In this document: piece by piece, positions 1 through 64,000 of the stretch
Layout: every line of letters starts with the position of its first letter
Numbering within the stretch: the stretch's first letter is position 1
DNA from: Yuukianura sp. NJ FZ-2021
Taxonomy: Eukaryota
NCBI GenBank assembly: GCA_046563655.1
Contig: CM102283.1
Location: 8,866,001-8,930,000 of the forward strand
DNA: 64,000 nucleotides
Direction of reading: 5' to 3'
The notes under the pieces: model-generated
The model's database searches: none
Told to the model about the DNA's origin: nothing
The model's input: the letters and a program-made list of their open reading frames with translations, nothing else
Made by a program: the position numbers and the translations under genes

Positions 1-723
1 GATTTTTGGGGGAACTGAAAGCTCCAGGAACTTTCTCTTCCTCTCTCCCTGCACTTTCTTTCATTTCTCTATTTTCCACCTTGGAAGCATCAAAATACAA
101 GACACTGCACTTCATCCTTAGCCTCCAGAAAGCAATATACAAGCCTGATAAGGCCCAATTCCTCTCTCCTCCCGCACTTTCTCTTCCCGTCAACATCAGC
201 CTACCAAAAAGATCTAACATGAATGAACCATCTTCTCAGAAGAAAATGAAATGAATTTTTCAGATGTCATAAGACGAACCTCACCACTTTTCACTGACTC
301 CGAAAAAAAGTGTAATGCCTAAGATCAACAAAAAACGACAAGAAGAAAAAGAAAACATGTCAGAAGCAGAGGAGAGTAAAAGAAAGGAGGAACAACAGCA
401 GGAGGTGAACGAAGCGGATATTACCAAAAAAAAATCTGAAAAGAGAGAAAGCACTAGTGAAAGTCGAAAGAAAAATCGGAAAACGCACCTCATCTCCCCT
501 ACTTTTACCATTTATTCACCCTAACCTTCACACACTAGTTTCTAACGTTACAAAAGGGCACGAAAATACTTCTTTTTTGAATTTTTTGTTTCCTCCCGCC
601 ATTTCCACTCAATAGTTGATGCCTCTCTTTATTAGCCACCTCTTCATATCCCACCAGGAACACCATCCCCTCTCAAATTTCCATCAATCACTTTCTCCCT
701 TCTCCCAAAAATCACATTTTTCA

Positions 724-865
724 CACTTTTACCAAACATAGTCCCAAAGTGCCCCAAAATTCTATCACTTTCACCAAAAACAGTCTCACATTGCCCCAAA
801 ATTCTACCACTTTCACCAAAAATATTCTGAAACTGCCACAAAATAGTCTCACAATGCCCCAAACT
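724..865. repeat. Degenerate tandem repeat, ~42-bp unit (two ~21-bp subunits), ~3.5 copies
   Basis: Units like cactttcaccaaaaacagtctcacattgccccaaaattctac recur at ~724, 766 and 808. This explains the repetitive ORF 644..874. Confidence 0.75.
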
Positions 866-3800
866 CCGGTACACGGCAAGTTAAATGAAAAATTCAAATC
901 CCTTTAGCCTTCCCGCTTTTAGTTTTGACCCCGGCGGGAAGATTAGTTGAAAATTACCAATCATGTCTCATTCATCCTACGAATTTCTCTTTCCCTCTGA
1001 TGATTTCATCTTCATCCCCTCCACAGAAATCCCCTCGATACCAAAATTTCCAAATTTCCATATTCCCATCTACTTCTCATTTTCCAAATTTGAATCTCTT
1101 CAAGTCCCTAACTACAGAGAGACAGTTGAAACGTTGCAATGCCCTTTGGCATCTTCATCCCTGCACTCTACTACACTAAAACCTAAAAAAAAGTAAAAGT
1201 GAAGTAGTAACTCAACTTTCTCTTTTATTATCCCCCAAGACCATGATCCCTTCCCCATTTCCGATTATTATATTACGCGCCCTCTTCAAAAACTTTAGTC
1301 GTTTCACCATCCACTCCATTCTCAACTTCCTGGATTACAACTTTAGTCTCCCTCCAACTTCACTTTTAGTAATTTACAACCAAAAACACAAAGTAGAGTT
1401 CCAACAAAGTGAAAAAATTTGATTTTTTTGAAATTGCCAGGACGTGTCATATTGATTGGGTCATTACGGGGTCATGCTCTGTTTGTTAGGAAACTAAAGT
1501 GACACGCACTCTAATCCAAATGCCTAACCTAACATAGATGCATTAACCAAAATGAGAGCCGTATGTTCCGGAATGTACAATGTATACAGGTGGATCATGC
1601 AATTTTGAGCAACGGCCCTCCCGAGACGCACAAAAACAGGAAAAAACCGAATAGAAAAAAACTTTCCCATTGTTTACTCCGACCGGAACAATTTTTAGAG
1701 AGAAAATGGCAGTGAGCACGGGAGAAAACGATTAAAATTGTCCATTGACGGTTACCACACACAAGGAAAAGAGGACTAACGTACAAAATACTTCCAAAAA
1801 AAGCAATTCTGCACCGAGTCATGCAATCCTGTGGAACATCATGTCTAATAATCCCAACGGTTGCATTAGTACCCCCTTTAACACACGACATTGTCCAACT
1901 TTGTCCATTTTTTACAGAAACAGAGAAAGTTCCAGACACTTTCCGGGTATTATACTGCACATAAAGCTTCCCTTTAAAAAAGTTGTACATGTTGTACTGC
2001 CAAGTTCAAAAGCTTCCCCCCAAAAACTTTGTACTTTTCAAGATCAAAATTTCCAAGTTTTTCGTTAACAAAAAATCTGAAATTTCCACACTTCGTCATC
2101 CCGCATCCTTGTATTCTACGCTATGCCCATTTATGGTAGAAAGTTAATTGCAGAGAGCAACTACTAAAAGTGAAAGTTTAGAAAACGCCTCCATTCCATT
2201 TCCATTTTCAAATGTCGCTTAATTGTCCTTCCCAACAAGAACAACAAAAGAACTCGACTACAAACAAAAGCCTTATTCAAAAAAAAATATTTTTTTCTGT
2301 GAGAACCAGAAATTCAAGTTGAAAACAAAAGGAGAAAACACTAAACAAAAGCTTGTAAAAAACGAACTTGACAAAGAAATTGAGCTCCATTCAATCAAAT
2401 TTTTTCCCTTCCTTCTCACAGTAAATTTTGCATGACCAAAATTTCCTAAATCTCTCAATTATTAACAATCAATCGACCTCAAATTTCACTTTTATGGACG
2501 TTCATCCACAATTTCATCATTTTTTGCCACCTTTTTCTAAAAACCAAGTCTTAAAACATAAAAAAAAGTAAACAAATAAGGCTTCTTTACTTTTTTTCTC
2601 TCTCTTTTTTGTTATCTACCCCCGCACATCCCCTAATCATAGTGGAACAATTTTCTCCATTTTCCCAATTTGGTCATAAGTGCACTTTATCAACAAAGTT
2701 AAGTGGATGGGCAACACAAGACAGCACATTTATTCTCCTCAGCATCAAACTTTCAAACTTAAACTTCAAACGGAGGCCGTCCACCACCACTAAATAACTC
2801 ACACTGCTTCAAAACGTACAACAAAGTTAGAAAAAAAAACTGCAATTACATTTTTCAAAACATACTTCTTCCAAAAACCAACTTTGAAAGGAAATGGGAA
2901 AATTTCAAATTAAAAAGTACAGTTCCATCATGTTTTTTCTTGTTTTTAAAAAGTGCGTGGGAGTATTTACACTTTAATGGAAGCAGAGACAAGCAATAAA
3001 CAGTAAGAAATGCACTAAATACTCGAAAGTCAAAACTCAAATTTTTTCATTACCTTTTGGAGCTTCCCGGTTATTGCCCTCCTGAGAAAGTCTCAGTGCG
3101 TCAATCTTGTTTTTGTAAAAAACTCAAACGTTAATTTTGAATTTACGCAAAAAATTTGATAGTCCGGAAGCAAATCCAATTTCAAAATTCCCGCGGGTAT
3201 AAAACCCCGCCGCTCAAGTTCGACACGGTTTCGGATAATTACAAAATTTCACTTTTTCAGTTTTTTTAAATGGTACAAAAATTCCGAAAACGCACAAACA
3301 CTATTCCACGTCAGTGCCAACTTGAAAACAAAAGAAATGAAGTCGTCTTCTGCTCAGTTTTGTTTCCTCGCACACTTAGCAAAAGGCGTAAATCACTTTA
3401 CAGTTTTAATGAGACCAAATGTAGCAGGTTAGTCCGGATTTACACCAAAACAAACCCTGAGGAAACTAACACGTCAAAAACTACTATGCACATAGTTTCA
3501 ACCTCTTAGCAAAACACATGAAAAACAGCAAAATCCAAAGTAAGAAATCAAAATTACGACTTGCTCAGCAGGTATCCAATTACCCAAATTCAACAACTCC
3601 ACTTTCAATTTCACCTCGAAAACATCAAAATCTCGTCTGAGATTTTAACTTGCAAAAATCAAAAGGTCACCGGGTTGCTTTCACTTTTCGTTTTACTTTC
3701 CGCCTTTGGCAAAAGTCACTGCACTTATAAAATCTGTTGCCAAATTTTGAAATTTCTTCGGGACGTTGTAAAGCATGGAGCTTAGTCTGTCAAACGTTAA

Positions 3801-5113
3801 ATCACTTCCAAAAACTGTTTTTATCCTTGTTAAAATTCAGAACATGCCTGTAAACGACTGTTAGCACCCAGTCACGAAAAACAAATGAACAAAATCTCAA
3901 TTTTCCCGTTAGGCACCTCTCGTTCACTCTACAAAGCCCAAGCCGTAACCCCATCCTCTGTAATTAGCTCAATTCTTTTTTTTTCTCTACTGTGGTTGTG
4001 GTAGTAGTGGCAAGAAGGTTGTGGCGTATAATACTAAATGAAAAATTAACGTAGGGAACCTAGCCTAACCCTCCATCACTTAATGACAGTTAGTTCATCA
4101 GGTTATGCAACTTTTCAAGCGGTTTAAGTTAAAATTTTGACCTGTGAGTAGAATTATTAAAACCAAATTATGATTATAACGGATGCAGCCAATAAAGCAC
4201 AAAAAAGTCAAAAAATCATAAAACTCAAACTTCAGAAATGTAATTGGTTTTTTTCTTTCAAAAAGACCTCTAAAAATTTATAACCTCAAACTCTGCTGAT
4301 TTTTCTTTTCTGAGAGATTGAAGCTTAATCCAAAACTTTTTCAAACATAAAGCAAAAACTTTTCCAAGTTCTTCAATTTCCAGTCAAAAAAATTGAAAAG
4401 ACGAAATTCCACTATTCAAAATGTCAAAATTCTCCACAACTAAAAATTTTCTTAGACCAATCAGAATGGAAATCCCACTTTCTCCAATTTACAGCAAACT
4501 AAAAGCCGAACTTTCTAAAAATTCTCGACTGTAAATTCGAAATTTACAACCGCCATAAAACTCAGGTTTAAATTGAACAGCACAAAAGCATTTAAATTGC
4601 CTAAGATAGGAACCCAATTGACCAAAATAATGTGGGGTCTTTACCTAATCAACTTGTGTCCACATTTTCATTATCGACAACAAAAGACAAACACTGGGCT
4701 CCTCCAATCCGCTGATTTATGTCTTCAATTCCACACATAATCCCATCTAAACGGCAAATCAAAAAACCCTACCCACAAAAAAAGTAGAATCAAAGAGAAC
4801 AATTGAAACTGGGTGTACCGAATCCATTTTTCTGAGTCACAGTTTTCCGCCCATTCTTTGGTTTAGGCTGAACCCAATTCCCAATAATAGAACTCAATCT
4901 CACGGTGTGGCAAAACGTCGTCCATTTTATGAGGGGAGATCGACTGCTTTTCAATACGATTTGCTGCAAGATTTTTTTTTTAAAACACAAGCAAAAATTC
5001 ATTGCAGAAAATAGGGACGAACATTTTCTGCAAGTTTTTTTCTTGCACAGAACGGAGGCGTTGTTATAAAAAGATTGCGGAAAATTGAGACGTTATAAGA
5101 AACATGCGGAAAA

Positions 5114-8100
5114 TTTGAGGAATTGGAATTTTAAAAAATTCAGCTGAAATTCAACTTTTGGATATATTTGGCTTGCCGAGGATTCACGCGTACTCTACCG
5201 TCTTGAAATGTCGGTCTCGTGAAAAATTGACCTGTTCTCTAACTTTTTGACGTGTCCAAATTTTTAAAAATTCACTTGTACACTTACTTTTTGAGGATTT
5301 GGAATTTTGAAAAATTCAGCTGAAATTCAACTTTTGGATATATTTGGCTTGCCGAGGATTCACGCGTACTCTACCGTCTTGAAATGTCGGTCTCGTGAAA
5401 AATTGACCTGTTCTCTAACTTTTTGACGTGTCCAAATTTTTAAAAATTCACTTGTACACTTACTTTTTGAGGATTTGGAATTTTGAAAAATTCAGCTGAA
5501 ATTCAACTTTTGGATATATTTGGCTTGCCGAGGATTCACGCGTACTCTACCGTCTTGAAATGTCGGTCTCGTGAAAAATTGACCTGTTCTCTAACTTTTT
5601 GACGTGTCCAAATTTTTAAAAATTCACTTGTACACTTACTTTTTGAGGATTTGGAATTTTGAAAAATTCAGCTGAAATTCAACTTTTGGATATATTTGGC
5701 TTGCCGAGGATTCACGCGTACTCTACCGTCTTGAAATGTCGGTCTCGTGAAAAATTGACCTGTTCTCTAACTTTTTGACGTGTCCAAATTTTTAAAAATT
5801 CACTTGTACACTTACTTTTTGAGGATTTGGAATTTTGAAAAATTCAGCTGAAATTCAACTTTTGGATATATTTGGCTTGCCGAGGATTCACGCGTACTCT
5901 ACCGTCTTGAAATGTCGGTCTCGTGAAAAATTGACCTGTTCTCTAACTTTTTGACGTGTCCAAATTTTTAAAAATTCACTTGTACACTTACTTTTTGAGG
6001 ATTTGGAATTTTGAAAAATTCAGCTGAAATTCAACTTTTGGATATATTTGGCTTGCCGAGGATTCACGCGTACTCTACCGTCTTGAAATGTCGGTCTCGT
6101 GAAAAATTGACCTGTTCTCTAACTTTTTGACGTGTCCAAATTTTTAAAAATTCACTTGTACACTTACTTTTTGAGGATTTGGAATTTTGAAAAATTCAGC
6201 TGAAATTCAACTTTTGGATATATTTGGCTTGCCGAGGATTCACGCGTACTCTACCGTCTTGAAATGTCGGTCTCGTGAAAAATTGACCTGTTCTCTAACT
6301 TTTTGACGTGTCCAAATTTTTAAAAATTCACTTGTACACTTACTTTTTGAGGATTTGGAATTTTGAAAAATTCAGCTGAAATTCAACTTTTGGATATATT
6401 TGGCTTGCCGAGGATTCACGCGTACTCTACCGTCTTGAAATGTCGGTCTCGTGAAAAATTGACCTGTTCTCTAACTTTTTGACGTGTCCAAATTTTTAAA
6501 AATTCACTTGTACACTTACTTTTTGAGGATTTGGAATTTTGAAAAATTCAGCTGAAATTCAACTTTTGGATATATTTGGCTTGCCGAGGATTCACGCGTA
6601 CTCTACCGTCTTGAAATGTCGGTCTCGTGAAAAATTGACCTGTTCTCTAACTTTTTGACGTGTCCAAATTTTTAAAAATTCACTTGTACACTTACTTTTT
6701 GAGGATTTGGAATTTTGAAAAATTCAGCTGAAATTCAACTTTTGGATATATTTGGCTTGCCGAGGATTCACGCGTACTCTACCGTCTTGAAATGTCGGTC
6801 TCGTGAAAAATTGACCTGTTCTCTAACTTTTTGACGTGTCCAAATTTTTAAAAATTCACTTGTACACTTACTTTTTGAGGATTTGGAATTTTGAAAAATT
6901 CAGCTGAAATTCAACTTTTGGATATATTTGGCTTGCCGAGGATTCACGCGTACTCTACCGTCTTGAAATGTCGGTCTCGTGAAAAATTGACCTGTTCTCT
7001 AACTTTTTGACGTGTCCAAATTTTTAAAAATTCACTTGTACACTTACTTTTTGAGGATTTGGAATTTTGAAAAATTCAGCTGAAATTCAACTTTTGGATA
7101 TATTTGGCTTGCCGAGGATTCACGCGTACTCTACCGTCTTGAAATGTCGGTCTCGTGAAAAATTGACCTGTTCTCTAACTTTTTGACGTGTCCAAATTTT
7201 TAAAAATTCACTTGTACACTTACTTTTTGAGGATTTGGAATTTTGAAAAATTCAGCTGAAATTCAACTTTTGGATATATTTGGCTTGCCGAGGATTCACG
7301 CGTACTCTACCGTCTTGAAATGTCGGTCTCGTGAAAAATTGACCTGTTCTCTAACTTTTTGACGTGTCCAAATTTTTAAAAATTCACTTGTACACTTACT
7401 TTTTGAGGATTTGGAATTTTGAAAAATTCAGCTGAAATTCAACTTTTGGATATATTTGGCTTGCCGAGGATTCACGCGTACCCTACCGTCTTGAAATGTC
7501 GGTCTCGTGAAAAATTGACCTGTTCTCTAACTTTTTGACGTGTCCAAATTTTTAAAAATTCACTTGTACACTTACTTTTTGAGGATTTGGAATTTTGAAA
7601 AATTCAGCTGAAATTCAACTTTTGGATATATTTGGCTTGCCGAGGATTCACGCGTACTCTACCGTCTTGAAATGTCGGTCTCGTGAAAAATTGACCTGTT
7701 CTCTAACTTTTTGACGTGTCCAAATTTTTAAAAATTCACTTGTACACTTACTTTTTGAGGATTTGGAATTTTGAAAAATTCAGCTGAAATTCAACTTTTG
7801 GATATATTTGGCTTGCCGAGGATTCACGCGTACTCTACCGTCTTGAAATGTCGGTCTCGTGAAAAATTGACCTGTTCTCTAACTTTTTGACGTGTCCAAA
7901 TTTTTAAAAATTCACTTGTACACTTACTTTTTGAGGATTTGGAATTTTGAAAAATTCAGCTGAAATTCAACTTTTGGATATATTTGGCTTGCCGAGGATT
8001 CACGCGTACTCTACCGTCTTGAAATGTCGGTCTCGTGAAAAATTGACCTGTTCTCTAACTTTTTGACGTGTCCAAATTTTTAAAAATTCACTTGTACACT

Positions 8101-8657
8101 TACTTTTTGAGGATTTGGAATTTTGAAAAATTCAGCTGAAATTCAACTTTTGGATATATTTGGCTTGCCGAGGATTCACGCGTACTCTACCGTCTTGAAA
8201 TGTCGGTCTCGTGAAAAATTGACCTGTTCTCTAACTTTTTGACGTGTCCAAATTTTTAAAAATTCACTTGTACACTTACTTTTTGAGGATTTGGAATTTT
8301 GAAAAATTCAGCTGAAATTCAACTTTTGGATATATTTGGCTTGCCGAGGATTCACGCGTACTCTACCGTCTTGAAATGTCGGTCTCGTGAAAAATTGACC
8401 TGTTCTCTAACTTTTTGACGTGTCCAAATTTTTAAAAATTCACTTGTACACTTACTTTTTGAGGATTTGGAATTTTGAAAAATTCAGCTGAAATTCAACT
8501 TTTGGATATATTTGCCTTGCCGAGGATTCACGCGTACTTTGCCGTCTTGAAATGTTGGTCTCGTGAAAAATTGACCTGTTCTCGTCACAAAAATTTTTGA
8601 CAAAATATAACTTTTACGTTTACTTTTCGAGGAATTCTAACTTGGGAAAATTCAGCT
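5114..8657. repeat. 176-bp satellite array, ~20 copies, almost perfectly homogeneous
   Basis: gatatatttgg recurs at 5161, 5337 ... 6041 (period 176). I saw one internal substitution (t>c at ~7482). The last copies (8514-8657) are diverged. Confidence 0.98.
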
Positions 8658-8685
8658 GTCGTAAAATCTTAAAAGTGAATTATAA

Positions 8686-8870
8686 TTTATAACAACGTCT
8701 CGATTCTCCGCAAGTTTCCTATAACAGCGGCTCGATTCTTCGCAAGCTTTTTATAACCTCGGCTCGATTCTCCGCAAGCTTCTTATAACAGCGCTTCGAT
8801 TCGTCGCAAGCTTTTTATAACAGCTCCTCGATTTTCCGTAAGCTTCTTATAACAACGTCTCGATTTCTGC
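8686..8870. repeat. Subterminal ~31-32-bp tandem repeats of the TIR element
   Basis: About 5-6 copies of a ttataacagc-ctcgattctccgcaagct-like unit. Inverted copies lie at ~5055-5120. Confidence 0.85.
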
Positions 8871-9850
8871 AAGAAAAAAACTTGCAGAAAATGTTCGTTT
8901 TGATTTTCTGCAAGGAAATTTAATTGTGTTTTTTAAAAAAAGCTTGCAGCAAATGGCGTTGAAAAGCAGTCGATCTCCCCTCATACCATTTAGCCACGAT
9001 TCACGTCAGTCGTGAGCAAATCCATCTTAATCCTTTGACTTTAGCCGATTCCGCACATTTCTCAATTTGAATTCTGCGCCGTCAATTATCCCAACGCGTG
9101 TCTTTTTTCAGTGTTTAAGACGTACTTAAAAATACATTAAAACATGTCCACGATTTCTCCATGCTGACCCTGAGTCGCGTCAAAGTCAACTGACTATAAA
9201 CCCTGAACTTGTCACGACATACATAAAATTTTTAAAACTCATGCTGACCTTCCTCAAAAAAACGACCTCGAAAATACTTTTTCGTTACTTGGATTAGGTT
9301 TCAGTTTTAAACATTTTTTCTACTCGGGCACAAACGGATTAAACATTTTTGTTACTTGGGTAGAACTTTCGTTTAAAAAAAGTTTACTAAACTAACCTTA
9401 CTTTTCGTCTAAATCCCTCAAATTTATGAAAACTGCATTAAGAAAATATCCAGATCTCCAGAGACCAGATGACCTCATTACCCCATCGGATATTTTTTCA
9501 TATTTTTTTTAATATAAAAGATGAGTCAGAGTTTTAGTCGGTGCAGTTTGTTCCGGAGTGAATGCACATTGCACTCTCCCTCCCTTCGTGGATTCAAGAT
9601 TTATTGGCATTTAGCAGGCCTTGAATTCCCTCCAGACCAAGACTTTATTCCATCAGTTATCGGCAGTTATGGCAGCATTATACTGCCAGTATGTCAGACC
9701 ATCGTTCAGCACTAAAATGAGCAGAATACTAATGCACCGTCCACCCTCCAATTCCTTTCCCCGCTGAGCAGTCCATTGTCATTGTCATATTTTAATGTTA
9801 CACATCGTCATCATCACTCTGCAAAAACTAACATGTCAAAGGTCACCTAC

Positions 9851-9863
9851 CTCGTACCGCCAT
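9851..9863 (-). other. Candidate short first coding exon (ATG GCG GTA CGA G|gtaggt) of a minus-strand gene extending left of the window
   Basis: A-rich start context (gaaaaATG) followed by a strong donor. No downstream exon identified in the window. Confidence 0.3.
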
Positions 9864-12800
9864 TTTTCAAATTCAAAAACTTGTAGCGTGAAATTACTTT
9901 AACAATTAAAAGTACATTCAAACCGAACCGGTGTCGAAGCCACAGGTATCTGTCTGCATCTTTCCTCGTCATGCAGCTCGTGACACCATAACAAAAATCA
10001 TTCCGTGCAGATCACCAGGATAAAGTCCATCAAAATTTAGTTCATTCTAAAAATTGCAATTGCAATCTATTGTAGAATCTCACGGTCACATTAAATTTTG
10101 TTCACAACATCACCAATTCCATTTTACAATTTCAATTGTCCAAAATTTCCCCCCACCCAAGTTTCAGTCATGCTTTTTTTTAGTTTTCAAAGCAGAAACA
10201 ATGGAAAGCATAAAAAATCGCCGGAATAGAAAATCATTCCCTGTCTACAAAAAATCAAATTTTCCCAGGGTTTAACCATTAGTTCAAAACGAGCATCAAA
10301 ATGTTCATTTCAAACAAGAAAATGAAAATTGTAAACATTAAAGCTCATTAAATGTCTTTAATCCTATTAGAAAAATACTCATCAAAAATCAAGTTTGCCA
10401 AAACGACTCTTGATTAGTACTTTCATTAAAAAATTATTCAAAATTTGCGTGTTTCATTCGATTAAGCCTCAGGGCTAAAAAACTGAAACAAAGTAAAAGT
10501 TCTGCTCTTTTCTACAACTTCTGTGGTTTCAGTAACAGTTTCGATTTTTAAAAATTCTGGTTTCGACTTTTGGAAATTACATTTTCCACAACCCAGAAAA
10601 ATGAAATGAAATAAAGCTCAACTCTAAATTGTAAAAACCGAGGGAAAATTTTAATTCAGAACTTCAAAATTTAATAAAAGGAGAAACTTTTGTGGTAGAA
10701 ATCTCTCATTTCTTTCAGTGGCTTTTCCTTTTTCCCTTAAAAAGTATCAAATTACAAGAACGTCTAAAAGTCTCTAGAGAAAGTTCCTTGATTACTCTCT
10801 TCAGTTCTTCATTTCAATGGAACGGAAGTGCAGGTAATTCTGAACACTTTTTATATCTTTCATCATCATGGAAACCATCCAAAAAAGTCAAGATCTCATG
10901 AAAGTAAAAAGATGAAAAAAGGAAGAAAAGAGTTCTAAAAGTATATGCCACGCTTCCACACCACCAGAAGCAGTTCTCATAATTCAGCCTCTTTCTAATA
11001 TGAAATGAACCAAAAAGAAATCCAAAAGGACACATAAAACATTAGTCCCAGTGCCAAGGATTTAGAACAAGTCCACCCTACAAACTGCTATACTCTCCCG
11101 CTCTTTTCCATTTTGCACTAAAAACTATAATATCACATTTTCATTCACTCTAACTCATAACACAAGGGTATATAACAAAAGATGAAAATTTTGAAAAACT
11201 GTGGGACTGGGAAAATAAAATCACCACACAAAGGGCACCTTTCCCCCTCTCACCTTTCTCAGTTTTTCAAATTTTCCCACCGTTCAAAAAACAAAAGTTC
11301 CCACCAAAAACTGCTCTGAAAAAAAAATTTAACTTACCCAAATACTGCCTATTTGTCAAATTACAAGAAAATTCGTTTGATCTTTCCCCCAAAGAAAGCT
11401 AAGCTTTCTCCAAGCAAAAATCTTCAAAAAAAAAATCTTAATAATAGAAAATAACTTTTTCCGTGATTCCGAATTTTTACGACTTTTAAAAATCAAAACT
11501 CGTTTCATGCTTCTTGTTCATAAAATTCAAAAACGTTTTTGCGCAATAATTCAACAGTCGTAGAGCAGGACATGAAAACGACTTACAAAAAAAAAAACTA
11601 TGAAATAAAAGTTGAAAAGCGAAATTTTTGCTTGAGGGAAGTCTCGTTAAAAGCCTCCAGAGTAAAAAGCGGGGCCGCCCAACGCACATCGTCCGTTTCT
11701 GTCCAGAATTCTAATGAGAAACTCTCATTTCAAAAAGCAACGCAAGCAGTCGCCGACAAGCGCCCCAGCCCCTCCAAAATTCAAAAAAAAAGTTCCCCGC
11801 CCTCTCCGAATCCAAAATCTTTAATAATGTGATCCAAAGAGAGAAATAAAAAATGTCATCGAATTCGCCTCTTTTTGAACAGGGCAGAGGGGGAGTCCCT
11901 CTTTTCGCCTTCCCGGGATTCGAACCCGCTTCTTTCCTGAATGTCACACTCTGCCTCTTCTTCACGCCTCACTTACCCGGGTATCCTCTGACTCATCCAT
12001 TTTCTGTACCATCAGCACGAGACTACGTCACCAGCAGAACAGAACCTACAACACTCCGACTTAACTTCCATTTGATTCCAATTTCACTCCGAAACAGAAG
12101 CTTTTCCAAAACTTAATTACCATAAAATAGAAAAGCAAAATGAATCACAAGACTACAATAGAATTCGGCCCCTCCATCCTCCGGAACCCAAAAACCGAAA
12201 TCGATTTCATCTTCCGATACTCCGAAACCGAACTCCGAATCGACATTCACATCAATTCTTAAGACTTCTTTAGTCCGATTCTTCGCCAACGGCTTCTTTG
12301 TAGTCGTAAAGATTCGATTCTGCAGAGTCGTAAGCCCTTGAGCTCCAACTTCTACTCAAAATGGCCATGATTTGGCCATTTCCCTTTTCTCTCGTCGAAA
12401 TTTCTAAGATCACAAGAATCTTACACTCCCGCGGCATTTTGCTCTAAGAAACAAGAAGACAAGCAGCATACGGATAACCATAGGTATTATCCTATCCAAA
12501 ATCCAAAAGCACAGAGAGAACATAAATCTGATTACATAATGGAGGTAAAGCATAAAATATTACTTTCAGCTTTCCATGAAAATACCTTTACAAGACAAAA
12601 GAACCAAAAACCCCTCAAGAACATATTCGTTTTAACATTTTAACAAAAAGATCATGCCAAAGATGACAACATACAAAGACTTTACTACCCATTTACATAC
12701 CAACTTTTCAAAATTTGAAAACTTTATGCAGTAAATCTGCTAAGTAGCCAACATACTTTTTATTAAAAACATGCAAGAACAATACAACATTTTGCGGTGG

Positions 12801-15800
12801 AATTTCATACAAACTGAAACAGTATCTGCTCAGAATCTCTCGTCATGAACTTGAAAACATAAATTTCAAAAAACTGAAATTATGCAAGAAGACAAAATTT
12901 CAAAAACCCCAAATTTTGCAAAACATAGACATTCAAAAAACTGAAATTCTGTAAACCATAAAATTTCAAAAAACTCTAAATTACAAATGATAAGTGCAGA
13001 ATTCTTTCCCGTTTTTGCCATTTTCTTAATTGGATGTTCTTGAACTTTTAAAAAATGAGAAATACTGTAGCAAGGAAAATCGCTTTGAAAAATTGGCACA
13101 CAGAAACAAAAGAAAAGAAGAAAGATCGGAAGCAATTCCCTTAAATTTTTTTCCCGGGAGAGGGAGATCATAAAATATTGAAGAAGTTTGTTCCACTTTA
13201 TCTTCCTCCAAATTCCATAAGATGAGATTAGACCTCCCATAAATCATTTCCGAATTGGCAGAAGTCAAATGGTCCACAAAAAGAGGCAAAAAATGGTGGT
13301 TTAGTTTCAGAACAGAGAGCCCATTTAATTAAAACTTTCAGCCCTTTCCATCATCCAAAAAACCAGAAAAGTCAGCAATCCGCAGATTCCTCACCGCGAG
13401 GATTCGAAATTCGTACACTTCAAAAAACCTGGAACTCAAGAGGAACCCCGCTATTTCAAAAATGAAACGTGCCAAAATTATTAGATGTTGGAAAGTTAAC
13501 GTTCCAAAAAAAATCCAAATACGGACATTGCTGAAAAGTTGTGAGCCGTGTCAAACGCCCCACCGTAAAATTTAAACTTTAGAGAACAAAAAAAGTGGAA
13601 TTGGAGACAGAGCACAGCTTCACGCATCTCCTTTTAAATTCAGAATTCATCAACAATGGTCCGGAAAAAATTATTCGGCCGGGAGGCGAAACATGGCAAA
13701 ATGTGACGAAAACCCCCAGCAGGAAACAAAGAAGCGTTGAACCGGTGCAAAAATGTCTTTTTCCCATGTCGTTTTTTTCATGTTGCTTCCTTTAAAAAAA
13801 GACCGGATGAAATCCATTTGTACTCTTTTCTTCACAATATTTACAATTTACAATTTGCAGTTTACTTCCTCTCTTCCAAATGGACTTGACACATTGATTT
13901 ACAGCACTCAAAAGAACAGGATACGGGCGTCTTTTGTACCAAACAAAAAACTCAGACATATTGAAAAGGGTGGAGACAGCAAACTTCTGCATTTCCACAC
14001 TCAAAAACTACGGGATGTGTAAAGAAAAATACGGGATGTGTAAAAATTAAGATCTTCTGCATGTAAATTTTTTACACGCGTGAAGAAACTCCGAAGACGC
14101 TGCAGATTTTTCTAGTTATCGTAAAATGGTGCCAAATTTACGCAAAATCTAATTACTCTTTTTGCCTCGGGAGAAATCGAACAACGTCAACTAAAATCTG
14201 TACTCAAATGGCAAAGTCTCAAGATGAAACGACGAAAACAATAGAAATGGTGATTGAAAGTTAAGATAAGCACAAGAAAGATGAACTGTGAGTCTGAATG
14301 GCACAATCCAGGCGTTAATTACATTTTTTCCAATTCCGGTGCCAAAAACAAGCCGACTGGCAAAAATACAAAACAAAATTCAGTGCAAATATTTTCTAAA
14401 AGGTCATTCTCCCGCAGCCTCAACAAATCAAAAAACAAATTCTTCAGCCTGCAAAAAAAAAATCCAAAAATCAACATCCTAAAAAAAGACAATTCCAGAT
14501 CCCCCTCTCCATTTTTGATTTCGTAAAAAACAAGCGTCATATTTGAAAGCCCCTCCACCGATTCCACTCCGTCTAAAACAAAAGTGATTAAAGATTCAAA
14601 TCCATCCGCTCTCAAAACTTTAGTTTGCTCAATTCTTCTAGGTTCAACTGGAGGATTTTCAATAATTTAAAGTCAACGACACCCCAGTGCCGAATAAATT
14701 TGACAGAATTAAATTCCATATAATTCCAGAAGAGACACACAACTTTGGCTGAAACAGAAGGAAGAAACAGATTCCAATGAAACAAAGTGCCTTTCTACCC
14801 CAATGAATTCCTCGTCCTTAAGCCCGTTAACTTGATCAATCACACTTGAGTGCAGCTTAGCACTTTCAAACTCACAATCACCCGTCCCACTCCGCCTTAA
14901 GACCGCCACCAACTTATTTCAAACATGAATTCAGCTCAGCCCGGAAGAAGATGACAAAATTCAATTAATTTCTTTTCTTGAATTTTTTTAAACCCTGCAT
15001 TTCCTCTTAGCAGCCAACTTTTCTCCTTCTGCACTGCAAATGAATAAATAATTGTTATTTTAAATGAGAGGAGACAGCAGGAAGAGCTCCACTCCATTTG
15101 TACAAGGTAAAATATAAGTTCAGGAAGTCACTGAACCAGAAAATGTTAAAATCCTAAACTCCTTTCCGCCTCAATCAGCCACGCGTTTGTGTCAGTCTAG
15201 GCCTAGCATATGTTACACCCTCCAAAAAGAAAATTTAAAAAGCTCTTCTCCCAATTTTAAAAATTTTGAACACACGACTAAACACTAACCTGTTCCACGC
15301 ATTCACCCCAACTCAAATTTAATTGAATCTCAAGAGAAATTGAACGTAAACTCTTCCTAGAATTTACAAAATTCGAAAATGTAGAACCGAAATTTTTTTT
15401 ACTTCAAATTTTAGAATTAGTTAGTATCTGCTTAGGAGAAAAACTGTAGCAAAAAATTTCCGCTTTCGAAAAAAGTTCCCCGAAAAAGTTCAACTTTCAC
15501 CACTTTTTTTGCACTGAAAAACCACGAACTTTCGGCCTCTAAAAACAAATTGTGCCAAACCTAACAAATTCCAAACAAATCCGTTAAAACTCGAAACGTC
15601 GAAGGTTAGCATAATAAATCTTTGCAAAAAACGAAAAAAAGGAAAAACCAATTAAACTTGGCAGCCATTTCGCAATAAACAAAACGAAAAAAAAGGAAGA
15701 AAATCGTGTAGCAGTTGTTCCACTGCTGTCAATTTTTTAAAACAAAAAAATCCTCCTCCAAAAACGTTTTTTCTTCTTCTTTTTTTTTTAAAGAAACCCA

Positions 15801-18212
15801 GGTGATTCCATTAAGTTGTTAGTTCAGCTTGGGCCTCAAATGTTCAAATCAAATCCAATTTCTTGAAAAATTTCAGCTCCATTTGCCCTCCTTATTTCCA
15901 GAATTCTACAAAATCGAAACTTGTTCTACCGCTACACTTTTTCAAAGTCTCCTTTGCTCAGCATTCCTCGGAATTCCTGAAAGTTCAACCCGACTTTTAA
16001 AGGAAAACAAGAATGAAATTTTCCTTAGAACGAAGCTATACCTTAAATTCAATTCCCTTAAGTCCCCTTACAAATTCCCAAAGTTTAACAATGGCCTATA
16101 GCTTGTTGCTCGCTTCTTCCTAAATAAGGGCCCTCTGGAGCACGTTCTACCTTAACAATAACGACAAAGGGCACCTCCCTTCCAACACTACAAGATATAT
16201 TCATCCAAATTCAATGTCACGGAACGAAGTACGCAGTTCCAAGCACCAAGGAAGAAGGGGGCCCTTAAGCAATTCCTACTTAGCTCCAAGCAATCTTCCT
16301 CACCTGGTGACCCTTATAGTACTTCCATTCTTCAAGTTTAAGTTTCCATCTTATAAACAACAATTCAATGGCCGATACAACAGCAAGAACAAGAAAGAAA
16401 AAAATTCAACAAAAAATCCCGTTTCCTTTTTCCATTCTCATCTTTTTTCTTCCAATTCCAGCTCCAAAAGTACTTTAAACTTTTCCTTCCAGAAGTTCCA
16501 GTTCCTGTCAAATAGTCCATCTGCTTCCCCTGCTTTTCAAATAAATTTTTTTTAAACTGTTTTTGTCTTGTCCTATCCTACATTTTCTTGTTTCGAAATC
16601 TCCAAATCTGAAAAGTTCAATTTATGCCTCTATTTTTCCCTCCAAGGCATAAACACAGAACATCTTCTACCTTGAGGGCATTTTCTAAATTTTCTTTTGA
16701 CTAACGTATCTACCAACTGTGCTTCTTCTTACTTCCAAAAAACCACTTCACACATGACAGGTAAGAAGCGGATGCCATTTTAACTTCCATGCCCATCCTA
16801 CCATCTTCAAATTTTCAACAAGATCCACCATATACTAAACAGTATAGGGAGCGTAAATTTCCACGCCATTGTCTAACCGCCAACTCCAAACAGTTTTGGT
16901 ACCTTATAAGTACACGTTATCCAATACGCTTTTTAATTCACGCATATATTACTCACATTAATCATTCCTCAATTCTTGATTACCTTAGGGTTTTGCACAT
17001 CATCACAAAAAATTAACTCAGCAAGGTTTCAAATTTTACTGGCCACAATTTATAAATTTTCCACACTTTGGAAATTTTACATTCCACGTTTTATATATTT
17101 TGCACATTTTAGGCACAAATTTAAGCGCTTTAAATTCCACGCTTTTTTTCTTGCAACAACTTCCAGCACAAGGTTAGCCTAAAACGGTGTAAAAACTTAA
17201 TTTATGAAAGCAGGAAAAAAAAATTTCAAAAAATACAACGGTGACAAATTCCAACCACGATTTACAAGTTTATGTAAAATGTGAAAAAAAAATTCTGGAA
17301 AAGACACAGCTTTGCCTTCTAAATTCTATCTGTCGGAGAATCCAAAATTTAGGTTAATAAATATTCCGCTCCGATTCTAACTTTCGGTTTTCATGAACAA
17401 CACGTAGACATTCATGGTAAAACCTTAGTCTTATGCAGGAACAACTCTTGGTGGTGGAAACAGGTAAGAAAGATTTAGTGCCAATGTATAGCCAGTTTCA
17501 CATGGATGCACCAAACTGGAACTTCCTCATGTTGCCATCCACCAAAAGACATAAAAATAACTTTTCTAGGCGTGAAGTTGATGTTGTTGTTGGTTTAAAA
17601 ATAAAAAATTCTACCAACTTTATGTTCCTAATATTTTACTTTTAAGACGGAAGGAAAGTTAATGGATTAAAAGGCGCTGCTCCTTCCAGCCTCCTTCCCA
17701 CTTCTAAAACTTATCACGACAAACTGTACTGAAGAGGCTGGAGTGGAGCTTAAGCTTAGCAAAACTAAGACTTGGGCATTACTCAACTGTTTTCCTTTTC
17801 CGTGTCTTCCGTATTTCACTTTCGACCCACGGCTCCACTTTCCCCGGGAAAAAAATGTTCTGATGGGGAGAAAGTTTAAAAAAACGGAAACATCTTCATC
17901 CCGGGAGCCATAAAATAGCCGCAGCTTAATAAACGACCAAAACCCTCAAAGATCTTAAGAATCTTGTATTCTTGCTGGAGTTTCTCCATTTAATTAATTC
18001 TGCGATTAAAATGCAAAAGTTGTGGTTGAAGCAAGCGTTGAGAAAGCAAGGTATCCTAATGATAAGTTTCGGACTAATCCCACCATCTTTGCGTTTGCAT
18101 CTCTCTCAGTTAAATTAAAACAAAGAGTCGTCCGTTGTGCTCGAATGCTGTCCAAGCATCGCCGAGTAGCTAGCAAGTATCAAGCACAAGTATCAAAAGT
18201 GTTGTTCTTACC

Positions 18213-19580
18213 GTGAACGTAGAGCCATCCTTCCAGTCGACATGGATAGACAATCTGCGGTAACTTGGTGACAGTATACGGGTTCCTGTTCTTCCGAAGG
18301 AGTGCACGGAGTTGACTGGATGTCAGCCGAGTTTGATTGCAGCAAAGACTACTACTTGATTGCCTAGTGAGTCTCATTGTGTTTGTTCTTCAGAGAGTAG
18401 ACAAGACCAAGGTAAGGTTGGAATCCAAATCCACGAAGAGCAAACAGTTTCAGTGTAGAGTCAAAAGCAAAGCAACCATCTGTGGATGACACAATGAGAC
18501 AATTTTAACAAATACGGTGAATAGTAATCAGTGTGACAATTGGGAAGTGGGTGATAGATTCCACAAGTTCGACAGAAAACTTACGCCTTTTGTTGCGATG
18601 ATTTGCAAATTTCAAGAGTGGGTCTCGTGTCAACTGAATCAAAGCATCTTCAACCTCAACGTTGACACTTCTTGTTGTTTTGTAATTTCCGTGTGGCCAA
18701 CATCAACCAGTTCTATTACTTGACGTTGTTCTTGTTCAGTTAGTGGTTCTTGGTCATGGTTAGTAAGATTCCTTTCCTGAAATAGAAAAAAAAATAGAAT
18801 GAGGAAATGTCGCAGAATTTTTCTAGAAACAGAACCAGTAGTAAGTTCATGTTAACATAAACATTTTGAGTCTGACCAATAGGAATAGTAAATAGGAGAT
18901 TTTTCGGGAAGTCGGCAGAGCATATGAGACGGGAAGTGGATTAAGATAAGACATTGAATATACTGTCCCTATTGTTTATTTAACATAGACCACCAGATAC
19001 TAACAAAGAGGCCTTTAACTGTTAAGTTCGGACAATGACAAGCAACCAGTCGTCGTCCCACCCAACTGCGTTGCAATTGTGCGACACCGAACTAATCTCA
19101 ACTTAAACTTTTGCCTGTCCAAGTCCGTCCCTCTAGGCTGCTAAAGTCGATCTCTTATCGTTGTGTCCAGTACTACATATGAAAACATCCCCCCTTATCC
19201 AAGTACACTTTGTTGACGAAAGATCTTCGGGAAGGAAATCGTCGGGTACGTCAAGGTCAAATCCCAGACATAACAATCCAACGTATACAAGATCGGCCGA
19301 TCGACGAAAGCTGAAAAAATCGGTATATGTAAACAAACGTTACAACACTTACATGATTTGATGAAGGTGGAGCAGTAGAATCAAAAAATCAATTCTCACA
19401 AGTTGGTTATCGCCGGTGTTGAGTCCGCGACGTTTTAGATACGTCCTGGAGGTGACGAAGTCTTCCCAAGACACTTTTTAGTTTGCGAACTGTCAATTGA
19501 TAATTGTTTATTGACAATTGGAGATTCAGTTGAAGAGACAAAGAGAACCCACCTTCCAGAACAACGTCTGAGGAGAAACT
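18213..19580 (-). pseudogene. Spliced-looking unit with disrupted reading frames (pseudogene or lncRNA)
   Basis: Inr-like TCAGTT at ~19580 and a series of canonical donors and acceptors (~19532, 19352, 19311, 18777, 18584, 18480, 18211). Protein-like fragments (DQEPLTEQEQRQVIELVD / VNVEVEDALIQLTRDPLLKF / LFALRGFGFQPYLGLVY) fall in different frames or are broken by stops. Confidence 0.3.
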
Positions 19581-19807
19581 GAAGAGGAAAGTGTGGAGGA
19601 CTCTTTTTTGTTTCCCTCTCTCGGCTGATCTCGTGCTTGCTTTCTCCTCTCCTTGTGTCCTCCCTCCTCTGCATAGTTGGGCACCAATTTCAAATTTATG
19701 GCGCCCTCCCGCCATCTTTCCCGCCAAATTCAAAAACAACTTTCTCAAAATGCCCCAATTCATCCGAAAACTTAAACGACCGGGAAAATTAAACTTTGAA
19801 AAAAAAA

Positions 19808-20058
19808 CTTAGTATTTTTTGTGTTTGTAACGTTTACGCTAATTTTTCACTCAAAAACGAAAATGAGCACCGAATGTCGTTTGAAAAACGTTTCTAACGT
19901 CTTTCTCAACATGCCCCAAATACCATCCCAAAAATGAAAGGTCACGGGGAAATAGTCTTTGAAAACGAAAAACTTACTCTTTTTTGCAACGTTTACTACA
20001 ATTTTGCACTTAAAAACGAAAGTAAGTACCAAAATGTCGTTTGACAAACGTTTCTACC
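19808..20058. repeat. Imperfect ~90-bp direct repeat, period ~160 bp
   Basis: aaaaacgaaaatgagcaccgaatgtcgtttgaaaaacgtttcta (~19852) versus aaaaacgaaagtaagtaccaaaatgtcgtttgacaaacgtttcta (~20012), with similar upstream flanks. Confidence 0.7.
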
Positions 20059-20289
20059 GTTGGAGGTTCAAACACTTGATAATTTTCATTTATTTTTTAA
20101 TATGTCTACTACTTGATGACTGCGGTGGTAAACGGGATACTTTTGAGTCGTCCGGTTGTGACTTGGCTGAACTCTGAGTGTTTCCACTATAAAAATTTTG
20201 CAGTGATGCTCATTCAGTTGAGTTTATTATTATTTTAACATTATATGAATTAATTGTTAGACTAGTAACTTCGTTTCTTCCTGTTCATC

Positions 20290-21652
20290 CTACCTTTTAG
20301 AAAAAGCACTCAATAGTTCAAGTGGAAGCGGAAATATAACTGTAGAGTTCTTTTCGGCTGCAATTGTGCCCAACGTTTGTAAATACCGCAACTGAAACCC
20401 AGAAAAATTACTAGAAACGTATTTTACGTTTTCGCTTTTGATTGTTTTGAAAATGTTACCTGAAGTGCTGCAGGACTAGCAACCATGACATCAGCTGCTT
20501 GTTTCAGCGCTTTGGAAGCATCCAGCTCACCCTCGGCAGCGATCACTTTAGCTCGAGCTTCTCGTGTCGCTTCGGCTTCAGCGGCCATAGCACGCTGCAA
20601 CTGCATTGGAAGTCGAACGTCTCGCATTTCCACTCTTTCCACTTGAACACCCCACGGGTCAGTGGCTTCATCCAGCAGCGTTTTCAATAAATCCGCAATC
20701 GCTTCACGTTCACTCAAGATTTCAGTAAGTTTCTTGGTTCCTAGAACATTTCGAAGTGTTGTTGAAGCTAGCAGCTGAGTAGCATTACTGAAATGGGCAA
20801 TACAAATTCAAACGTTATCAATCAGGCAAGTCATGAAATGTCTTTTTAGTACCCACCGATAGTCACCAACGTTAGCAACGGCGACAACTGGATTGAAAAC
20901 GCGATAGTAGATGACCGCATCTACTTGGACAGTCACCGAGTCACGTGTCAGAACCTATGAATTGTTTGAAATTTTATCGAAAACGTTTTGAAACGTTCTG
21001 CAACTTGACATTTTTTGAAACTTACTTCCTGTGGTGGAATGTCGTAGAACATTGTACGCAGGTCGACGCAACGATAATCGTCAAGACACGGAAGAATGAA
21101 AAACGTTCCAGGTCCACGAGCACCTAAAATTTCAAATAAATTTATTGGCGCCAAATCTCTGTTTTGAAATAATAGGTGGCGTGTTTGACCTCACCTCCAG
21201 TTCTAAGACGCCCGAGGCGAAAGATGATTGCTCGCTCATACTCTCTAACAACCTGCAAATTACACTTTACACAAAAAGTTTCAAAAATTTGCCGCTAAAA
21301 TTCAAAAATTAACCTTGAAGCAGAACCAAATAGAGATGGGAAATGTTAAGATCACGAGAACTGTACTGAAGAAAGCCGCCAGGCATTCCACAACCCCGCC
21401 ACCACCTCCTCCTCCGACTAAAATTTATTAAAAATCCGTAAATATGTAAATATAATTGTATAAATATTTAAAACATAAATATAATACATGCTTAAATTTT
21501 ATTGCTTTACTTGGTGTGTGAGTCTCGGACGTCCCTTTCTTAACATCGGATTTCGGTTGTTGCTGCTGAGGCGGTGGACGTTGTTGTTGCAATTCATTGC
21601 TGACTTGCGTCTGTGGCGCGAAGTTTTGTCTGGAGTTTGAAGGGTTCGCCAT
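20290..21652 (-). CDS. Stomatin / band-7 (SPFH) protein, paralogue A, 7 exons, 309 aa
   Basis: Exons 21652-21511, 21417-21314, 21252-21195, 21123-21026, 20954-20857, 20787-20460, 20391-20290; all introns GT-AG and in frame. Motifs: hydrophobic hairpin [73 protein letters not shown]. Confidence 0.95.
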
Positions 21653-21969
21653 TGTGTTAAATTGACGCCAAATATTTATGTCGCAAGAATCAACGTAAAC
21701 TTCAATGACCTTGAACGACGACGCATGACCGGACCTCGCCTCGGAATTGAGTCAAAAACGAAACGAAAACGAAGAATTGTAGCCTTGGTGACAACAAAAT
21801 TTTCCATAATATATCTTTATCATACAAATTGTGAAAAATTTACTTCAAATTTAAATTTTGAAAGTTTGTAATACTATAAAAATAGTTATTTTATAGTATA
21901 TATTATATGTTTATATAAAAATAGTTATTTTATAGTGACGTCGGTGGTTTCTTTCTTGTGTGAAGAAAC

Positions 21970-23340
21970 TTAGCGTCGAGCGAAAGGCGCCAAGAGGTCA
22001 ATCGGCAGCGGGAAAATAATTGTGGAGTTCTTTTCAGCAGCAATCGTCCCGAGAGTTTGCAAATAGCGCAACTGAAATCCAAATTTTCTCGTTTTTGAGT
22101 CAAATTCCGATATATTTTTTGGAAAATGTTACCTGAAGTGCTGCAGGACTGGCAACCATAACATCCGCAGCTTCTTTAAGCGCTTTAGAAGCATTCAGTT
22201 CACCCTCTGCAGCGATCACTTTAGCTCGAGCTTCTCGTGTCGCTTCGGCTTCAGCGGCCATAGCACGCTGCAACTGGGCTGGAAGTCGCACTTCGTTCAT
22301 TTCGACTCGTTCCACATCTACTCCCCAAGGTTCAGTAGCTTCATCCAAGGTTGATTTGATTGTTGTAGCAATATTTTCACGATCAGTCAACAGTTCAGTC
22401 AGCTTTTTAGTTCCGAGGACATTCCGAAGCATTGTGGAGGCCAGAAGTTGAGTTGAATTTCTGAAAGGCGGGAAAAATTTGAACTGAAACTGAAAATTTC
22501 AGCGACTGCGCATGTCACAAAACCGAACTTTGTAGCGACATACCGGAAGTCACCAACGTTGGCCACGGCGACAACTGGATTGAAAACGCGGTAGTAGATG
22601 ATTGCATCCACTTGAACCGTCACTGAATCATGTGTCAGAATCTAAAATTTTTCAGTTTTAGAAAAATTTGTTTCGAAATTTTATTTTTGTGAAAATAAAT
22701 TTTTGTAAACCTTACTTCTTGTGGTGGAATGTCGTAGAACATTGTGCGCAGGTCAACACAGCGGTAGTCGTCAAGACACGGAAGAATGAAAAACGTTCCA
22801 GGACCACGAGCACCTAAAATCAGTTTCAAAAAAGTCAAGGTCATCAATTTTTTTTTTAAATTTGAAGTGACCTTTGACCTCACCTCCACTACGAAGACGG
22901 CCCAGACGAAAGATGATTGCTCGCTCATACTCTCTGACAACCTGAAAAATTACATTTCCTTAAAAAGTGTTTAAAAATTTGGCACGATTTTTGAAAAGTG
23001 TTCGAAAACCTTGAAGCAGAACCAAATCGTGACTGGAAACGTCAAAATCACGAGAAGCGTGCTGAAAAAAACGGCCAGACATTCGACTATCCCGCCACCT
23101 CCACCTTCCACTAAAATTTAATTAAAAGTTAATTAATATTTTAATAATTTTTCTAAAACATCTTAATTTTAATGCTGTTCTTTGTGACTTACTTGCTTTG
23201 TGCGACTCCTTTACGTTCACATTTGGATTTGTGATTGGCTGTTGCGACTGCTGGCCCATTGGCGCCTGAGGTGCGTTAGGACCAGGTTCACCCTGCGGCG
23301 GACCACCAAAGTTTTGTCTCGAATATGCTGGAGTGGCCAT
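21970..23340 (-). CDS. Stomatin / band-7 (SPFH) protein, paralogue B, 7 exons, 310 aa
   Basis: Exons 23340-23193, 23110-23010, 22941-22884, 22813-22716, 22641-22544, 22460-22133, 22071-21970. Same intron positions and motifs as paralogue A. Confidence 0.95.
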
Positions 23341-24225
23341 TACAAAAACTTTTTGAAAATCTTAGCGCTAAATGTGATCTCAAACGTTACAAAAAATCGC
23401 AAATTCAAAAAAAAAAAATTCTTGGAGTTTTTCCTCCCGTTTTATATGCTTGACAAAACTTTCTCAGCCCTCTGTAGCCATGTAAACAACGCTTGAAGTG
23501 AAAACATAAAGTTGTCTCTGGTCTCCAAGGAAACAAAGTTTAAAAAAGTCAAAAAATTTTGTAAAGCTTTCAGATTTTGAGAAGTGGCAAAACTGAATAG
23601 ATGCATTTTATGGCTTGCACTTGTAACTTTATTTAATTAGAAGAAAACTAAGGTTATTGTTGGTGTTTTGTATAACAAATCATGCACTTTCAACAGGGGT
23701 CAAAGACACTTCAAGTTCAGGGGAAACGGAAGAGGTCAACAGGTCAAATACTATGGCAAAGGAACTTTTAGCTCTAAATTCAAATATTCCGCTCCATCAC
23801 CCACTACACCGCTTAAATTAGTGTATTCTTAATGCAAATTCTTATTTTACCTAGATACTTTTAACAATTTTTTAACTTTCTTAAACTTTTTTAACACTGA
23901 TTGCTTAGCTCTTTTTAAATTTATGACTGTACAGTTTTTTTTTGAGCATCAAGTTATATTCACATGCACCATAATGAGCACAAAAACCAAAATTTTGAAA
24001 CTTAATATGGTGTCGGTGTGAAAAGTTTTTTGTTCTTAAAAAATGATCCACTTTAACTAGACTTATATAGACAGCCTAACTTAAAAATTATCAATTTGAA
24101 CAAAAAGTTATAGACTTTTGAAATTTGGAACGATTGGCACAGTCAAAGATATGCTTTTTTATCTAACAATTTAGTACACAAAATCTTCTTTTGAAATTTG
24201 AAATCAAAAAGGTCAATATTGTAAT

Positions 24226-25234
24226 TAAGGGTCGGAATCCGGATTTTGGCTCCGGATTCAAATCCAGATTTTTGACGGATTCGGATTATCCAAAATCCGG
24301 ATTTTTAAATACTGAAATCCGGATTTCTACGGATTTCAAGAGCTATTCGAGGGCATGTGTGGTATAAAAAAAAAATAGCCAACCTCAGATTTACTCAATT
24401 TCAGGGTTCGTAAAATATCGTATTTTGTATTGTTGTGCCAATGTTGTGCTAATGTTGTGCTAATGTTGTGCCAATGTTGTGCTAATGTTGTGCCAATGTT
24501 GTGCCAATGTTGTGCCAATGTTGTGCCAATGTTGTGCTAATGTTGTGCCAATGTTGAGCCAATGTTGTAATGTTGTGCCAATGTTGTGCCAATGTTGTAA
24601 TGTTGTGCCAATGTTGTAATGTTGTGCCAATGTTGTGCCAATGTTGTGCTAATGTTGTGCCAATGTTGTGCCAATGTTGTGCTAATGTTGTGCCAATGTT
24701 GTGCCAATGTTGTGCTAATGTTGTGCCAATGTTGAGCCAATGTTGTAATGTTGTGCCAATGTTGTGCCAATGTTGTAATGTTGTGCCAATGTTCTAATGT
24801 TGTGCCAATGTTGTGCTAATGTTGTGCCAATGTTGTGCCAATGTTGTGCTAATGTTGTGCCAATGTTGTGCCAATGTTGTGCTAATGTTGTGCCAGTGTT
24901 GTACCAATGTTGTAATGTTGTGCCAATGTTGTGCTAATGTTGTGCTAATGTTGTGCTAATGTTGTGCTAATGTTGTGCTAATGTTGTGCCAATGTTGTGC
25001 CAATGTTGTGCTAATGTTGTGCCAATGTTTCATTTTTTTTCAACACTAGTAATTTGATTCAAAAAATAAACACGCCGAATTTATCATCAAGGTTTTAGCT
25101 ACGAGTGTTTCCAACCTGCAATTCCGAGTTAACACAGAGATTGAAATCCGGATTTAAATCCGGATTTCAGGATTGAAATCCGTCAAAATCCGAAATCCGG
25201 ATTTTAAGAAACCCGTTCCGGATTCCGACCCCTA
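24226..25234. mobile_element. hAT-type non-autonomous element (MITE), 1009 bp
   Basis: TIRs taagggtcggaatccgga / tccggattccgaccccta. Perfect 8-bp TSD attgtaat (24218-24225, 25235-25242). Palindromic aaatccggattt motifs are repeated subterminally at both ends. Confidence 0.92.
24430..25030. repeat. 11-bp minisatellite (aatgttgtgcc/aatgttgtgct) with 8-bp variants (aatgttgt)
   Basis: Directly visible, about 55 units, inside the hAT element. It is the source of the spurious AQHWHN / LCQCC ORFs. Confidence 0.97.
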
Positions 25235-25820
25235 ATTGTAATACATGTTGAAAGAATCCAAAAAAACACTTTGAAAACTAAACAAAAAAAAAATGAAAAA
25301 CAGATTTTTGGAATATGTTAAGCGCTTTTAGACCACACTTAATTGTTAAAGTTAAGACAAGGCAAAATTCTTAATTTCTATTTTAATTATAATATATTTA
25401 GTTAATTGCGTGTTAATTATTTAATTAAATTGATTTAACAAATGTTGAAGAAGCAATTTAGTCTAAAGATCCACTACCATTAAAATGAGTTCACAGATTT
25501 GGAGTAAATTTAGAAGTGACTTTAACTTTATAGTTTTAACCATAATTTAAACCTTAGTTTTAACTTTCGTTTTAACTTTAGTTTTAGCTTTAGTGGTAAG
25601 GTGTGTAGAAATCGAGGTCATAAGCTTTGAATTGCGTGTTACAGTGATTGTGTTTTCAACTTGATTAGTTTTTATAAAGAGTTTTTTGCGACTGCCTGCC
25701 AAGTTGTATCGTTGTCACATGATGCTGGTCCACTGTTGTTGACATGAAATTTGAACTAGTGTTTTCGCGGGTACTTGAAGGGTCACGTGATTTTTGGGGG
25801 GTACTTGAGGGGTCCCGTGA

Positions 25821-28800
25821 TTATGACTTGGCAGCCTCCCTGTCCCTGTCCGCTTTGGCCTGTCTCGCTCCGATAAAAGGAGCCAAGATGTCAATTGGAA
25901 TTGGAAAGATGATCGTCGAATTCTTTTCTGCAGATATCGTGTTCAGGGTTTGCAAATACCGCAACTGCAAATTAAAAAACGAAAAAGTTTTTTAGAAAAT
26001 GGAATTTTTAAAACCATTTTAAAATTCATTTTAAAAATTGAAAACCGAATCAAGCTTAACGGAGCCCTTGACATTAATAGAGCCCGCAAACTTGAGGTTA
26101 GAGACTCAAGGGCCGGTTTTAAAGTACTTGAGGCCCTTAAGTACCCTTTGCTTAAACAAGTTTGAAATTCGTACCTGAAGAGCAGCGGGACTTTCAATCA
26201 TGACATCAGACGCTTCTTTGAGGGCCCTTGACGCCTTCATTTCTCCCTCAGCAGCAATCACTTTCGCCCGAGCTTCACGAGCCGCTTCAGCTTCTGCTGC
26301 CATCGCTCGCTGCAACTGCACTGGCAGTCGAACATCCTTTCTGCAAAACAAAATCAGATTTTCAAAATTTCGAAAAAGGAATCACTCGAGTGTGGCACCT
26401 TGAGGCTACAAATTAAGCCGTTCAAAATGGAAAATCAAAATTTCGAAGTTCCCTGAGGCCCTTATTGACTAATGGAATTGTTCAACTGAGAAATAAAATT
26501 AAAATGTCTGCTTTCGAATTTTGTTCAAACAGGTTTCGAAAGTTGTGTTAACTTTTGTTTTCCAAAACTTTGGAAATTTTGTGGAATTGACTAAACAATT
26601 TTGTGGAATGGAGTTTGAATTTGAAATGGATTTTGGTGTTTACCGCTCCAGCGGAAATTGAGGGCACAAGAAACAATCGTTAGGCACAAAACAGAAGTAA
26701 ACAGACGAAGGCCAATTCCCAAGTTACTGAATAATTTAGAAATGGAAAATGGTAAAGTTTTGTGCTAGGGTTAAGTTAGGCTTTGTTATGTTAAGTTTTG
26801 AATTTGAACTTAAGAAGTCACAACTTTGAATTTTGGTGCTTACATTTCGACTCGCTCCACTTTGACCCCCCATGGATCCGTGGCTTCGTCCAATGAGCTC
26901 TGCATTGTGTGCGAAATGGACTCACGCTCCGACAAAATTTCCGCTAAATTTTTTGTTCCCAACACATTCCTGGAATCCATTAACAAAATTTTTAGCGTTA
27001 GCAATCCAAATTTTTTGAAAATCAAATTTTTTGAAAATTTTGTAAACTTACCGAAGCGTAGTTGCTGCAAGGAGTCGAGTCGAATGACTAAATAGAAAAC
27101 ACGGAATTACAAAATAAACGCTTTTACATTAGTATAAAAACAAAAATAGTCATTTTAAGCTGTTTTTAAGCGTGGAGGAAGAACGCGGTTATAAAAAAAT
27201 TTAAAAATCGCGGGGAAATCAAAAAAAGCAATTAAAGTTGGAAAAAAATGTTGCTTAGTTAAAGAAGCGGTTAAATTTGAATTTACCTGTAGTCAACGAC
27301 ATTAGACACGGCAACTGTGGGGTTATACACCCGATAGTAGACAACGGCATCCACTGCTACTGTCACAGAATCATGTGTCAGTATCTGTTAAGGTCAAGGG
27401 TCACAACAACGTTAGAAAAGTCACAACACTTTTAGCCAATCAAAATACGAAATCAATATTATTGAGTCGATTCAAAATATTATTCAAACAGCGCAAATTT
27501 TTGAATCAATTCTACTCAATAATTTTTTAGGTCGAAATGGGTTGAAATTTAATTTGAAACAAAAGCTGACCAATCCTACAATTACAAAAAATGTTGTGAA
27601 ATTTTTAGCACTTTGCAAACAGCTTTGAATTCCAAAAATTACGCTTAATTTTGGTAATTTCTTTAATTTTGCGTTTCATCTGTAATTCTTAGCAATTAAA
27701 AAAGTAGAACACCATTATTCTATTTTTCTTTCTACACACTAAACAAACGTTGCTGTAATCAATTTTAATTCAAGTTTTCAGTTTTGCCGCTTTATTCAAA
27801 ATATGTGTCGAAAATGAAGAAAAATGTAAAACTTTTGAAAAAATAGAAATCAAGTTCCTTTGATGGAAGCTCTTATTTGAGTTTTCAAAAGAGCGGGAAA
27901 CTAAAATAATTTAAACTCATTCAATAGCATTCCTTTTTCCGCCATTTGAAAATCAAACTCAATTTGAATTTTTTTCATACTCAACTCAGTTTCCCGCTTC
28001 TAATTTGATCCCATTTGTCTCAAATGAACTCAATTTAATTTAATTCTCACACTTCACATTCACTCTTGACACTGCTTGTCTAAATGACACTCCAATTTGC
28101 TTTCTCCACTTTCACCCCCTAAATCAATTTCAACTGTTCCTGATTTGATTTATAACACACACAATTTTTTTTGAAATTTTGAAAAAATTAATCAAATTTA
28201 AGTCGATGAATCCTGTCTGAAATCACTTATCACTTGTAACATGTGACAGTGATTTTTTAAACCAACTCCATATGTCATGTCACGTGTCAAATGTCACATG
28301 ACTTATTCTCTCCTAGGAAGACTAACTTCAAAATAGGCTAACAATAACTTATAGTCTTTTCTACTATAAGTTAGAATGACGTTGAGTTAGAGTGTTTAGT
28401 GACTGATAAGCAAAGGAGTGGCAGGGAGTGGGAAATTTCAAATTACTTTCACCAAATTTCAAATCAACACAAAAACCGTTTTTCCAAATTGACATTCCCA
28501 CACGATCGAAACTTGACTTTAACGCAATTTCGGAGAATAAGTGAAAGCAATTAAGGTTGACGCAAATGCCACCCAGGGGAATGTTAATACTTTTGGACAA
28601 TTGGCTCAAAATGGGTCACGGTTTGGCCAGAGCGGGAAAATTTAAGTTTTTAAGACTAAAAATCGATACCTGTAGTCTTCTACATTGTTTGTGGCCATAA
28701 TTGGATTATTTACGCGGTAATACACGACTGCATCAACACTTACAGTCACTGAGTCTCGAGACAACACCTGAGACAACCATTCAACTTTCAAATTTTACCG

Positions 28801-31800
28801 CCAGATTTTTCGAAATTTCCCACTCATGTATTTTTCCAAAATTTCCCGCCAATGTATTGTCCAAAATTTCCCACTCTTGTATTTTTCAAAATTTCTCACC
28901 TAGAATCTAAACCAACCTTTCTCCAAAACTCGCGAAACAAAAACCTTGTAAACAGGAAAAACTTTTTGCAAAGTTTTTAAAATTAAAAAAGCAAAAGTTG
29001 AACAAAATTTTGAAATTATTTATGCGATTGTAGGAAGAAAAAGTTCGTAAAATCCGAAGTGGGTCGCCTTTTCCGTTTCTCTTTTGTTCAAATTTCATAC
29101 CGAATGCACGTCCTGTGAAATGTGTGTCTATTTTTGGCCACCAGGGGAAAATCAATCGATCTAAACACTAAAACTTTAGCTGATCCAACATAACGTTAAA
29201 TGAAACAATCTACGCCTTCCGAAAGCAAAAAACGACCAAAAACAAAACAAAAAATGGAAAAGTTCCTTTCGTATCCAAATGTTGCAATTTATGGATCCAA
29301 AATCCCATTAGACAGATTAGAACTTTCGGAATTATTTAGAACCTCAATTGTAAATAATTTAATGAGACCACGGGCATTTTGGAAATGCGCACCACTAAAT
29401 TTTTCTTAGTTAGTAATTACCGTGCCAATCAAAACTTTTGTCTTCTCAGAATTGGCACTGCAGTGCAGAAGTTTGCAATTACATTTTTCCTTTGAATTTC
29501 TCAACTTGTTTTTTGTTTTTGGTTGTTCAACAATTTAGTTCCTGAAATTCCGCTTGTCTTCCGTTGACAAAAGACAAGGAAAGTTGAGTGTTTCTACTTG
29601 CCAAAAAAAAGCGCGGAAAGAACAAAGAAAAAAGTTAATTTGGGGTGACATACTTCTTGAGGTGGGACGTCAAAGGAAACTGTACGGAGGTCCACACAAC
29701 GGTAGGCATCGATACACGGCAGAATGAAAAAAATTCCGGGACCACGAGCTCCTACGAACAAAAGAAAGCGTGGGAAACATTAAATTTTTGGGGTCATTGA
29801 CCTCCAGAGTTCATTGACCTCGAGATCCATTGTACTTTCAAACATTTTCTATACTCCAGCTCATTTTCAAGGTCAATGAACTCCCGACTTCACTAGAGGT
29901 TATACTACTCATCATCAGTCAAGGTTTCGAGGTCATTGACCTCAGCAAATGTCATTGATCCCAGGAAAGGTCATTGACCCCAACAGCATTCGCCCAAGCA
30001 AAGGTTATTGGCCCCCGCAAAGGTCATTGGCCCTAGCCAAGGTCATTGACCCCAGCAAAGGTCATTGGCCCTAGCCAAGGTCATTGACCTTTCCCGATTT
30101 TTTGAAAATCAATGGCTTACCTCCACGGCGCAGTCGCCCGAGACGGAAAATGACAGCTCTCTCATACTCCTGAACCACCTGAAAAAGTTCAAACGGCGTG
30201 ATTGGTTCATGTTCAAATACTATGTTCAAACATGCATGTTCAAATAGAGAATGTAACGAAGCTTTTCAAACAAGGGAAATCCCATTTGGTTTCACGTGGA
30301 GCTCCTCTTTTATAAAATTTGTTCTGGTAAACAGACATGTTTTGGTCCGCTGCATGACGGTTTTGACGTGATCCGTCAAGGAATTGAGGCTCTGAGTTGA
30401 GTAATGGCGTCCCATCGGGATCCAGATCCAACTTCCACAAAGTGCACTTTATACATATGCCATGCTTTGACTAGGGGAAATCGTTATGAAGAAGAATGAG
30501 AGTTGGACTTTGTAGAGCGACGATGTCACTGCAGGAGGTGACTATTAGTGTCACTCACCTTGAAACAGAAGAAGATGGCGATGGGCAGAGTTAGAATGAG
30601 GAGCACAATTGAGCCAACGTTTGCTAAAACTTCGATGAATCCAGAGCCCTCTGGTTCAGCTGAAAACCAAACAGAAACCAAAAAACGTCAAAATTAATCA
30701 TTCAAAATCCACTCAAACTTAATTTCAAGTTTTGAGTTTTCAAATATTAAGCTTAGTCGATAACTCAAACTTCGCTTTTCAGAACTTCTATGATTTTCTA
30801 CGATTAGAAGCCCATTTTTTTTAAATGTTGTATCTTAGAGGCGTTTTTCTGTATTTTCGAAATAAGAACAAACTCAAAATTTGAATTGAAGCATTGTTCC
30901 AAAAATATAAATAAAAACGTGCATTTGAAAAAAGTGAAGTATTCGTATGCTAAATAAGAATTTATGACTTCAAAGGACCCATGAACTTTTCAGTGCTGAA
31001 AAACAAACATGCCCCAGAGACTGTGACACATTTTGCTCAAACAGTTACACTAACTTATTCCAATTTGGAACTGGAAGACGTTGACGATTCAACCCAGAAG
31101 TACCACGGCGGTACTAAATTTTCAATTCAACAAATTTCCCAAAAAAAATACAGCTTCTAAATTTGAAACAAAAAAAAACTGAAGAAAATGAACAAAATAC
31201 TCAACAGATCGAGGAGGCTGTGGAATTTTATCACCGCAACAAAACTAATTTTGAGAAAAACTAAAAAAAAAAAGACTTCAAAAATTTGACGCTTCAGAAA
31301 CAGCTAGGTCAACTAAATTTTAATTTATTAAAATCCGTCATCTGCCTAAACATGATTCGAATCTTGAAATTCAAATGTCAAATTTTGAAATTCAAAATTT
31401 CTGAAATGCAACCACTGGACTTTCTCTAATTAACAATTCATCTTCTGCGACTTTTGGTTCCAACTGTGCCTCTTCTAAAGCCAAACCACGCACTGGTTTT
31501 AGTCTTTTCAAAAACATAGTTTCATTTCTAGGCTTTTCAAAAACATGGGTTCATTTCAATAGGCTTTTCAGAAACATAGTCCTTATTAAAAACATAATCT
31601 CAGCTACGTTTTGGACGAAACCTAAATTATTCAGCAACCTGCTGACTTCAATTTCAGTTGAAACAGAATTACAACCAAACTTTCTCCTAAATCATTTCTG
31701 TCACTTTTGAAACTTCACTCCTCTTAAATCGTTAAATCCCATTTGTGTTATAGTCTAACCTTATTTTCTAAAATGTTTGCTCATTAGATGCTAAACGCAC

Positions 31801-34800
31801 TTAAGAAAATAAACAATTAGTGAGAGACAAATCCCACCGTCAAAGTTGAGCGTCACTTCGTCTCTGTTTGGTGGTCGCTTCAATGTTGGAACCAAAATAC
31901 TTATGAAACTTTTCGAACTTTCACCCAGTTCTTGTCCTGGCTCAAGAAAAGTCTCCGGCATTTTGAAAATTCGCGGTTTTTGAAAAAAAAACGCTTTTGA
32001 AACTTTAGAAAACCACTTTAGTTGTAATTAATACGAGATGTGTTAGCAACTAAAACCACTGTGACCACACATTTTGTTTTACACTTTCACATTTGTGTCA
32101 ATTGACACTAAAAATTTACACCGGAAGCCACCACTTCACTTTTCCTACTGAAAACCAAAATTCTTTGGATCTTTTACACGTTTCGGTTAAATTTTTGAAA
32201 CTTGGAGTTCCTTGTTGTTGTTTGTTTGTGATTCTGAGTTCTTAGATTTTAGATTCTAGAAAGAAAGATTTAATTTTAACTTTTTGTTCACTCCACATTC
32301 CGAGAGCCTACTAAACTGAAAATGTTAAGTTCGGAGGAGGAAATGTGTTGGGTTGACTGCCGAGTCGGAGTGATGACGGAGATAAGACAATGGAGATCAC
32401 CAAACACAAAACGCCCGGGTAATCCACAGTTGGATCCGAATTCGGGTTTAGACATTCCTTGATACACAAAAGCAGCAAGATCTTCTAGGATTCTAGGATT
32501 AGACTGACAAATCCTTTAGGTTATTTAGGCAGAAGAAGAGACAAGACGCTCTCTTTAACAGTTTCAACAACACACGCCTCTTTTAACAAAAAAAACTAGA
32601 CTACTTAAGAGCAGAATTTAAAATAAAACGAGAGAATTTCCGAAAACGATTTACAAAAAGAGAAGTCTTTTGTGTTTTTTAGAAACAGAAAATAAATGCA
32701 GTGTTTGATCTTCCGAGATAATCTGGAGACTAAAACACAAGAATAAGAACATCTTTTTGAAAAGAAAAGTTTTTGAAAATGTGTAAGACGTTTTTAAAAA
32801 AGACCGCTTTTTAACATGAGTGACGTGTGAAACGAAGCGACGAAAATGGAGGAGTGTGAACCATATGCTTCACGCCAATTTAAATACAACGACTAAACTC
32901 CTCTGCCCAACGAACTCGAAAAAAGTTTTGTTTAATTAACGCCCCAAAAAACCGCGGACGAACATGTTAGGCTAACTTTTAACAAAAAAGATTAGAAAAT
33001 TTGGAACTTTTTGAAAAGTGAGTTAGTAATCCTGCGAAATTCAGGATTCGTGAAGTGTTTGAACAAATTTTTGGACAAGATAGTGCTTTGAAAAGCTTCG
33101 AATATCAATAGAGAGGAACTATCTTTACCATAAATTGTAACTATGCTTTGGAACGAAGCTTTTGACGCTCCGTTGTGCTTAGAGGTGCTTGGAAATTTTT
33201 TGCACTGAAACCACAAATCTTGTTGACAACGGCAGTTACAATCCTCATTCTTCAAATGAAACCATCATCAGCGTCACTTTCTCCTTGTTTAATTTATGAC
33301 CACTTCGAACTTTGGTTTTGTTCAAATAACATTTTACACAGCCTCATTCAAAAAAACCATAATTTTTTAAGTTTTTCAAGCAAATTTTGGTTACATTTTT
33401 CTGGAAATAAGCACAAACGGAAATTAAAAAGCACAAACTTGACCATATCCTGGATGTGGTAGACGATTTAAAAAAAATAATAAAAAAAAAAATTCAAAAA
33501 AAAATTTTCTGTTAAATTTTACACAACAGCTTTCGTCTGACATATGAAAAGTGTTAGATCATTGGAACCATAAAATATCCAAAAATATCTGACATTTTTT
33601 CCAAAAACTTTTTTTTGTGGCCTGTCTGCCGTGTATGTTCAAAAATTGAAAGAGAAAAAGTTTGTGGTGGTAAGGCAAAAATTTTGCTTTTGAAAATCTA
33701 ATATGCACAGTTTATATTTTATTCACATGTTTTCCACCATACTCAAAAACTTATTTTTAAAACCCAACAAAACCGTCTGTAGTCAATTTTTGCAAACAAA
33801 AAAAAACTTCCAAAAACTCAAAGTCAAAACCACAAAAGCCTCAGAAATTTTTGTTCCAGAACGGAAAAGTTGGCGTTACGAAAAATTCCTTTGCTGTCAG
33901 AACATCAAAAGGATAAAAATCTTTTTACAAATTCTAAAATTATTCAAACGAGGGCCTTGATCGTTAGAAGTTTTGTTTAAAAGTGAACTTTTTTAGAAAT
34001 AAACTAAAAACGAGAATCAATTCACTACGTCCAGAATTCATTCAAAATGCTTTTCAAATTCCAGTTCCCGCATAAACCTTTTCAATGGCTAACCAGAATC
34101 TTGTGGATGAACATTTTGAGCCAGAAGTATAAGCTGGTACTAAATTATGGAAATTTTGATTATGATCCGCCATTTTCAAATTGAATAGCACAAGACAATG
34201 AGTTACCTAAACTATAGTTTTTGTTTCTATTCTGAATTTGAAACTCCCGCGGGAGGCTTAGAGTTATGCTTAAACATTCAAATCTCCCGCCCACTTCAAA
34301 ACTGATGTTTGTATTCGCAGCAGCTTTTTCATCTCTACGTTGTTACTAAAAAATTCACATTCAATTCAACTATTCTTTTGTGTTTTGGAAACATGTTTTG
34401 AATAGACCAGTTTCAAAAAAAAAAGTCTTACAAAATTTCGAAAAAGAAACGCACAGCATGCATTAAAGGCACACGGTGCTGAAAATGTGATTTGAAAATT
34501 TGAAATCTCCCGCTTCCGGCATACACACAAAACGGAAGTTAGAAAATTAGGTTCATTAATAGCATACACGCACAGTAATTTCCTGGATGTTGATTGTATT
34601 TTTTAGAAAAGTTCAGTCATAAAATGGAATGTGATCCAGAAAGAAAAAAACTGCAAATTGAAAAGCAAACTAAAACTGAAAAAGTTTTGAAAAAAAGTTT
34701 CGCGTGTGATGTTCAGCGATGATGAGTAAAGATGTTCTTTGTGTAATTGGCGGCTAAATTTAAATTTGTTTTAAAACGACGTGGGTAGTGTTTATGCGGA

Positions 34801-37800
34801 AGCAGAGATTGATTTCAAAGTGTCAAATTTTGGATGGCTCAACTCCAATTTTACGTTTTCCAAAAATTTTTAGCGGGAACTTTGGTTTCCATCTTCCTTT
34901 TACAGCTTCTTTAAAAAAAGTCATAAAAGTTCACACATCTGCTTGAAATTGACGAGATCCATTTCTTTTGACAACTTTTAAAAACTCGCGTCTTCCAGAA
35001 CTTGATCATCATCATCTCCTTTGCTATTGCTTTTAACAATGGCGCCATATTTCAAATTTCAAACTCCGAAAAAGCAATGGACAAAAGATATCTAACGGTG
35101 GTAAGCCCGTGACAGCCACACAGCAGGTTCCCTTTAGTACAAAGAAGCTCCAAGATTTGAAAATGCCGCGAAGATTTGAAAATGCCGCGAAGATTTGAAA
35201 GTTATCGTGTAGCACCGCCGTTTCTACACGAGCACAGCAGGACACTGATCCCATTATTTTCAAATCTCAAAAGTTCTAACGTTCTCCACATTTTACGATT
35301 CAATATCATTCCTCTGCTTTAGACCTTGCGATTTTGGCGCCAATTTAATGCTTAATTTCATTTTGAATTTTGGCGCTTCTCAACTTTTCAAAAGATACGC
35401 CACATTCCTTTTGAAGAGATGTAAAGCCTAATGTTGACATAAAAAGTAAGAACGAGGCTTTGCTTAGATTTGAATTTGATCTGAATGTTTACACAGACAT
35501 GCAGGAATGCCATCACAGGATGGAAAAGAGTTAACTCCATGCGGGAGGGAAATTTCAAAATTCAAAATGCTGAAAACTACTACTGTAGGTGAAGCTTTTG
35601 ATAACTTTGTGTTCCAAGTGTACTAAACTTTATCTGCGTCTATTGTTATCCAGAAGGCGAGTTTTAGTCAGTTGACACCAACGAACCGTGGAAGAACGAG
35701 CGGAAAGGGCGAGGTTCATGTTTTTTGAATCTTCCGGACACGGAAACTCATAAATCAAAATGCGCACTTTCGAAATTTTAAAAATCTTTTTTTAAATTTT
35801 GATTCTTACAGTCTGCATTGGAAGTGTAGAGTTCCCTGCCATCGTGGCTAACAGGAAGAGGTCTCGAGGCGTCTTCACCTCGACGTGGAATTCTCTTGGC
35901 TGGATCTGATTGGTGGCTCATGGGGCCCATCGTCATGGGTTTCGGCTGGGCGGGACCCTCCTGCTGACCTTCCATGTTAACGGATGACCTTTGACCTTTG
36001 ACCTCTCACTGTCTTCTGCTGAAGGTCACTTGCTTTTCAACTAGCGGGAGAGAGGTATAACACTCAAAACCAAAACATCACTCACAAATAAAAATCACTT
36101 TTAAATAGTCAGGAATCGTAAAAGGGCCAACTGCAATTCCCAGTGAAAATTTCTCAAAAATGTCAAACTTTCAGGCAAACTGAAAACGGGCTCGAAATTT
36201 GAAATGCACTGATGTTGTGAGTCCAACATGCGTTTAAATTTAGCTCTCTCTAATCAAAACCAAGCTGGAAATGATTTGAGGACTTTAACATTAGTAGGTA
36301 TGAAGCAGACTGAAGCTTCGTAGCTGACTCAACACAAACTAACATAACCAGAACACGTAAACAATCCTTTCGACCGGTTGGAAAAAGCTTTTTAGAGCTC
36401 TCGCAGTCCAACTTTCATGAAAGTGTTGTTCAAAAAAAAGGCTATAACGTAAGCAACTGGTAAATTGCAGTATAAGGGAACTCTGGAAGGGGATTCTTGG
36501 TTAGGTTCACATACGCTTTTTTGTATTGATCTTCCTATGGCATGTTGAAAAGAAGCTCCCTATGGTCACAAATTATCGTTCGGCATGTACTCTAGGCCTA
36601 ATGTAAACTTAATGTCTACTCGAATGGTTCATGGACGGCGCAGTCTGTTATTCCAGTAACTGCTAAACCTTATACTTTAGCTTTTGTTAGTTTATGGATT
36701 CGAGGATGGGCTATGTATATGAAAACATAAGCTATGTTTATAAAAACATACGCTATGTATATGAAAACATAGGTTGGTGGTTTCAAGCGATTTGTTATGG
36801 CAAGAAACATGGTTGCAGGCAGCATGCAAATTGCATGACGAGGTTTGTGTACTGAGAATCACTCCCAAAATATCTTGCATGGACCTTGGACTATGACAAT
36901 TTTTAAACAAATATGAGAGTTACTGTCAAGGAAAAAAATACAGGAACTTTAAATCATAAAAGACTTTGTACATACTTAACTACCCTAAATGACAGACAAG
37001 AGTATTTCCAATGTGCAAATTTCAATAGAAAAAAGTCACAAAGATCATAAAGTCATGAGATTTCGAAATATCCTGTATGAGTCAACCAGAATTTCAGCCG
37101 TGTGACTTTTAGTAACTTCAAAATTTTGAGAAATTTCGATGAAACGCAAAAAAAAATTTACGTCAAATCTAATTTTTTGGTTTTTTAAGATTATTGTTTT
37201 GCGTAACAGGAAATCACGCCATTGATTTACAGTTTTTTGGATTAAAAGTGCTGCGTACTTCTAGAATTTTTTTGTGTAGAACTGTTTTGTTATTGGAGCA
37301 AATCTGATTGATTCATTTAGAAATTTTGTTGTTTTGTGAATTTTGATGTCAATCAAAGTCAATATCGGTTATCAATGTTACTGATACGCTTGAGTTGTAC
37401 TAAATGTCTCTTTGTTGTGGATTTGACCAGCCAAAATTGGCAGGCGCTTTGAAAAGCTATAAGTATCACTTTCTTGGGACAACCTTGAAGAAGCGGAAAA
37501 GTGAACGCCTTTGTCCTGTGCTGTCCCACAATTTATTTAAATGTTATTGATCCACTTTAGCCACTTTTGCTTAATCCACGTAGTCTAGAGAAAAAGGAAG
37601 TTTTAGACAACTTAAAAGACCAATTACGACAAAAAATTGAGACAAAACTATAAATTTTGTTCATTTTGAGTTTTAAATCGTTTGATGTCACCATTTTCTA
37701 AAGAGTCTCACAATTTCCGTTTTGGCTTCATAAAATATTTTTTGGCAACTCTATCCGGAACGCCACACACGAACCAGAAAAAAACTATGGACGCGATCTC

Positions 37801-39573
37801 TACTAAAAACTAATACTGAAGAACTCGTAGATTACGCAAAATGTAAACAGAAAACAGTTTTGAGTTCGATGCCTTTACCAATAATTCAAAAAGAATTTTA
37901 AAGTTGACATTTTTGACATTGTCAAAAAAAATTTTCATGATAAACAACTATACACTTGAAAATCGGCTCTTGGAATTTCCATTTTCAGAAAGAAATCATA
38001 ACACAAAAAAAATTATGACACAAAGTTTCCTGGTTTTTTCTTACCGAAAATACGTTTACTTAAACATTTTTGAGGGATTTACATTGAATTTATTTTCGTG
38101 AAATTTTGAAATTCTCCACTTTTTGCATTTTGACCTCGATTTGCATAAGAGATTGAACGCATGTCATCGGAAATTAAATATAAAGCGTCGTATATCCCTC
38201 CATGCTTTCTATGTTTTGAATCCAACCGAATTTTGAAATGGATCAATGATTGCGTGATGGACAAACTAAAAGCCCAAACGCAAAAAGTTTGTACAGATTT
38301 GTGATTGATAATGTGAGGCAAAAGCATCAACTTTTACCAAAAGCCGCCAAAAATTGACATTTGAAAAAACAGAAGTTACTTTTCGCATACTATTTTTGCA
38401 CTACAGGCGAGTAGAACTCCCAAAACTAAAACTTTTCGCAAAACTTTTGCTTTCTAATCAATTCAATCTCAAACCTTAAACTTTCTCCTCTACGTCAAAA
38501 ACATTCTACACTCCAAACAAAATTTGTCTGTCTGAAAAACTTCTAGAAAACAGTATTTTGAAAATCCTGACAATCTCTACTTGATCAAATCGTTACTCGC
38601 AGTTTTACGACAATCGTTTTAGAACTGTCGCAATTTGGGTAGAACTGAATCAGCACTTCCGAATCATAGCCACTCACTTTTGCAAGATTCAGACAAAAGA
38701 ATTTCAAAAAACCGAAAAAGAACAGAAAAAAGTTTAGTTTGTAAGACACGTAGGAGAAAGTGGATTCGTGGAGTTGTTTTCTTATAATTGGAAAAACTAG
38801 GATAATTGAACCCCTGAGGGAAACAATCTTTCTTACTTTCTCTACTTTTTCCAACACATAGACTTTCTTTTTAGTCTTTTTTTTTTTCGAAAAAAAAAAT
38901 TCCCGCCAAATCCACCCAGGGATCACCACTTTATCAAAAACCTTCTCAAAAATAAAATTTATGTTCTTCGCACGTCTACTAAATAACAATTTTGAAACAA
39001 GAATTCACGGCTATGCTTTCTCTCTCATTTTTATGTTCTTTCAGTCAATGTCTTTACTACTTTGCATATTTTTTTGAAAGTAGATTTGTAGAAATTCAAA
39101 TCCCAAAAGCATGTGTGTTCTGTTTTCAAAATATCATTCAACGTTCGATGAAACTAAAAATTTTATGCTCACATGCAAGTTTTTTTGAACAAGTCAAGTT
39201 TCATTTCCCACTGCAACGTTTGTTAAAAAAATGAAATCGTGCGCAATGCGAGTGCTTAAAAAGAAACTAAAGAAATCAAGAAAAAAAGTCTATGTGAAAG
39301 AAGTGAGTTTCGAAGTTTTGTAAAACTTTTTTGTCAGTTCCAGAAAGTGCTGTTCCCTGTCTAACTTTTTTGAAAAAGTAACTTTTTTGAAAGTGTTTTA
39401 TGAAAATTAAAAAAAAGTGTGTTATTACCTTCGAATGATGCATCGTATCCAGTTACAGATCTTCTTTGTTGTGAAGATTCCGGTGGCCCTAGATTGATGG
39501 ACCCCTTGGGCATGACAACCTCAGTCATCTCGGCCATTGGAACGTCTAAATCTGGAGCTCCTAAAAAATCCAT
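25821..39573 (-). CDS. Large stomatin / mec-2-like gene (paralogue C) with alternative first exons and mutually exclusive exons, ~316-330 aa
   Basis: Core exons 30659-30559, 30178-30121, 29751-29654, [28767-28670 OR 27384-27287], 27087-27052, 26969-26844, 26340-26175, 25964-25821; all GT-AG and in frame. Motifs [66 protein letters not shown]. Phase-1 first exons at 39573-39429, 35975-35810 and 31961-31838. Confidence 0.92.
27287..27384 (-). CDS. Stomatin C exon 5b (mutually exclusive): [33 protein letters not shown]
   Basis: 98 nt, cag acceptor, gtaaat donor, phase 0/2. Confidence 0.9.
28670..28767 (-). CDS. Stomatin C exon 5a (mutually exclusive): VLSRDSVTVSVDAVVYYRVNNPIMATNNVEDYS
   Basis: 98 nt, cag acceptor, gtatcg donor, phase 0/2, homologous to exon 5b. 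Not captured by the ORF track. Confidence 0.9.
28795..28898. repeat. Degenerate ~25-bp tandem repeat, ~4 copies
   Basis: aaatttcccactcatgtatttttcc / aaatttcccgccaatgtattgtcc / aaatttcccactcttgtatttttc. Confidence 0.7.
29791..30090. promoter_or_regulatory. Intronic cluster of IR-1 nuclear-receptor palindromes (EcRE consensus RGKTCANTGAMCY), partly as a 19-bp minisatellite
   Basis: Consensus matches start at 29791, 29808, 29870, 29930, 29968, 30040 and 30078; variants at 29949, 30002, 30021 and 30059. Function is inferred. Confidence 0.6.
31500..31582. repeat. ~30-bp tandem repeat, ~3 copies
   Basis: taggcttttcaaaaacat(a/g)gtttcatttc-like units. Confidence 0.7.
31838..31961 (-). CDS. Candidate proximal alternative first exon of stomatin C (MPETFLEPGQELGESSKSFISILVPTLKRPPNRDEVTLNFD)
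   Basis: tcaaaATG context, open 41 codons + 1 nt, donor gtggga. Phase matches the exon starting at 30659. Inr-like TCAGTT ~350 bp upstream. Confidence 0.55.
35152..35200. repeat. 19-bp tandem repeat (aagatttgaaaatgccgcg) x2.6
   Basis: Directly visible. Confidence 0.85.
35810..35975 (-). CDS. Alternative first exon of stomatin C (MEGQQEGPAQPKPMTMGPM...ELYTSNAD)
   Basis: ATG with an in-frame stop upstream, GC-rich coding-like island, donor gtaaga. 55 codons + 1 nt; phase matches the exon at 30659. P/Q-rich like exon 1 of paralogues A and B. Confidence 0.75.
36710..36772. repeat. 21-bp tandem repeat x3 (ctatgtatatgaaaacata..)
   Basis: Directly visible. Confidence 0.85.
39429..39573 (-). CDS. 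Distal alternative first exon of stomatin C (MDFLGAPDLDVPMAEMTEVVMPKG...GYDASFE)
   Basis: Coding-like island, donor gtaata, 48 codons + 1 nt; phase matches the exon at 30659. Confidence 0.65.
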
Positions 39574-41927
39574 TACACCACAGTTCAGATCAAAACCACC
39601 ACTTTTTTAACTTTTCCCGCCAAAGTTAGAAAAAACACAAAATCAACCAGTACGGAACATTTCTAAGGAGAAGTTCAAAGGTCAGAGTTCAAGAGTCTCA
39701 GAATTGGAAAGAGCAAGAGTCAGCATGGCCTTGTTCCAGTAATTGACAAACGAGTCCAACATTCTCGAAATTCGTTTTTTTCACTTTCACCACTCGTTTT
39801 CACTTCACTTCTCTTTTTTTTTTGTTCTGAATTCAAGAAAACTCAAGTACACGATGAATTTCCTGTTTGCCGTTTCTGTACAAGACAGTTGATTAGCCAA
39901 GGGGCCCTTAAGTGTACTTTCGCACGGGGACTTAAGGAATTTTTGAGATTAGACAGAGTGAAAGTCAAAGAAAGTAAAACAAAAGTGGACCATGCGAACA
40001 CTCTTTACTTAAAAAACCAGTAAAATTTGAAAAAAGAATCGACCAAAATCGATTTTTAGTAATAACTGGCTAGAATTTCTAAATTTTTTAGTCAAGTCTT
40101 TCTCTAATTTGGTGAAAACGAAACCTTTAAGAAACGAAAAAAAAGGGGAATTTTCAATTTTCATAAAAGTTGAATTTTCTTTGTCTTTAGTTTCAGTTTT
40201 CGAGTCTTTTGTTATTCTTTGATTGTGTTTTTATGATTGTTAAACTTTTAGTTTGGTGAAAAACTAACCTTATTTTTTTTCGTTTCTTTTCTGCTGTTTA
40301 CTTTAAGGTTCTTTCTTCTTCGGAAAAATTTGGTTTTTGAAGTTTCTTTAACTTAAAATCAACAAGTAGAATTTGAAACTAAATTCTGACATTTTCCATC
40401 TTTGAAAAAAAAGTTAAAAAAGAACTTTTCTTTTCTGTTTCTTTCCACAAAAATGAACTTTCCACTTGTAAAGTTTCTGAGGCGTAAACACAGTTGGTGA
40501 TGGTGGGAGAGAAAATTAATTACTTTCAATTAATTTGAAGTGAAGTGAGTGGAAAGGTTTTGAAAAGGGCGGAAAGACTCTCTTTTTTGAAACGCCGGTG
40601 GAATAAGAGCTCCCAAAATAATTACAATCACACAACTCTTTCAACAGTTCGCAAATTGAAAACTTTCTCTTTTTTAAAAACTTTCTTTCTGTTTGTGTGA
40701 AAACCTCAAAACCTGTTGAATTTTTTTCAGCGCCACAAAAATTGCCAATGTGAACTAGAAAGGCTGTTTGCAAAAAATGGTAAAAATGTAAAGGAAATCA
40801 CGGTTTGGGAAAAAAAGAAATTGGCAGATGCCGCTGTTTGACGATGTGAAAATTTCACTCTGTTTGGTTCGAATGAGCCTCGGTGAAAAACTTTTTCTTT
40901 TGAAAATTCTGTTTTTTAGAAATGCGGAGATTTGGATTGTGGTGGTGCCAGTTGAAGACTGATGGTATAAAAGTAAAAGTTTGGCTTTCTCTGCTTTCTC
41001 TAGTACTGCTAGACTTAAATAGACGTGTGATGACTATTAAAAGAAAAAACGGGTCGATTTGAAATTAAGTCGAAATTGATGTTCTTGTCAAGTTTTAACA
41101 TCGTGGACTAGAACTGCCCTAGTTCCAGTATAAACCTAACCCCTATTGGTTTTAGTCATTACTTCTAGTATAGTGAGAACCAAAGTCAACATTTAGCAAA
41201 AAAAAGAGTAGTCGATAACCTATAATTTAATGTGAATAGAATTTTTTGTTCTGCCAAGAATTGACTATGATTGATTTCTTCCATTTTTCATCAACTAATC
41301 ATCACCAAACTCAACTTTCTCCAGTTTTCAGGTAATGTGGATATAATAATTTCCATTTCAATACTAAAGTCAAGTAAAAAAAAATTCTAAGCGTAACAAA
41401 AGTTTGTGGCAAAAATGTTGAAAATTTTGAACTTTTGTGAAGCTATGCTAAAGAAATCAGGAAGAAATCCACGACAGTAGCATTCTTTGATTTTGTGTTT
41501 AGAATTTTGAACAGTTTAGAACAAGAAACTGGATTAGTGTTTAAAACGAAATTGGATTTTGAGGTTAATTCTGCTGTCGTACTTGAATTAAAAATTCATG
41601 AAACACACAAAGGGATGCGGCATATTTCCTAAAAACAGAAATGTTTTCACAGAAAACACAAAACTCATTTCCATAAAATTTTCCTTTCTTCAGAAAAGCC
41701 ATACAGTTTTTAATGATTCCTGGAAATGGCTTGAAATTGTTCTTTAAATTGAAATTAATATTGTCATGTCAATACAATTTCAACAAAAGTTTAACATTTA
41801 TAAGTAAAAGCCGTAAGGTTTCGGAAATGCAGAGAAAGCTGAAATCTGCCTGCGTGTTCTTTCTTGAAAAAAAAAGTTCGTGCTAAACTTTAAACTTTCC
41901 CGCATCGTCAATTTTTGAGCAAATGAG

Positions 41928-42464
41928 ATGACGACTGAGCTGACCTCATTCGAGCCTGGAGTGTCGTCATTAGGAGAGCGCGAAATGTCAGAGGAAGATC
42001 AGCCTCACGTCCAAGCTTTGCCAACGGAGCCTTTTGAAATTTCCGACGCGCCCGCGCCTTTAGCGCATCCGCTGCTTCCAGAACTACGACATTACACAGT
42101 TACAATGGAGGATATGAATCAAATCCTGCAAGAATTTCCACAAATCGGGACTTTGCTAGCTGGAATCGAAGCGGGGTTTCGATTTGCCGATTACTTTGGA
42201 GTTCCAATTGGAGGTATCACTTTACTTAATTGAAATTTTGGGTGTGGTCAAAATTTTGAAAAAAAGAATCTTTTTGATTTAGATTTTTATCCGTTTGTGC
42301 AACTGTACTGTCTGCGATGCTTAGCTTTCGGACTCACTGTTCCTGGAAGAGTTGTCACCACTTGGTCAAAAGTTCAAAAAAAGTGGAATTCCTTCAAAAA
42401 CTTTTTCCGTTCAAACTCAAACGTAAATAAAATAAACTTTTCTAAAAGGAAAGGCAAAAAATGA
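41928..42464 (+). CDS. Small two-exon orphan protein, ~155 aa (acidic N-terminus, hydrophobic middle, basic C-terminus)
   Basis: Exon 1 41928-42213 (donor gtatca), 69-nt intron, exon 2 42283-42464 open in the matching phase (DFYPFVQLYCLRCLAFGLTVPGRV...). GC-richer than its flanks. No recognisable family. Confidence 0.6.
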
Positions 42465-45400
42465 TAAAATTGAGTTTGTGTCTAAATTTTCCTTTTTTCA
42501 TAAAATTTTGATGCAGACTTGAGCATACCTGGCTTCTCAAATCAACTTTTAGCAACGTCAAGAATGACTTTCTCCAAAAGTGAAAGTCGCAAAAGATAAA
42601 AAAGGCGCCAAATTCATTAGTATTGAAATCCAAACCTCGAGGGAGAAAAAAAAATGTTCCATTATGTTTCCAACGCTGTGAGTTCCAATTTCCTTCCTAA
42701 TAAAAACGAAAATGAAAAGAAACGGAAAATCCTACAAAATCCTACCAAAATCATTCGTTTGACTGCAGGGAAAGAAACTTAAACAAAATCACGTCTTACT
42801 ATCACCAAACTGAAACTTTTAGAACTTCACGTCTTCAGAAAATGGTGTGAAAAAGAGAAACTAAAAGGAACAGGAATTTAGAAAAAAAAACAAGAAAGTG
42901 TGAATCTCGTTCCTGAAAAAAGCGGAAAACGAGCTTTCTCGTATTCGTACTTCTTTTTTGTTTATTCAAGCGAAAGAAAAAAAAGATGCGCATATTTACC
43001 ATAAACGACTATTTTTTTTTACTTAAAAGTAAAAGCAGTTAAGGATCTTCAGTAGCCTAACGTAGTATAAACCTAATCTAAACCTTCTACTAAAAGCATA
43101 ACTTTTTAGCATGTCTCTCAAAATGACTGTCTCTTAACGACTCACTTTGGAGATTAATGATGATTTGGCCCCAATTTCTCCTGCTCCAAACTCCATTAGA
43201 TCTCGACTTTATTACCCGACTCAAGAACCTCTAAAATTTGAAAACACGGAGCCGAAGTATCTAAATTTGAATTTTTGAATAGTTTTTGGAAATGAAAATG
43301 GCTAGTCAAGTGGAAACTAAAATTTTATGTAACATTGGAACAGTTTTGTGGAAAATGTGTCGCCTTTGAAAATGAACTTTAACACCTCAGAAAATTGGAA
43401 CTATTGTGACGGCGGCGTCAAAAGTTTATTTGTAACTCCTGCGGTCTGTATTTGATTCATTTTGAACCTGCCATTCTGGTAAAGTGTGTTGTTTGACACA
43501 AAGTTTTGACTTGCGCAAATGTAGTGGTGAAAATGAATTTTGAAACTGGTGCGAAGTTTATTGTCAAACAAAACTTTTGTGTGAATTCAAGCAATCATGA
43601 AATCGCCAAAATCGAAATTTTGTCCACATCAAAATTCCAACGCAAAATTTGGTTGAAAGTCTTCAAATTCTCAGTTAGTTCGAAGTTCCAAAAAAAATAA
43701 GTTGTTGTAAGTCCACAAATAACTTTCGTTCTTACGCATAATTTTCCAAAACTTTCAAACTTGTTCCGTGATGTTGCCTAAGTCATTAGCAAATTTCGCT
43801 TTGGCGCCGGCTCATGCTTGAAGTGTAGGAAGTTCGAAAAGATTGAAAACAATTGTGAAAGTTTTATGAGGGAAAGTGACTCTTGACATTTCACCGTACT
43901 TTTCCTAAAAGAAAGTTTTTGCTTCCAACATTTCAACTTTTCCAAATTTTGAAAAAAGTGGACCAACCTGTGTTGCAGGTTACACAGCTTGCACTTTCTG
44001 TTCAAATTGATCAAACTTTGATAACTATTTAGGCTTAGCCTGACATTTTTCAAACATATTTTTTTGTTCCTTCTTCCAGCAAGTATCAAATAACCAACAT
44101 GAAACTATTGTTATTACAAACCGCATAATCGTGCATTCCCGTGTAAAATTGCACATTTCATATGACAAAAGAACCACAAGGTTTCACTTTCTCCTGCTTT
44201 GAATTTCAATGAAAGCGTCACACTTACACGCCCCAGTATTTTGGAAAATTTCGGAGTGAGAGAAAAAAGTTAGCGGAAATTTTTGAAAGTTCAAACGCCT
44301 TCCTGGTTCTACGTTCATCGATCTCCGGTCGTCGCTCTTTCCCGCCTTCTCTATTATTCAATTTGCAAAAAGACGGAATAGCACTGAATACTTGTCAATT
44401 TGTAATGAAATCTTTTGTCCACCCTCCTCTTCGCTGCTTTTTTCCCCCAAAAAAAGGTATTGCTAAATTCGTATTTTACAACAATCTGCGCTGGTTTAAA
44501 AAAAAGTATAAGTTCAAAAATATTTCTGGAATCTTTTGAAGTGCAACGCGGGAAGAGCTCTGCGGCTGAAGCCTCAATTAAAACTGAAGTGGAACAATTA
44601 CGTCAAAGGAGAAAATTAAATGAAGCGTCGGAAAGTGAATTAAAAATTTGCTTTGCTTTAGCAAGATTCTCCAATCCTGCTCAAAGTGGCAGCTTTTCTT
44701 TAACAAAATTTTGGAAAGTGTTGTAGGGGGAGAAAGTGGCGAAAGTCTTGTTTCCTTTCCGTTGTCTCTTTCTAGCATAAACTAACATTACGTATATGCT
44801 GCATGAATGAATTCTGAAAGGTTTGTGTTCCGTCCTAATTGATGGTGTTATGACTCGAGACAGCTTTTCAGAAGCATCCTAATCTCTAATGCACAGGCGC
44901 AAATTCAACAAAAAGCTTCTGTTTTGACAAAATCACAAACGAAATAGAACAGAAGTGGAATTACGAGTTTGACATGTCATTAATCTTAAAAAATTTAAAC
45001 GAATTTCAAAAAAGTGACAGTAGTTTCTGAAAAACAAAAGATTCTTTTTGAAAACATGTTGAAATCGCAATGAAACTTTTTCCTTTACCGTATGAAATTG
45101 TACTTTTTGAAAAATATGTATTGTGCGGTTTGACCTGAAAATTTTGGACAGTGAAGAATGAAGTACGAGAACATTGCTTATTGCTTTGTTTCTTCCTGCA
45201 GTTTGTTCTAGTAAAAAAAGTTATCTTGACAGCTCTGCGACTTTTGGACTAAAAAAATGTGGAGAAAGCATATACATCTTTCAATTTGGGAAACTAAAAA
45301 ATACATCAAAAGGTTTTCCCTCCACACCCAGCACCAATTTTTAAAAATAGTAGATTTTTTTAGACTTTTATTTCGAACAGAAAACTTTGAAAAAAAAAGC

Positions 45401-45977
45401 TCTGCTGGTAAGGAAAGTTAAGGAGCTTAGTTTTCAATCTCGTCAAAAAATTGAAACTCTGAAAGTGCGAGAAATTTTTTTTTCCTCAAAGTTCAATACG
45501 AAAGTCTCCAATCTCAAATTTCATTCGAGGTCTAGCTGTAATTCGAGTAAAGTAAAAGTAGATTTTCAGAACCTTGAGTATTAACTTTGCACGACGACGT
45601 AGTTTACAGTTGCCCGCCATTTTCAAAATCGAACAACCCAATAATCAAGTTTCTTTTCTGTTTCATTTCATTAGTATTTAAACGTTTTTCTTTCTGTTTA
45701 AAATTTTCCAGGAAAACTAGAAAAGTTCCAATTTTTTGATAATTTAACTGTCCTCGATTATAAAACAAAAGGCCTTGGCGGGAGTTACTGAAATTTTCAA
45801 AAATTCGTCCATTTTATGGATTCCACTTGCCTTGGAGCATAATACGCTTTCTCTTCTGTAAGTTATAGGCTTTTAATAATATCGAAAGGTTTTAAGTTAA
45901 TAAATAATTTATCAAAGTGGCAAGTATAAGTTTATATGAGCCGAAAAGGTTCCTATAGAAGAAACACGGCTAGTATA

Positions 45978-46097
45978 CCGTAAAACTCCGAATAATCGCA
46001 CGGGCGTTTTCTCCAAATTTCAACGACTTTATTTCTCTCAGTGTAGGTTGCACCCCGCGGTGCAATGAAAACCCGGCGTTTATTAGAAGTTTTACGG
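45978..46097. mobile_element. 120-bp MITE, Tc1/mariner superfamily (Tc2/pogo-like CCGTA termini), TA TSD
   Basis: ta|ccgtaaaactccgaataatcgc ... gcgtttattagaagttttacgg|ta: imperfect ~22-bp TIR flanked by TA on both sides. Confidence 0.8.
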
Positions 46098-48695
46098 TAA
46101 CGCACCTTTTAAAAACGAAGGCCTTCTCTATGGAAAATGAAATACAAATTGTATTTTGAAAATTCCTGGCATTTGGCATCTATTGTGGTCGTGTCACTGC
46201 AGCTTTCCTGTGTCAGACGCCTACGCCTCTCGTCACTTTAATTATCTTCCAAACCCTAGCATGAAATTAAAAAATGCTTTTTAAAACAAATTTTCTCCAA
46301 AGGTGAAAGTTCACTTTAGTTTCAATTTTTCATTTTTTAGACAGTTCTTGTTAAAAACTCCACCCAAAACGTCATTAGTAAGCTCAGCCTAATAGACTCA
46401 ATTTTACGAATTTTCGCCAAAAAAAAAAAACTCTGCTAATTTATCGTCCTAAAATCCAAATTTTCTCCAGCCCGGAAACCAAAGTTGGCAAAAGTAGTTC
46501 AATTTTTTTTAACCCAATAAAAATTGATTTCTTTTTGTAAAAAAGACGAGTCCATTTCTGTCTATGTTCAAGATTTTAATGAATATTTTAAGAAACCGAA
46601 ATTGGATCAAAGTCGAATTGACTTCCACGTAATAGTTTTCGTCCTAAACGGTTGGTTAACCATGAGCTAAAGTAGTTTCAAAAAATTTTCCGGGCTGGCT
46701 TCGGGAAGAGGGAATTTGGGACGCTTGTCTTGAACTTTTTCCTTAGAAAAGTAGAAAAAGTAAAAGCTTTTACAACTTTGACATTTTGAAGTTGGCCTAT
46801 TTTAAAGTTCCGGTGGAGTACTTACAACATGATTTTGGGAGAGATGAAAGTTTATAAGTCTGAGCTCATTACGTTTCCTCTCCCTTAAATAACATATTGC
46901 CCTCTGACATGCATTTTGAACAGAAACACGCGCGTTTTTTTCAAAGAGAAAGTCAGTAAATTTCATTTCCTCTTACAAATAAGATGTGACTTCTTAAAAA
47001 GTAAAAACCAAATCAACAAATGGACAACGAAATGGCTCTTTTTCATTTCAATTTTCCCGGTTTCCTTTCTCAGGAGGTCGTTGCCACCAGGCTATCATGT
47101 TGTAAACACTATGAAAATTATGTACGATGAAATTTTTTTTGTCAAAAACGGAAGTTGTCGAAAAAAATTTTTAAATGCAGACTTTTCTAACTCTTCACCT
47201 CGTTTTTTAGGTATGTTAACTTTGCATTAAACTTTGCTCTTACTCGTAATGATAGTTTTCAAAAAATGTCAAAAAATGTTAGTAGTAGTGTAAAAAACAC
47301 AAACTTTTTGTTTGTTCTTACTTTAGTTATAGGTTGAAGGTCACACGTCTTGTTCTATTTGGTGAAAGGTTGATTGGGAATATGAGAATTACGATTGTTC
47401 GAGTTTCAGCAGCGTTTTCGCTTGTTCGTTGTAGAAGTAAACAGACGCAGATGAAAAAGTTTCCTGTTGAAAAGCAGTAAACTTCTTTGAAAGGCTTTCA
47501 CCAGTCAGAATTTTTTCTTTCCAGAACTTCTGCAGTCCGATTCTTCCTATTTTTCTCTTTCAGCTTGAAAGAATGTAGGAGGTTCCCTTCACTCCAGCAC
47601 AATTGGACTTCCTATTATTCTTTTTTCTTGTTCAGAAAAAAAGGAGCAGAAAATCCAACAACTTTCACTTTTATAGACTCAAAAAGACAGTGAAAAAGTA
47701 TTCTACTTAAAATACTTTCGCCAATGCCTTCCAATGCTTTCGTCCAGAAATTCCTAGTTAGTGGTTAGGTTAAGCTCAAATTGTCGGACGTAATTATTAA
47801 AAATTATTTTATACTACTGCGGATTACGTTTTGTCTCTACTTTTTTGAGGAAGACGAAATTTTGAAAAATAGTCCGTGTTCACTTTCACTTTAGCAGTAG
47901 AGTGAAGCGGAACTTATGTAAATAGTTGGAGCGTTTGGTAGAATTTCGTGTCTGGAATAAATGGAAATCCGATCCTCCCCTTCTGGCACCCAACAGTTGA
48001 CTCTCAAGACTTTCACCGAGAAAGCCAACTTTTGTACACGGAAAAAGCCACTCACTACGTCTTCTGAGTTCCAGGACACTTCTGCACGGAAACTTTTGTA
48101 CGCCTTTCTCCATATACAGACACTTGCGGAAGCCATTTTCTTACATCGTGGTCACCACAAGCAGTTTATATGCTTTATTAGGTTAGGTCCGTAAGTATCC
48201 GTTCATAAAACTACTCGTCCATTACTTTCCGGACGTGAAAGTCCGAGAATTTTATATTCCTTTCCCCGTCCGGGTTTCGAAACCAGAGAAAGTTATTGGA
48301 AGCGACGTTCGGCCCAATTCGGTTCCCGCAGTTCAGCAAAGGAAACAAATTATTTTAATTTCCTTCTCTTTTCTTCCGGGAAAACACCCAAAGTCACATT
48401 TTCGCTACGTTTTTTTTCAATAATGGCGCATTATCTTCAATCGCTTCACACAAACGCTTCTGAGAACTTGTGACTACAGGGAAAACTTAATTTCACAAAT
48501 ATTTCGCTTACTAACTACCAAGGTTAAAGTACGAATAGAAAAATTATCGAATATTCGAAAGGGAATTATAATACAATTGTCAATAATTTCAACAAATAAG
48601 TAAACTTCGGGTAATTAAATATACGACATAAACCAAATTGCTAAATTAATCATTTCCTTTGATAATAAATTAACTACCAGCATGGGGATTTTAGT

Positions 48696-51600
48696 TCACC
48701 AGAGAGCAGATTCAGTCGTAGGGACTTTCAGCACACCCACTCCGCCCCCAAGTCTCCTGGAACCAGTAAAATTTTGTATTACGACTTAAGTTTTTTCTCT
48801 AATTGCTTTAATTACATAAAATTCATAAGTAATTCACCTGTAATTCATCGAACTGCAAGGTTTCCATTGATTGCTCTCGATGTCGTAAACTTCAACGGTT
48901 TTCAAGTAATTCGAATTGTCGAACCCTGGATCAATCATACGATAGTGGTGTAATTATACTAATATGTTAAAATCAATACAGGTAGACAGAAAGTCGCAGA
49001 ATTCTAGGAAGCAAAGATCGATTTGATTGTGTTGGTAAATAAATAATTACCGCCAACAGCATGAATCTGACCGTTGACTATGGCAAGACCGACCTGAAAG
49101 CAAAATAATAATTAAGTTTGGATCAATTTACCAATAAGAACAAGGCCAAACTTAATAATTTCTTACACCACTCCTCCTGGAATTCATAGCCACAATTGGA
49201 CTCCAGGAATTCGTCAGAGGGTTGTACCTCTCAGCACTGCTCAATTCCATACAATCATCTCTTCCGCCGACCTTCACCACATCAAAATTCAATATTAATC
49301 TACTAATAATTGTAAACTGCACGACCAACATGTGATTCAAGTTAATTACCGCGTATATAAGGTTGTTGAAGGTGCAACACCCTGTAAAATTCCAACAAAA
49401 TGATGGTTTTGATTTAGACAAATCTAATTTACAAAGAGTATCCAAAAATTACCAAGATGTTTCCGCCTTGTAGACATTGGAGCCACGGCGACCCACTTGT
49501 TTTGCCGTGGACAGTAGCGTTCAACTGAAAAGTCATTGGTAATTTAGATTTCAGCGGCAGTTCGTACCTTACTAGGATTCTTACCAGTGTTCAAGGGTGT
49601 TTGTCCATCGCTTCCACCAATGGCATAAAGATATCTGAAATTAACCAAAGTTACAAAGTGGAACAAGCACTAATACGGTTAGAAGGCAGTTCAAAATCTA
49701 GAAAAATTACCCGCCAAGCACTGCAACGGCCACTCCCAGTCGACGTGTCAACATCGGGGCTACCTTCGTCCACTTGTTCTCCTGTCACATTAAAAATTGC
49801 AGAATAAAGTAAAGTCATGACTAAATTTGCGTTACGACTTACCTTCGGATCGTATCTCTCCACTTGATTCAGACATTGCACTCCGTCTTGCCCACCGACC
49901 TGAAAATCAAAACGGTCATGAGACGACGTCAACAAACGACTATTCAATTCAGAAACTCACAGCGTAGATGTAATTGTCCAAGGTGCAAACACCTACACTA
50001 GTACGACAGGACGTCCTAAAAAACAAACTTGCTAAGTTCCTCGTAGTTCTTCCAATACAAAATGTATTCCAAACTTACGTTGGCGCAACATCTGAGCTCC
50101 ATGTATTCGTTTGAGTATCGTAGCGTTCTATACTGTTCAAATACGCCTGACCATCATGTCTACATAATAGAAATACCATTTTATAAATCAACAATGATTG
50201 AATTTTACACCAACTCATACCCTCCAACTGCGTAAAGCAAATCATTGAGAACTGTCACTCCCACACCACAACGTCGCTTCGACATGTTGCAAACCAATCT
50301 CCATTCACCTGTTCAAGTAAACACGAAATGAGGGGTTTCATATTCACATAATACATTTAGAATTTTTCGAAAAATCAATACCGGTTTGAGGATCGTATCT
50401 TTCGACACTATTGATCGCATCTCCAGAGCACCATCCTCCGACTGAAAAAAAAACACAGATCTCAGAGTTTTGTTACTTTGTTTGCACTCAAAAGATCAAA
50501 ATAGCAAATACCTGCAAAAAGAACTTCTCCCCGTCGCACCGGTTTCCTCTGCTTCGTCCGAGGGCCTTGCATCAGCAAGCGCTCTTGAGGTAAAAGTAAA
50601 TAATTCTTTGCTTCATCAACTAAATCCCGACATGCTTCGTCGCTCTTGACAAGCAGCTCCGAACCGACAGTTCCAACCAGGAATTTCGGGTTTAGCAATG
50701 GTAATCTGTTGGAAAATGTGGATACAGTCACAGTGAGAGACAACTGCCGGAGAACCAATAGTGGAGTTAGGAGTTACCTGACATGCTGAAGAACTTGAGA
50801 AAAAACTGGTCGTCGTTCGGCTATGTTGTACTTGACCCAGGATAATACTGCATTAAAAACCTGTCAAATGGAAATAAAACTTAAACCAATTCAAAACGAA
50901 AACAAAACGTTTAAGAAAACTTACCTGTTCTTCTGAGCGGATGTTTAATTCATCGGATGCGATTATATCAATAAGTTGTGCGGCGGGTAAAAGCAAGAAT
51001 TCTTCACTCACCATTACTGTAAATCAAGTTTAAAACCCCATCAATCAAATTGAGTACATCGATCAAAATGATTTGCCTTGTTTGTTGCCTTACCGTCAAT
51101 AAAATTGTACAAAGTGTAGATAGAAGCGATTCTTTGAAGTTCTCGACAGCTGTGAGTGTCTGCAAAAATAACAACAGGCAATGTATATCTCAGGTGACCT
51201 TTTTAGGATTGAATCTGAACGATTGCGCGTACCGGCAAAAGCGAGTATGCCGAGGCAGTTTGTGGGATCGAGTTGACGTTTGAGAAACTCGCAACATTTT
51301 TCTTGGATTTCGTCCAGTTGTAAAAGACAAGCTAAAATCAGAAAGAACAGTTAAACTCCTTTAACTTTTAGAATGGTATACTTACATCAATTTACCAGCG
51401 GGTAGAAGAGTTTGAACATTTGTTTCATCTATCACTATTTTCGAGCTGTAGCAAAACTCAATCAGAACACCCATCGCGTTTTCGTCTATTTCGCGAATAG
51501 AAATTTCAGTCTGGCGTGACTCGGATAAATCGCCTGTAAAAATACAAGTCATAACAAGATTGAATAGTAACAAAAAAAACTTGAAATTAATGATACTTGC

Positions 51601-52007
51601 CGGTAAACATAGCTCGAAAGTATGGACTGCAGGCTGATAAAATGATGCGATGGGCATAAATAGGTTCGCGAGATCCAACATGGAGAATAACGTCACAGAG
51701 CTCCCTACAAAGTGAAAACAAAAACAAACGATTGCCGTATTATTCAAACGTTACGAACAATGGCACTAAAACCTTACCGTGACTGGCGAAAATTGTTCAT
51801 CATGTCCAGCATCCCGCGAGCCAGGCGGTCGGAAGTATATTCTAAACGGTTTGGCATTCCAGTTGTTCGCTCCGCAGTACCCATCGGACCAGTTGTGGTT
51901 TCATACATTTTCTATAAAAGTTTTCGTGTCAACAAAGTAATTCCTCAGATGATCGAGTTAACCTCGCTAAGCTGACTATCACTTCCTGTGGAGGATGCAG
52001 ATGACAT
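48696..52007 (-). CDS. dbo: Kelch-like protein diablo / KLHL20 (BTB-BACK-6xKelch Cullin-3 adaptor), 22 coding exons
   Basis: Spliced translation gives [40 protein letters not shown] (BTB), LDPTNCLGI and [15 protein letters not shown] (BACK), [81 protein letters not shown] and C-terminal [10 protein letters not shown], all characteristic of KLHL20/diablo. The start could be 52007 or the Met at 51908. Confidence 0.95.
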
Positions 52008-53156
52008 GGTTCATTTCCAATTTCTCAAATCGTGACTTCAGTCCAAGTAAAATAGTGAATCTGTAAATATGAAATGTATCTTATAAACTGAAGCCTTAAA
52101 AAGAAAAAAAAATTCTGCAAATATTTCCAAAAGTGTAAGTTTTGACTTACATAAGGTTTGACGTTAGCGGATTTAGGTCAACTTCAAAATCCCCGTTTCA
52201 ATTTCTGCAAAAGTGGAAATTCTTGTATTCATCAATTTAGAACCTCAATGAGGCCCTTGTTTTTGTTCGATATGATATGGTTACGATTTACGAATATGAT
52301 GATTAACCCCAAGCTGAATAGCCAAACCAAAACAAACGAGATATGATAAGAATTAATTAAATTAATTTACTGTAGGGAATATAGGCAGTGGGTTATTATG
52401 GACTTAAATGAAAATTTGGTGATTGTTCAAGCAGATACCAACTACAGCACGTCACCCCAATGCCATGGGCAAATTTTAGCAAAAATAATATTTTAATAAT
52501 TTTTACTGTTTACTTTCACTGCATGTAATTTGACCTAAACACTATTAAACGCAATTAGTAAGTTCAATTCACATGTGAATGTAAATTAATCTTAGTAATT
52601 TTATAACACTACAGGTGTTGCAAGTTTAGTTAGATTATATGATTATTAATAATTTACTCCTTTGTAGTCATCAAACGCAAAATGTTTTACAAAAATGGGG
52701 AAAGGGCTGATGTGTGAAAAATATAGATTAGCCACTAAAAGTAAATAGAGAATTCATGCATTGTAATCTGCAGTAATACGCTATTAGTGTTGAGAGGATA
52801 CTTAGGAAGCATGCTCCCTGATAAAAACCGCGTACAACAACAAAAGGACAAAGGAGAACAACTGCACAGTGACCTTTCTTTTTTAGTTTTTGTCAATCGC
52901 TTAAATTCAAATCGAATTTGACCACTGTACAACGTTACAATCGTCTTCAAGGCAAGGTACAAGTCAACTGGTGAAGTCAAAGGTCAAGGATACCCGAAAG
53001 AGAATACGTTTTGCGGACAGGAATTTTGGAATGAGTTCCTAAACAAGCGGATATTGTTTTATGTTATTCAGTTTTCATAATCGTTCATCAGTCTCTTTTT
53101 CTTGCGTTTAGAACTTAAAGCAAACACAGTAGGCAGAATCAGCCCTTATTTGGAAT

Positions 53157-55345
53157 ATGCAGCGATATACTAGTACGTTTCGAGGACGTAATTCCAGAAG
53201 TCCATCGGGAAGCAGTGGCGGAAGGAGTAGTAACGGATCTGATGGACTACGTCGCTACGACAATTCATTTGGAAATAGAGATGGACGTGGCCGTTCTAAC
53301 TACACATCCAGTTCCAGTCGCGGAAGTTCACAATTCGTATTGACACAATCAAAACTTGCAACTTAAATGCTCTGTTTTCATGTCTGACTGAATAACTTTT
53401 TTCTGTTTTTCAGAGAGGTAATGGAGGTCGTAGTAACCGAATTGGCAGCTCTGCAGGTGACGATTATCATAATTCTGAGCTGGAAAACTGGGATGCCGAA
53501 CCTGTGCAAGTTGAATCACGAAGGAACGGATCCACTAACGGTCACCTTGATATGAATCGTGTATCGTTGCATTCTCGGGAACCATCTCCAATTCAGTGTC
53601 GTCGAGCAGTAAACCGATTACCCAATCGTTCACCCTCGCCTCAATACTCTCAAAGACGTACACGGAATTGTTCTCCAGCATCTCGGGTTCCTCAACGGAT
53701 TTCTCGAAGTCGTTCCCGTTCCCATTCACCACCATCGTCTCGATACACACAACGTTCTAGAAGTCGTTCCTCCTCTCCATTTGGCAGACGACATTCTCCT
53801 TCACCAATTCGACAACGATCACGCTCTCCCTTTCAGCCTCGTCGCCCTCGATCACCTTCACCGCTGAAAGCCCGTCGTCCAGTTTCATCACAGTCACCGC
53901 CGCCTTACAGACAAACATCAGTTTATGTTCCACCACCTAGAAGACCCCAAAGAGCTTATAACACAGAAGATGAAAACTGGGAAGCAGAGCCTACTGCCAA
54001 GTCTGTGCCAACTAATCACACAAATGGCCGAGCTCATATTATTGAACACAGACCTAACCGACCCAAGTCTCCTGCCTTTGTATCCCATCATGCCAGCGGT
54101 TGTAAAAAACCAAGTAACTCAGTACTGAATAACGAAGATGAAGATTGGGAATCTCCGGTTGTAAAAGCAGAACCGTTGAAAAAATCGCCTGATGCATGTG
54201 ACAAGGTGTTGGGAATTAAAATCAAAATAGAAAAAGACGAGGACACTTCAACAAAATTCACAGTGGAGACAAATAGTACTGGATTCATTCCACACATCAA
54301 GACTGAAGTGCCAGAAAAAGAGCCCGGGGAGGCTTCGCCGTCACCTCCACCTTCAATATCACCGCGGCAGCATCCAATGCCACGGTATGCTTCTTTCTCT
54401 CCGCCTGCTGTACGTCGGCCGGACCGTAATCTATCATCGATGTCAACACACTCTTCATCTTCGTCATCAAGTCGTGGTCCACTGCGTTGCTCCTTCTCAC
54501 CAGAACCTCTCGTACCAAGAACAGTCAGAAAGCGCGCTAATGATGTTTTTGATCCAGCACATTCTAAGGATGAACAGTATCCAAAGTTCCGTGAGTCGAA
54601 GAATCGTGATCGGTCGCCGCCAGACAACGACAGGAGAACGTTTAAAGACAAACGGGGGGTGAGCAACTACAAAAAAACCGGCACTTTTGGATTTGATGTC
54701 AACGTTGAATCGCCGGAGGCTGAAGACCCTGATGCTTGTGCAGTACTTCTTCCTCCGCCTCCACCAATTCCACTGGACGTACCTGCTCAAACTTTACTTG
54801 CATTGGCCCAAGCACAACTGAATCCAACTCAACAATTCGGAAACACGACAGTGCCTGGTGTTGGACTCGGTCCCTTGGGTTTACTTCCTCATCAAATTGC
54901 TACATTTCTGCCTCATCAATTAGCCTTACTGGCTCAGCTGATTCAGCCTCTGCCTCTCCAAATGCATCAAATGACAGAAGGCAGCACTACTTCAGGTATT
55001 CAGATTCCTTTGGCTGTCTCACCAACGTCTTCTACTCACTCTGACATGGCCAATGGGCATCGTATTTCTGGATATGATCAGTTCCAAGGAAGAGGGAACC
55101 ACGGTGGTTCAATTGCATCTGATGAAGGTGTAGACGAAAATGGAGAACTGATTCCACATCGGGTTTCGTCTAAATCAAAAGCAAGTAACGATGCTGACGA
55201 GAACTGGGAGGCTGACGTTCCTGTTCGAAATACTTTCTCTAAAACGACTGACGAACGATTCGGTTTTTCTCAAAATCCTGTTTTTCCAACCGATCCTTTA
55301 ATTTTTGACTATGGACATGGCACACACACGACTGGATTCTCCTAA
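53157..55345 (+). CDS. RS/SP-rich low-complexity protein, 2 exons, 703 aa, no recognisable folded domain
   Basis: Exon 1 53157-53336 (gtattg donor); exon 2 53414-55345 (tttcag acceptor) in frame with the 613-aa ORF. RG/RS-rich N-terminus, RSRSP repeats, P/Q/L-rich segment. Confidence 0.85.
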
Positions 55346-55762
55346 ATTGCTCAATTTGCAACTGGTTTGGGTTTATGAATTGACTAGAGAAGTACTATTT
55401 GTCACAGTAGTCTTCAGTCTTCTGACTTCCCTCGCTTTTTTGTAGATTAACTTTAACTTTCTTAGAGTTACGCAAAGTCATACGTCATTAGAACGTTTGA
55501 ACAGATTTTTAAATATGAATTAAATTTTAATCGATTTCTTTTTCTGACAAACTGTCGTAGTCTATTATAGCCTAAATGCTGACAAAGTTTACAACAAACT
55601 TAAGAAATTCAGTTGTTATTAAACTAAACTATTTTATAGACTTTAGGATATTCGAAGGAATTAAAAAAGATAATTTAAAATCTTGAACTTATGTGAGTAG
55701 TCAAGTAATTGATATACCAATACCAGTCTAATTAATTAACGTAGTAACTTTGTATTACTAAT

Positions 55763-58700
55763 CTACATGTAATTGTATGCCCCAGACTCAGAGTTTCTTA
55801 GCTTAGACCTTCTAGAATGGCGCAAGTCATCGTACAAATCGTCTACAGGATCAGCTGGTCGTTTCATAGGGTTAAATCCTCCTCCTCCTCCTCCTAACCT
55901 CCCTCCTCCGCCTCCTCCTCCTCCAAAAGTATCGCTTGTTCTCCGGAAGAAGTCTAACGTATTTGAGCTTTCTGATTGTTGTTGATTAGCGAATCGGTTG
56001 CGATCGTAATCCATTACTCCTCCACGTCTGTCGTCAATCTCTTCATAATTTCTGCCAAAACTTGGAACTCTGGATGATGTTGGACCAGACGGACGTCGAA
56101 ATAAGTCTTCTTCTCTGTCCTTATGATGATTGTAGTCCACCAACCGACTTCGATCACTAGATTCTTGAGATCTTGGAGATGGAGACGCTGGTTTTACAGT
56201 ATTGGGAGCATCCGAATCAGGAGTGTTCGGAATAAGCTTCTCAATTAGACTTGAGATTCTTAGTAAATCATCTCGACTCATGGAAATCGTATTCTTCTTG
56301 GGCTGGGTGATGACGGGAGGAGCTGGAGGTTGTTTCAAGATCGGCTTCAATGCTGGCTTCAGAGGTTCAGTACTAGCCACTACTGCCGGTTGTTGAACTA
56401 CTGCTGGCGGGAGTTTGAGTAGACCAGAGGTGTTGATTGGCTCTTCAGTATCACGTGGGTAGCGTGCCAGAGATATACCAGTTAGAATGCCACGAACAAA
56501 GTCATCTGGATTATCAAACGTATCGAACAAGTATCTGTCGTAGAGCACCTTGTAGTCGTTGTCACTCAGCCCACCAATCCCATACTTCGGTCCATACTTC
56601 TTCAAACATCGTTCACAGGCCAGCTTCCAAGCATCCATGGTAAGTATTGAGGGAAGCGCAGGGGCAGCGGACTTTGGAGGTTCTGGTCGTGTTTGTGGTA
56701 TGTTGCTGTTCATATTCTACAAACATCGTAACAACTTAGATTAATACTTCATTCCATCAGCAGTATTTACTTAACATTAACGTTAATTAGTTAACAAATT
56801 TTAAGATAAGAAAACTTACAAGTGAATTTGGAGTCAATTGTTGCGGAACTGGTACTGGCTGTGGTACTGGCACTGGCTGCGGAGGCGGCATTGGATTCAT
56901 GTACTGGTTCTCAGGACGATGCATGAACGGATCTTCGTGATACTGATTGTCGTATCCACCGTCCATCATTCTTTGTCCATAACTCTGGTAAAAAGATGGA
57001 AATAAGTGCATTGCTTTTTTAAATTCAAGTTCTCGTCTAAGTAGACTAAAACTATTAAGTTGAGCTACTTAAGCTTAATTTTAAGATTTTACATTTGTGT
57101 TATTGGGAAAATCATCCAGAGGATGTTGCATTTGCATAGGACCTGGCGGACCGGGGTATGAATACTGTTGTGGCGGTCCTGGTCCGAAATAGTTTGGGCC
57201 AAACTGCGACGGGGGTCCTTCCATGTCCATGAATGGTTCCATCGGGGGACCCTAAACGTATTCAAAACGTTTAGTTTCACCATTAGTCATTACAATAAGT
57301 TGAGAAAGTTTCGTAACGAGCAATAAGTGTAAGTCACCTGTTGAAAATGTGGTTGTGGCATGTCATGGTCTGACATCATAGAAACTTCAAATGGTGGACC
57401 ATCATAAGAAGTCGTAGAACTTGGACCAGGCGTCTTCATGGCCACCAGAGCCGCATAAGTCCTGCCGTCTATTGGCAATTGAATAGATGCGTAGAGTCTA
57501 GTGTCAGGTCTAAAGAGTTGCTTCTTCTTCAGCAGTTGGAGGACCCTTGTAGGGTACAAGTACAGATCTGGACCATAAGCAGTGAACACTCCAAGGATGA
57601 ACTGCTTTGGCTCTGTCACTACAGTGGACAAGTACTCGGCGTATCTCAACTTCACCATTTCAATTTCCAGTCCGTCAAGTGCTTTCCCCGTTTGTGACAA
57701 CCTCCATTCCAAATGTCCTTCGAAAGCCTGATAAGGCATTTGAATGTTGGTCGGACTCCATCCTACGGAACAAGTTATTAATGACTAAAGTAATTCATTT
57801 GATGATTGATGAAACTAATCGATTGAAGTAAAGTGTTACTAAACTTACCCATCGGGCCAGGAATGGAGCTATTCGCAACTGGATCGTAAACAGCGAGCTG
57901 CAGCGGTGACGTTTGACTATGCATAACTCCTTCCACAGTTGACATATCGAAACACCCTGAATGACGACGACTCATTTCAAGGTTGGCAAAATCCGACTTG
58001 ATGAGAACGACCAAAGATGGATGTAGACGTGGAATGTCGTAGTAACACGATCTGTTCCTGTCCTTCAGCAGCACTTCGGCGACGTTGTTCAACTGAGACT
58101 TGTAGCTCTTTGCATGACTCAAGTATAAATTGTACCTGCGAAGACGTCCACTTATTTCTACAACTATATACTATTTTACAGTAAAAAAAAAACACACTTA
58201 CCAATTTCCAATCATGGACGGTGACATCTTGAACCCTCGCTCGAAAAACATTTGCCAAAGTTTTTCAGTGGCAGTGCGAAACGTTTCTGGAGTAATCCCA
58301 ATCGTCTTTCCAGTACTGTCCACGTTCAGTGCTGCAGGTTTCTTCACTTCTTGTGTCACGACCCGCACAATTTTGGATGCACTGAAATTGTCAATAAAAA
58401 CGTTTTGAAAACGTTTGACTTATAAAAATCAGTTAAATTTTATCAGGCTAGTTTGAACTTACTCATCAAATGTCTTTGTATTTGCAGTAGAACTTGACGT
58501 TGATGAACTTGGTTTGACAGAGGCAGAAGTATTTGCATTTGCACTGCTACTGCTTGCCGAAGTACTTCCTGTCTTAGTTTGAGAGTTGCTTGCATCCTTC
58601 GAGCGATTTTCCGGTTTAGAACTAGAGTTACTCCCTCCATTGCGACTATTTCGACTGTTGTTGTTAGCAGTAGATCCAGGTTTGTTGTTCGAACTTGAGG

Positions 58701-59907
58701 GTTTGGACTGGTTCGATGATGACGATTTCTTGGAATCTTCTTCCTTACCCCGACTTTTAGATCTGTCGGAGTTAAAGGAGTTGTCATTGAAGTTATCCAC
58801 ATCAACATCTTCCGTTAAATCAATTAGTTTCACTATTTGAATCAACGGTTTGAAGTTGGGGTCGGAATTGGTGGGAGCGGAAGAAGTAGAAGACGTTGAC
58901 AACTTCCTTGCAAGTGGATTGCTGGTGAACTTCTTCAAGTATTCTGCATTTCGTTTCGGAATTGTAAAATTGTCAACACCGAATCCAAACTTTATCTGAT
59001 TTTGTGGAGTGTAGCCTTCCATAAACTCTGTTTTGAGTATCTTCCGGTCCCGCAAAAATTCCAGGACTTTGCTAGGGTAGAATCTGACGTCTGTTCCGAA
59101 GGAGATTGCGGCAAGGAGAAATTCTTGATTCGACTCGGCACATTTGAAGAAGTATTTGAGATAATGTCGTTTGAACGTACTTTCATCGCCTTTGTTGTTA
59201 ACAAACTCTTTTCGAGGATTCTTCTTTTGCTGAATAATCATTGTTGTATAGCGTTTGAACATGTCAAAGTTGATTGATAAGTTCATGGGGTGCCATTTAT
59301 CCTTGTACAGTGTGTTCAAATTGTATCGGACATCGCGCAACATCTCCGAGGGAGAATCAGGATCAGCTGGAGCTTCTTTCAGGATCACTTGCAATTCCGT
59401 TTCTCCCCTCATGAGAAGTTCGTGACGAGATTTGGAAACGCTTCCATTGCTGGCTTTGAAGTCGGAGCTGAAATTTTCGTACTTTGGAATCGCCATGATT
59501 GCTCGCATCACAGAGGACTATCAAAAGTAAAGCAAAAGTAAGTGAACTGCAACGATTTCATTCATAAGAACTTAAGTGCTAACTTTTAGAGGTGTGTCGG
59601 CTTGAAACTCAGCATTCTGTTTTTCGCAAACTGAACGTTCATGATCCATATTAATTGAGTTGGCAGCATTCTCCAAGTGGCGATAATTCTTGTGCAGCGC
59701 TGCGACGAAGTTGAGGTAACGTAGTGGTACCAGCTCTGTGTGATATCGCGGAATTTTTGTGTCACCATTGTAGTATGCCTCGACCTCATCCCTACAGGCA
59801 TTCTTTCTTGCGTTACTCCAGAACTGATCGGGATCAGGAGCTCTTGGAAACTGTTTTTTGAACTTCTTAACCATTTCCTCTGCACCGTTACGCCCTTCGC
59901 TTGACAT
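55763..59907 (-). CDS. Orphan protein, 8 exons, ~1182 aa, with a repeated predicted-helical domain and S/N-, P- and G/D/R-rich linkers
   Basis: Exons 59907-59584, 59517-58463, 58381-58202, 58135-57849, 57762-57338, 57251-57093, 56984-56820, 56716-55763. All introns GT-AG; the exons join into one frame of 3549 nt. Confidence 0.85.
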
Positions 59908-60521
59908 GTTGATAGAATTCACTCCAATTTAGAATACTAAACAAGAAAATGGAAAAATCATTAAACTAACATCATAAAGCATAATAATAATTGCACAAAA
60001 CACAAAAAAAGTTATATCGTAATTCACTAATCTAGTGGGAATTCCAACCTCGTGTTTTCACCTCCTCTCTCCGGTGGAACTAATCTTGTTAATCGATTAA
60101 TTCGAGTCTAATTCATACAAACAACAAAGAAAAGAAACGTTGTGTATGTCTCTGATCTATCTAATGCTGTTCGATTTATTTTAATTTTAGCCGTGCCTTT
60201 CATTTGGCAAAAATTCTGGAATTGTTTAAACTTCGCGCCAAGCGTAGTCTGGGTACGAGATCCTTGCACATTCTGATGTCACCCACTCACCAGTGTTGGG
60301 CATCCAGACAAACTTTTTTTTAATTGATTTTTTTTTTGTGTTTCCTTGACAACGAATACGAAATTTTGTTTGATCGAGCTCCAACCTAAGTTTTTGATCA
60401 ACAAATTGCTTCAAGCTGTTGTAAACTTTGCTTTCTCCGAGTAGGAAGTGTGACTTTGCTGCTTGCTTTTCCTGCTGACCTCCAGTTGACCTTGGTCAGT
60501 GTTTTCGATCTTTTGGACATC

Positions 60522-61317
60522 ATGGCGTCGAAACGTAAGAAACAGAATGTGTTGGGGATTTCAAAGTCTGGACTGATGGACATGAAGCCTCCGGAGGAAA
60601 TTGAAAAGGAATTTGAAGAGATTCTTAACTCCAAAGATGCCAGAATCCAGCACATCCTGGGCCAAGTGTCGGAAGTATTCCATTTGTTCGATCAGAACCA
60701 AAACGTTGTTGATGTACGGGAAGTGGGATGCCTCATTCGGTCGCTGGGTAAAAAAACGTTCGAAAACGTTTTTTTTATTAAAAAAAAAATTCCAAAAATT
60801 TTGTTTCATTTTTAGGCTTGTATCCGTCAGAAGCGGAAGTTCATGAAATCATTGCTTGTGTCGAAGATCCTTCAACGCAAGGAGTTGTCAAATACGAAAG
60901 ATTTGCTCCATATGCTGTCAAGATTCTTTTGCATGGAAGCATGTCAGTTTATTCAACGTTTTTCAACTTTTCAAAATTTCGGTTTTCAAAATGCACTTTT
61001 TGTGCGATTTTAGGTATCAAGGACCTACTGACTTTGATATCGCAACTGCTTTCCAAGTACTGGACACTGAAAAGATTGGCTATTTTGATCTTCAGGTTCC
61101 TTTTTAAAATTTAGTTTGTAACTTTTCAAAAAAGTGGTTTTTTAAACTTTTTTTCTTGAAATTTCAGGGAATGAAAGACATTATGATGAAAGATGGTGAG
61201 CCACTTTCAGCTGAGGAGTTTGACGACATGATGACATTCGGATTCAACGAAGAGGAACAAAAATTTGACTGGCGCGCTTACATGAAAAAAGCTCGACTCC
61301 ATGTTCCCGATGACTAA
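60522..61317 (+). CDS. EFCAB2: EF-hand calmodulin-like protein, EFCAB2/DRC8-like, 4 exons, 194 aa
   Basis: Exons 60522-60747, 60816-60942, 61014-61095, 61168-61317. Motifs FHLFDQNQNVVDVREVGCLIRSLGLYPSEAEV, AFQVLDTEKIGY and MMKDGEPLSAEEFDDMM are typical of EFCAB2. Confidence 0.85.
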
Positions 61318-61436
61318 AAACTTTAATTTCAAAGAAACTTTTCAAACCAAAAGTCACAAAACTCAAATGAATTAAAATAATGACAACTTTGTATATTTTA
61401 ATAAGTTATTCAAATTATACTAACTAATTAATCGTT

Positions 61437-62579
61437 TCACATCTCTTGTGAATTTTGTCCGGTAGGATTACTGGATGAATTGCTCTTTTGGCTCGCCTGT
61501 TGTTCCGTCTGATGGTAAGTGGTGGACTGATACTGGCCGGATTGGAACTGGCCTAAAAGTTAATTTCAATTAACATGTAATTAAATGAATTAATAAATAA
61601 CTATAATTATAATATAATATTAATCACGTTTAAACGAATAGGAACAAAAGCAACAAGAGTCACAGTGTACAAAACCTAAAAACAAGAATCACATTTATCA
61701 CAGTTTTCTAGCTAAAATTTTGTTTTCTAGCTGACGAGGTACAACATGGAAGCTGTGTTTTAGTTTTTAGTTGACAAGTACATTGTTAGTTTTGTTAAAT
61801 TTAAAATGTTAGTTTTTGAACTAAAATTTAAGATTTTTCAGGTTTGTTAGAATTGTTACTTCGACTACTGAGGTTCCAGTCGTTTCGGCAGAAGATGAGT
61901 CCTTTATAGGCTTGTCTGTACTCTTGACTCATAACAACGTAGATGATTGGATTAATACAAGTTGTGGAGTAAATCAAAATCAAAGCAATTGTATTCCAGA
62001 GACTACTGGAAATATTGGCCAGTTTCAAAATAGTTATTGGCAAGTGACACAGAAGGAAAGTGCCAAAAATGACGAGAATCATCAACAAAAGTTTTCTGTC
62101 TTTTGAAGTCATTCGTCCACGTTGTGGAACTGCCGAAGGTCTCCTGGCGTCAGATTTCTTTCTTGGAAGCATTGCTGCAAAAATTCAAATTTTCAAAAAA
62201 CTTCACTTTTTTTTAATATTATTTTTGAAAACCTTGTTCAGATGAACTTGGATCGCTGATTTCCTGTGGAGCGACGACTTGTGACTTTGGTAGAGTCGAG
62301 GAACTGCCGACCGGTCGTGAGTTGACAGTAGCTCGGTGGACAATGTAGAAAATGCTGGCGTAACAAACGATAATTGCTAAGCATGGCATTACAAATGCTA
62401 CTAGAAACAGGAATGTTTTGGGTGATCGCCGATGAACGTCTTTGACAATTGAACAACTTGCAATTTCTCTGTCCAGGGCAAACTTTCCCCAAGCACCAAA
62501 CAGTGTTGGAATTATGGCAGCAAAGGCTCCGATCCAAATCAGTCCAATCATTCCTCCAATGTAGTATCCATCGTACAAC
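61437..62579 (-). CDS. 3' part (TM4-TM7 and tail) of a rhodopsin-class GPCR of the Tre1/moody family (CG4313-like); 5' exons outside the window
   Basis: Exon 62579-62233 (WGKFALDREIASCSI..RSPKTFLFLVAFVMPCLAIIVCYASIF) and an exon from 62174 (KDRKLLLMILVIF..HLPIT..TTCINPIIYVVMSQEYRQAY). It ends at stop 61828 or splices at 61860 to a terminal exon 61552-61437. Confidence 0.88.
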
Positions 62580-64000
62580 CTGTTTCAACAAAATTTGAAA
62601 AATTAGACAAAAAGAAACAATGAATTCCAAATTTTGAAATTTAACAGTACAATTGAAATCCCGAAATTGAAAAAAGCGATTTTGTGCTGACCGAAACCTA
62701 GCCCCCGCATGAAAAAATTTCCTTTTTCTTTATTCAGTTTGCTTAAAATCTGACAGTTACGCTTGCGGAGTTCGGCAATTTGCCTTTACTATAGTTTTAG
62801 ATGACATTTTCATTATTTTTTTTCGAAAATGAAAAAAAAATGACATTTTTTTCATTTTTCTTCTCTTGTATTGTATTGAGCGCGCCCTTTCGTGTCATCT
62901 TTGACATGAACTTTATTGGAATTACACTGATGAAAAAGACATTATTGATTTTTTTTTTGTAATCTGGAGGTTTCACTCTGTAACTAAAAAGAAATGAGCC
63001 AAACGACGTGGAAATATACGAAACTTTCAGGATTTCGACGCTTGTTTCGCAAAATTCGCAAAAAAGTAAAAGAAAGAAGAGGAAATGGGGTTGTATCAGC
63101 AAAAAGTTTGGCTGGATTTCATTTCGCATTGGACGAACGACATCGCAGATGAGATTACATTCCTTTTATGACTCTTTTGTTTTACAATTTCAAACTTTTG
63201 AAAACGGGTTTCATTGTTCTCAAAGTCTTGGACATTGATGGCCCACTAAACTTTATTTTTGAAAATCCAATTTCGAAATTCAAAAACTCTCCTTTTGTTT
63301 TTGGTTTCAACTCCTCAACTTAAAATGAAAAGCTTTTACAGTAAACATTTTTACGGTAAAAGTGTTGACGGTAAAAGTGAAGTCCCGTGAGATTCAAAAG
63401 TAGTGAAAAATATATTTTTTAGTTTACGTTGTTCTTTTTTTTTTTTTAAGGAAAAAGTGAAATTCGATGTTCAGGTTTTGGTTTAAGAGACGGGAAAGGA
63501 CAAAAAAAATCCAATTTTGAGCTGTAGAGTTACTGGAGGAAAGTGATATTTCAAAAAAAAATCGTAAAAAGGCTCTGTACATGTCCACATTGTTCATAAT
63601 AACTTTCTCCTCCGTTTTCCCTTGGAATCCACTTTCACGTCAACTCTCCAGCACAAAACCAAATAAAAAGAAACCTGCGAAAAACATATTTTCTTGTTTT
63701 TCCAAACAAAAAAACATGCCGAAAAATATTTCAAATTAAATCTGAAAACCAAAAAAGTGACCATTGGAAAATACAAACCGGGACTTACGAAGCTGTTCAA
63801 AAAAACCGAACTTTGATATGAAGAATTTAAATTTCCTAAAAGAAATTTCCATTCTTTTGTCCGATTGTCAACGTTGACAAACAAGTGTTAGGTAGTCATT
63901 TATAGGCAGCAAATTAAGTTGCTTATCAATTCCAAAATTTACAGCTTATATTCCATCATAAATATGCCCAATTTCAAAAAAAAGTTTATGACGCACGTTG

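What the first reader, a model, noticed from the sequence alone, without database searches (positions are those of the whole stretch)
4922..8991. A ~20-copy, nucleosome-sized (176-bp) satellite inside an intact IS3EU-like DNA transposon
Seen: perfect 27-bp TIRs beginning TAT and ending ATA, a clean 6-bp TSD (ccattt), ~190-bp imperfect inverted arms, and ~20 copies of a 176-bp unit between them. The copies are essentially identical, with diverged copies only at the edge. Established: TAY..RTA ends with 6-bp TSDs are described for the little-studied IS3EU superfamily, and 170-180-bp monomers are typical of centromeric/heterochromatic satellites. Inference: an internal segment of a young non-autonomous element was recently tandem-amplified. 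The element may act as a vehicle that seeds satellite arrays in gene-rich DNA.
Basis: partly seen in the sequence, partly recalled or inferred. Interest (0 to 1): 0.8.

Follow-up and report, generated by a model that had tools for sequence, protein, structure and literature searches.

The report
Transposon carrying a 176-bp satellite array
A 4-kb non-coding jumping gene with matching inverted ends has a run of about twenty near-identical 176-base repeats in its middle; this is a clean example of a known way for satellite DNA to be carried around a genome, not a new kind of element.

Summary
There are perfect 27-nt inverted ends (4928-4954 and 8959-8985), a 6-bp direct repeat CCATTT on both sides, inverted arms of about 185 nt (82% alike), and a 176-bp tandem array (19.7 copies; 18 of 20 in-register copies identical). 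Contigs of two independent DNA runs show that the arms and the monomer are multi-copy and that the repeated part starts exactly at 4928. So this is one copy of a mobile family. The monomer is much more abundant than the arms, and most copies elsewhere differ from this array at two positions where the diverged edge copy keeps the majority letters. This fits a recent local expansion of a minority variant of an already widespread satellite, not a repeat born at this locus. The monomer is four diverged 44-bp subunits; no evidence links it to centromeres or nucleosomes. TA..TA ends plus a 6-bp duplication match the published hallmarks of IS3EU/GingerRoot, but from one copy only. No transposase partner could be sought because no genome is held. 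Satellite arrays inside non-autonomous DNA transposons are well documented. Verdict: real, a new member of a known kind, modest interest.

The parts
4922..4927 (.). Left copy of the 6-bp target-site duplication, CCATTT
   Evidence: Read directly. Identical to 8986-8991. The left flank is single-copy in run X1: one contig, 4496-4953, depth 238.
4928..4954 (+). Left terminal inverted repeat, 27 nt perfect, starting TA
   Evidence: 2 matches in the window, 0 mismatches, 0 of 100 shuffles reach 2. In X2 a 118-nt contig of depth 67.9 (flank 5.56) starts with its first letter at 4928 (record 13).
4928..5113 (+). Left subterminal arm. It holds a short hairpin-like inverted pair and about 3 inverted copies of the 32-bp subrepeat (about 5041-5125).
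   Evidence: 82% inverted match to 8805-8985 over 184 columns. Subrepeats printed. Summed contig depth is 28-294 times the flank in X1 and 17-59 times in X2.
5114..8457 (+). Core of the tandem array: 19 copies of the 176-bp unit (copy 1 with 2 differences, copy 14 with 1, the other 17 identical). Each unit is 4 diverged 44-bp subunits.
   Evidence: Circular autocorrelation is 104/176 at lag 44 and 100/176 at lag 88, against a maximum of 80 in 2000 shuffles. Contigs with 'goes back 176' joints occur in X1, X6 and X7.
8458..8625 (+). Diverged edge copy 20. It keeps the family-majority letters C (8515) and T (8556).
   Evidence: Alignment; letters read; majority letters (5171 G>C 602,951 of 772,474; 5212 C>T 649,864 of 704,281 in X1).
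8626..8658 (+). Diverged partial copy 21 (start of a monomer only)
   Evidence: Alignment. The same transition sequence appears as a loose end behind 5265 in X2 and X6 contigs.
8686..8877 (+). Six tandem 32-bp subterminal repeats of the right arm
   Evidence: TRF period 32, 5.9 copies, 80% matches; listed in register. TTATAAC occurs 15.4 times per kb here against 0.07 per kb in 9000-64000.
8805..8985 (-). Right subterminal arm, the inverted counterpart of 4928-5108
   Evidence: 82%, 184 columns; I1 and I2.
8959..8985 (-). Right terminal inverted repeat, 27 nt perfect, ending TA
8986..8991 (.). Right copy of the 6-bp target-site duplication, CCATTT
   Evidence: Read directly.

Best explanation
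Window 4928-8985 is one copy (4,058 bp) of a multi-copy, non-autonomous cut-and-paste DNA transposon.

What is shown: TA..TA ends; perfect 27-nt inverted ends; arms of about 185 nt built partly of 32-bp subrepeats (about 3 on the left, 6 on the right); a 6-bp duplication of the target, CCATTT; no coding capacity.

What is inferred about movement: a transposase made elsewhere in the genome binds the ends and subrepeats, cuts the element out and re-inserts it with a 6-bp staggered cut. By its end structure that enzyme is most likely of the IS3EU/GingerRoot (IS3/integrase-like DDE) type, with odds of about one half.

The cargo: a tandem array of a 176-bp unit that is itself 4 diverged 44-bp subunits. 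This repeat is a genome-wide satellite family, far more abundant than the element's arms. In this copy, a minority variant was recently expanded or homogenised between older edge copies. I infer the cause to be unequal exchange, replication slippage or misaligned gap repair. That left 19 nearly identical units flanked by copies that keep family-majority letters. Because the array lies between working ends, transposition of such elements can place satellite arrays at new single-copy sites.
For: Structure: (ends, duplication, arms, array, 44-bp substructure).

Mobile family: in X1 the summed contig depth jumps from 238 (flat over 4538-4911) to 42,125 in the bin that holds 4928, and to 6,771-69,878 over the arm. 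In X2 it goes from 5.56 to 93-330. An X2 contig starts exactly at 4928. 918 contigs in X1 and 80 in X2 were laid; in X1, 345 were 99% or more alike, 359 were 95-99%, 165 were 90-95% and 49 were under 90%.

Insertion seen in two studies: flank contigs run without any difference into the end (X1 4496-4953; X2 4850-4954).

Satellite family: monomer bins sum to 574,511-899,281 in X1 and 499-1,700 in X2. Tandem 176-bp joints occur in X1, X6 and X7.

Local expansion: 18 of 20 copies are identical. The core has G at monomer position 58 and C at position 99. In X1, 78% and 92% of summed depth has C and T there, as does edge copy 20. Copy 1 has A at position 9, as do the loose-end contigs behind 5297 (7 in X1, 1 in X2).

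Non-autonomous: no ORF of 70 aa or more inside the element beyond the left arm. None of the 188 window ORFs of 70 aa or more hit a transposase family.

Superfamily hallmarks: IS3EU is 'always TA..TA', with duplications 'usually 6 bp' (PMC10045372 passages). In GingerRoot, 72 of 77 elements are TA..TA, a 6-bp duplication is called relatively rare among transposons, and inverted ends are 100-150 bp (PMC6839031 passages).
Against: - Only one copy with its flanks was seen, so the 6-bp duplication is n = 1.
- The flank contigs reach only 26-27 letters into the element, below the 31 letters the tool asks for before a contig counts as bridging.
- Summed contig depth is, by the tool's own warning, not a copy number. 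X1 and X2 differ about 20-fold in the monomer-to-flank ratio, which is unexplained.
- No transposase was found or could be sought, so the superfamily rests on end structure alone.
- The monomer shows no similarity to the arms (local score 20 against shuffle means of 18-19). Whether the element gave rise to the satellite or captured it is therefore open.
- The near-perfect identity of 18 copies could partly reflect assembly or polishing. The array length was not verified.
Confidence: 0.75

Rival explanations
1. It is the same kind of element, but moved by a transposase of another or an undescribed superfamily, for example Ginger2/TDD, a hAT or Mutator lineage with an unusual duplication length, or a foldback-type element. 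The TA..TA ends and 6-bp duplication would then be coincidental resemblances to IS3EU/GingerRoot.
For: - Membership is defined by the transposase, which was not seen.
- The duplication length rests on one copy.
- Arms made of unequal numbers of 32-bp subrepeats recall foldback elements such as Tetris (PMC4079207 abstract).
- Repbase assigns non-autonomous elements only when they have the same duplication length and a terminal alignment of positions 1-11 to a classified element (PMC4455052 passage). That could not be tested.
Against: - The GingerRoot paper lists few groups with 6-bp duplications: some LTR elements, Polinton with AG..TC ends, and Ginger2 with TG..CA ends. None of them has TA..TA ends (PMC6839031 passages).
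- The target is not a small-RNA gene (no Rfam family, no tRNA). As I recall, Dada elements, which also make 6-7-bp duplications, prefer such targets.
Confidence: 0.35
2. The direction of origin is reversed. The 176-bp satellite existed as free arrays first, and a piece of it was captured by, or recombined into, a pre-existing short inverted-repeat element. The element is then a passenger-carrier and not the source of the satellite.
For: - Monomer depth exceeds arm depth about 27-fold in X1 and about 4-fold in X2.
- The monomer is unrelated in sequence to the arms.
- The family majority differs from this array.
- Some contigs leave the monomer into sequence that is neither arm nor monomer (loose ends before 5114 and behind 5297 in X1).
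- Capture of a pre-existing tandem repeat was proposed for the Xenopus element miDNA4 (PMC12628747 passage).
Against: - The array edges grade into diverged copies inside the element, which is also what an old internal repeat would look like.
- If elements carry some tens of monomers each, the depth ratio needs no free arrays.
- No free array was actually seen.
Confidence: 0.35
3. The length and uniformity of the array are partly an assembly product. The real locus would hold fewer, more, or more varied monomers, and a long-read assembler or polisher copied one unit.
For: - 18 of 20 copies are letter-identical over 3.2 kb.
- The runs are kept as 31-mer contigs, which collapse identical tandem copies, so nothing here verifies the count.
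Against: - One internal copy carries a single substitution (7482), and the two edges carry distinct older letters. A pure copy artefact would not create that pattern.
- Tandem 176-bp joints exist in contigs of three runs (X1, X6, X7), so the tandem arrangement itself is real.
Confidence: 0.15

Closest known systems
[quoted passage not shown]
   Same: TA..TA ends, a 6-bp target duplication, and long imperfect inverted ends (100-150 bp in GingerRoot; here 51 nt at 92% and about 181 nt at 82%). Sources; PMC10045372 and PMC6839031 passages.
   Different: No transposase is known for this family. The element is non-coding and carries a satellite array. Its arms contain 32-bp subrepeats; a term search of the GingerRoot paper found no occurrence of 'tandem repeat' or 'subterminal'. 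Membership is untested.
Tetris, a foldback-like non-autonomous transposon of Drosophila virilis with TIR-220 repeats
   Same: A non-autonomous element with modular inverted arms. Its internal tandem repeats of about 200 bp also form longer satellite-like arrays in the genome (PMC4079207 abstract).
   Different: In Tetris the repeats lie inside the inverted arms. Here the array is central and unrelated to the arms. The host and the sequence differ.
miDNA4 and Xstir elements of Xenopus, and tandem-repeat-containing MITEs of bivalves
   Same: Short non-autonomous elements with inverted ends that hold a satellite monomer, either single or as an array of variable copy number. They are proposed to grow arrays and spread them (PMC12628747 passages).
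   Different: According to the review, miDNA4 is a Tc1/mariner type. Here the duplication is 6 bp with TA..TA ends. Copy-number variation among copies could not be measured.
Helitron/Helentron elements with central satellite arrays (oyster, Drosophila DINE-TR1)
   Same: Conserved element ends with a central array of satellite-like repeats. The same repeats occur inside and outside the elements (PMC12628747 passages).
   Different: Helitrons have no inverted ends and make no target duplication (recalled). This element has both.
Satellite DNAs annotated as similar to IS3EU elements (oyster CgiSat35 and CgiSat47; half of Tribolium TCAST10)
   Same: Tandem or dispersed repeats that resemble IS3EU transposons in sequence (PMC8268682 table; PMC5844308 passages).
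   Different: Those are similarities of the repeat unit itself to an IS3EU element. Here the unit shows no similarity to the element's own arms.

Membership tests
IS3EU / GingerRoot superfamily | Element ends 5'-TA ... TA-3' | tested here: met
   Ends read TAT... at 4928 and ...ATA at 8985. [quoted passage not shown]
IS3EU / GingerRoot superfamily | 6-bp target-site duplication across copies | tested here: inconclusive
   Met for this one copy (CCATTT at 4922-4927 and 8986-8991). No other copy with its flanks could be read: no genome is held, and there were 0 hits in the metagenome contigs.
IS3EU / GingerRoot superfamily | Autonomous partner sharing the ends and encoding an IS3/integrase-like DDE transposase | not testable with these tools
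   No transposase family in any of the 188 window ORFs of 70 aa or more, nor in the 81 ORFs of 40-69 aa within 1-13 kb. The rest of the genome is not available.
IS3EU / GingerRoot superfamily | Terminal alignment (positions 1-11, at most 1 mismatch) to a classified element with the same duplication length. This is the Repbase rule for non-autonomous elements. | not testable with these tools
   Rule from a PMC4455052 passage. Repbase sequences are not on hand. The end string was not found in the paper library.
Satellite-bearing non-autonomous DNA transposons (the Tetris / miDNA4 / TR-MITE kind) | Inverted ends plus target duplication, no coding capacity, internal tandem repeats | tested here: met
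Satellite-bearing non-autonomous DNA transposons (the Tetris / miDNA4 / TR-MITE kind) | Multi-copy family whose repeat unit also occurs in many other places in the genome | tested here: met
   Arm and monomer depths are far above the single-copy flank in two runs from two studies. 918 contigs (X1) and 80 contigs (X2) were laid at 80% likeness or more. Depth is a rough index, not a count.
Satellite-bearing non-autonomous DNA transposons (the Tetris / miDNA4 / TR-MITE kind) | Variable monomer number among element copies, and arrays without element ends | not testable with these tools
   31-mer contigs collapse arrays, and no assembly is held.
Centromeric / heterochromatic satellite | Large arrays at centromeres or in heterochromatin, associated with centromeric chromatin | not tested
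   No chromosome-scale or chromatin data. The 176-bp length is explained here as 4 x 44 bp. This copy sits next to single-copy sequence.

The most novel reading that the evidence does not exclude
In this poorly sampled invertebrate lineage, most of a genome-wide 176-bp satellite (on the order of 10^2 to 10^3 monomers) is not in classical blocks. Instead it rides as cargo inside an active IS3EU/GingerRoot-type non-autonomous transposon family. Transposition would then be the main route by which the satellite is dispersed into single-copy DNA, with each insertion homogenising its own array variant afterwards.
Probability: 0.25. Interest if true: 0.5.

Novelty: new member of a known kind. Interest (0 to 1): 0.3.

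Why it matters
It is a very clean single-locus picture of a satellite array sitting between intact transposon ends. The target duplication is perfect. The edge copies still carry the family-majority letters, while the core is a freshly homogenised minority variant. If the family proves to be IS3EU/GingerRoot, it would add a little-studied superfamily to the list of transposons that carry and spread satellites, and it would offer a tractable case for timing array growth relative to insertion. The principle itself is already well described for foldback, Tc1/mariner, hAT-like and Helitron elements, so the gain is an example and not a new concept.

Tried and rejected
- Whole-genome search for other copies and for a transposase partner: no genome is held for this window.
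The parallel one search failed on a missing field and was not repeated.
- Scans of metagenome contigs for 24 nt of the end and for a 29-nt invariant part of the monomer: 0 hits each.
- A search of the paper library for 14 letters of the end: 0 papers.
- Transposase in the window: all 188 ORFs of 70 aa or more (14 of them were first scanned) and 81 ORFs of 40-69 aa in 1-13 kb gave no transposase family. ORFs of 40-69 aa inside 5000-8900 were left out.
- An RNA-gene origin for the monomer or the target: no Rfam family at gathering score in the window, none at E up to 1 in 4800-5700, and no tRNA.
- Monomer derived from the arms: rejected. The local alignment score of 20 is no better than shuffles (71 and 112 of 300 shuffles reach it).
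- TA as the true duplication (Tc1/mariner-like, with the element starting two bases further in): considered and rejected. The identical CCATTT hexamers directly outside would then be a 1-in-4096 coincidence. The depth data cannot separate the two readings.
- Naming the host: the only relatives of two window proteins are unnamed Logan proteins at 55-57% identity. The stomatin exon is 65-76% identical to many animal phyla. Splice-site contexts look nematode-like, but this is only an impression.
- Expression: no RNA holder was listed among the runs.
- Array length and an empty-site allele: not obtainable. Only 4300-5300 was laid, and most loose ends and pieces were not shown (79 and 995 rows hidden).
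- Supplementary tables of the GingerRoot and IS481EU papers were not read. They may hold terminal sequences that bear on the superfamily question.


Full report
**1. The observation**

- The 27-nt end occurs twice in the window, at 4928-4954 on the + strand and 8959-8985 on the - strand, with no mismatch. None of 100 dinucleotide-preserving shuffles gave two matches.
- The inverted match continues to 51 nt at 92%. With gaps it continues to 181-186 nt at 82% (4928-5113 against 8805-8985).
- The hexamer CCATTT lies directly outside both ends, at 4922-4927 and 8986-8991.
- Between the arms, Tandem Repeats Finder reports a 176-bp unit, 19.7 copies, 99% matches, at 5114-8583.
- Cut in register from 5114, 18 of 20 copies equal the consensus. 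Copy 1 has 2 differences, copy 14 has one (7482), and copy 20 has 41 ungapped differences.
- A gapped alignment shows copy 20 (8458-8625) with only 4 differences in its first 126 nt and indels after that. A diverged partial copy 21 follows at 8626 to about 8658.

**2.

- The 176-bp unit is a higher-order unit. Its circular self-match is 104 of 176 at lag 44 and 100 of 176 at lag 88. The best lag of 2000 shuffles averaged 62.8 and never exceeded 80. So the unit is four diverged 44-bp subunits (pairwise 21-29 of 44 identical). This explains its length without any appeal to nucleosomes.
- The right arm holds six tandem 32-bp subrepeats (8686-8877). The left arm holds about three, inverted.
- The heptamer TTATAAC from these subrepeats occurs 10.8 and 15.4 times per kb in the arms, against 0.07 per kb in 9000-64000. 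Such subterminal repeats are the usual candidates for transposase binding; this is an inference.
- The monomer shows no similarity to the arms. The local score is 20, against shuffle means of 18.2 and 19.0.
- No ORF of 70 aa or more lies between 5093 and 8785.
- Neither the element nor its target matches any Rfam family or tRNA.

**3. Evidence from outside the window**

No genome is held for this window. Seven public runs hold words of 4600-5300. I laid the contigs of four of them (X1, X2, X6, X7) on 4300-5300 at 80% likeness. I did not lay the whole element, because the tool turns away long repeats.

Depth:
- In X1 the left flank is one contig of depth 238 (4496-4953, no difference from the window).
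- Summed depth then rises to 42,125 in the bin that contains 4928, to 6,771-69,878 over the arm, and to 574,511-899,281 over the monomer.
- In X2 (another study, another organism label) the figures are 5.56 for the flank, 93-330 for the arm and 499-1,700 for the monomer.
- The tool warns that summed contig depth is not a copy number. I use it only as a rough index: the arms are tens to hundreds of times the flank, and the monomers hundreds to thousands of times.
- The 20-fold difference between the runs is unexplained.

Boundary and insertion:
- An X2 contig of depth 67.9 starts with its first letter exactly at 4928. That is where sequence shared among many insertions should begin.
- Flank contigs run into the end without any difference (X1 to 4953, X2 4850-4954). 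They reach 26-27 letters into the element, short of the 31 the tool requires for 'bridging'. I therefore take them as good but not formal evidence that the insertion is present in both data sets.

Tandem arrangement:
- Contigs with 'goes back 176' joints occur in X1 (4 contigs), X6 (1) and X7 (1).

Searches that found nothing:
- Two metagenome-contig scans, for the end and for an invariant part of the monomer, found nothing.

**4. The array here is a minority variant with older edges**

- In X1, 602,951 of 772,474 units of summed depth have C where the window has G at 5171 (monomer position 58). 649,864 of 704,281 have T where the window has C at 5212 (position 99). X2, X6 and X7 agree.
- The diverged edge copy 20 has exactly these majority letters: C at 8515 and T at 8556.
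- Copy 1 has A at position 9, as do the contigs that run on behind 5297 (7 in X1, 1 in X2). Copies 2-19 have T there.
- The 19-copy core is therefore a derived, minority form sitting between copies that look like the family at large.
- The minority letters are not private to this locus. The remaining depth at 5212 is about 54,000, roughly 230 times the flank, so other arrays share them.
- I read this as a recent expansion or homogenisation within a pre-existing short array. The cause would be unequal exchange, slippage or misaligned gap repair (inferred; nothing here shows it).

**5. What kind of element it is**

- A 6-bp duplication flanking perfect inverted ends, with no coding capacity and many copies, makes this a non-autonomous cut-and-paste DNA transposon.
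[quoted passage not shown] IS3EU and GingerRoot form one lineage (PMC10045372, passages read).
- In GingerRoot, 72 of 77 intact elements end TA..TA. Inverted ends are 100-150 bp. A 6-bp duplication is called relatively rare; it is otherwise found in some LTR elements, in Polinton (AG..TC ends) and in Ginger2 (TG..CA ends) (PMC6839031, passages read).
- The element fits on all three structural counts. However, the duplication length rests on one copy, and the defining transposase could not be sought.
- All 188 window ORFs of 70 aa or more, plus 81 shorter ones in 1-13 kb, hit no transposase family.
- Repbase's own rule for non-autonomous elements needs a terminal alignment to a classified element (PMC4455052 passage). 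I could not run that.
- I put membership at about one half.
- The alternative that TA is the duplication and the element starts two bases further in would make the flanking hexamers a 1-in-4096 coincidence.

**6. Comparison with what is known**

- Satellite arrays inside DNA transposons, and transposons as carriers that disperse them, are established. A 2025 review lists expansion of short internal arrays within transposons, the Xenopus elements Xstir and miDNA4, and Helitron/Helentron elements with central arrays (PMC12628747, passages read).
- Tetris in Drosophila virilis provided 220-bp repeats for satellite arrays (PMC4079207, abstract read).
- IS3EU-related satellites are already listed too: two oyster satellites are annotated DNA/IS3EU (PMC8268682, table passage), and half of Tribolium TCAST10 resembles IS3EU-1_TC (PMC5844308, passages).
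- The finding is therefore a new member of a known kind.

**7. Context**

- The host is an animal from a poorly sampled lineage. Two window proteins have only unnamed relatives at 55-57% identity among 5.8 billion proteins. A stomatin exon is 65-76% identical to proteins of many phyla.
- 'Gene-rich' is only partly true. Recognised genes start at 20.4 kb: three Band_7 exons, a Kelch/BTB gene at 49-52 kb, and a 7tm_1 receptor at 61.8-62.6 kb. Nothing recognisable lies within 1-13 kb.

**8. Verdict**

It is overstated in three places:
- The satellite is an abundant genome-wide family, not a local novelty.
- The superfamily is unproven.
- The centromere and nucleosome framing has no support.

The array length remains unverified.

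Noticed in passing
window 24431-25029: A long array of an 11-bp unit (TGTTGTGCCAA), 56.4 copies, 88% matches, lying between the Band_7 gene copies. ORFs through it give spurious low-complexity Pfam hits (DUF3470, PriCT_2, EGL-1).
   Followed up: no
window 20427-20807, 22103-22498, 26843-27106 (- strand): Three Band_7/stomatin exons within 7 kb (E 1.5e-16, 8.6e-16, 2.7e-6). Two of them end in nearly the same sequence and the same splice donor context. This looks like a tandem duplication of a stomatin gene.
   Followed up: partly
window 4334-4537: A stretch just left of the element shows raised summed depth in X1 (278-431 against 238), with several variant contigs and small indels in both X1 and X2. 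It is either a low-copy repeat or a polymorphic stretch.
   Followed up: no
window 4850-4911, in run X2: Besides the contig that runs into the element (depth 5.6), a second contig of depth 4.6 carries G at 4880 and a 1-base deletion at 4900. It could be the other allele, possibly without the insertion, or a paralogue. Its continuation was not shown.
   Followed up: no
window 53396-55345 (+): A 649-codon open frame rich in Ser, Pro and Arg. An acidic Asn-Trp or Asp-Trp motif (such as ENWDAEP, ENWEAEP, EDWESP, ENWEADVP) recurs at least four times. No Pfam family. Function unknown.
   Followed up: no
window 58459-59517 (-) and 62222-62584 (-): These two coding stretches have only one and two relatives, all unnamed and 55-57% identical, among 5.8 billion proteins. 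The host lineage is very thinly sampled.
   Followed up: partly
runs X6 and X7 (metagenomes), laid on window 5116-5300: Two metagenome runs from other studies hold tandem 176-bp monomers of the family-majority type at depth 2-5, but nothing of the flank or the arm. The host or a close relative occurs in those samples.
   Followed up: no
window 29930-30089: A 19/38-bp tandem repeat, 8.6 or 4.3 copies, 76-80% matches. Not examined for flanking inverted ends.
   Followed up: no

Follow-up and report, generated by a model that had tools for sequence, protein, structure and literature searches.

A stomatin-type SPFH/Band 7 gene on the minus strand of the window (the whole stretch of 64,000 nucleotides of Yuukianura sp. 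NJ FZ-2021 that was analysed) very probably contains a true two-member mutually exclusive exon cluster that goes back to an ancient tandem exon duplication. The two exons, here called A and B, and the other features of the gene are listed in Table 1. Each of the two is flanked by AG on its 5' side and by GT on its 3' side, is entered in phase 0 and is left with 2 nt over; the final S of either peptide is encoded by the split codon AG|T, whose T is supplied by exon 27087..27052. Their lengths are equal (98 and 98 nt), no exon lies between them, and they are identical at 61/98 nt and 22/32 amino acids. This similarity is far above chance, as exon A used as a tblastn query against the 64-kb window retrieved exon B with E = 7e-12. 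A third copy was not found in the introns of the gene (tblastn to E = 10). The initial annotation had described two homologous 98-nt exons with equal phases and intact splice sites, 1.3 kb apart. Our analysis confirmed the AG/GT sites and the spacing (an intron of 1285 nt), and the quoted peptides were reproduced exactly. Neighbouring exons of similar length, homology, compatible splice sites and a shared frame, which are among the features by which mutually exclusive exon (MXE) clusters are recognized according to PMC3923563, are present in the pair.

Because each exon comprises 98 nt (3n+2), exactly one of them is needed for an open frame. Predicted mRNAs with only A or only B were open to the normal stop codon in the last exon. 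With both included, the frame would close within exon B at a distance of 419 nt before the last junction; with both left out, it would close in exon 26969..26844, 244 nt before that junction. The earlier statement that both or neither would break the frame thus holds, each of these combinations producing an early stop in the window. We propose that the pre-mRNA of Yuukianura would be spliced from exon 29751-29654 to either A or B and from there to exon 27087-27052. The junctions previously listed for such transcripts (29654>28767, 29654>27384, 28670>27087 and 27287>27087) have the right coordinates, as judged from the exon limits (29654 as end, 27087 as start). Transcripts that carry A and B, or neither, would meet an early stop codon and would be expected to be degraded or to give rise to a truncated protein.

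Both exon copies are under selection: 23/32 third positions differ and only 10 residues change. The differences at codon positions 1/2/3 amount to 8/6/23 over the 32 codons, of which 7 are identical, 15 differ synonymously only and 10 change the residue, corresponding to a saturated pS of 0.89 and a pN of 0.22. Conserved residues with differing third positions had been noted before, and the counts (22/32 identical amino acids) bear this out.

Table 1. Features of the stomatin-type gene and its introns, in order of transcription (window positions)
Feature	Position	Strand	Remarks
Probable alternative N-terminal coding exon, approximate limits	39430..39558	-	Orchesella P0122 residues 27-75; tblastn E = 7.5e-10
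Probable N-terminal coding exon, approximate limits	35820..35897	-	Folsomia residues 43-68; tblastn E = 1.6e-5
Hydrophobic-hairpin exon	30559..30659	-	Encodes …IVLLILTLPIAIFFCFK
Coding exon, 19-residue peptide	30121..30178	-	
Constitutive exon 5' of pair	29654..29751	-	98 nt; ARGPG...DVPPQE; ends phase 0
Four tandem ~25-nt units, sense core GUGGGAAAUUU	28805..28919	-	38-152 nt upstream of exon A; candidate pairing/regulatory element
Alternative exon A	28670..28767	-	98 nt; encodes VLSRDSVTVSVDAVVYYRVNNPIMATNNVEDY + 2 nt
A-B intron	27385..28669	-	1285 nt
Second inverted copy, sense ..AAAUUUUCCCGCUCU	28629..28653	-	17-41 nt downstream of exon A donor
Inverted copy of repeat core	28426..28442	-	228-244 nt downstream of exon A
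Alternative exon B	27287..27384	-	98 nt; encodes 32 residues + 2 nt
15-nt element	27267..27281	-	6-20 nt downstream of exon B donor
Constitutive exon 3' of pair	27052..27087	-	36 nt; encodes (S)HSTRLLAATTLR
Coding exon, 41-residue peptide	26844..26969	-	25.6 bits vs Band_7, cut-off 23.6
Coding exon encoding ...PAALQ	26175..26340	-	
Last coding exon incl. stop codon	25821..25964	-	

On sequence grounds, namely the profile match and the hairpin proline and cysteines, we assign the gene, whose product would be a membrane scaffold, to the stomatin-type SPFH/Band 7 family (PF01145). Its exon pieces are collinear with Band_7 positions 21-50, 53-81, 101-140 and 143-175, with exons A and B both mapping to positions 53-81. 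One exon piece of the window exceeded the Band_7 cut-off (25.6 vs 23.6 bits), the Folsomia orthologue scored 133 bits against the profile, and the human stomatin chain 9oh9_A was matched at E = 9e-118. Human stomatin has a conserved hairpin proline, P47, and palmitoylated cysteines at C53 and C87 (PMC12344292). The sequences ...LTLPIAIFFCFK and ...FFILPC... of the window align to Folsomia P98, C104 and C138, and P98 and C138 are invariant across an alignment of 37 sequences. Elsewhere the family goes by other names, such as 'band 7 protein AGAP004871' in RefSeq and 'mechanosensory protein 2'.

Both exon forms occur in relatives. The Folsomia candida proteins XP_021950741.1 (X1, B form) and XP_021950742.1 (X2, A form) share a length of 338 aa, and their 11 differences all fall in residues 159-188. 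Exon B has 32/32 residues in common with Folsomia X1 as well as with Orchesella P0122, and 23/23 with the partial Allacma protein P0008; exon A has 28/32 in common with Folsomia X2 and 31/32 with the Daphnia A-type. A search of orthologues for both exons, as the initial annotation had suggested, is therefore positive for each. In 8/8 pairs of RefSeq isoforms of equal length, drawn from 7 species of hexapods (Folsomia, Periplaneta, Macrosteles, Lycorma, Thrips, Rhodnius and, with two pairs, Cimex), the two proteins differed only in the 32-residue segment, RefSeq XP_ isoforms being model predictions. Taken with the frame logic, these pairs support the earlier reading of a mutually exclusive pair in the SPFH domain. 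The pair is, however, not 'hidden' in general, since both forms are already captured in public RefSeq isoform annotations of relatives.

Tandem copies of A and B, the A-type first, are also found in read-through gene models of Daphnia magna (P0148) and of the stick insect Timema (P0104), and the read-through model P0006 of the copepod Tigriopus kingsejongensis contains a divergent first copy and then a B-type copy. Daphnia isoforms also differ outside the exon A/B segment and for this reason give a less clear-cut argument than the isoform pairs of hexapods. The A-type is present in branchiopods, copepods, decapods and hemimetabolous insects; among the proteins examined, those of chelicerates and millipedes have a single B-like form. 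The second exon of insects (..EPLNAVV..NYS) is quite unlike the springtail/crustacean B form, which leaves position and order as the only grounds for its orthology to B. Given the isoform pairs in hexapods and the tandem copies in the Daphnia, copepod and stick insect models, the exon pair appears to be older than the crustacean-hexapod radiation. Among compact contigs, which were hand-picked, 0.9-2.6 kb long and mostly coding, 27/27 had one exon copy each (15 A, 10 B, 2 other). Metagenomes queried with the Folsomia protein yielded 80 loci, each a continuous match and apparently intron-less; by pattern, one exon copy was present in 75/80 and none in 5/80, only 5 being of A or B type, and no orthologous introns were found among the 80.

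The segment encoded by exon A or B corresponds to stomatin residues 108-139, comprising strand beta2, helix alpha1 and the start of alpha2. For this mapping, Folsomia residue n was set to stomatin residue n-51, with K55, E59, R67, R70, C87, D89, R97, L109, Y124, T182 and W185 as anchors. An AlphaFold model places beta2 at 168-177 and alpha1 at 180-186; it is poor over residues 111-164 (pLDDT below 50), so the first 9 exon residues are without a reliable secondary-structure call. Pocket and interface residues of mouse stomatin were taken from PMC3433786, which describes a hydrophobic pocket that is needed for ASIC modulation and is closed by movement of helix alpha1. Relative to that structure (residues 86-213), the alternative exon holds the equivalents of L109, Y123, Y124, V126 and I136 plus helix alpha1 (PMC3433786). 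The alternative segment borders the pocket. The two products would differ at 10/32 residues of the stomatin 108-139 equivalent, and mapping of the differing residues on the stomatin structure, as initially proposed, placed the type-specific ones mostly on or beside alpha1, near the pocket; the pocket-lining and crystal-contact residues are the same in A and B. It is plausible that the A/B switch alters the SPFH surface, as the initial annotation had it. Because the pocket and contact residues are unchanged and the type-specific residues lie around alpha1, the switch would, by analogy with mouse stomatin, most likely retune the pocket, or a contact of the stomatin ring with a neighbour or partner, and not the fold. 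Human stomatin is a 16-mer (PMC12344292, PMC13724742), in which F19 of the protein's own N-terminal loop is accommodated by a pocket located between SPFH1 and SPFH2 (PMC13724742). This F19 pocket may be the one described in mouse stomatin.

The exon pair is real and ordinary in kind for arthropods, being an exon duplication with mutually exclusive use. Folsomia 'band 7 protein AGAP004871' X1/X2 resembles the window gene in family and alternative segment, and the flanking exons are 93-100% identical; it is unlike the window gene in its C-terminal tail and N-terminus, and the Folsomia forms are annotation models. In mammalian stomatin genes, we know of no splicing variation of the segment equivalent to exons A and B. 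The Dscam1, Mhc, 14-3-3zeta and MRP1 clusters, as described in PMC6071210 and PMC3923563, likewise consist of neighbouring homologous exons of equal length and the same phase, and have in common with the window pair conserved splice sites and exons for one structural element. Unlike these arthropod clusters, the window pair has two variants only, and its frame alone (3n+2) forbids both or neither; a docking/selector system would be at most a possibility for it. The C. elegans gene mec-2 likewise belongs to the stomatin family and owes its diversity to regulated splicing, the isoforms having sensory functions of their own. According to PMC8934639, its neuron-type-specific isoforms vary at the C-terminus (an alternative 3' splice site and a large cassette exon) and all share one stomatin domain, whereas the window pair lies inside the SPFH core. 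No report of this exon pair was found in the searched literature. Kassiopeia is limited to Arabidopsis, C. elegans, human and 12 species of Drosophila.

The introns next to exon A contain GGGAAAUUU repeats, with inverted copies. For the motif of the tandem units, 26 matches were counted in the window vs 11.45 expected, a number reached by 0/100 shuffles, and 6/26 matches lie within 470 nt around exon A. The inverted copy at 28426..28442 pairs with 28809-28825 at 16/17 positions, including 14 consecutive perfect pairs. Inverted pairs of at least 16/17 with a span of at most 700 nt occur only 5 times in 64 kb and enclose 2.1% of it; exon A lies within one of them and exon B within none. A threshold of 14/14 leaves 3 such pairs in 64 kb, enclosing 0.7%. 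In addition, the element at 27267..27281 is 14/15 complementary to 28787-28801, which precedes the exon A acceptor by 20-34 nt. Intronic base pairing that loops exon A out and leads to splicing to B could be the main determinant of exon choice, with frame and decay as a backstop, a proposal that we regard as possible but rather doubtful. In its favour, the four tandem units and their two inverted copies flank exon A, MFE folds join these arms around the exon, and competing docker/selector RNA structures are known as a general model (PMC6071210). However, the fold energy was no better than that of shuffled sequence (z = -0.14 with 41/100 as good, and z = -0.66 with 28/100), 18/233 real-sequence decoys gave a duplex as good as the best one between the flanks of exon A, the arms are AU-rich, exon B has no equivalent element around it, and the test was post hoc. 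Measured against docking/selector systems, complementary repeats bracket exon A only, and there is the single 14/15 pair between A-upstream and B-downstream sequence; energies were no better than those of controls. We take the 14-17 bp inverted repeat around exon A as a weak hint of RNA looping.

Exon choice might instead be tied to alternative promoters or N-terminal exons and have no regulation of its own. At least two exons of the gene (35820-35897 and 39430-39558) are candidates for the N-terminus, and the six listed Folsomia isoforms have differing N-termini and carry B in 5/6 cases; yet Folsomia X1 and X2 share an N-terminus while carrying B and A, and Cimex has both exon forms at each protein length (312 and 291 aa), which makes such a coupling very unlikely. 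That A or B is a decaying duplication relic which is never used is hardly credible. The polypyrimidine tract of exon A is admittedly the weakest in the gene (9/20), but the AG/GT sites of both exons are intact and their frames open, residues are conserved in spite of saturation at synonymous sites, B recurs unchanged in two other springtail genera (32/32) and A nearly so in Daphnia (31/32), and the annotations of 7 hexapod species include the two forms as isoforms. Two further ways of enforcing mutual exclusion were rejected: steric hindrance since the A-B intron of 1285 nt is too long, and U2/U12 incompatibility since all splice sites are GT-AG. The exon A donor GTATCGAT departs from the U12 consensus. 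Both types of mutual exclusion are set out in PMC6071210.

With a mutually exclusive exon pair as the preferred reading, genome annotation should keep A and B as two isoforms of one gene and neither discard nor fuse them. Within an otherwise near-invariant SPFH core, the pair marks the one part of which pancrustaceans have retained two versions. It coincides with alpha1 and beta2 near the pocket through which mouse stomatin modulates ASIC channels and thus offers natural variants to researchers working on stomatin and mechanosensation. A far-reaching and improbable extension of this reading is that the A/B switch exchanges helix alpha1 next to the hydrophobic pocket and that one pancrustacean gene may give rise to two kinds of stomatin cage, or to mixed cages, that would differ in pocket gating and hence in channel or transporter clients, the choice depending on an RNA stem by which exon A is looped out. 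If this were true, the exon pair would be a natural, approximately half-billion-year-old isoform experiment on partner selection by the SPFH ring.

We asked which protein family the gene carrying the alternative exons belongs to. Its exon pieces match the Pfam Band_7 profile (PF01145) at collinear positions, with exons A and B each matching profile positions 53-81. The nearest database proteins are those of springtails (Allacma fusca, Orchesella dallaii and Folsomia candida), so the window is, to judge from sequence, probably of springtail origin; segments of the partial Allacma fusca protein are 93-100% identical to those of the window. The Folsomia protein, annotated as 'band 7 protein AGAP004871' and called 'Mechanosensory protein 2' by the genome authors, justifies the label 'mec-2-like' of the initial annotation and matches the human stomatin chain 9oh9_A (E = 9e-118).

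Every listed exon boundary consists of an AG acceptor and a GT donor (26900-29900 was read, boundaries were checked by script). Exons A and B both begin in phase 0 and have 2 nt over at their end, the final serine of either peptide being a codon split with e5, and the intron between them measures 1285 nt. Equal phases and intact splice sites had been proposed from the start; translation also reproduced both proposed peptides, and all four coordinates of the junctions linking e3 to A or B and these to e5 were correct. The constitutive e3 directly upstream of the pair likewise has exactly 98 nt, yet lacks homology to A or B. A 19/38-nt tandem repeat (29930-30089) lies in the e2-e3 intron.

Exons of the mec-2-like gene (window positions)
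Exon	Position	Strand	Length
e1	30659-30559	-	101 nt
e2	30178-30121	-	58 nt
e3	29751-29654	-	98 nt
exon A	28767-28670	-	98 nt
exon B	27384-27287	-	98 nt
e5	27087-27052	-	36 nt
e6	26969-26844	-	126 nt
e7	26340-26175	-	166 nt
e8	25964-25821	-	144 nt, stop included

Exons A and B share 61 of 98 bases and 22 of 32 residues, and exon A used as tblastn query against the whole window retrieved B with E = 7e-12. The same search found no third copy in the introns of the gene. On codon positions 1/2/3 the differences number 8/6/23; seven codons are identical, 15 differ synonymously only and ten change the residue. That residues are conserved while third positions differ was thus borne out (23 third-position differences versus 10 residue changes). 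With a saturated pS of 0.89 and a pN of 0.22, the sequences carry the pattern of an old duplication whose copies have both been retained by purifying selection.

When the exons were joined by script, transcripts with either A or B alone remained open as far as the normal stop in e8. Joining A and B created a stop within exon B, 419 nt ahead of the last junction, and omission of both led to a stop in e6, 244 nt ahead of it, in agreement with the initial view that both or neither break the frame. Given the 3n+2 exon length, this computed frame logic together with a presumed decay of wrong combinations would enforce the use of exactly one exon.

As to which exon is chosen, intronic RNA pairing might loop out exon A and thereby steer the choice, which we consider rather unlikely. 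Four tandem units of ~25 nt lie directly upstream of exon A (28805-28919), and inverted copies of their core are found 17-41 nt and 228-244 nt downstream of it. The core motif is over-represented (26 matches versus 11.45 expected, a number reached by none of 100 shuffles) and six of these 26 lie close together around exon A. Across the 64 kb there are just five inverted pairs with at least 16/17 matches and a span of up to 700 nt, which bracket 2.1% of the sequence; exon A lies within one of them, exon B within none. Minimum-energy folds pair the arms around exon A, but their stability is no better than that of shuffles (z = -0.14 and -0.66) and 18 of 233 real-sequence decoys pair with the upstream flank equally well. 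The intron preceding exon A contains a further one of the five pairs (16/17; 29231-29247 / 29511-29527). Mutual exclusion by the steric or U2/U12 mechanisms named in the accessible text of PMC6071210 is ruled out because the A-B intron is 1285 nt long and all sites are GT-AG.

The orthologue search suggested along with the exon pair found both exons conserved in relatives, contrary to the initially stated condition for refutation, in which one exon lacks such conservation. The Folsomia isoforms X1 (XP_021950741.1) and X2 (XP_021950742.1), each of 338 aa, have 11 differences between them, every one inside residues 159-188, the exon-pair segment; over this exon X1 is identical to exon B of the window (32/32) and X2 matches exon A at 28/32. 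The identical B form also occurs in Orchesella and Allacma proteins. In all eight same-length isoform pairs taken from Folsomia, Periplaneta, Macrosteles, Lycorma, Thrips, Rhodnius and Cimex (two pairs), the differences (11-17 residues) are confined to this segment. In Daphnia pulex, X10 (B) and X11 (A) are free of mismatches beyond the exon but have different N-termini. Three read-through genome-annotation models contain both copies in tandem: Daphnia magna P0148 has A-type then B-type, the order of the window, Timema P0104 has A-type followed by the insect second form (..EPLNAVV..NYS), and in Tigriopus kingsejongensis P0006 the first copy is divergent, without a match to the A-type pattern, and the second is B-type. 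Exactly one copy was present in each of 27 compact contigs hand-picked from hit tables (0.9-2.6 kb, mostly coding; 15 A, 10 B, 1 insect-type, 1 other), which are most simply read as spliced mRNAs.

With the A form as query, a region search brought up A-type proteins of Daphnia, Artemia, copepods, decapods and hemimetabolous insects; exon A and the form in Daphnia agree at 31/32. Typing of the segment by our own patterns over 345 fetched proteins assigned 90 to A-type, 69 to B-type, 34 to the insect second type, 64 to a 'NAT' type and 47 to others. The chelicerate and millipede proteins seen have one B-like form each, nearer to B (25/32) than to A (22/32) by hand count. By the evidence from relatives taken together, the exon appears to have been duplicated no later than the base of Pancrustacea. 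The named hits for the A form in the region and homologue searches included no holometabolan, and Hymenoptera, a beetle and a butterfly had the insect second form only. The A exon may have been lost in Holometabola or overlooked by annotation; either would account for its not appearing in exon catalogues centred on Drosophila.

Daphnia B-type segments exist in two versions within one species, one residue apart (..RVHNPT.. versus ..RVQNPT..). The proteins concerned (P0155/P0157/P0159 versus P0162/P0164/P0169) differ further elsewhere, up to the C-terminus, and either a third alternative exon or a paralogue might account for the two versions. In Tigriopus P0006 the last conserved segment (LRYLQTL...STIIFP..) is also present as two consecutive copies, which may point to another exon duplication in copepods, or to a gene fusion there.

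Two more stomatin-like genes follow in tandem downstream (20302-21403 and 21943-23108, minus strand); their introns are short and their exons partly fused. A single copy of the exon is present in each (20954-20859 and 22641-22546), nearer to B (24/32) than to A (23/32 and 19/32); a similar 'ILTHDAVTV...' form occurs in Orchesella P0153 and in two unnamed proteins. These features point to paralogues that arose from a gene or transcript of B-type. The window also contains a satellite at 5114-8583 (176-nt units, 19.7 copies, 99% matches) and, ~0.8 kb past the stop codon of the mec-2-like gene, 56 copies of the 11-nt tandem repeat TGTTGTGCCAA (24431-25029).

The A/B pair agrees with the sequence criteria for predicting mutually exclusive exons in the accessible text of PMC3923563 and belongs with the arthropod exon clusters formed by tandem duplication. 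It is unlike C. elegans mec-2, where splicing, according to the available part of PMC8934639, changes the C-terminus but not the stomatin domain. Full-text searches of the literature found no paper describing the pair; supplements of exon catalogues might list it for other species. RefSeq already contains both forms for several relatives.

What might the switch change in the protein? Folsomia residue numbers are converted to those of stomatin by subtracting 51 (n to n-51), an offset taken from ungapped matches to the mouse 86-213 crystal chain and the human chain and checked by the paper-named anchors P47, C87, D89, R97, L109, Y124, T182 and W185, which are invariant or nearly so in a 37-sequence alignment. 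By this correspondence the alternative exon encodes stomatin residues 108-139. The AlphaFold model (mean pLDDT 58; block means ~74-89 for 171-250 and 55 for 161-170) has a strand at 168-177 (beta2) and helices at 180-186 (alpha1) and 190-206 (alpha2). As far as the accessible text of PMC3433786 goes, ASIC3 inhibition needs a hydrophobic pocket lined by F101, Y124, V126, I136, L178 and T182, pocket closure consists of movements of alpha1, alpha2 and beta2, and L109 and Y123 make contacts in the crystal oligomer. A and B do not differ at the equivalents of L109, Y123, Y124, V126 and I136. Mapping onto the stomatin structure, as initially proposed, located the ten differences at positions 108, 110, 111, 117, 127, 130, 131, 133, 134 and 137, half of them on or beside alpha1, and across taxa the two types keep distinct signatures (A ...P-x-M-A-T-N-N... 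versus B ...N-P-T-[IV]-A-[VI]-S-N...). From where these differences and signatures fall, it is plausible that the A/B switch retunes the pocket, or a contact with a neighbour or partner.
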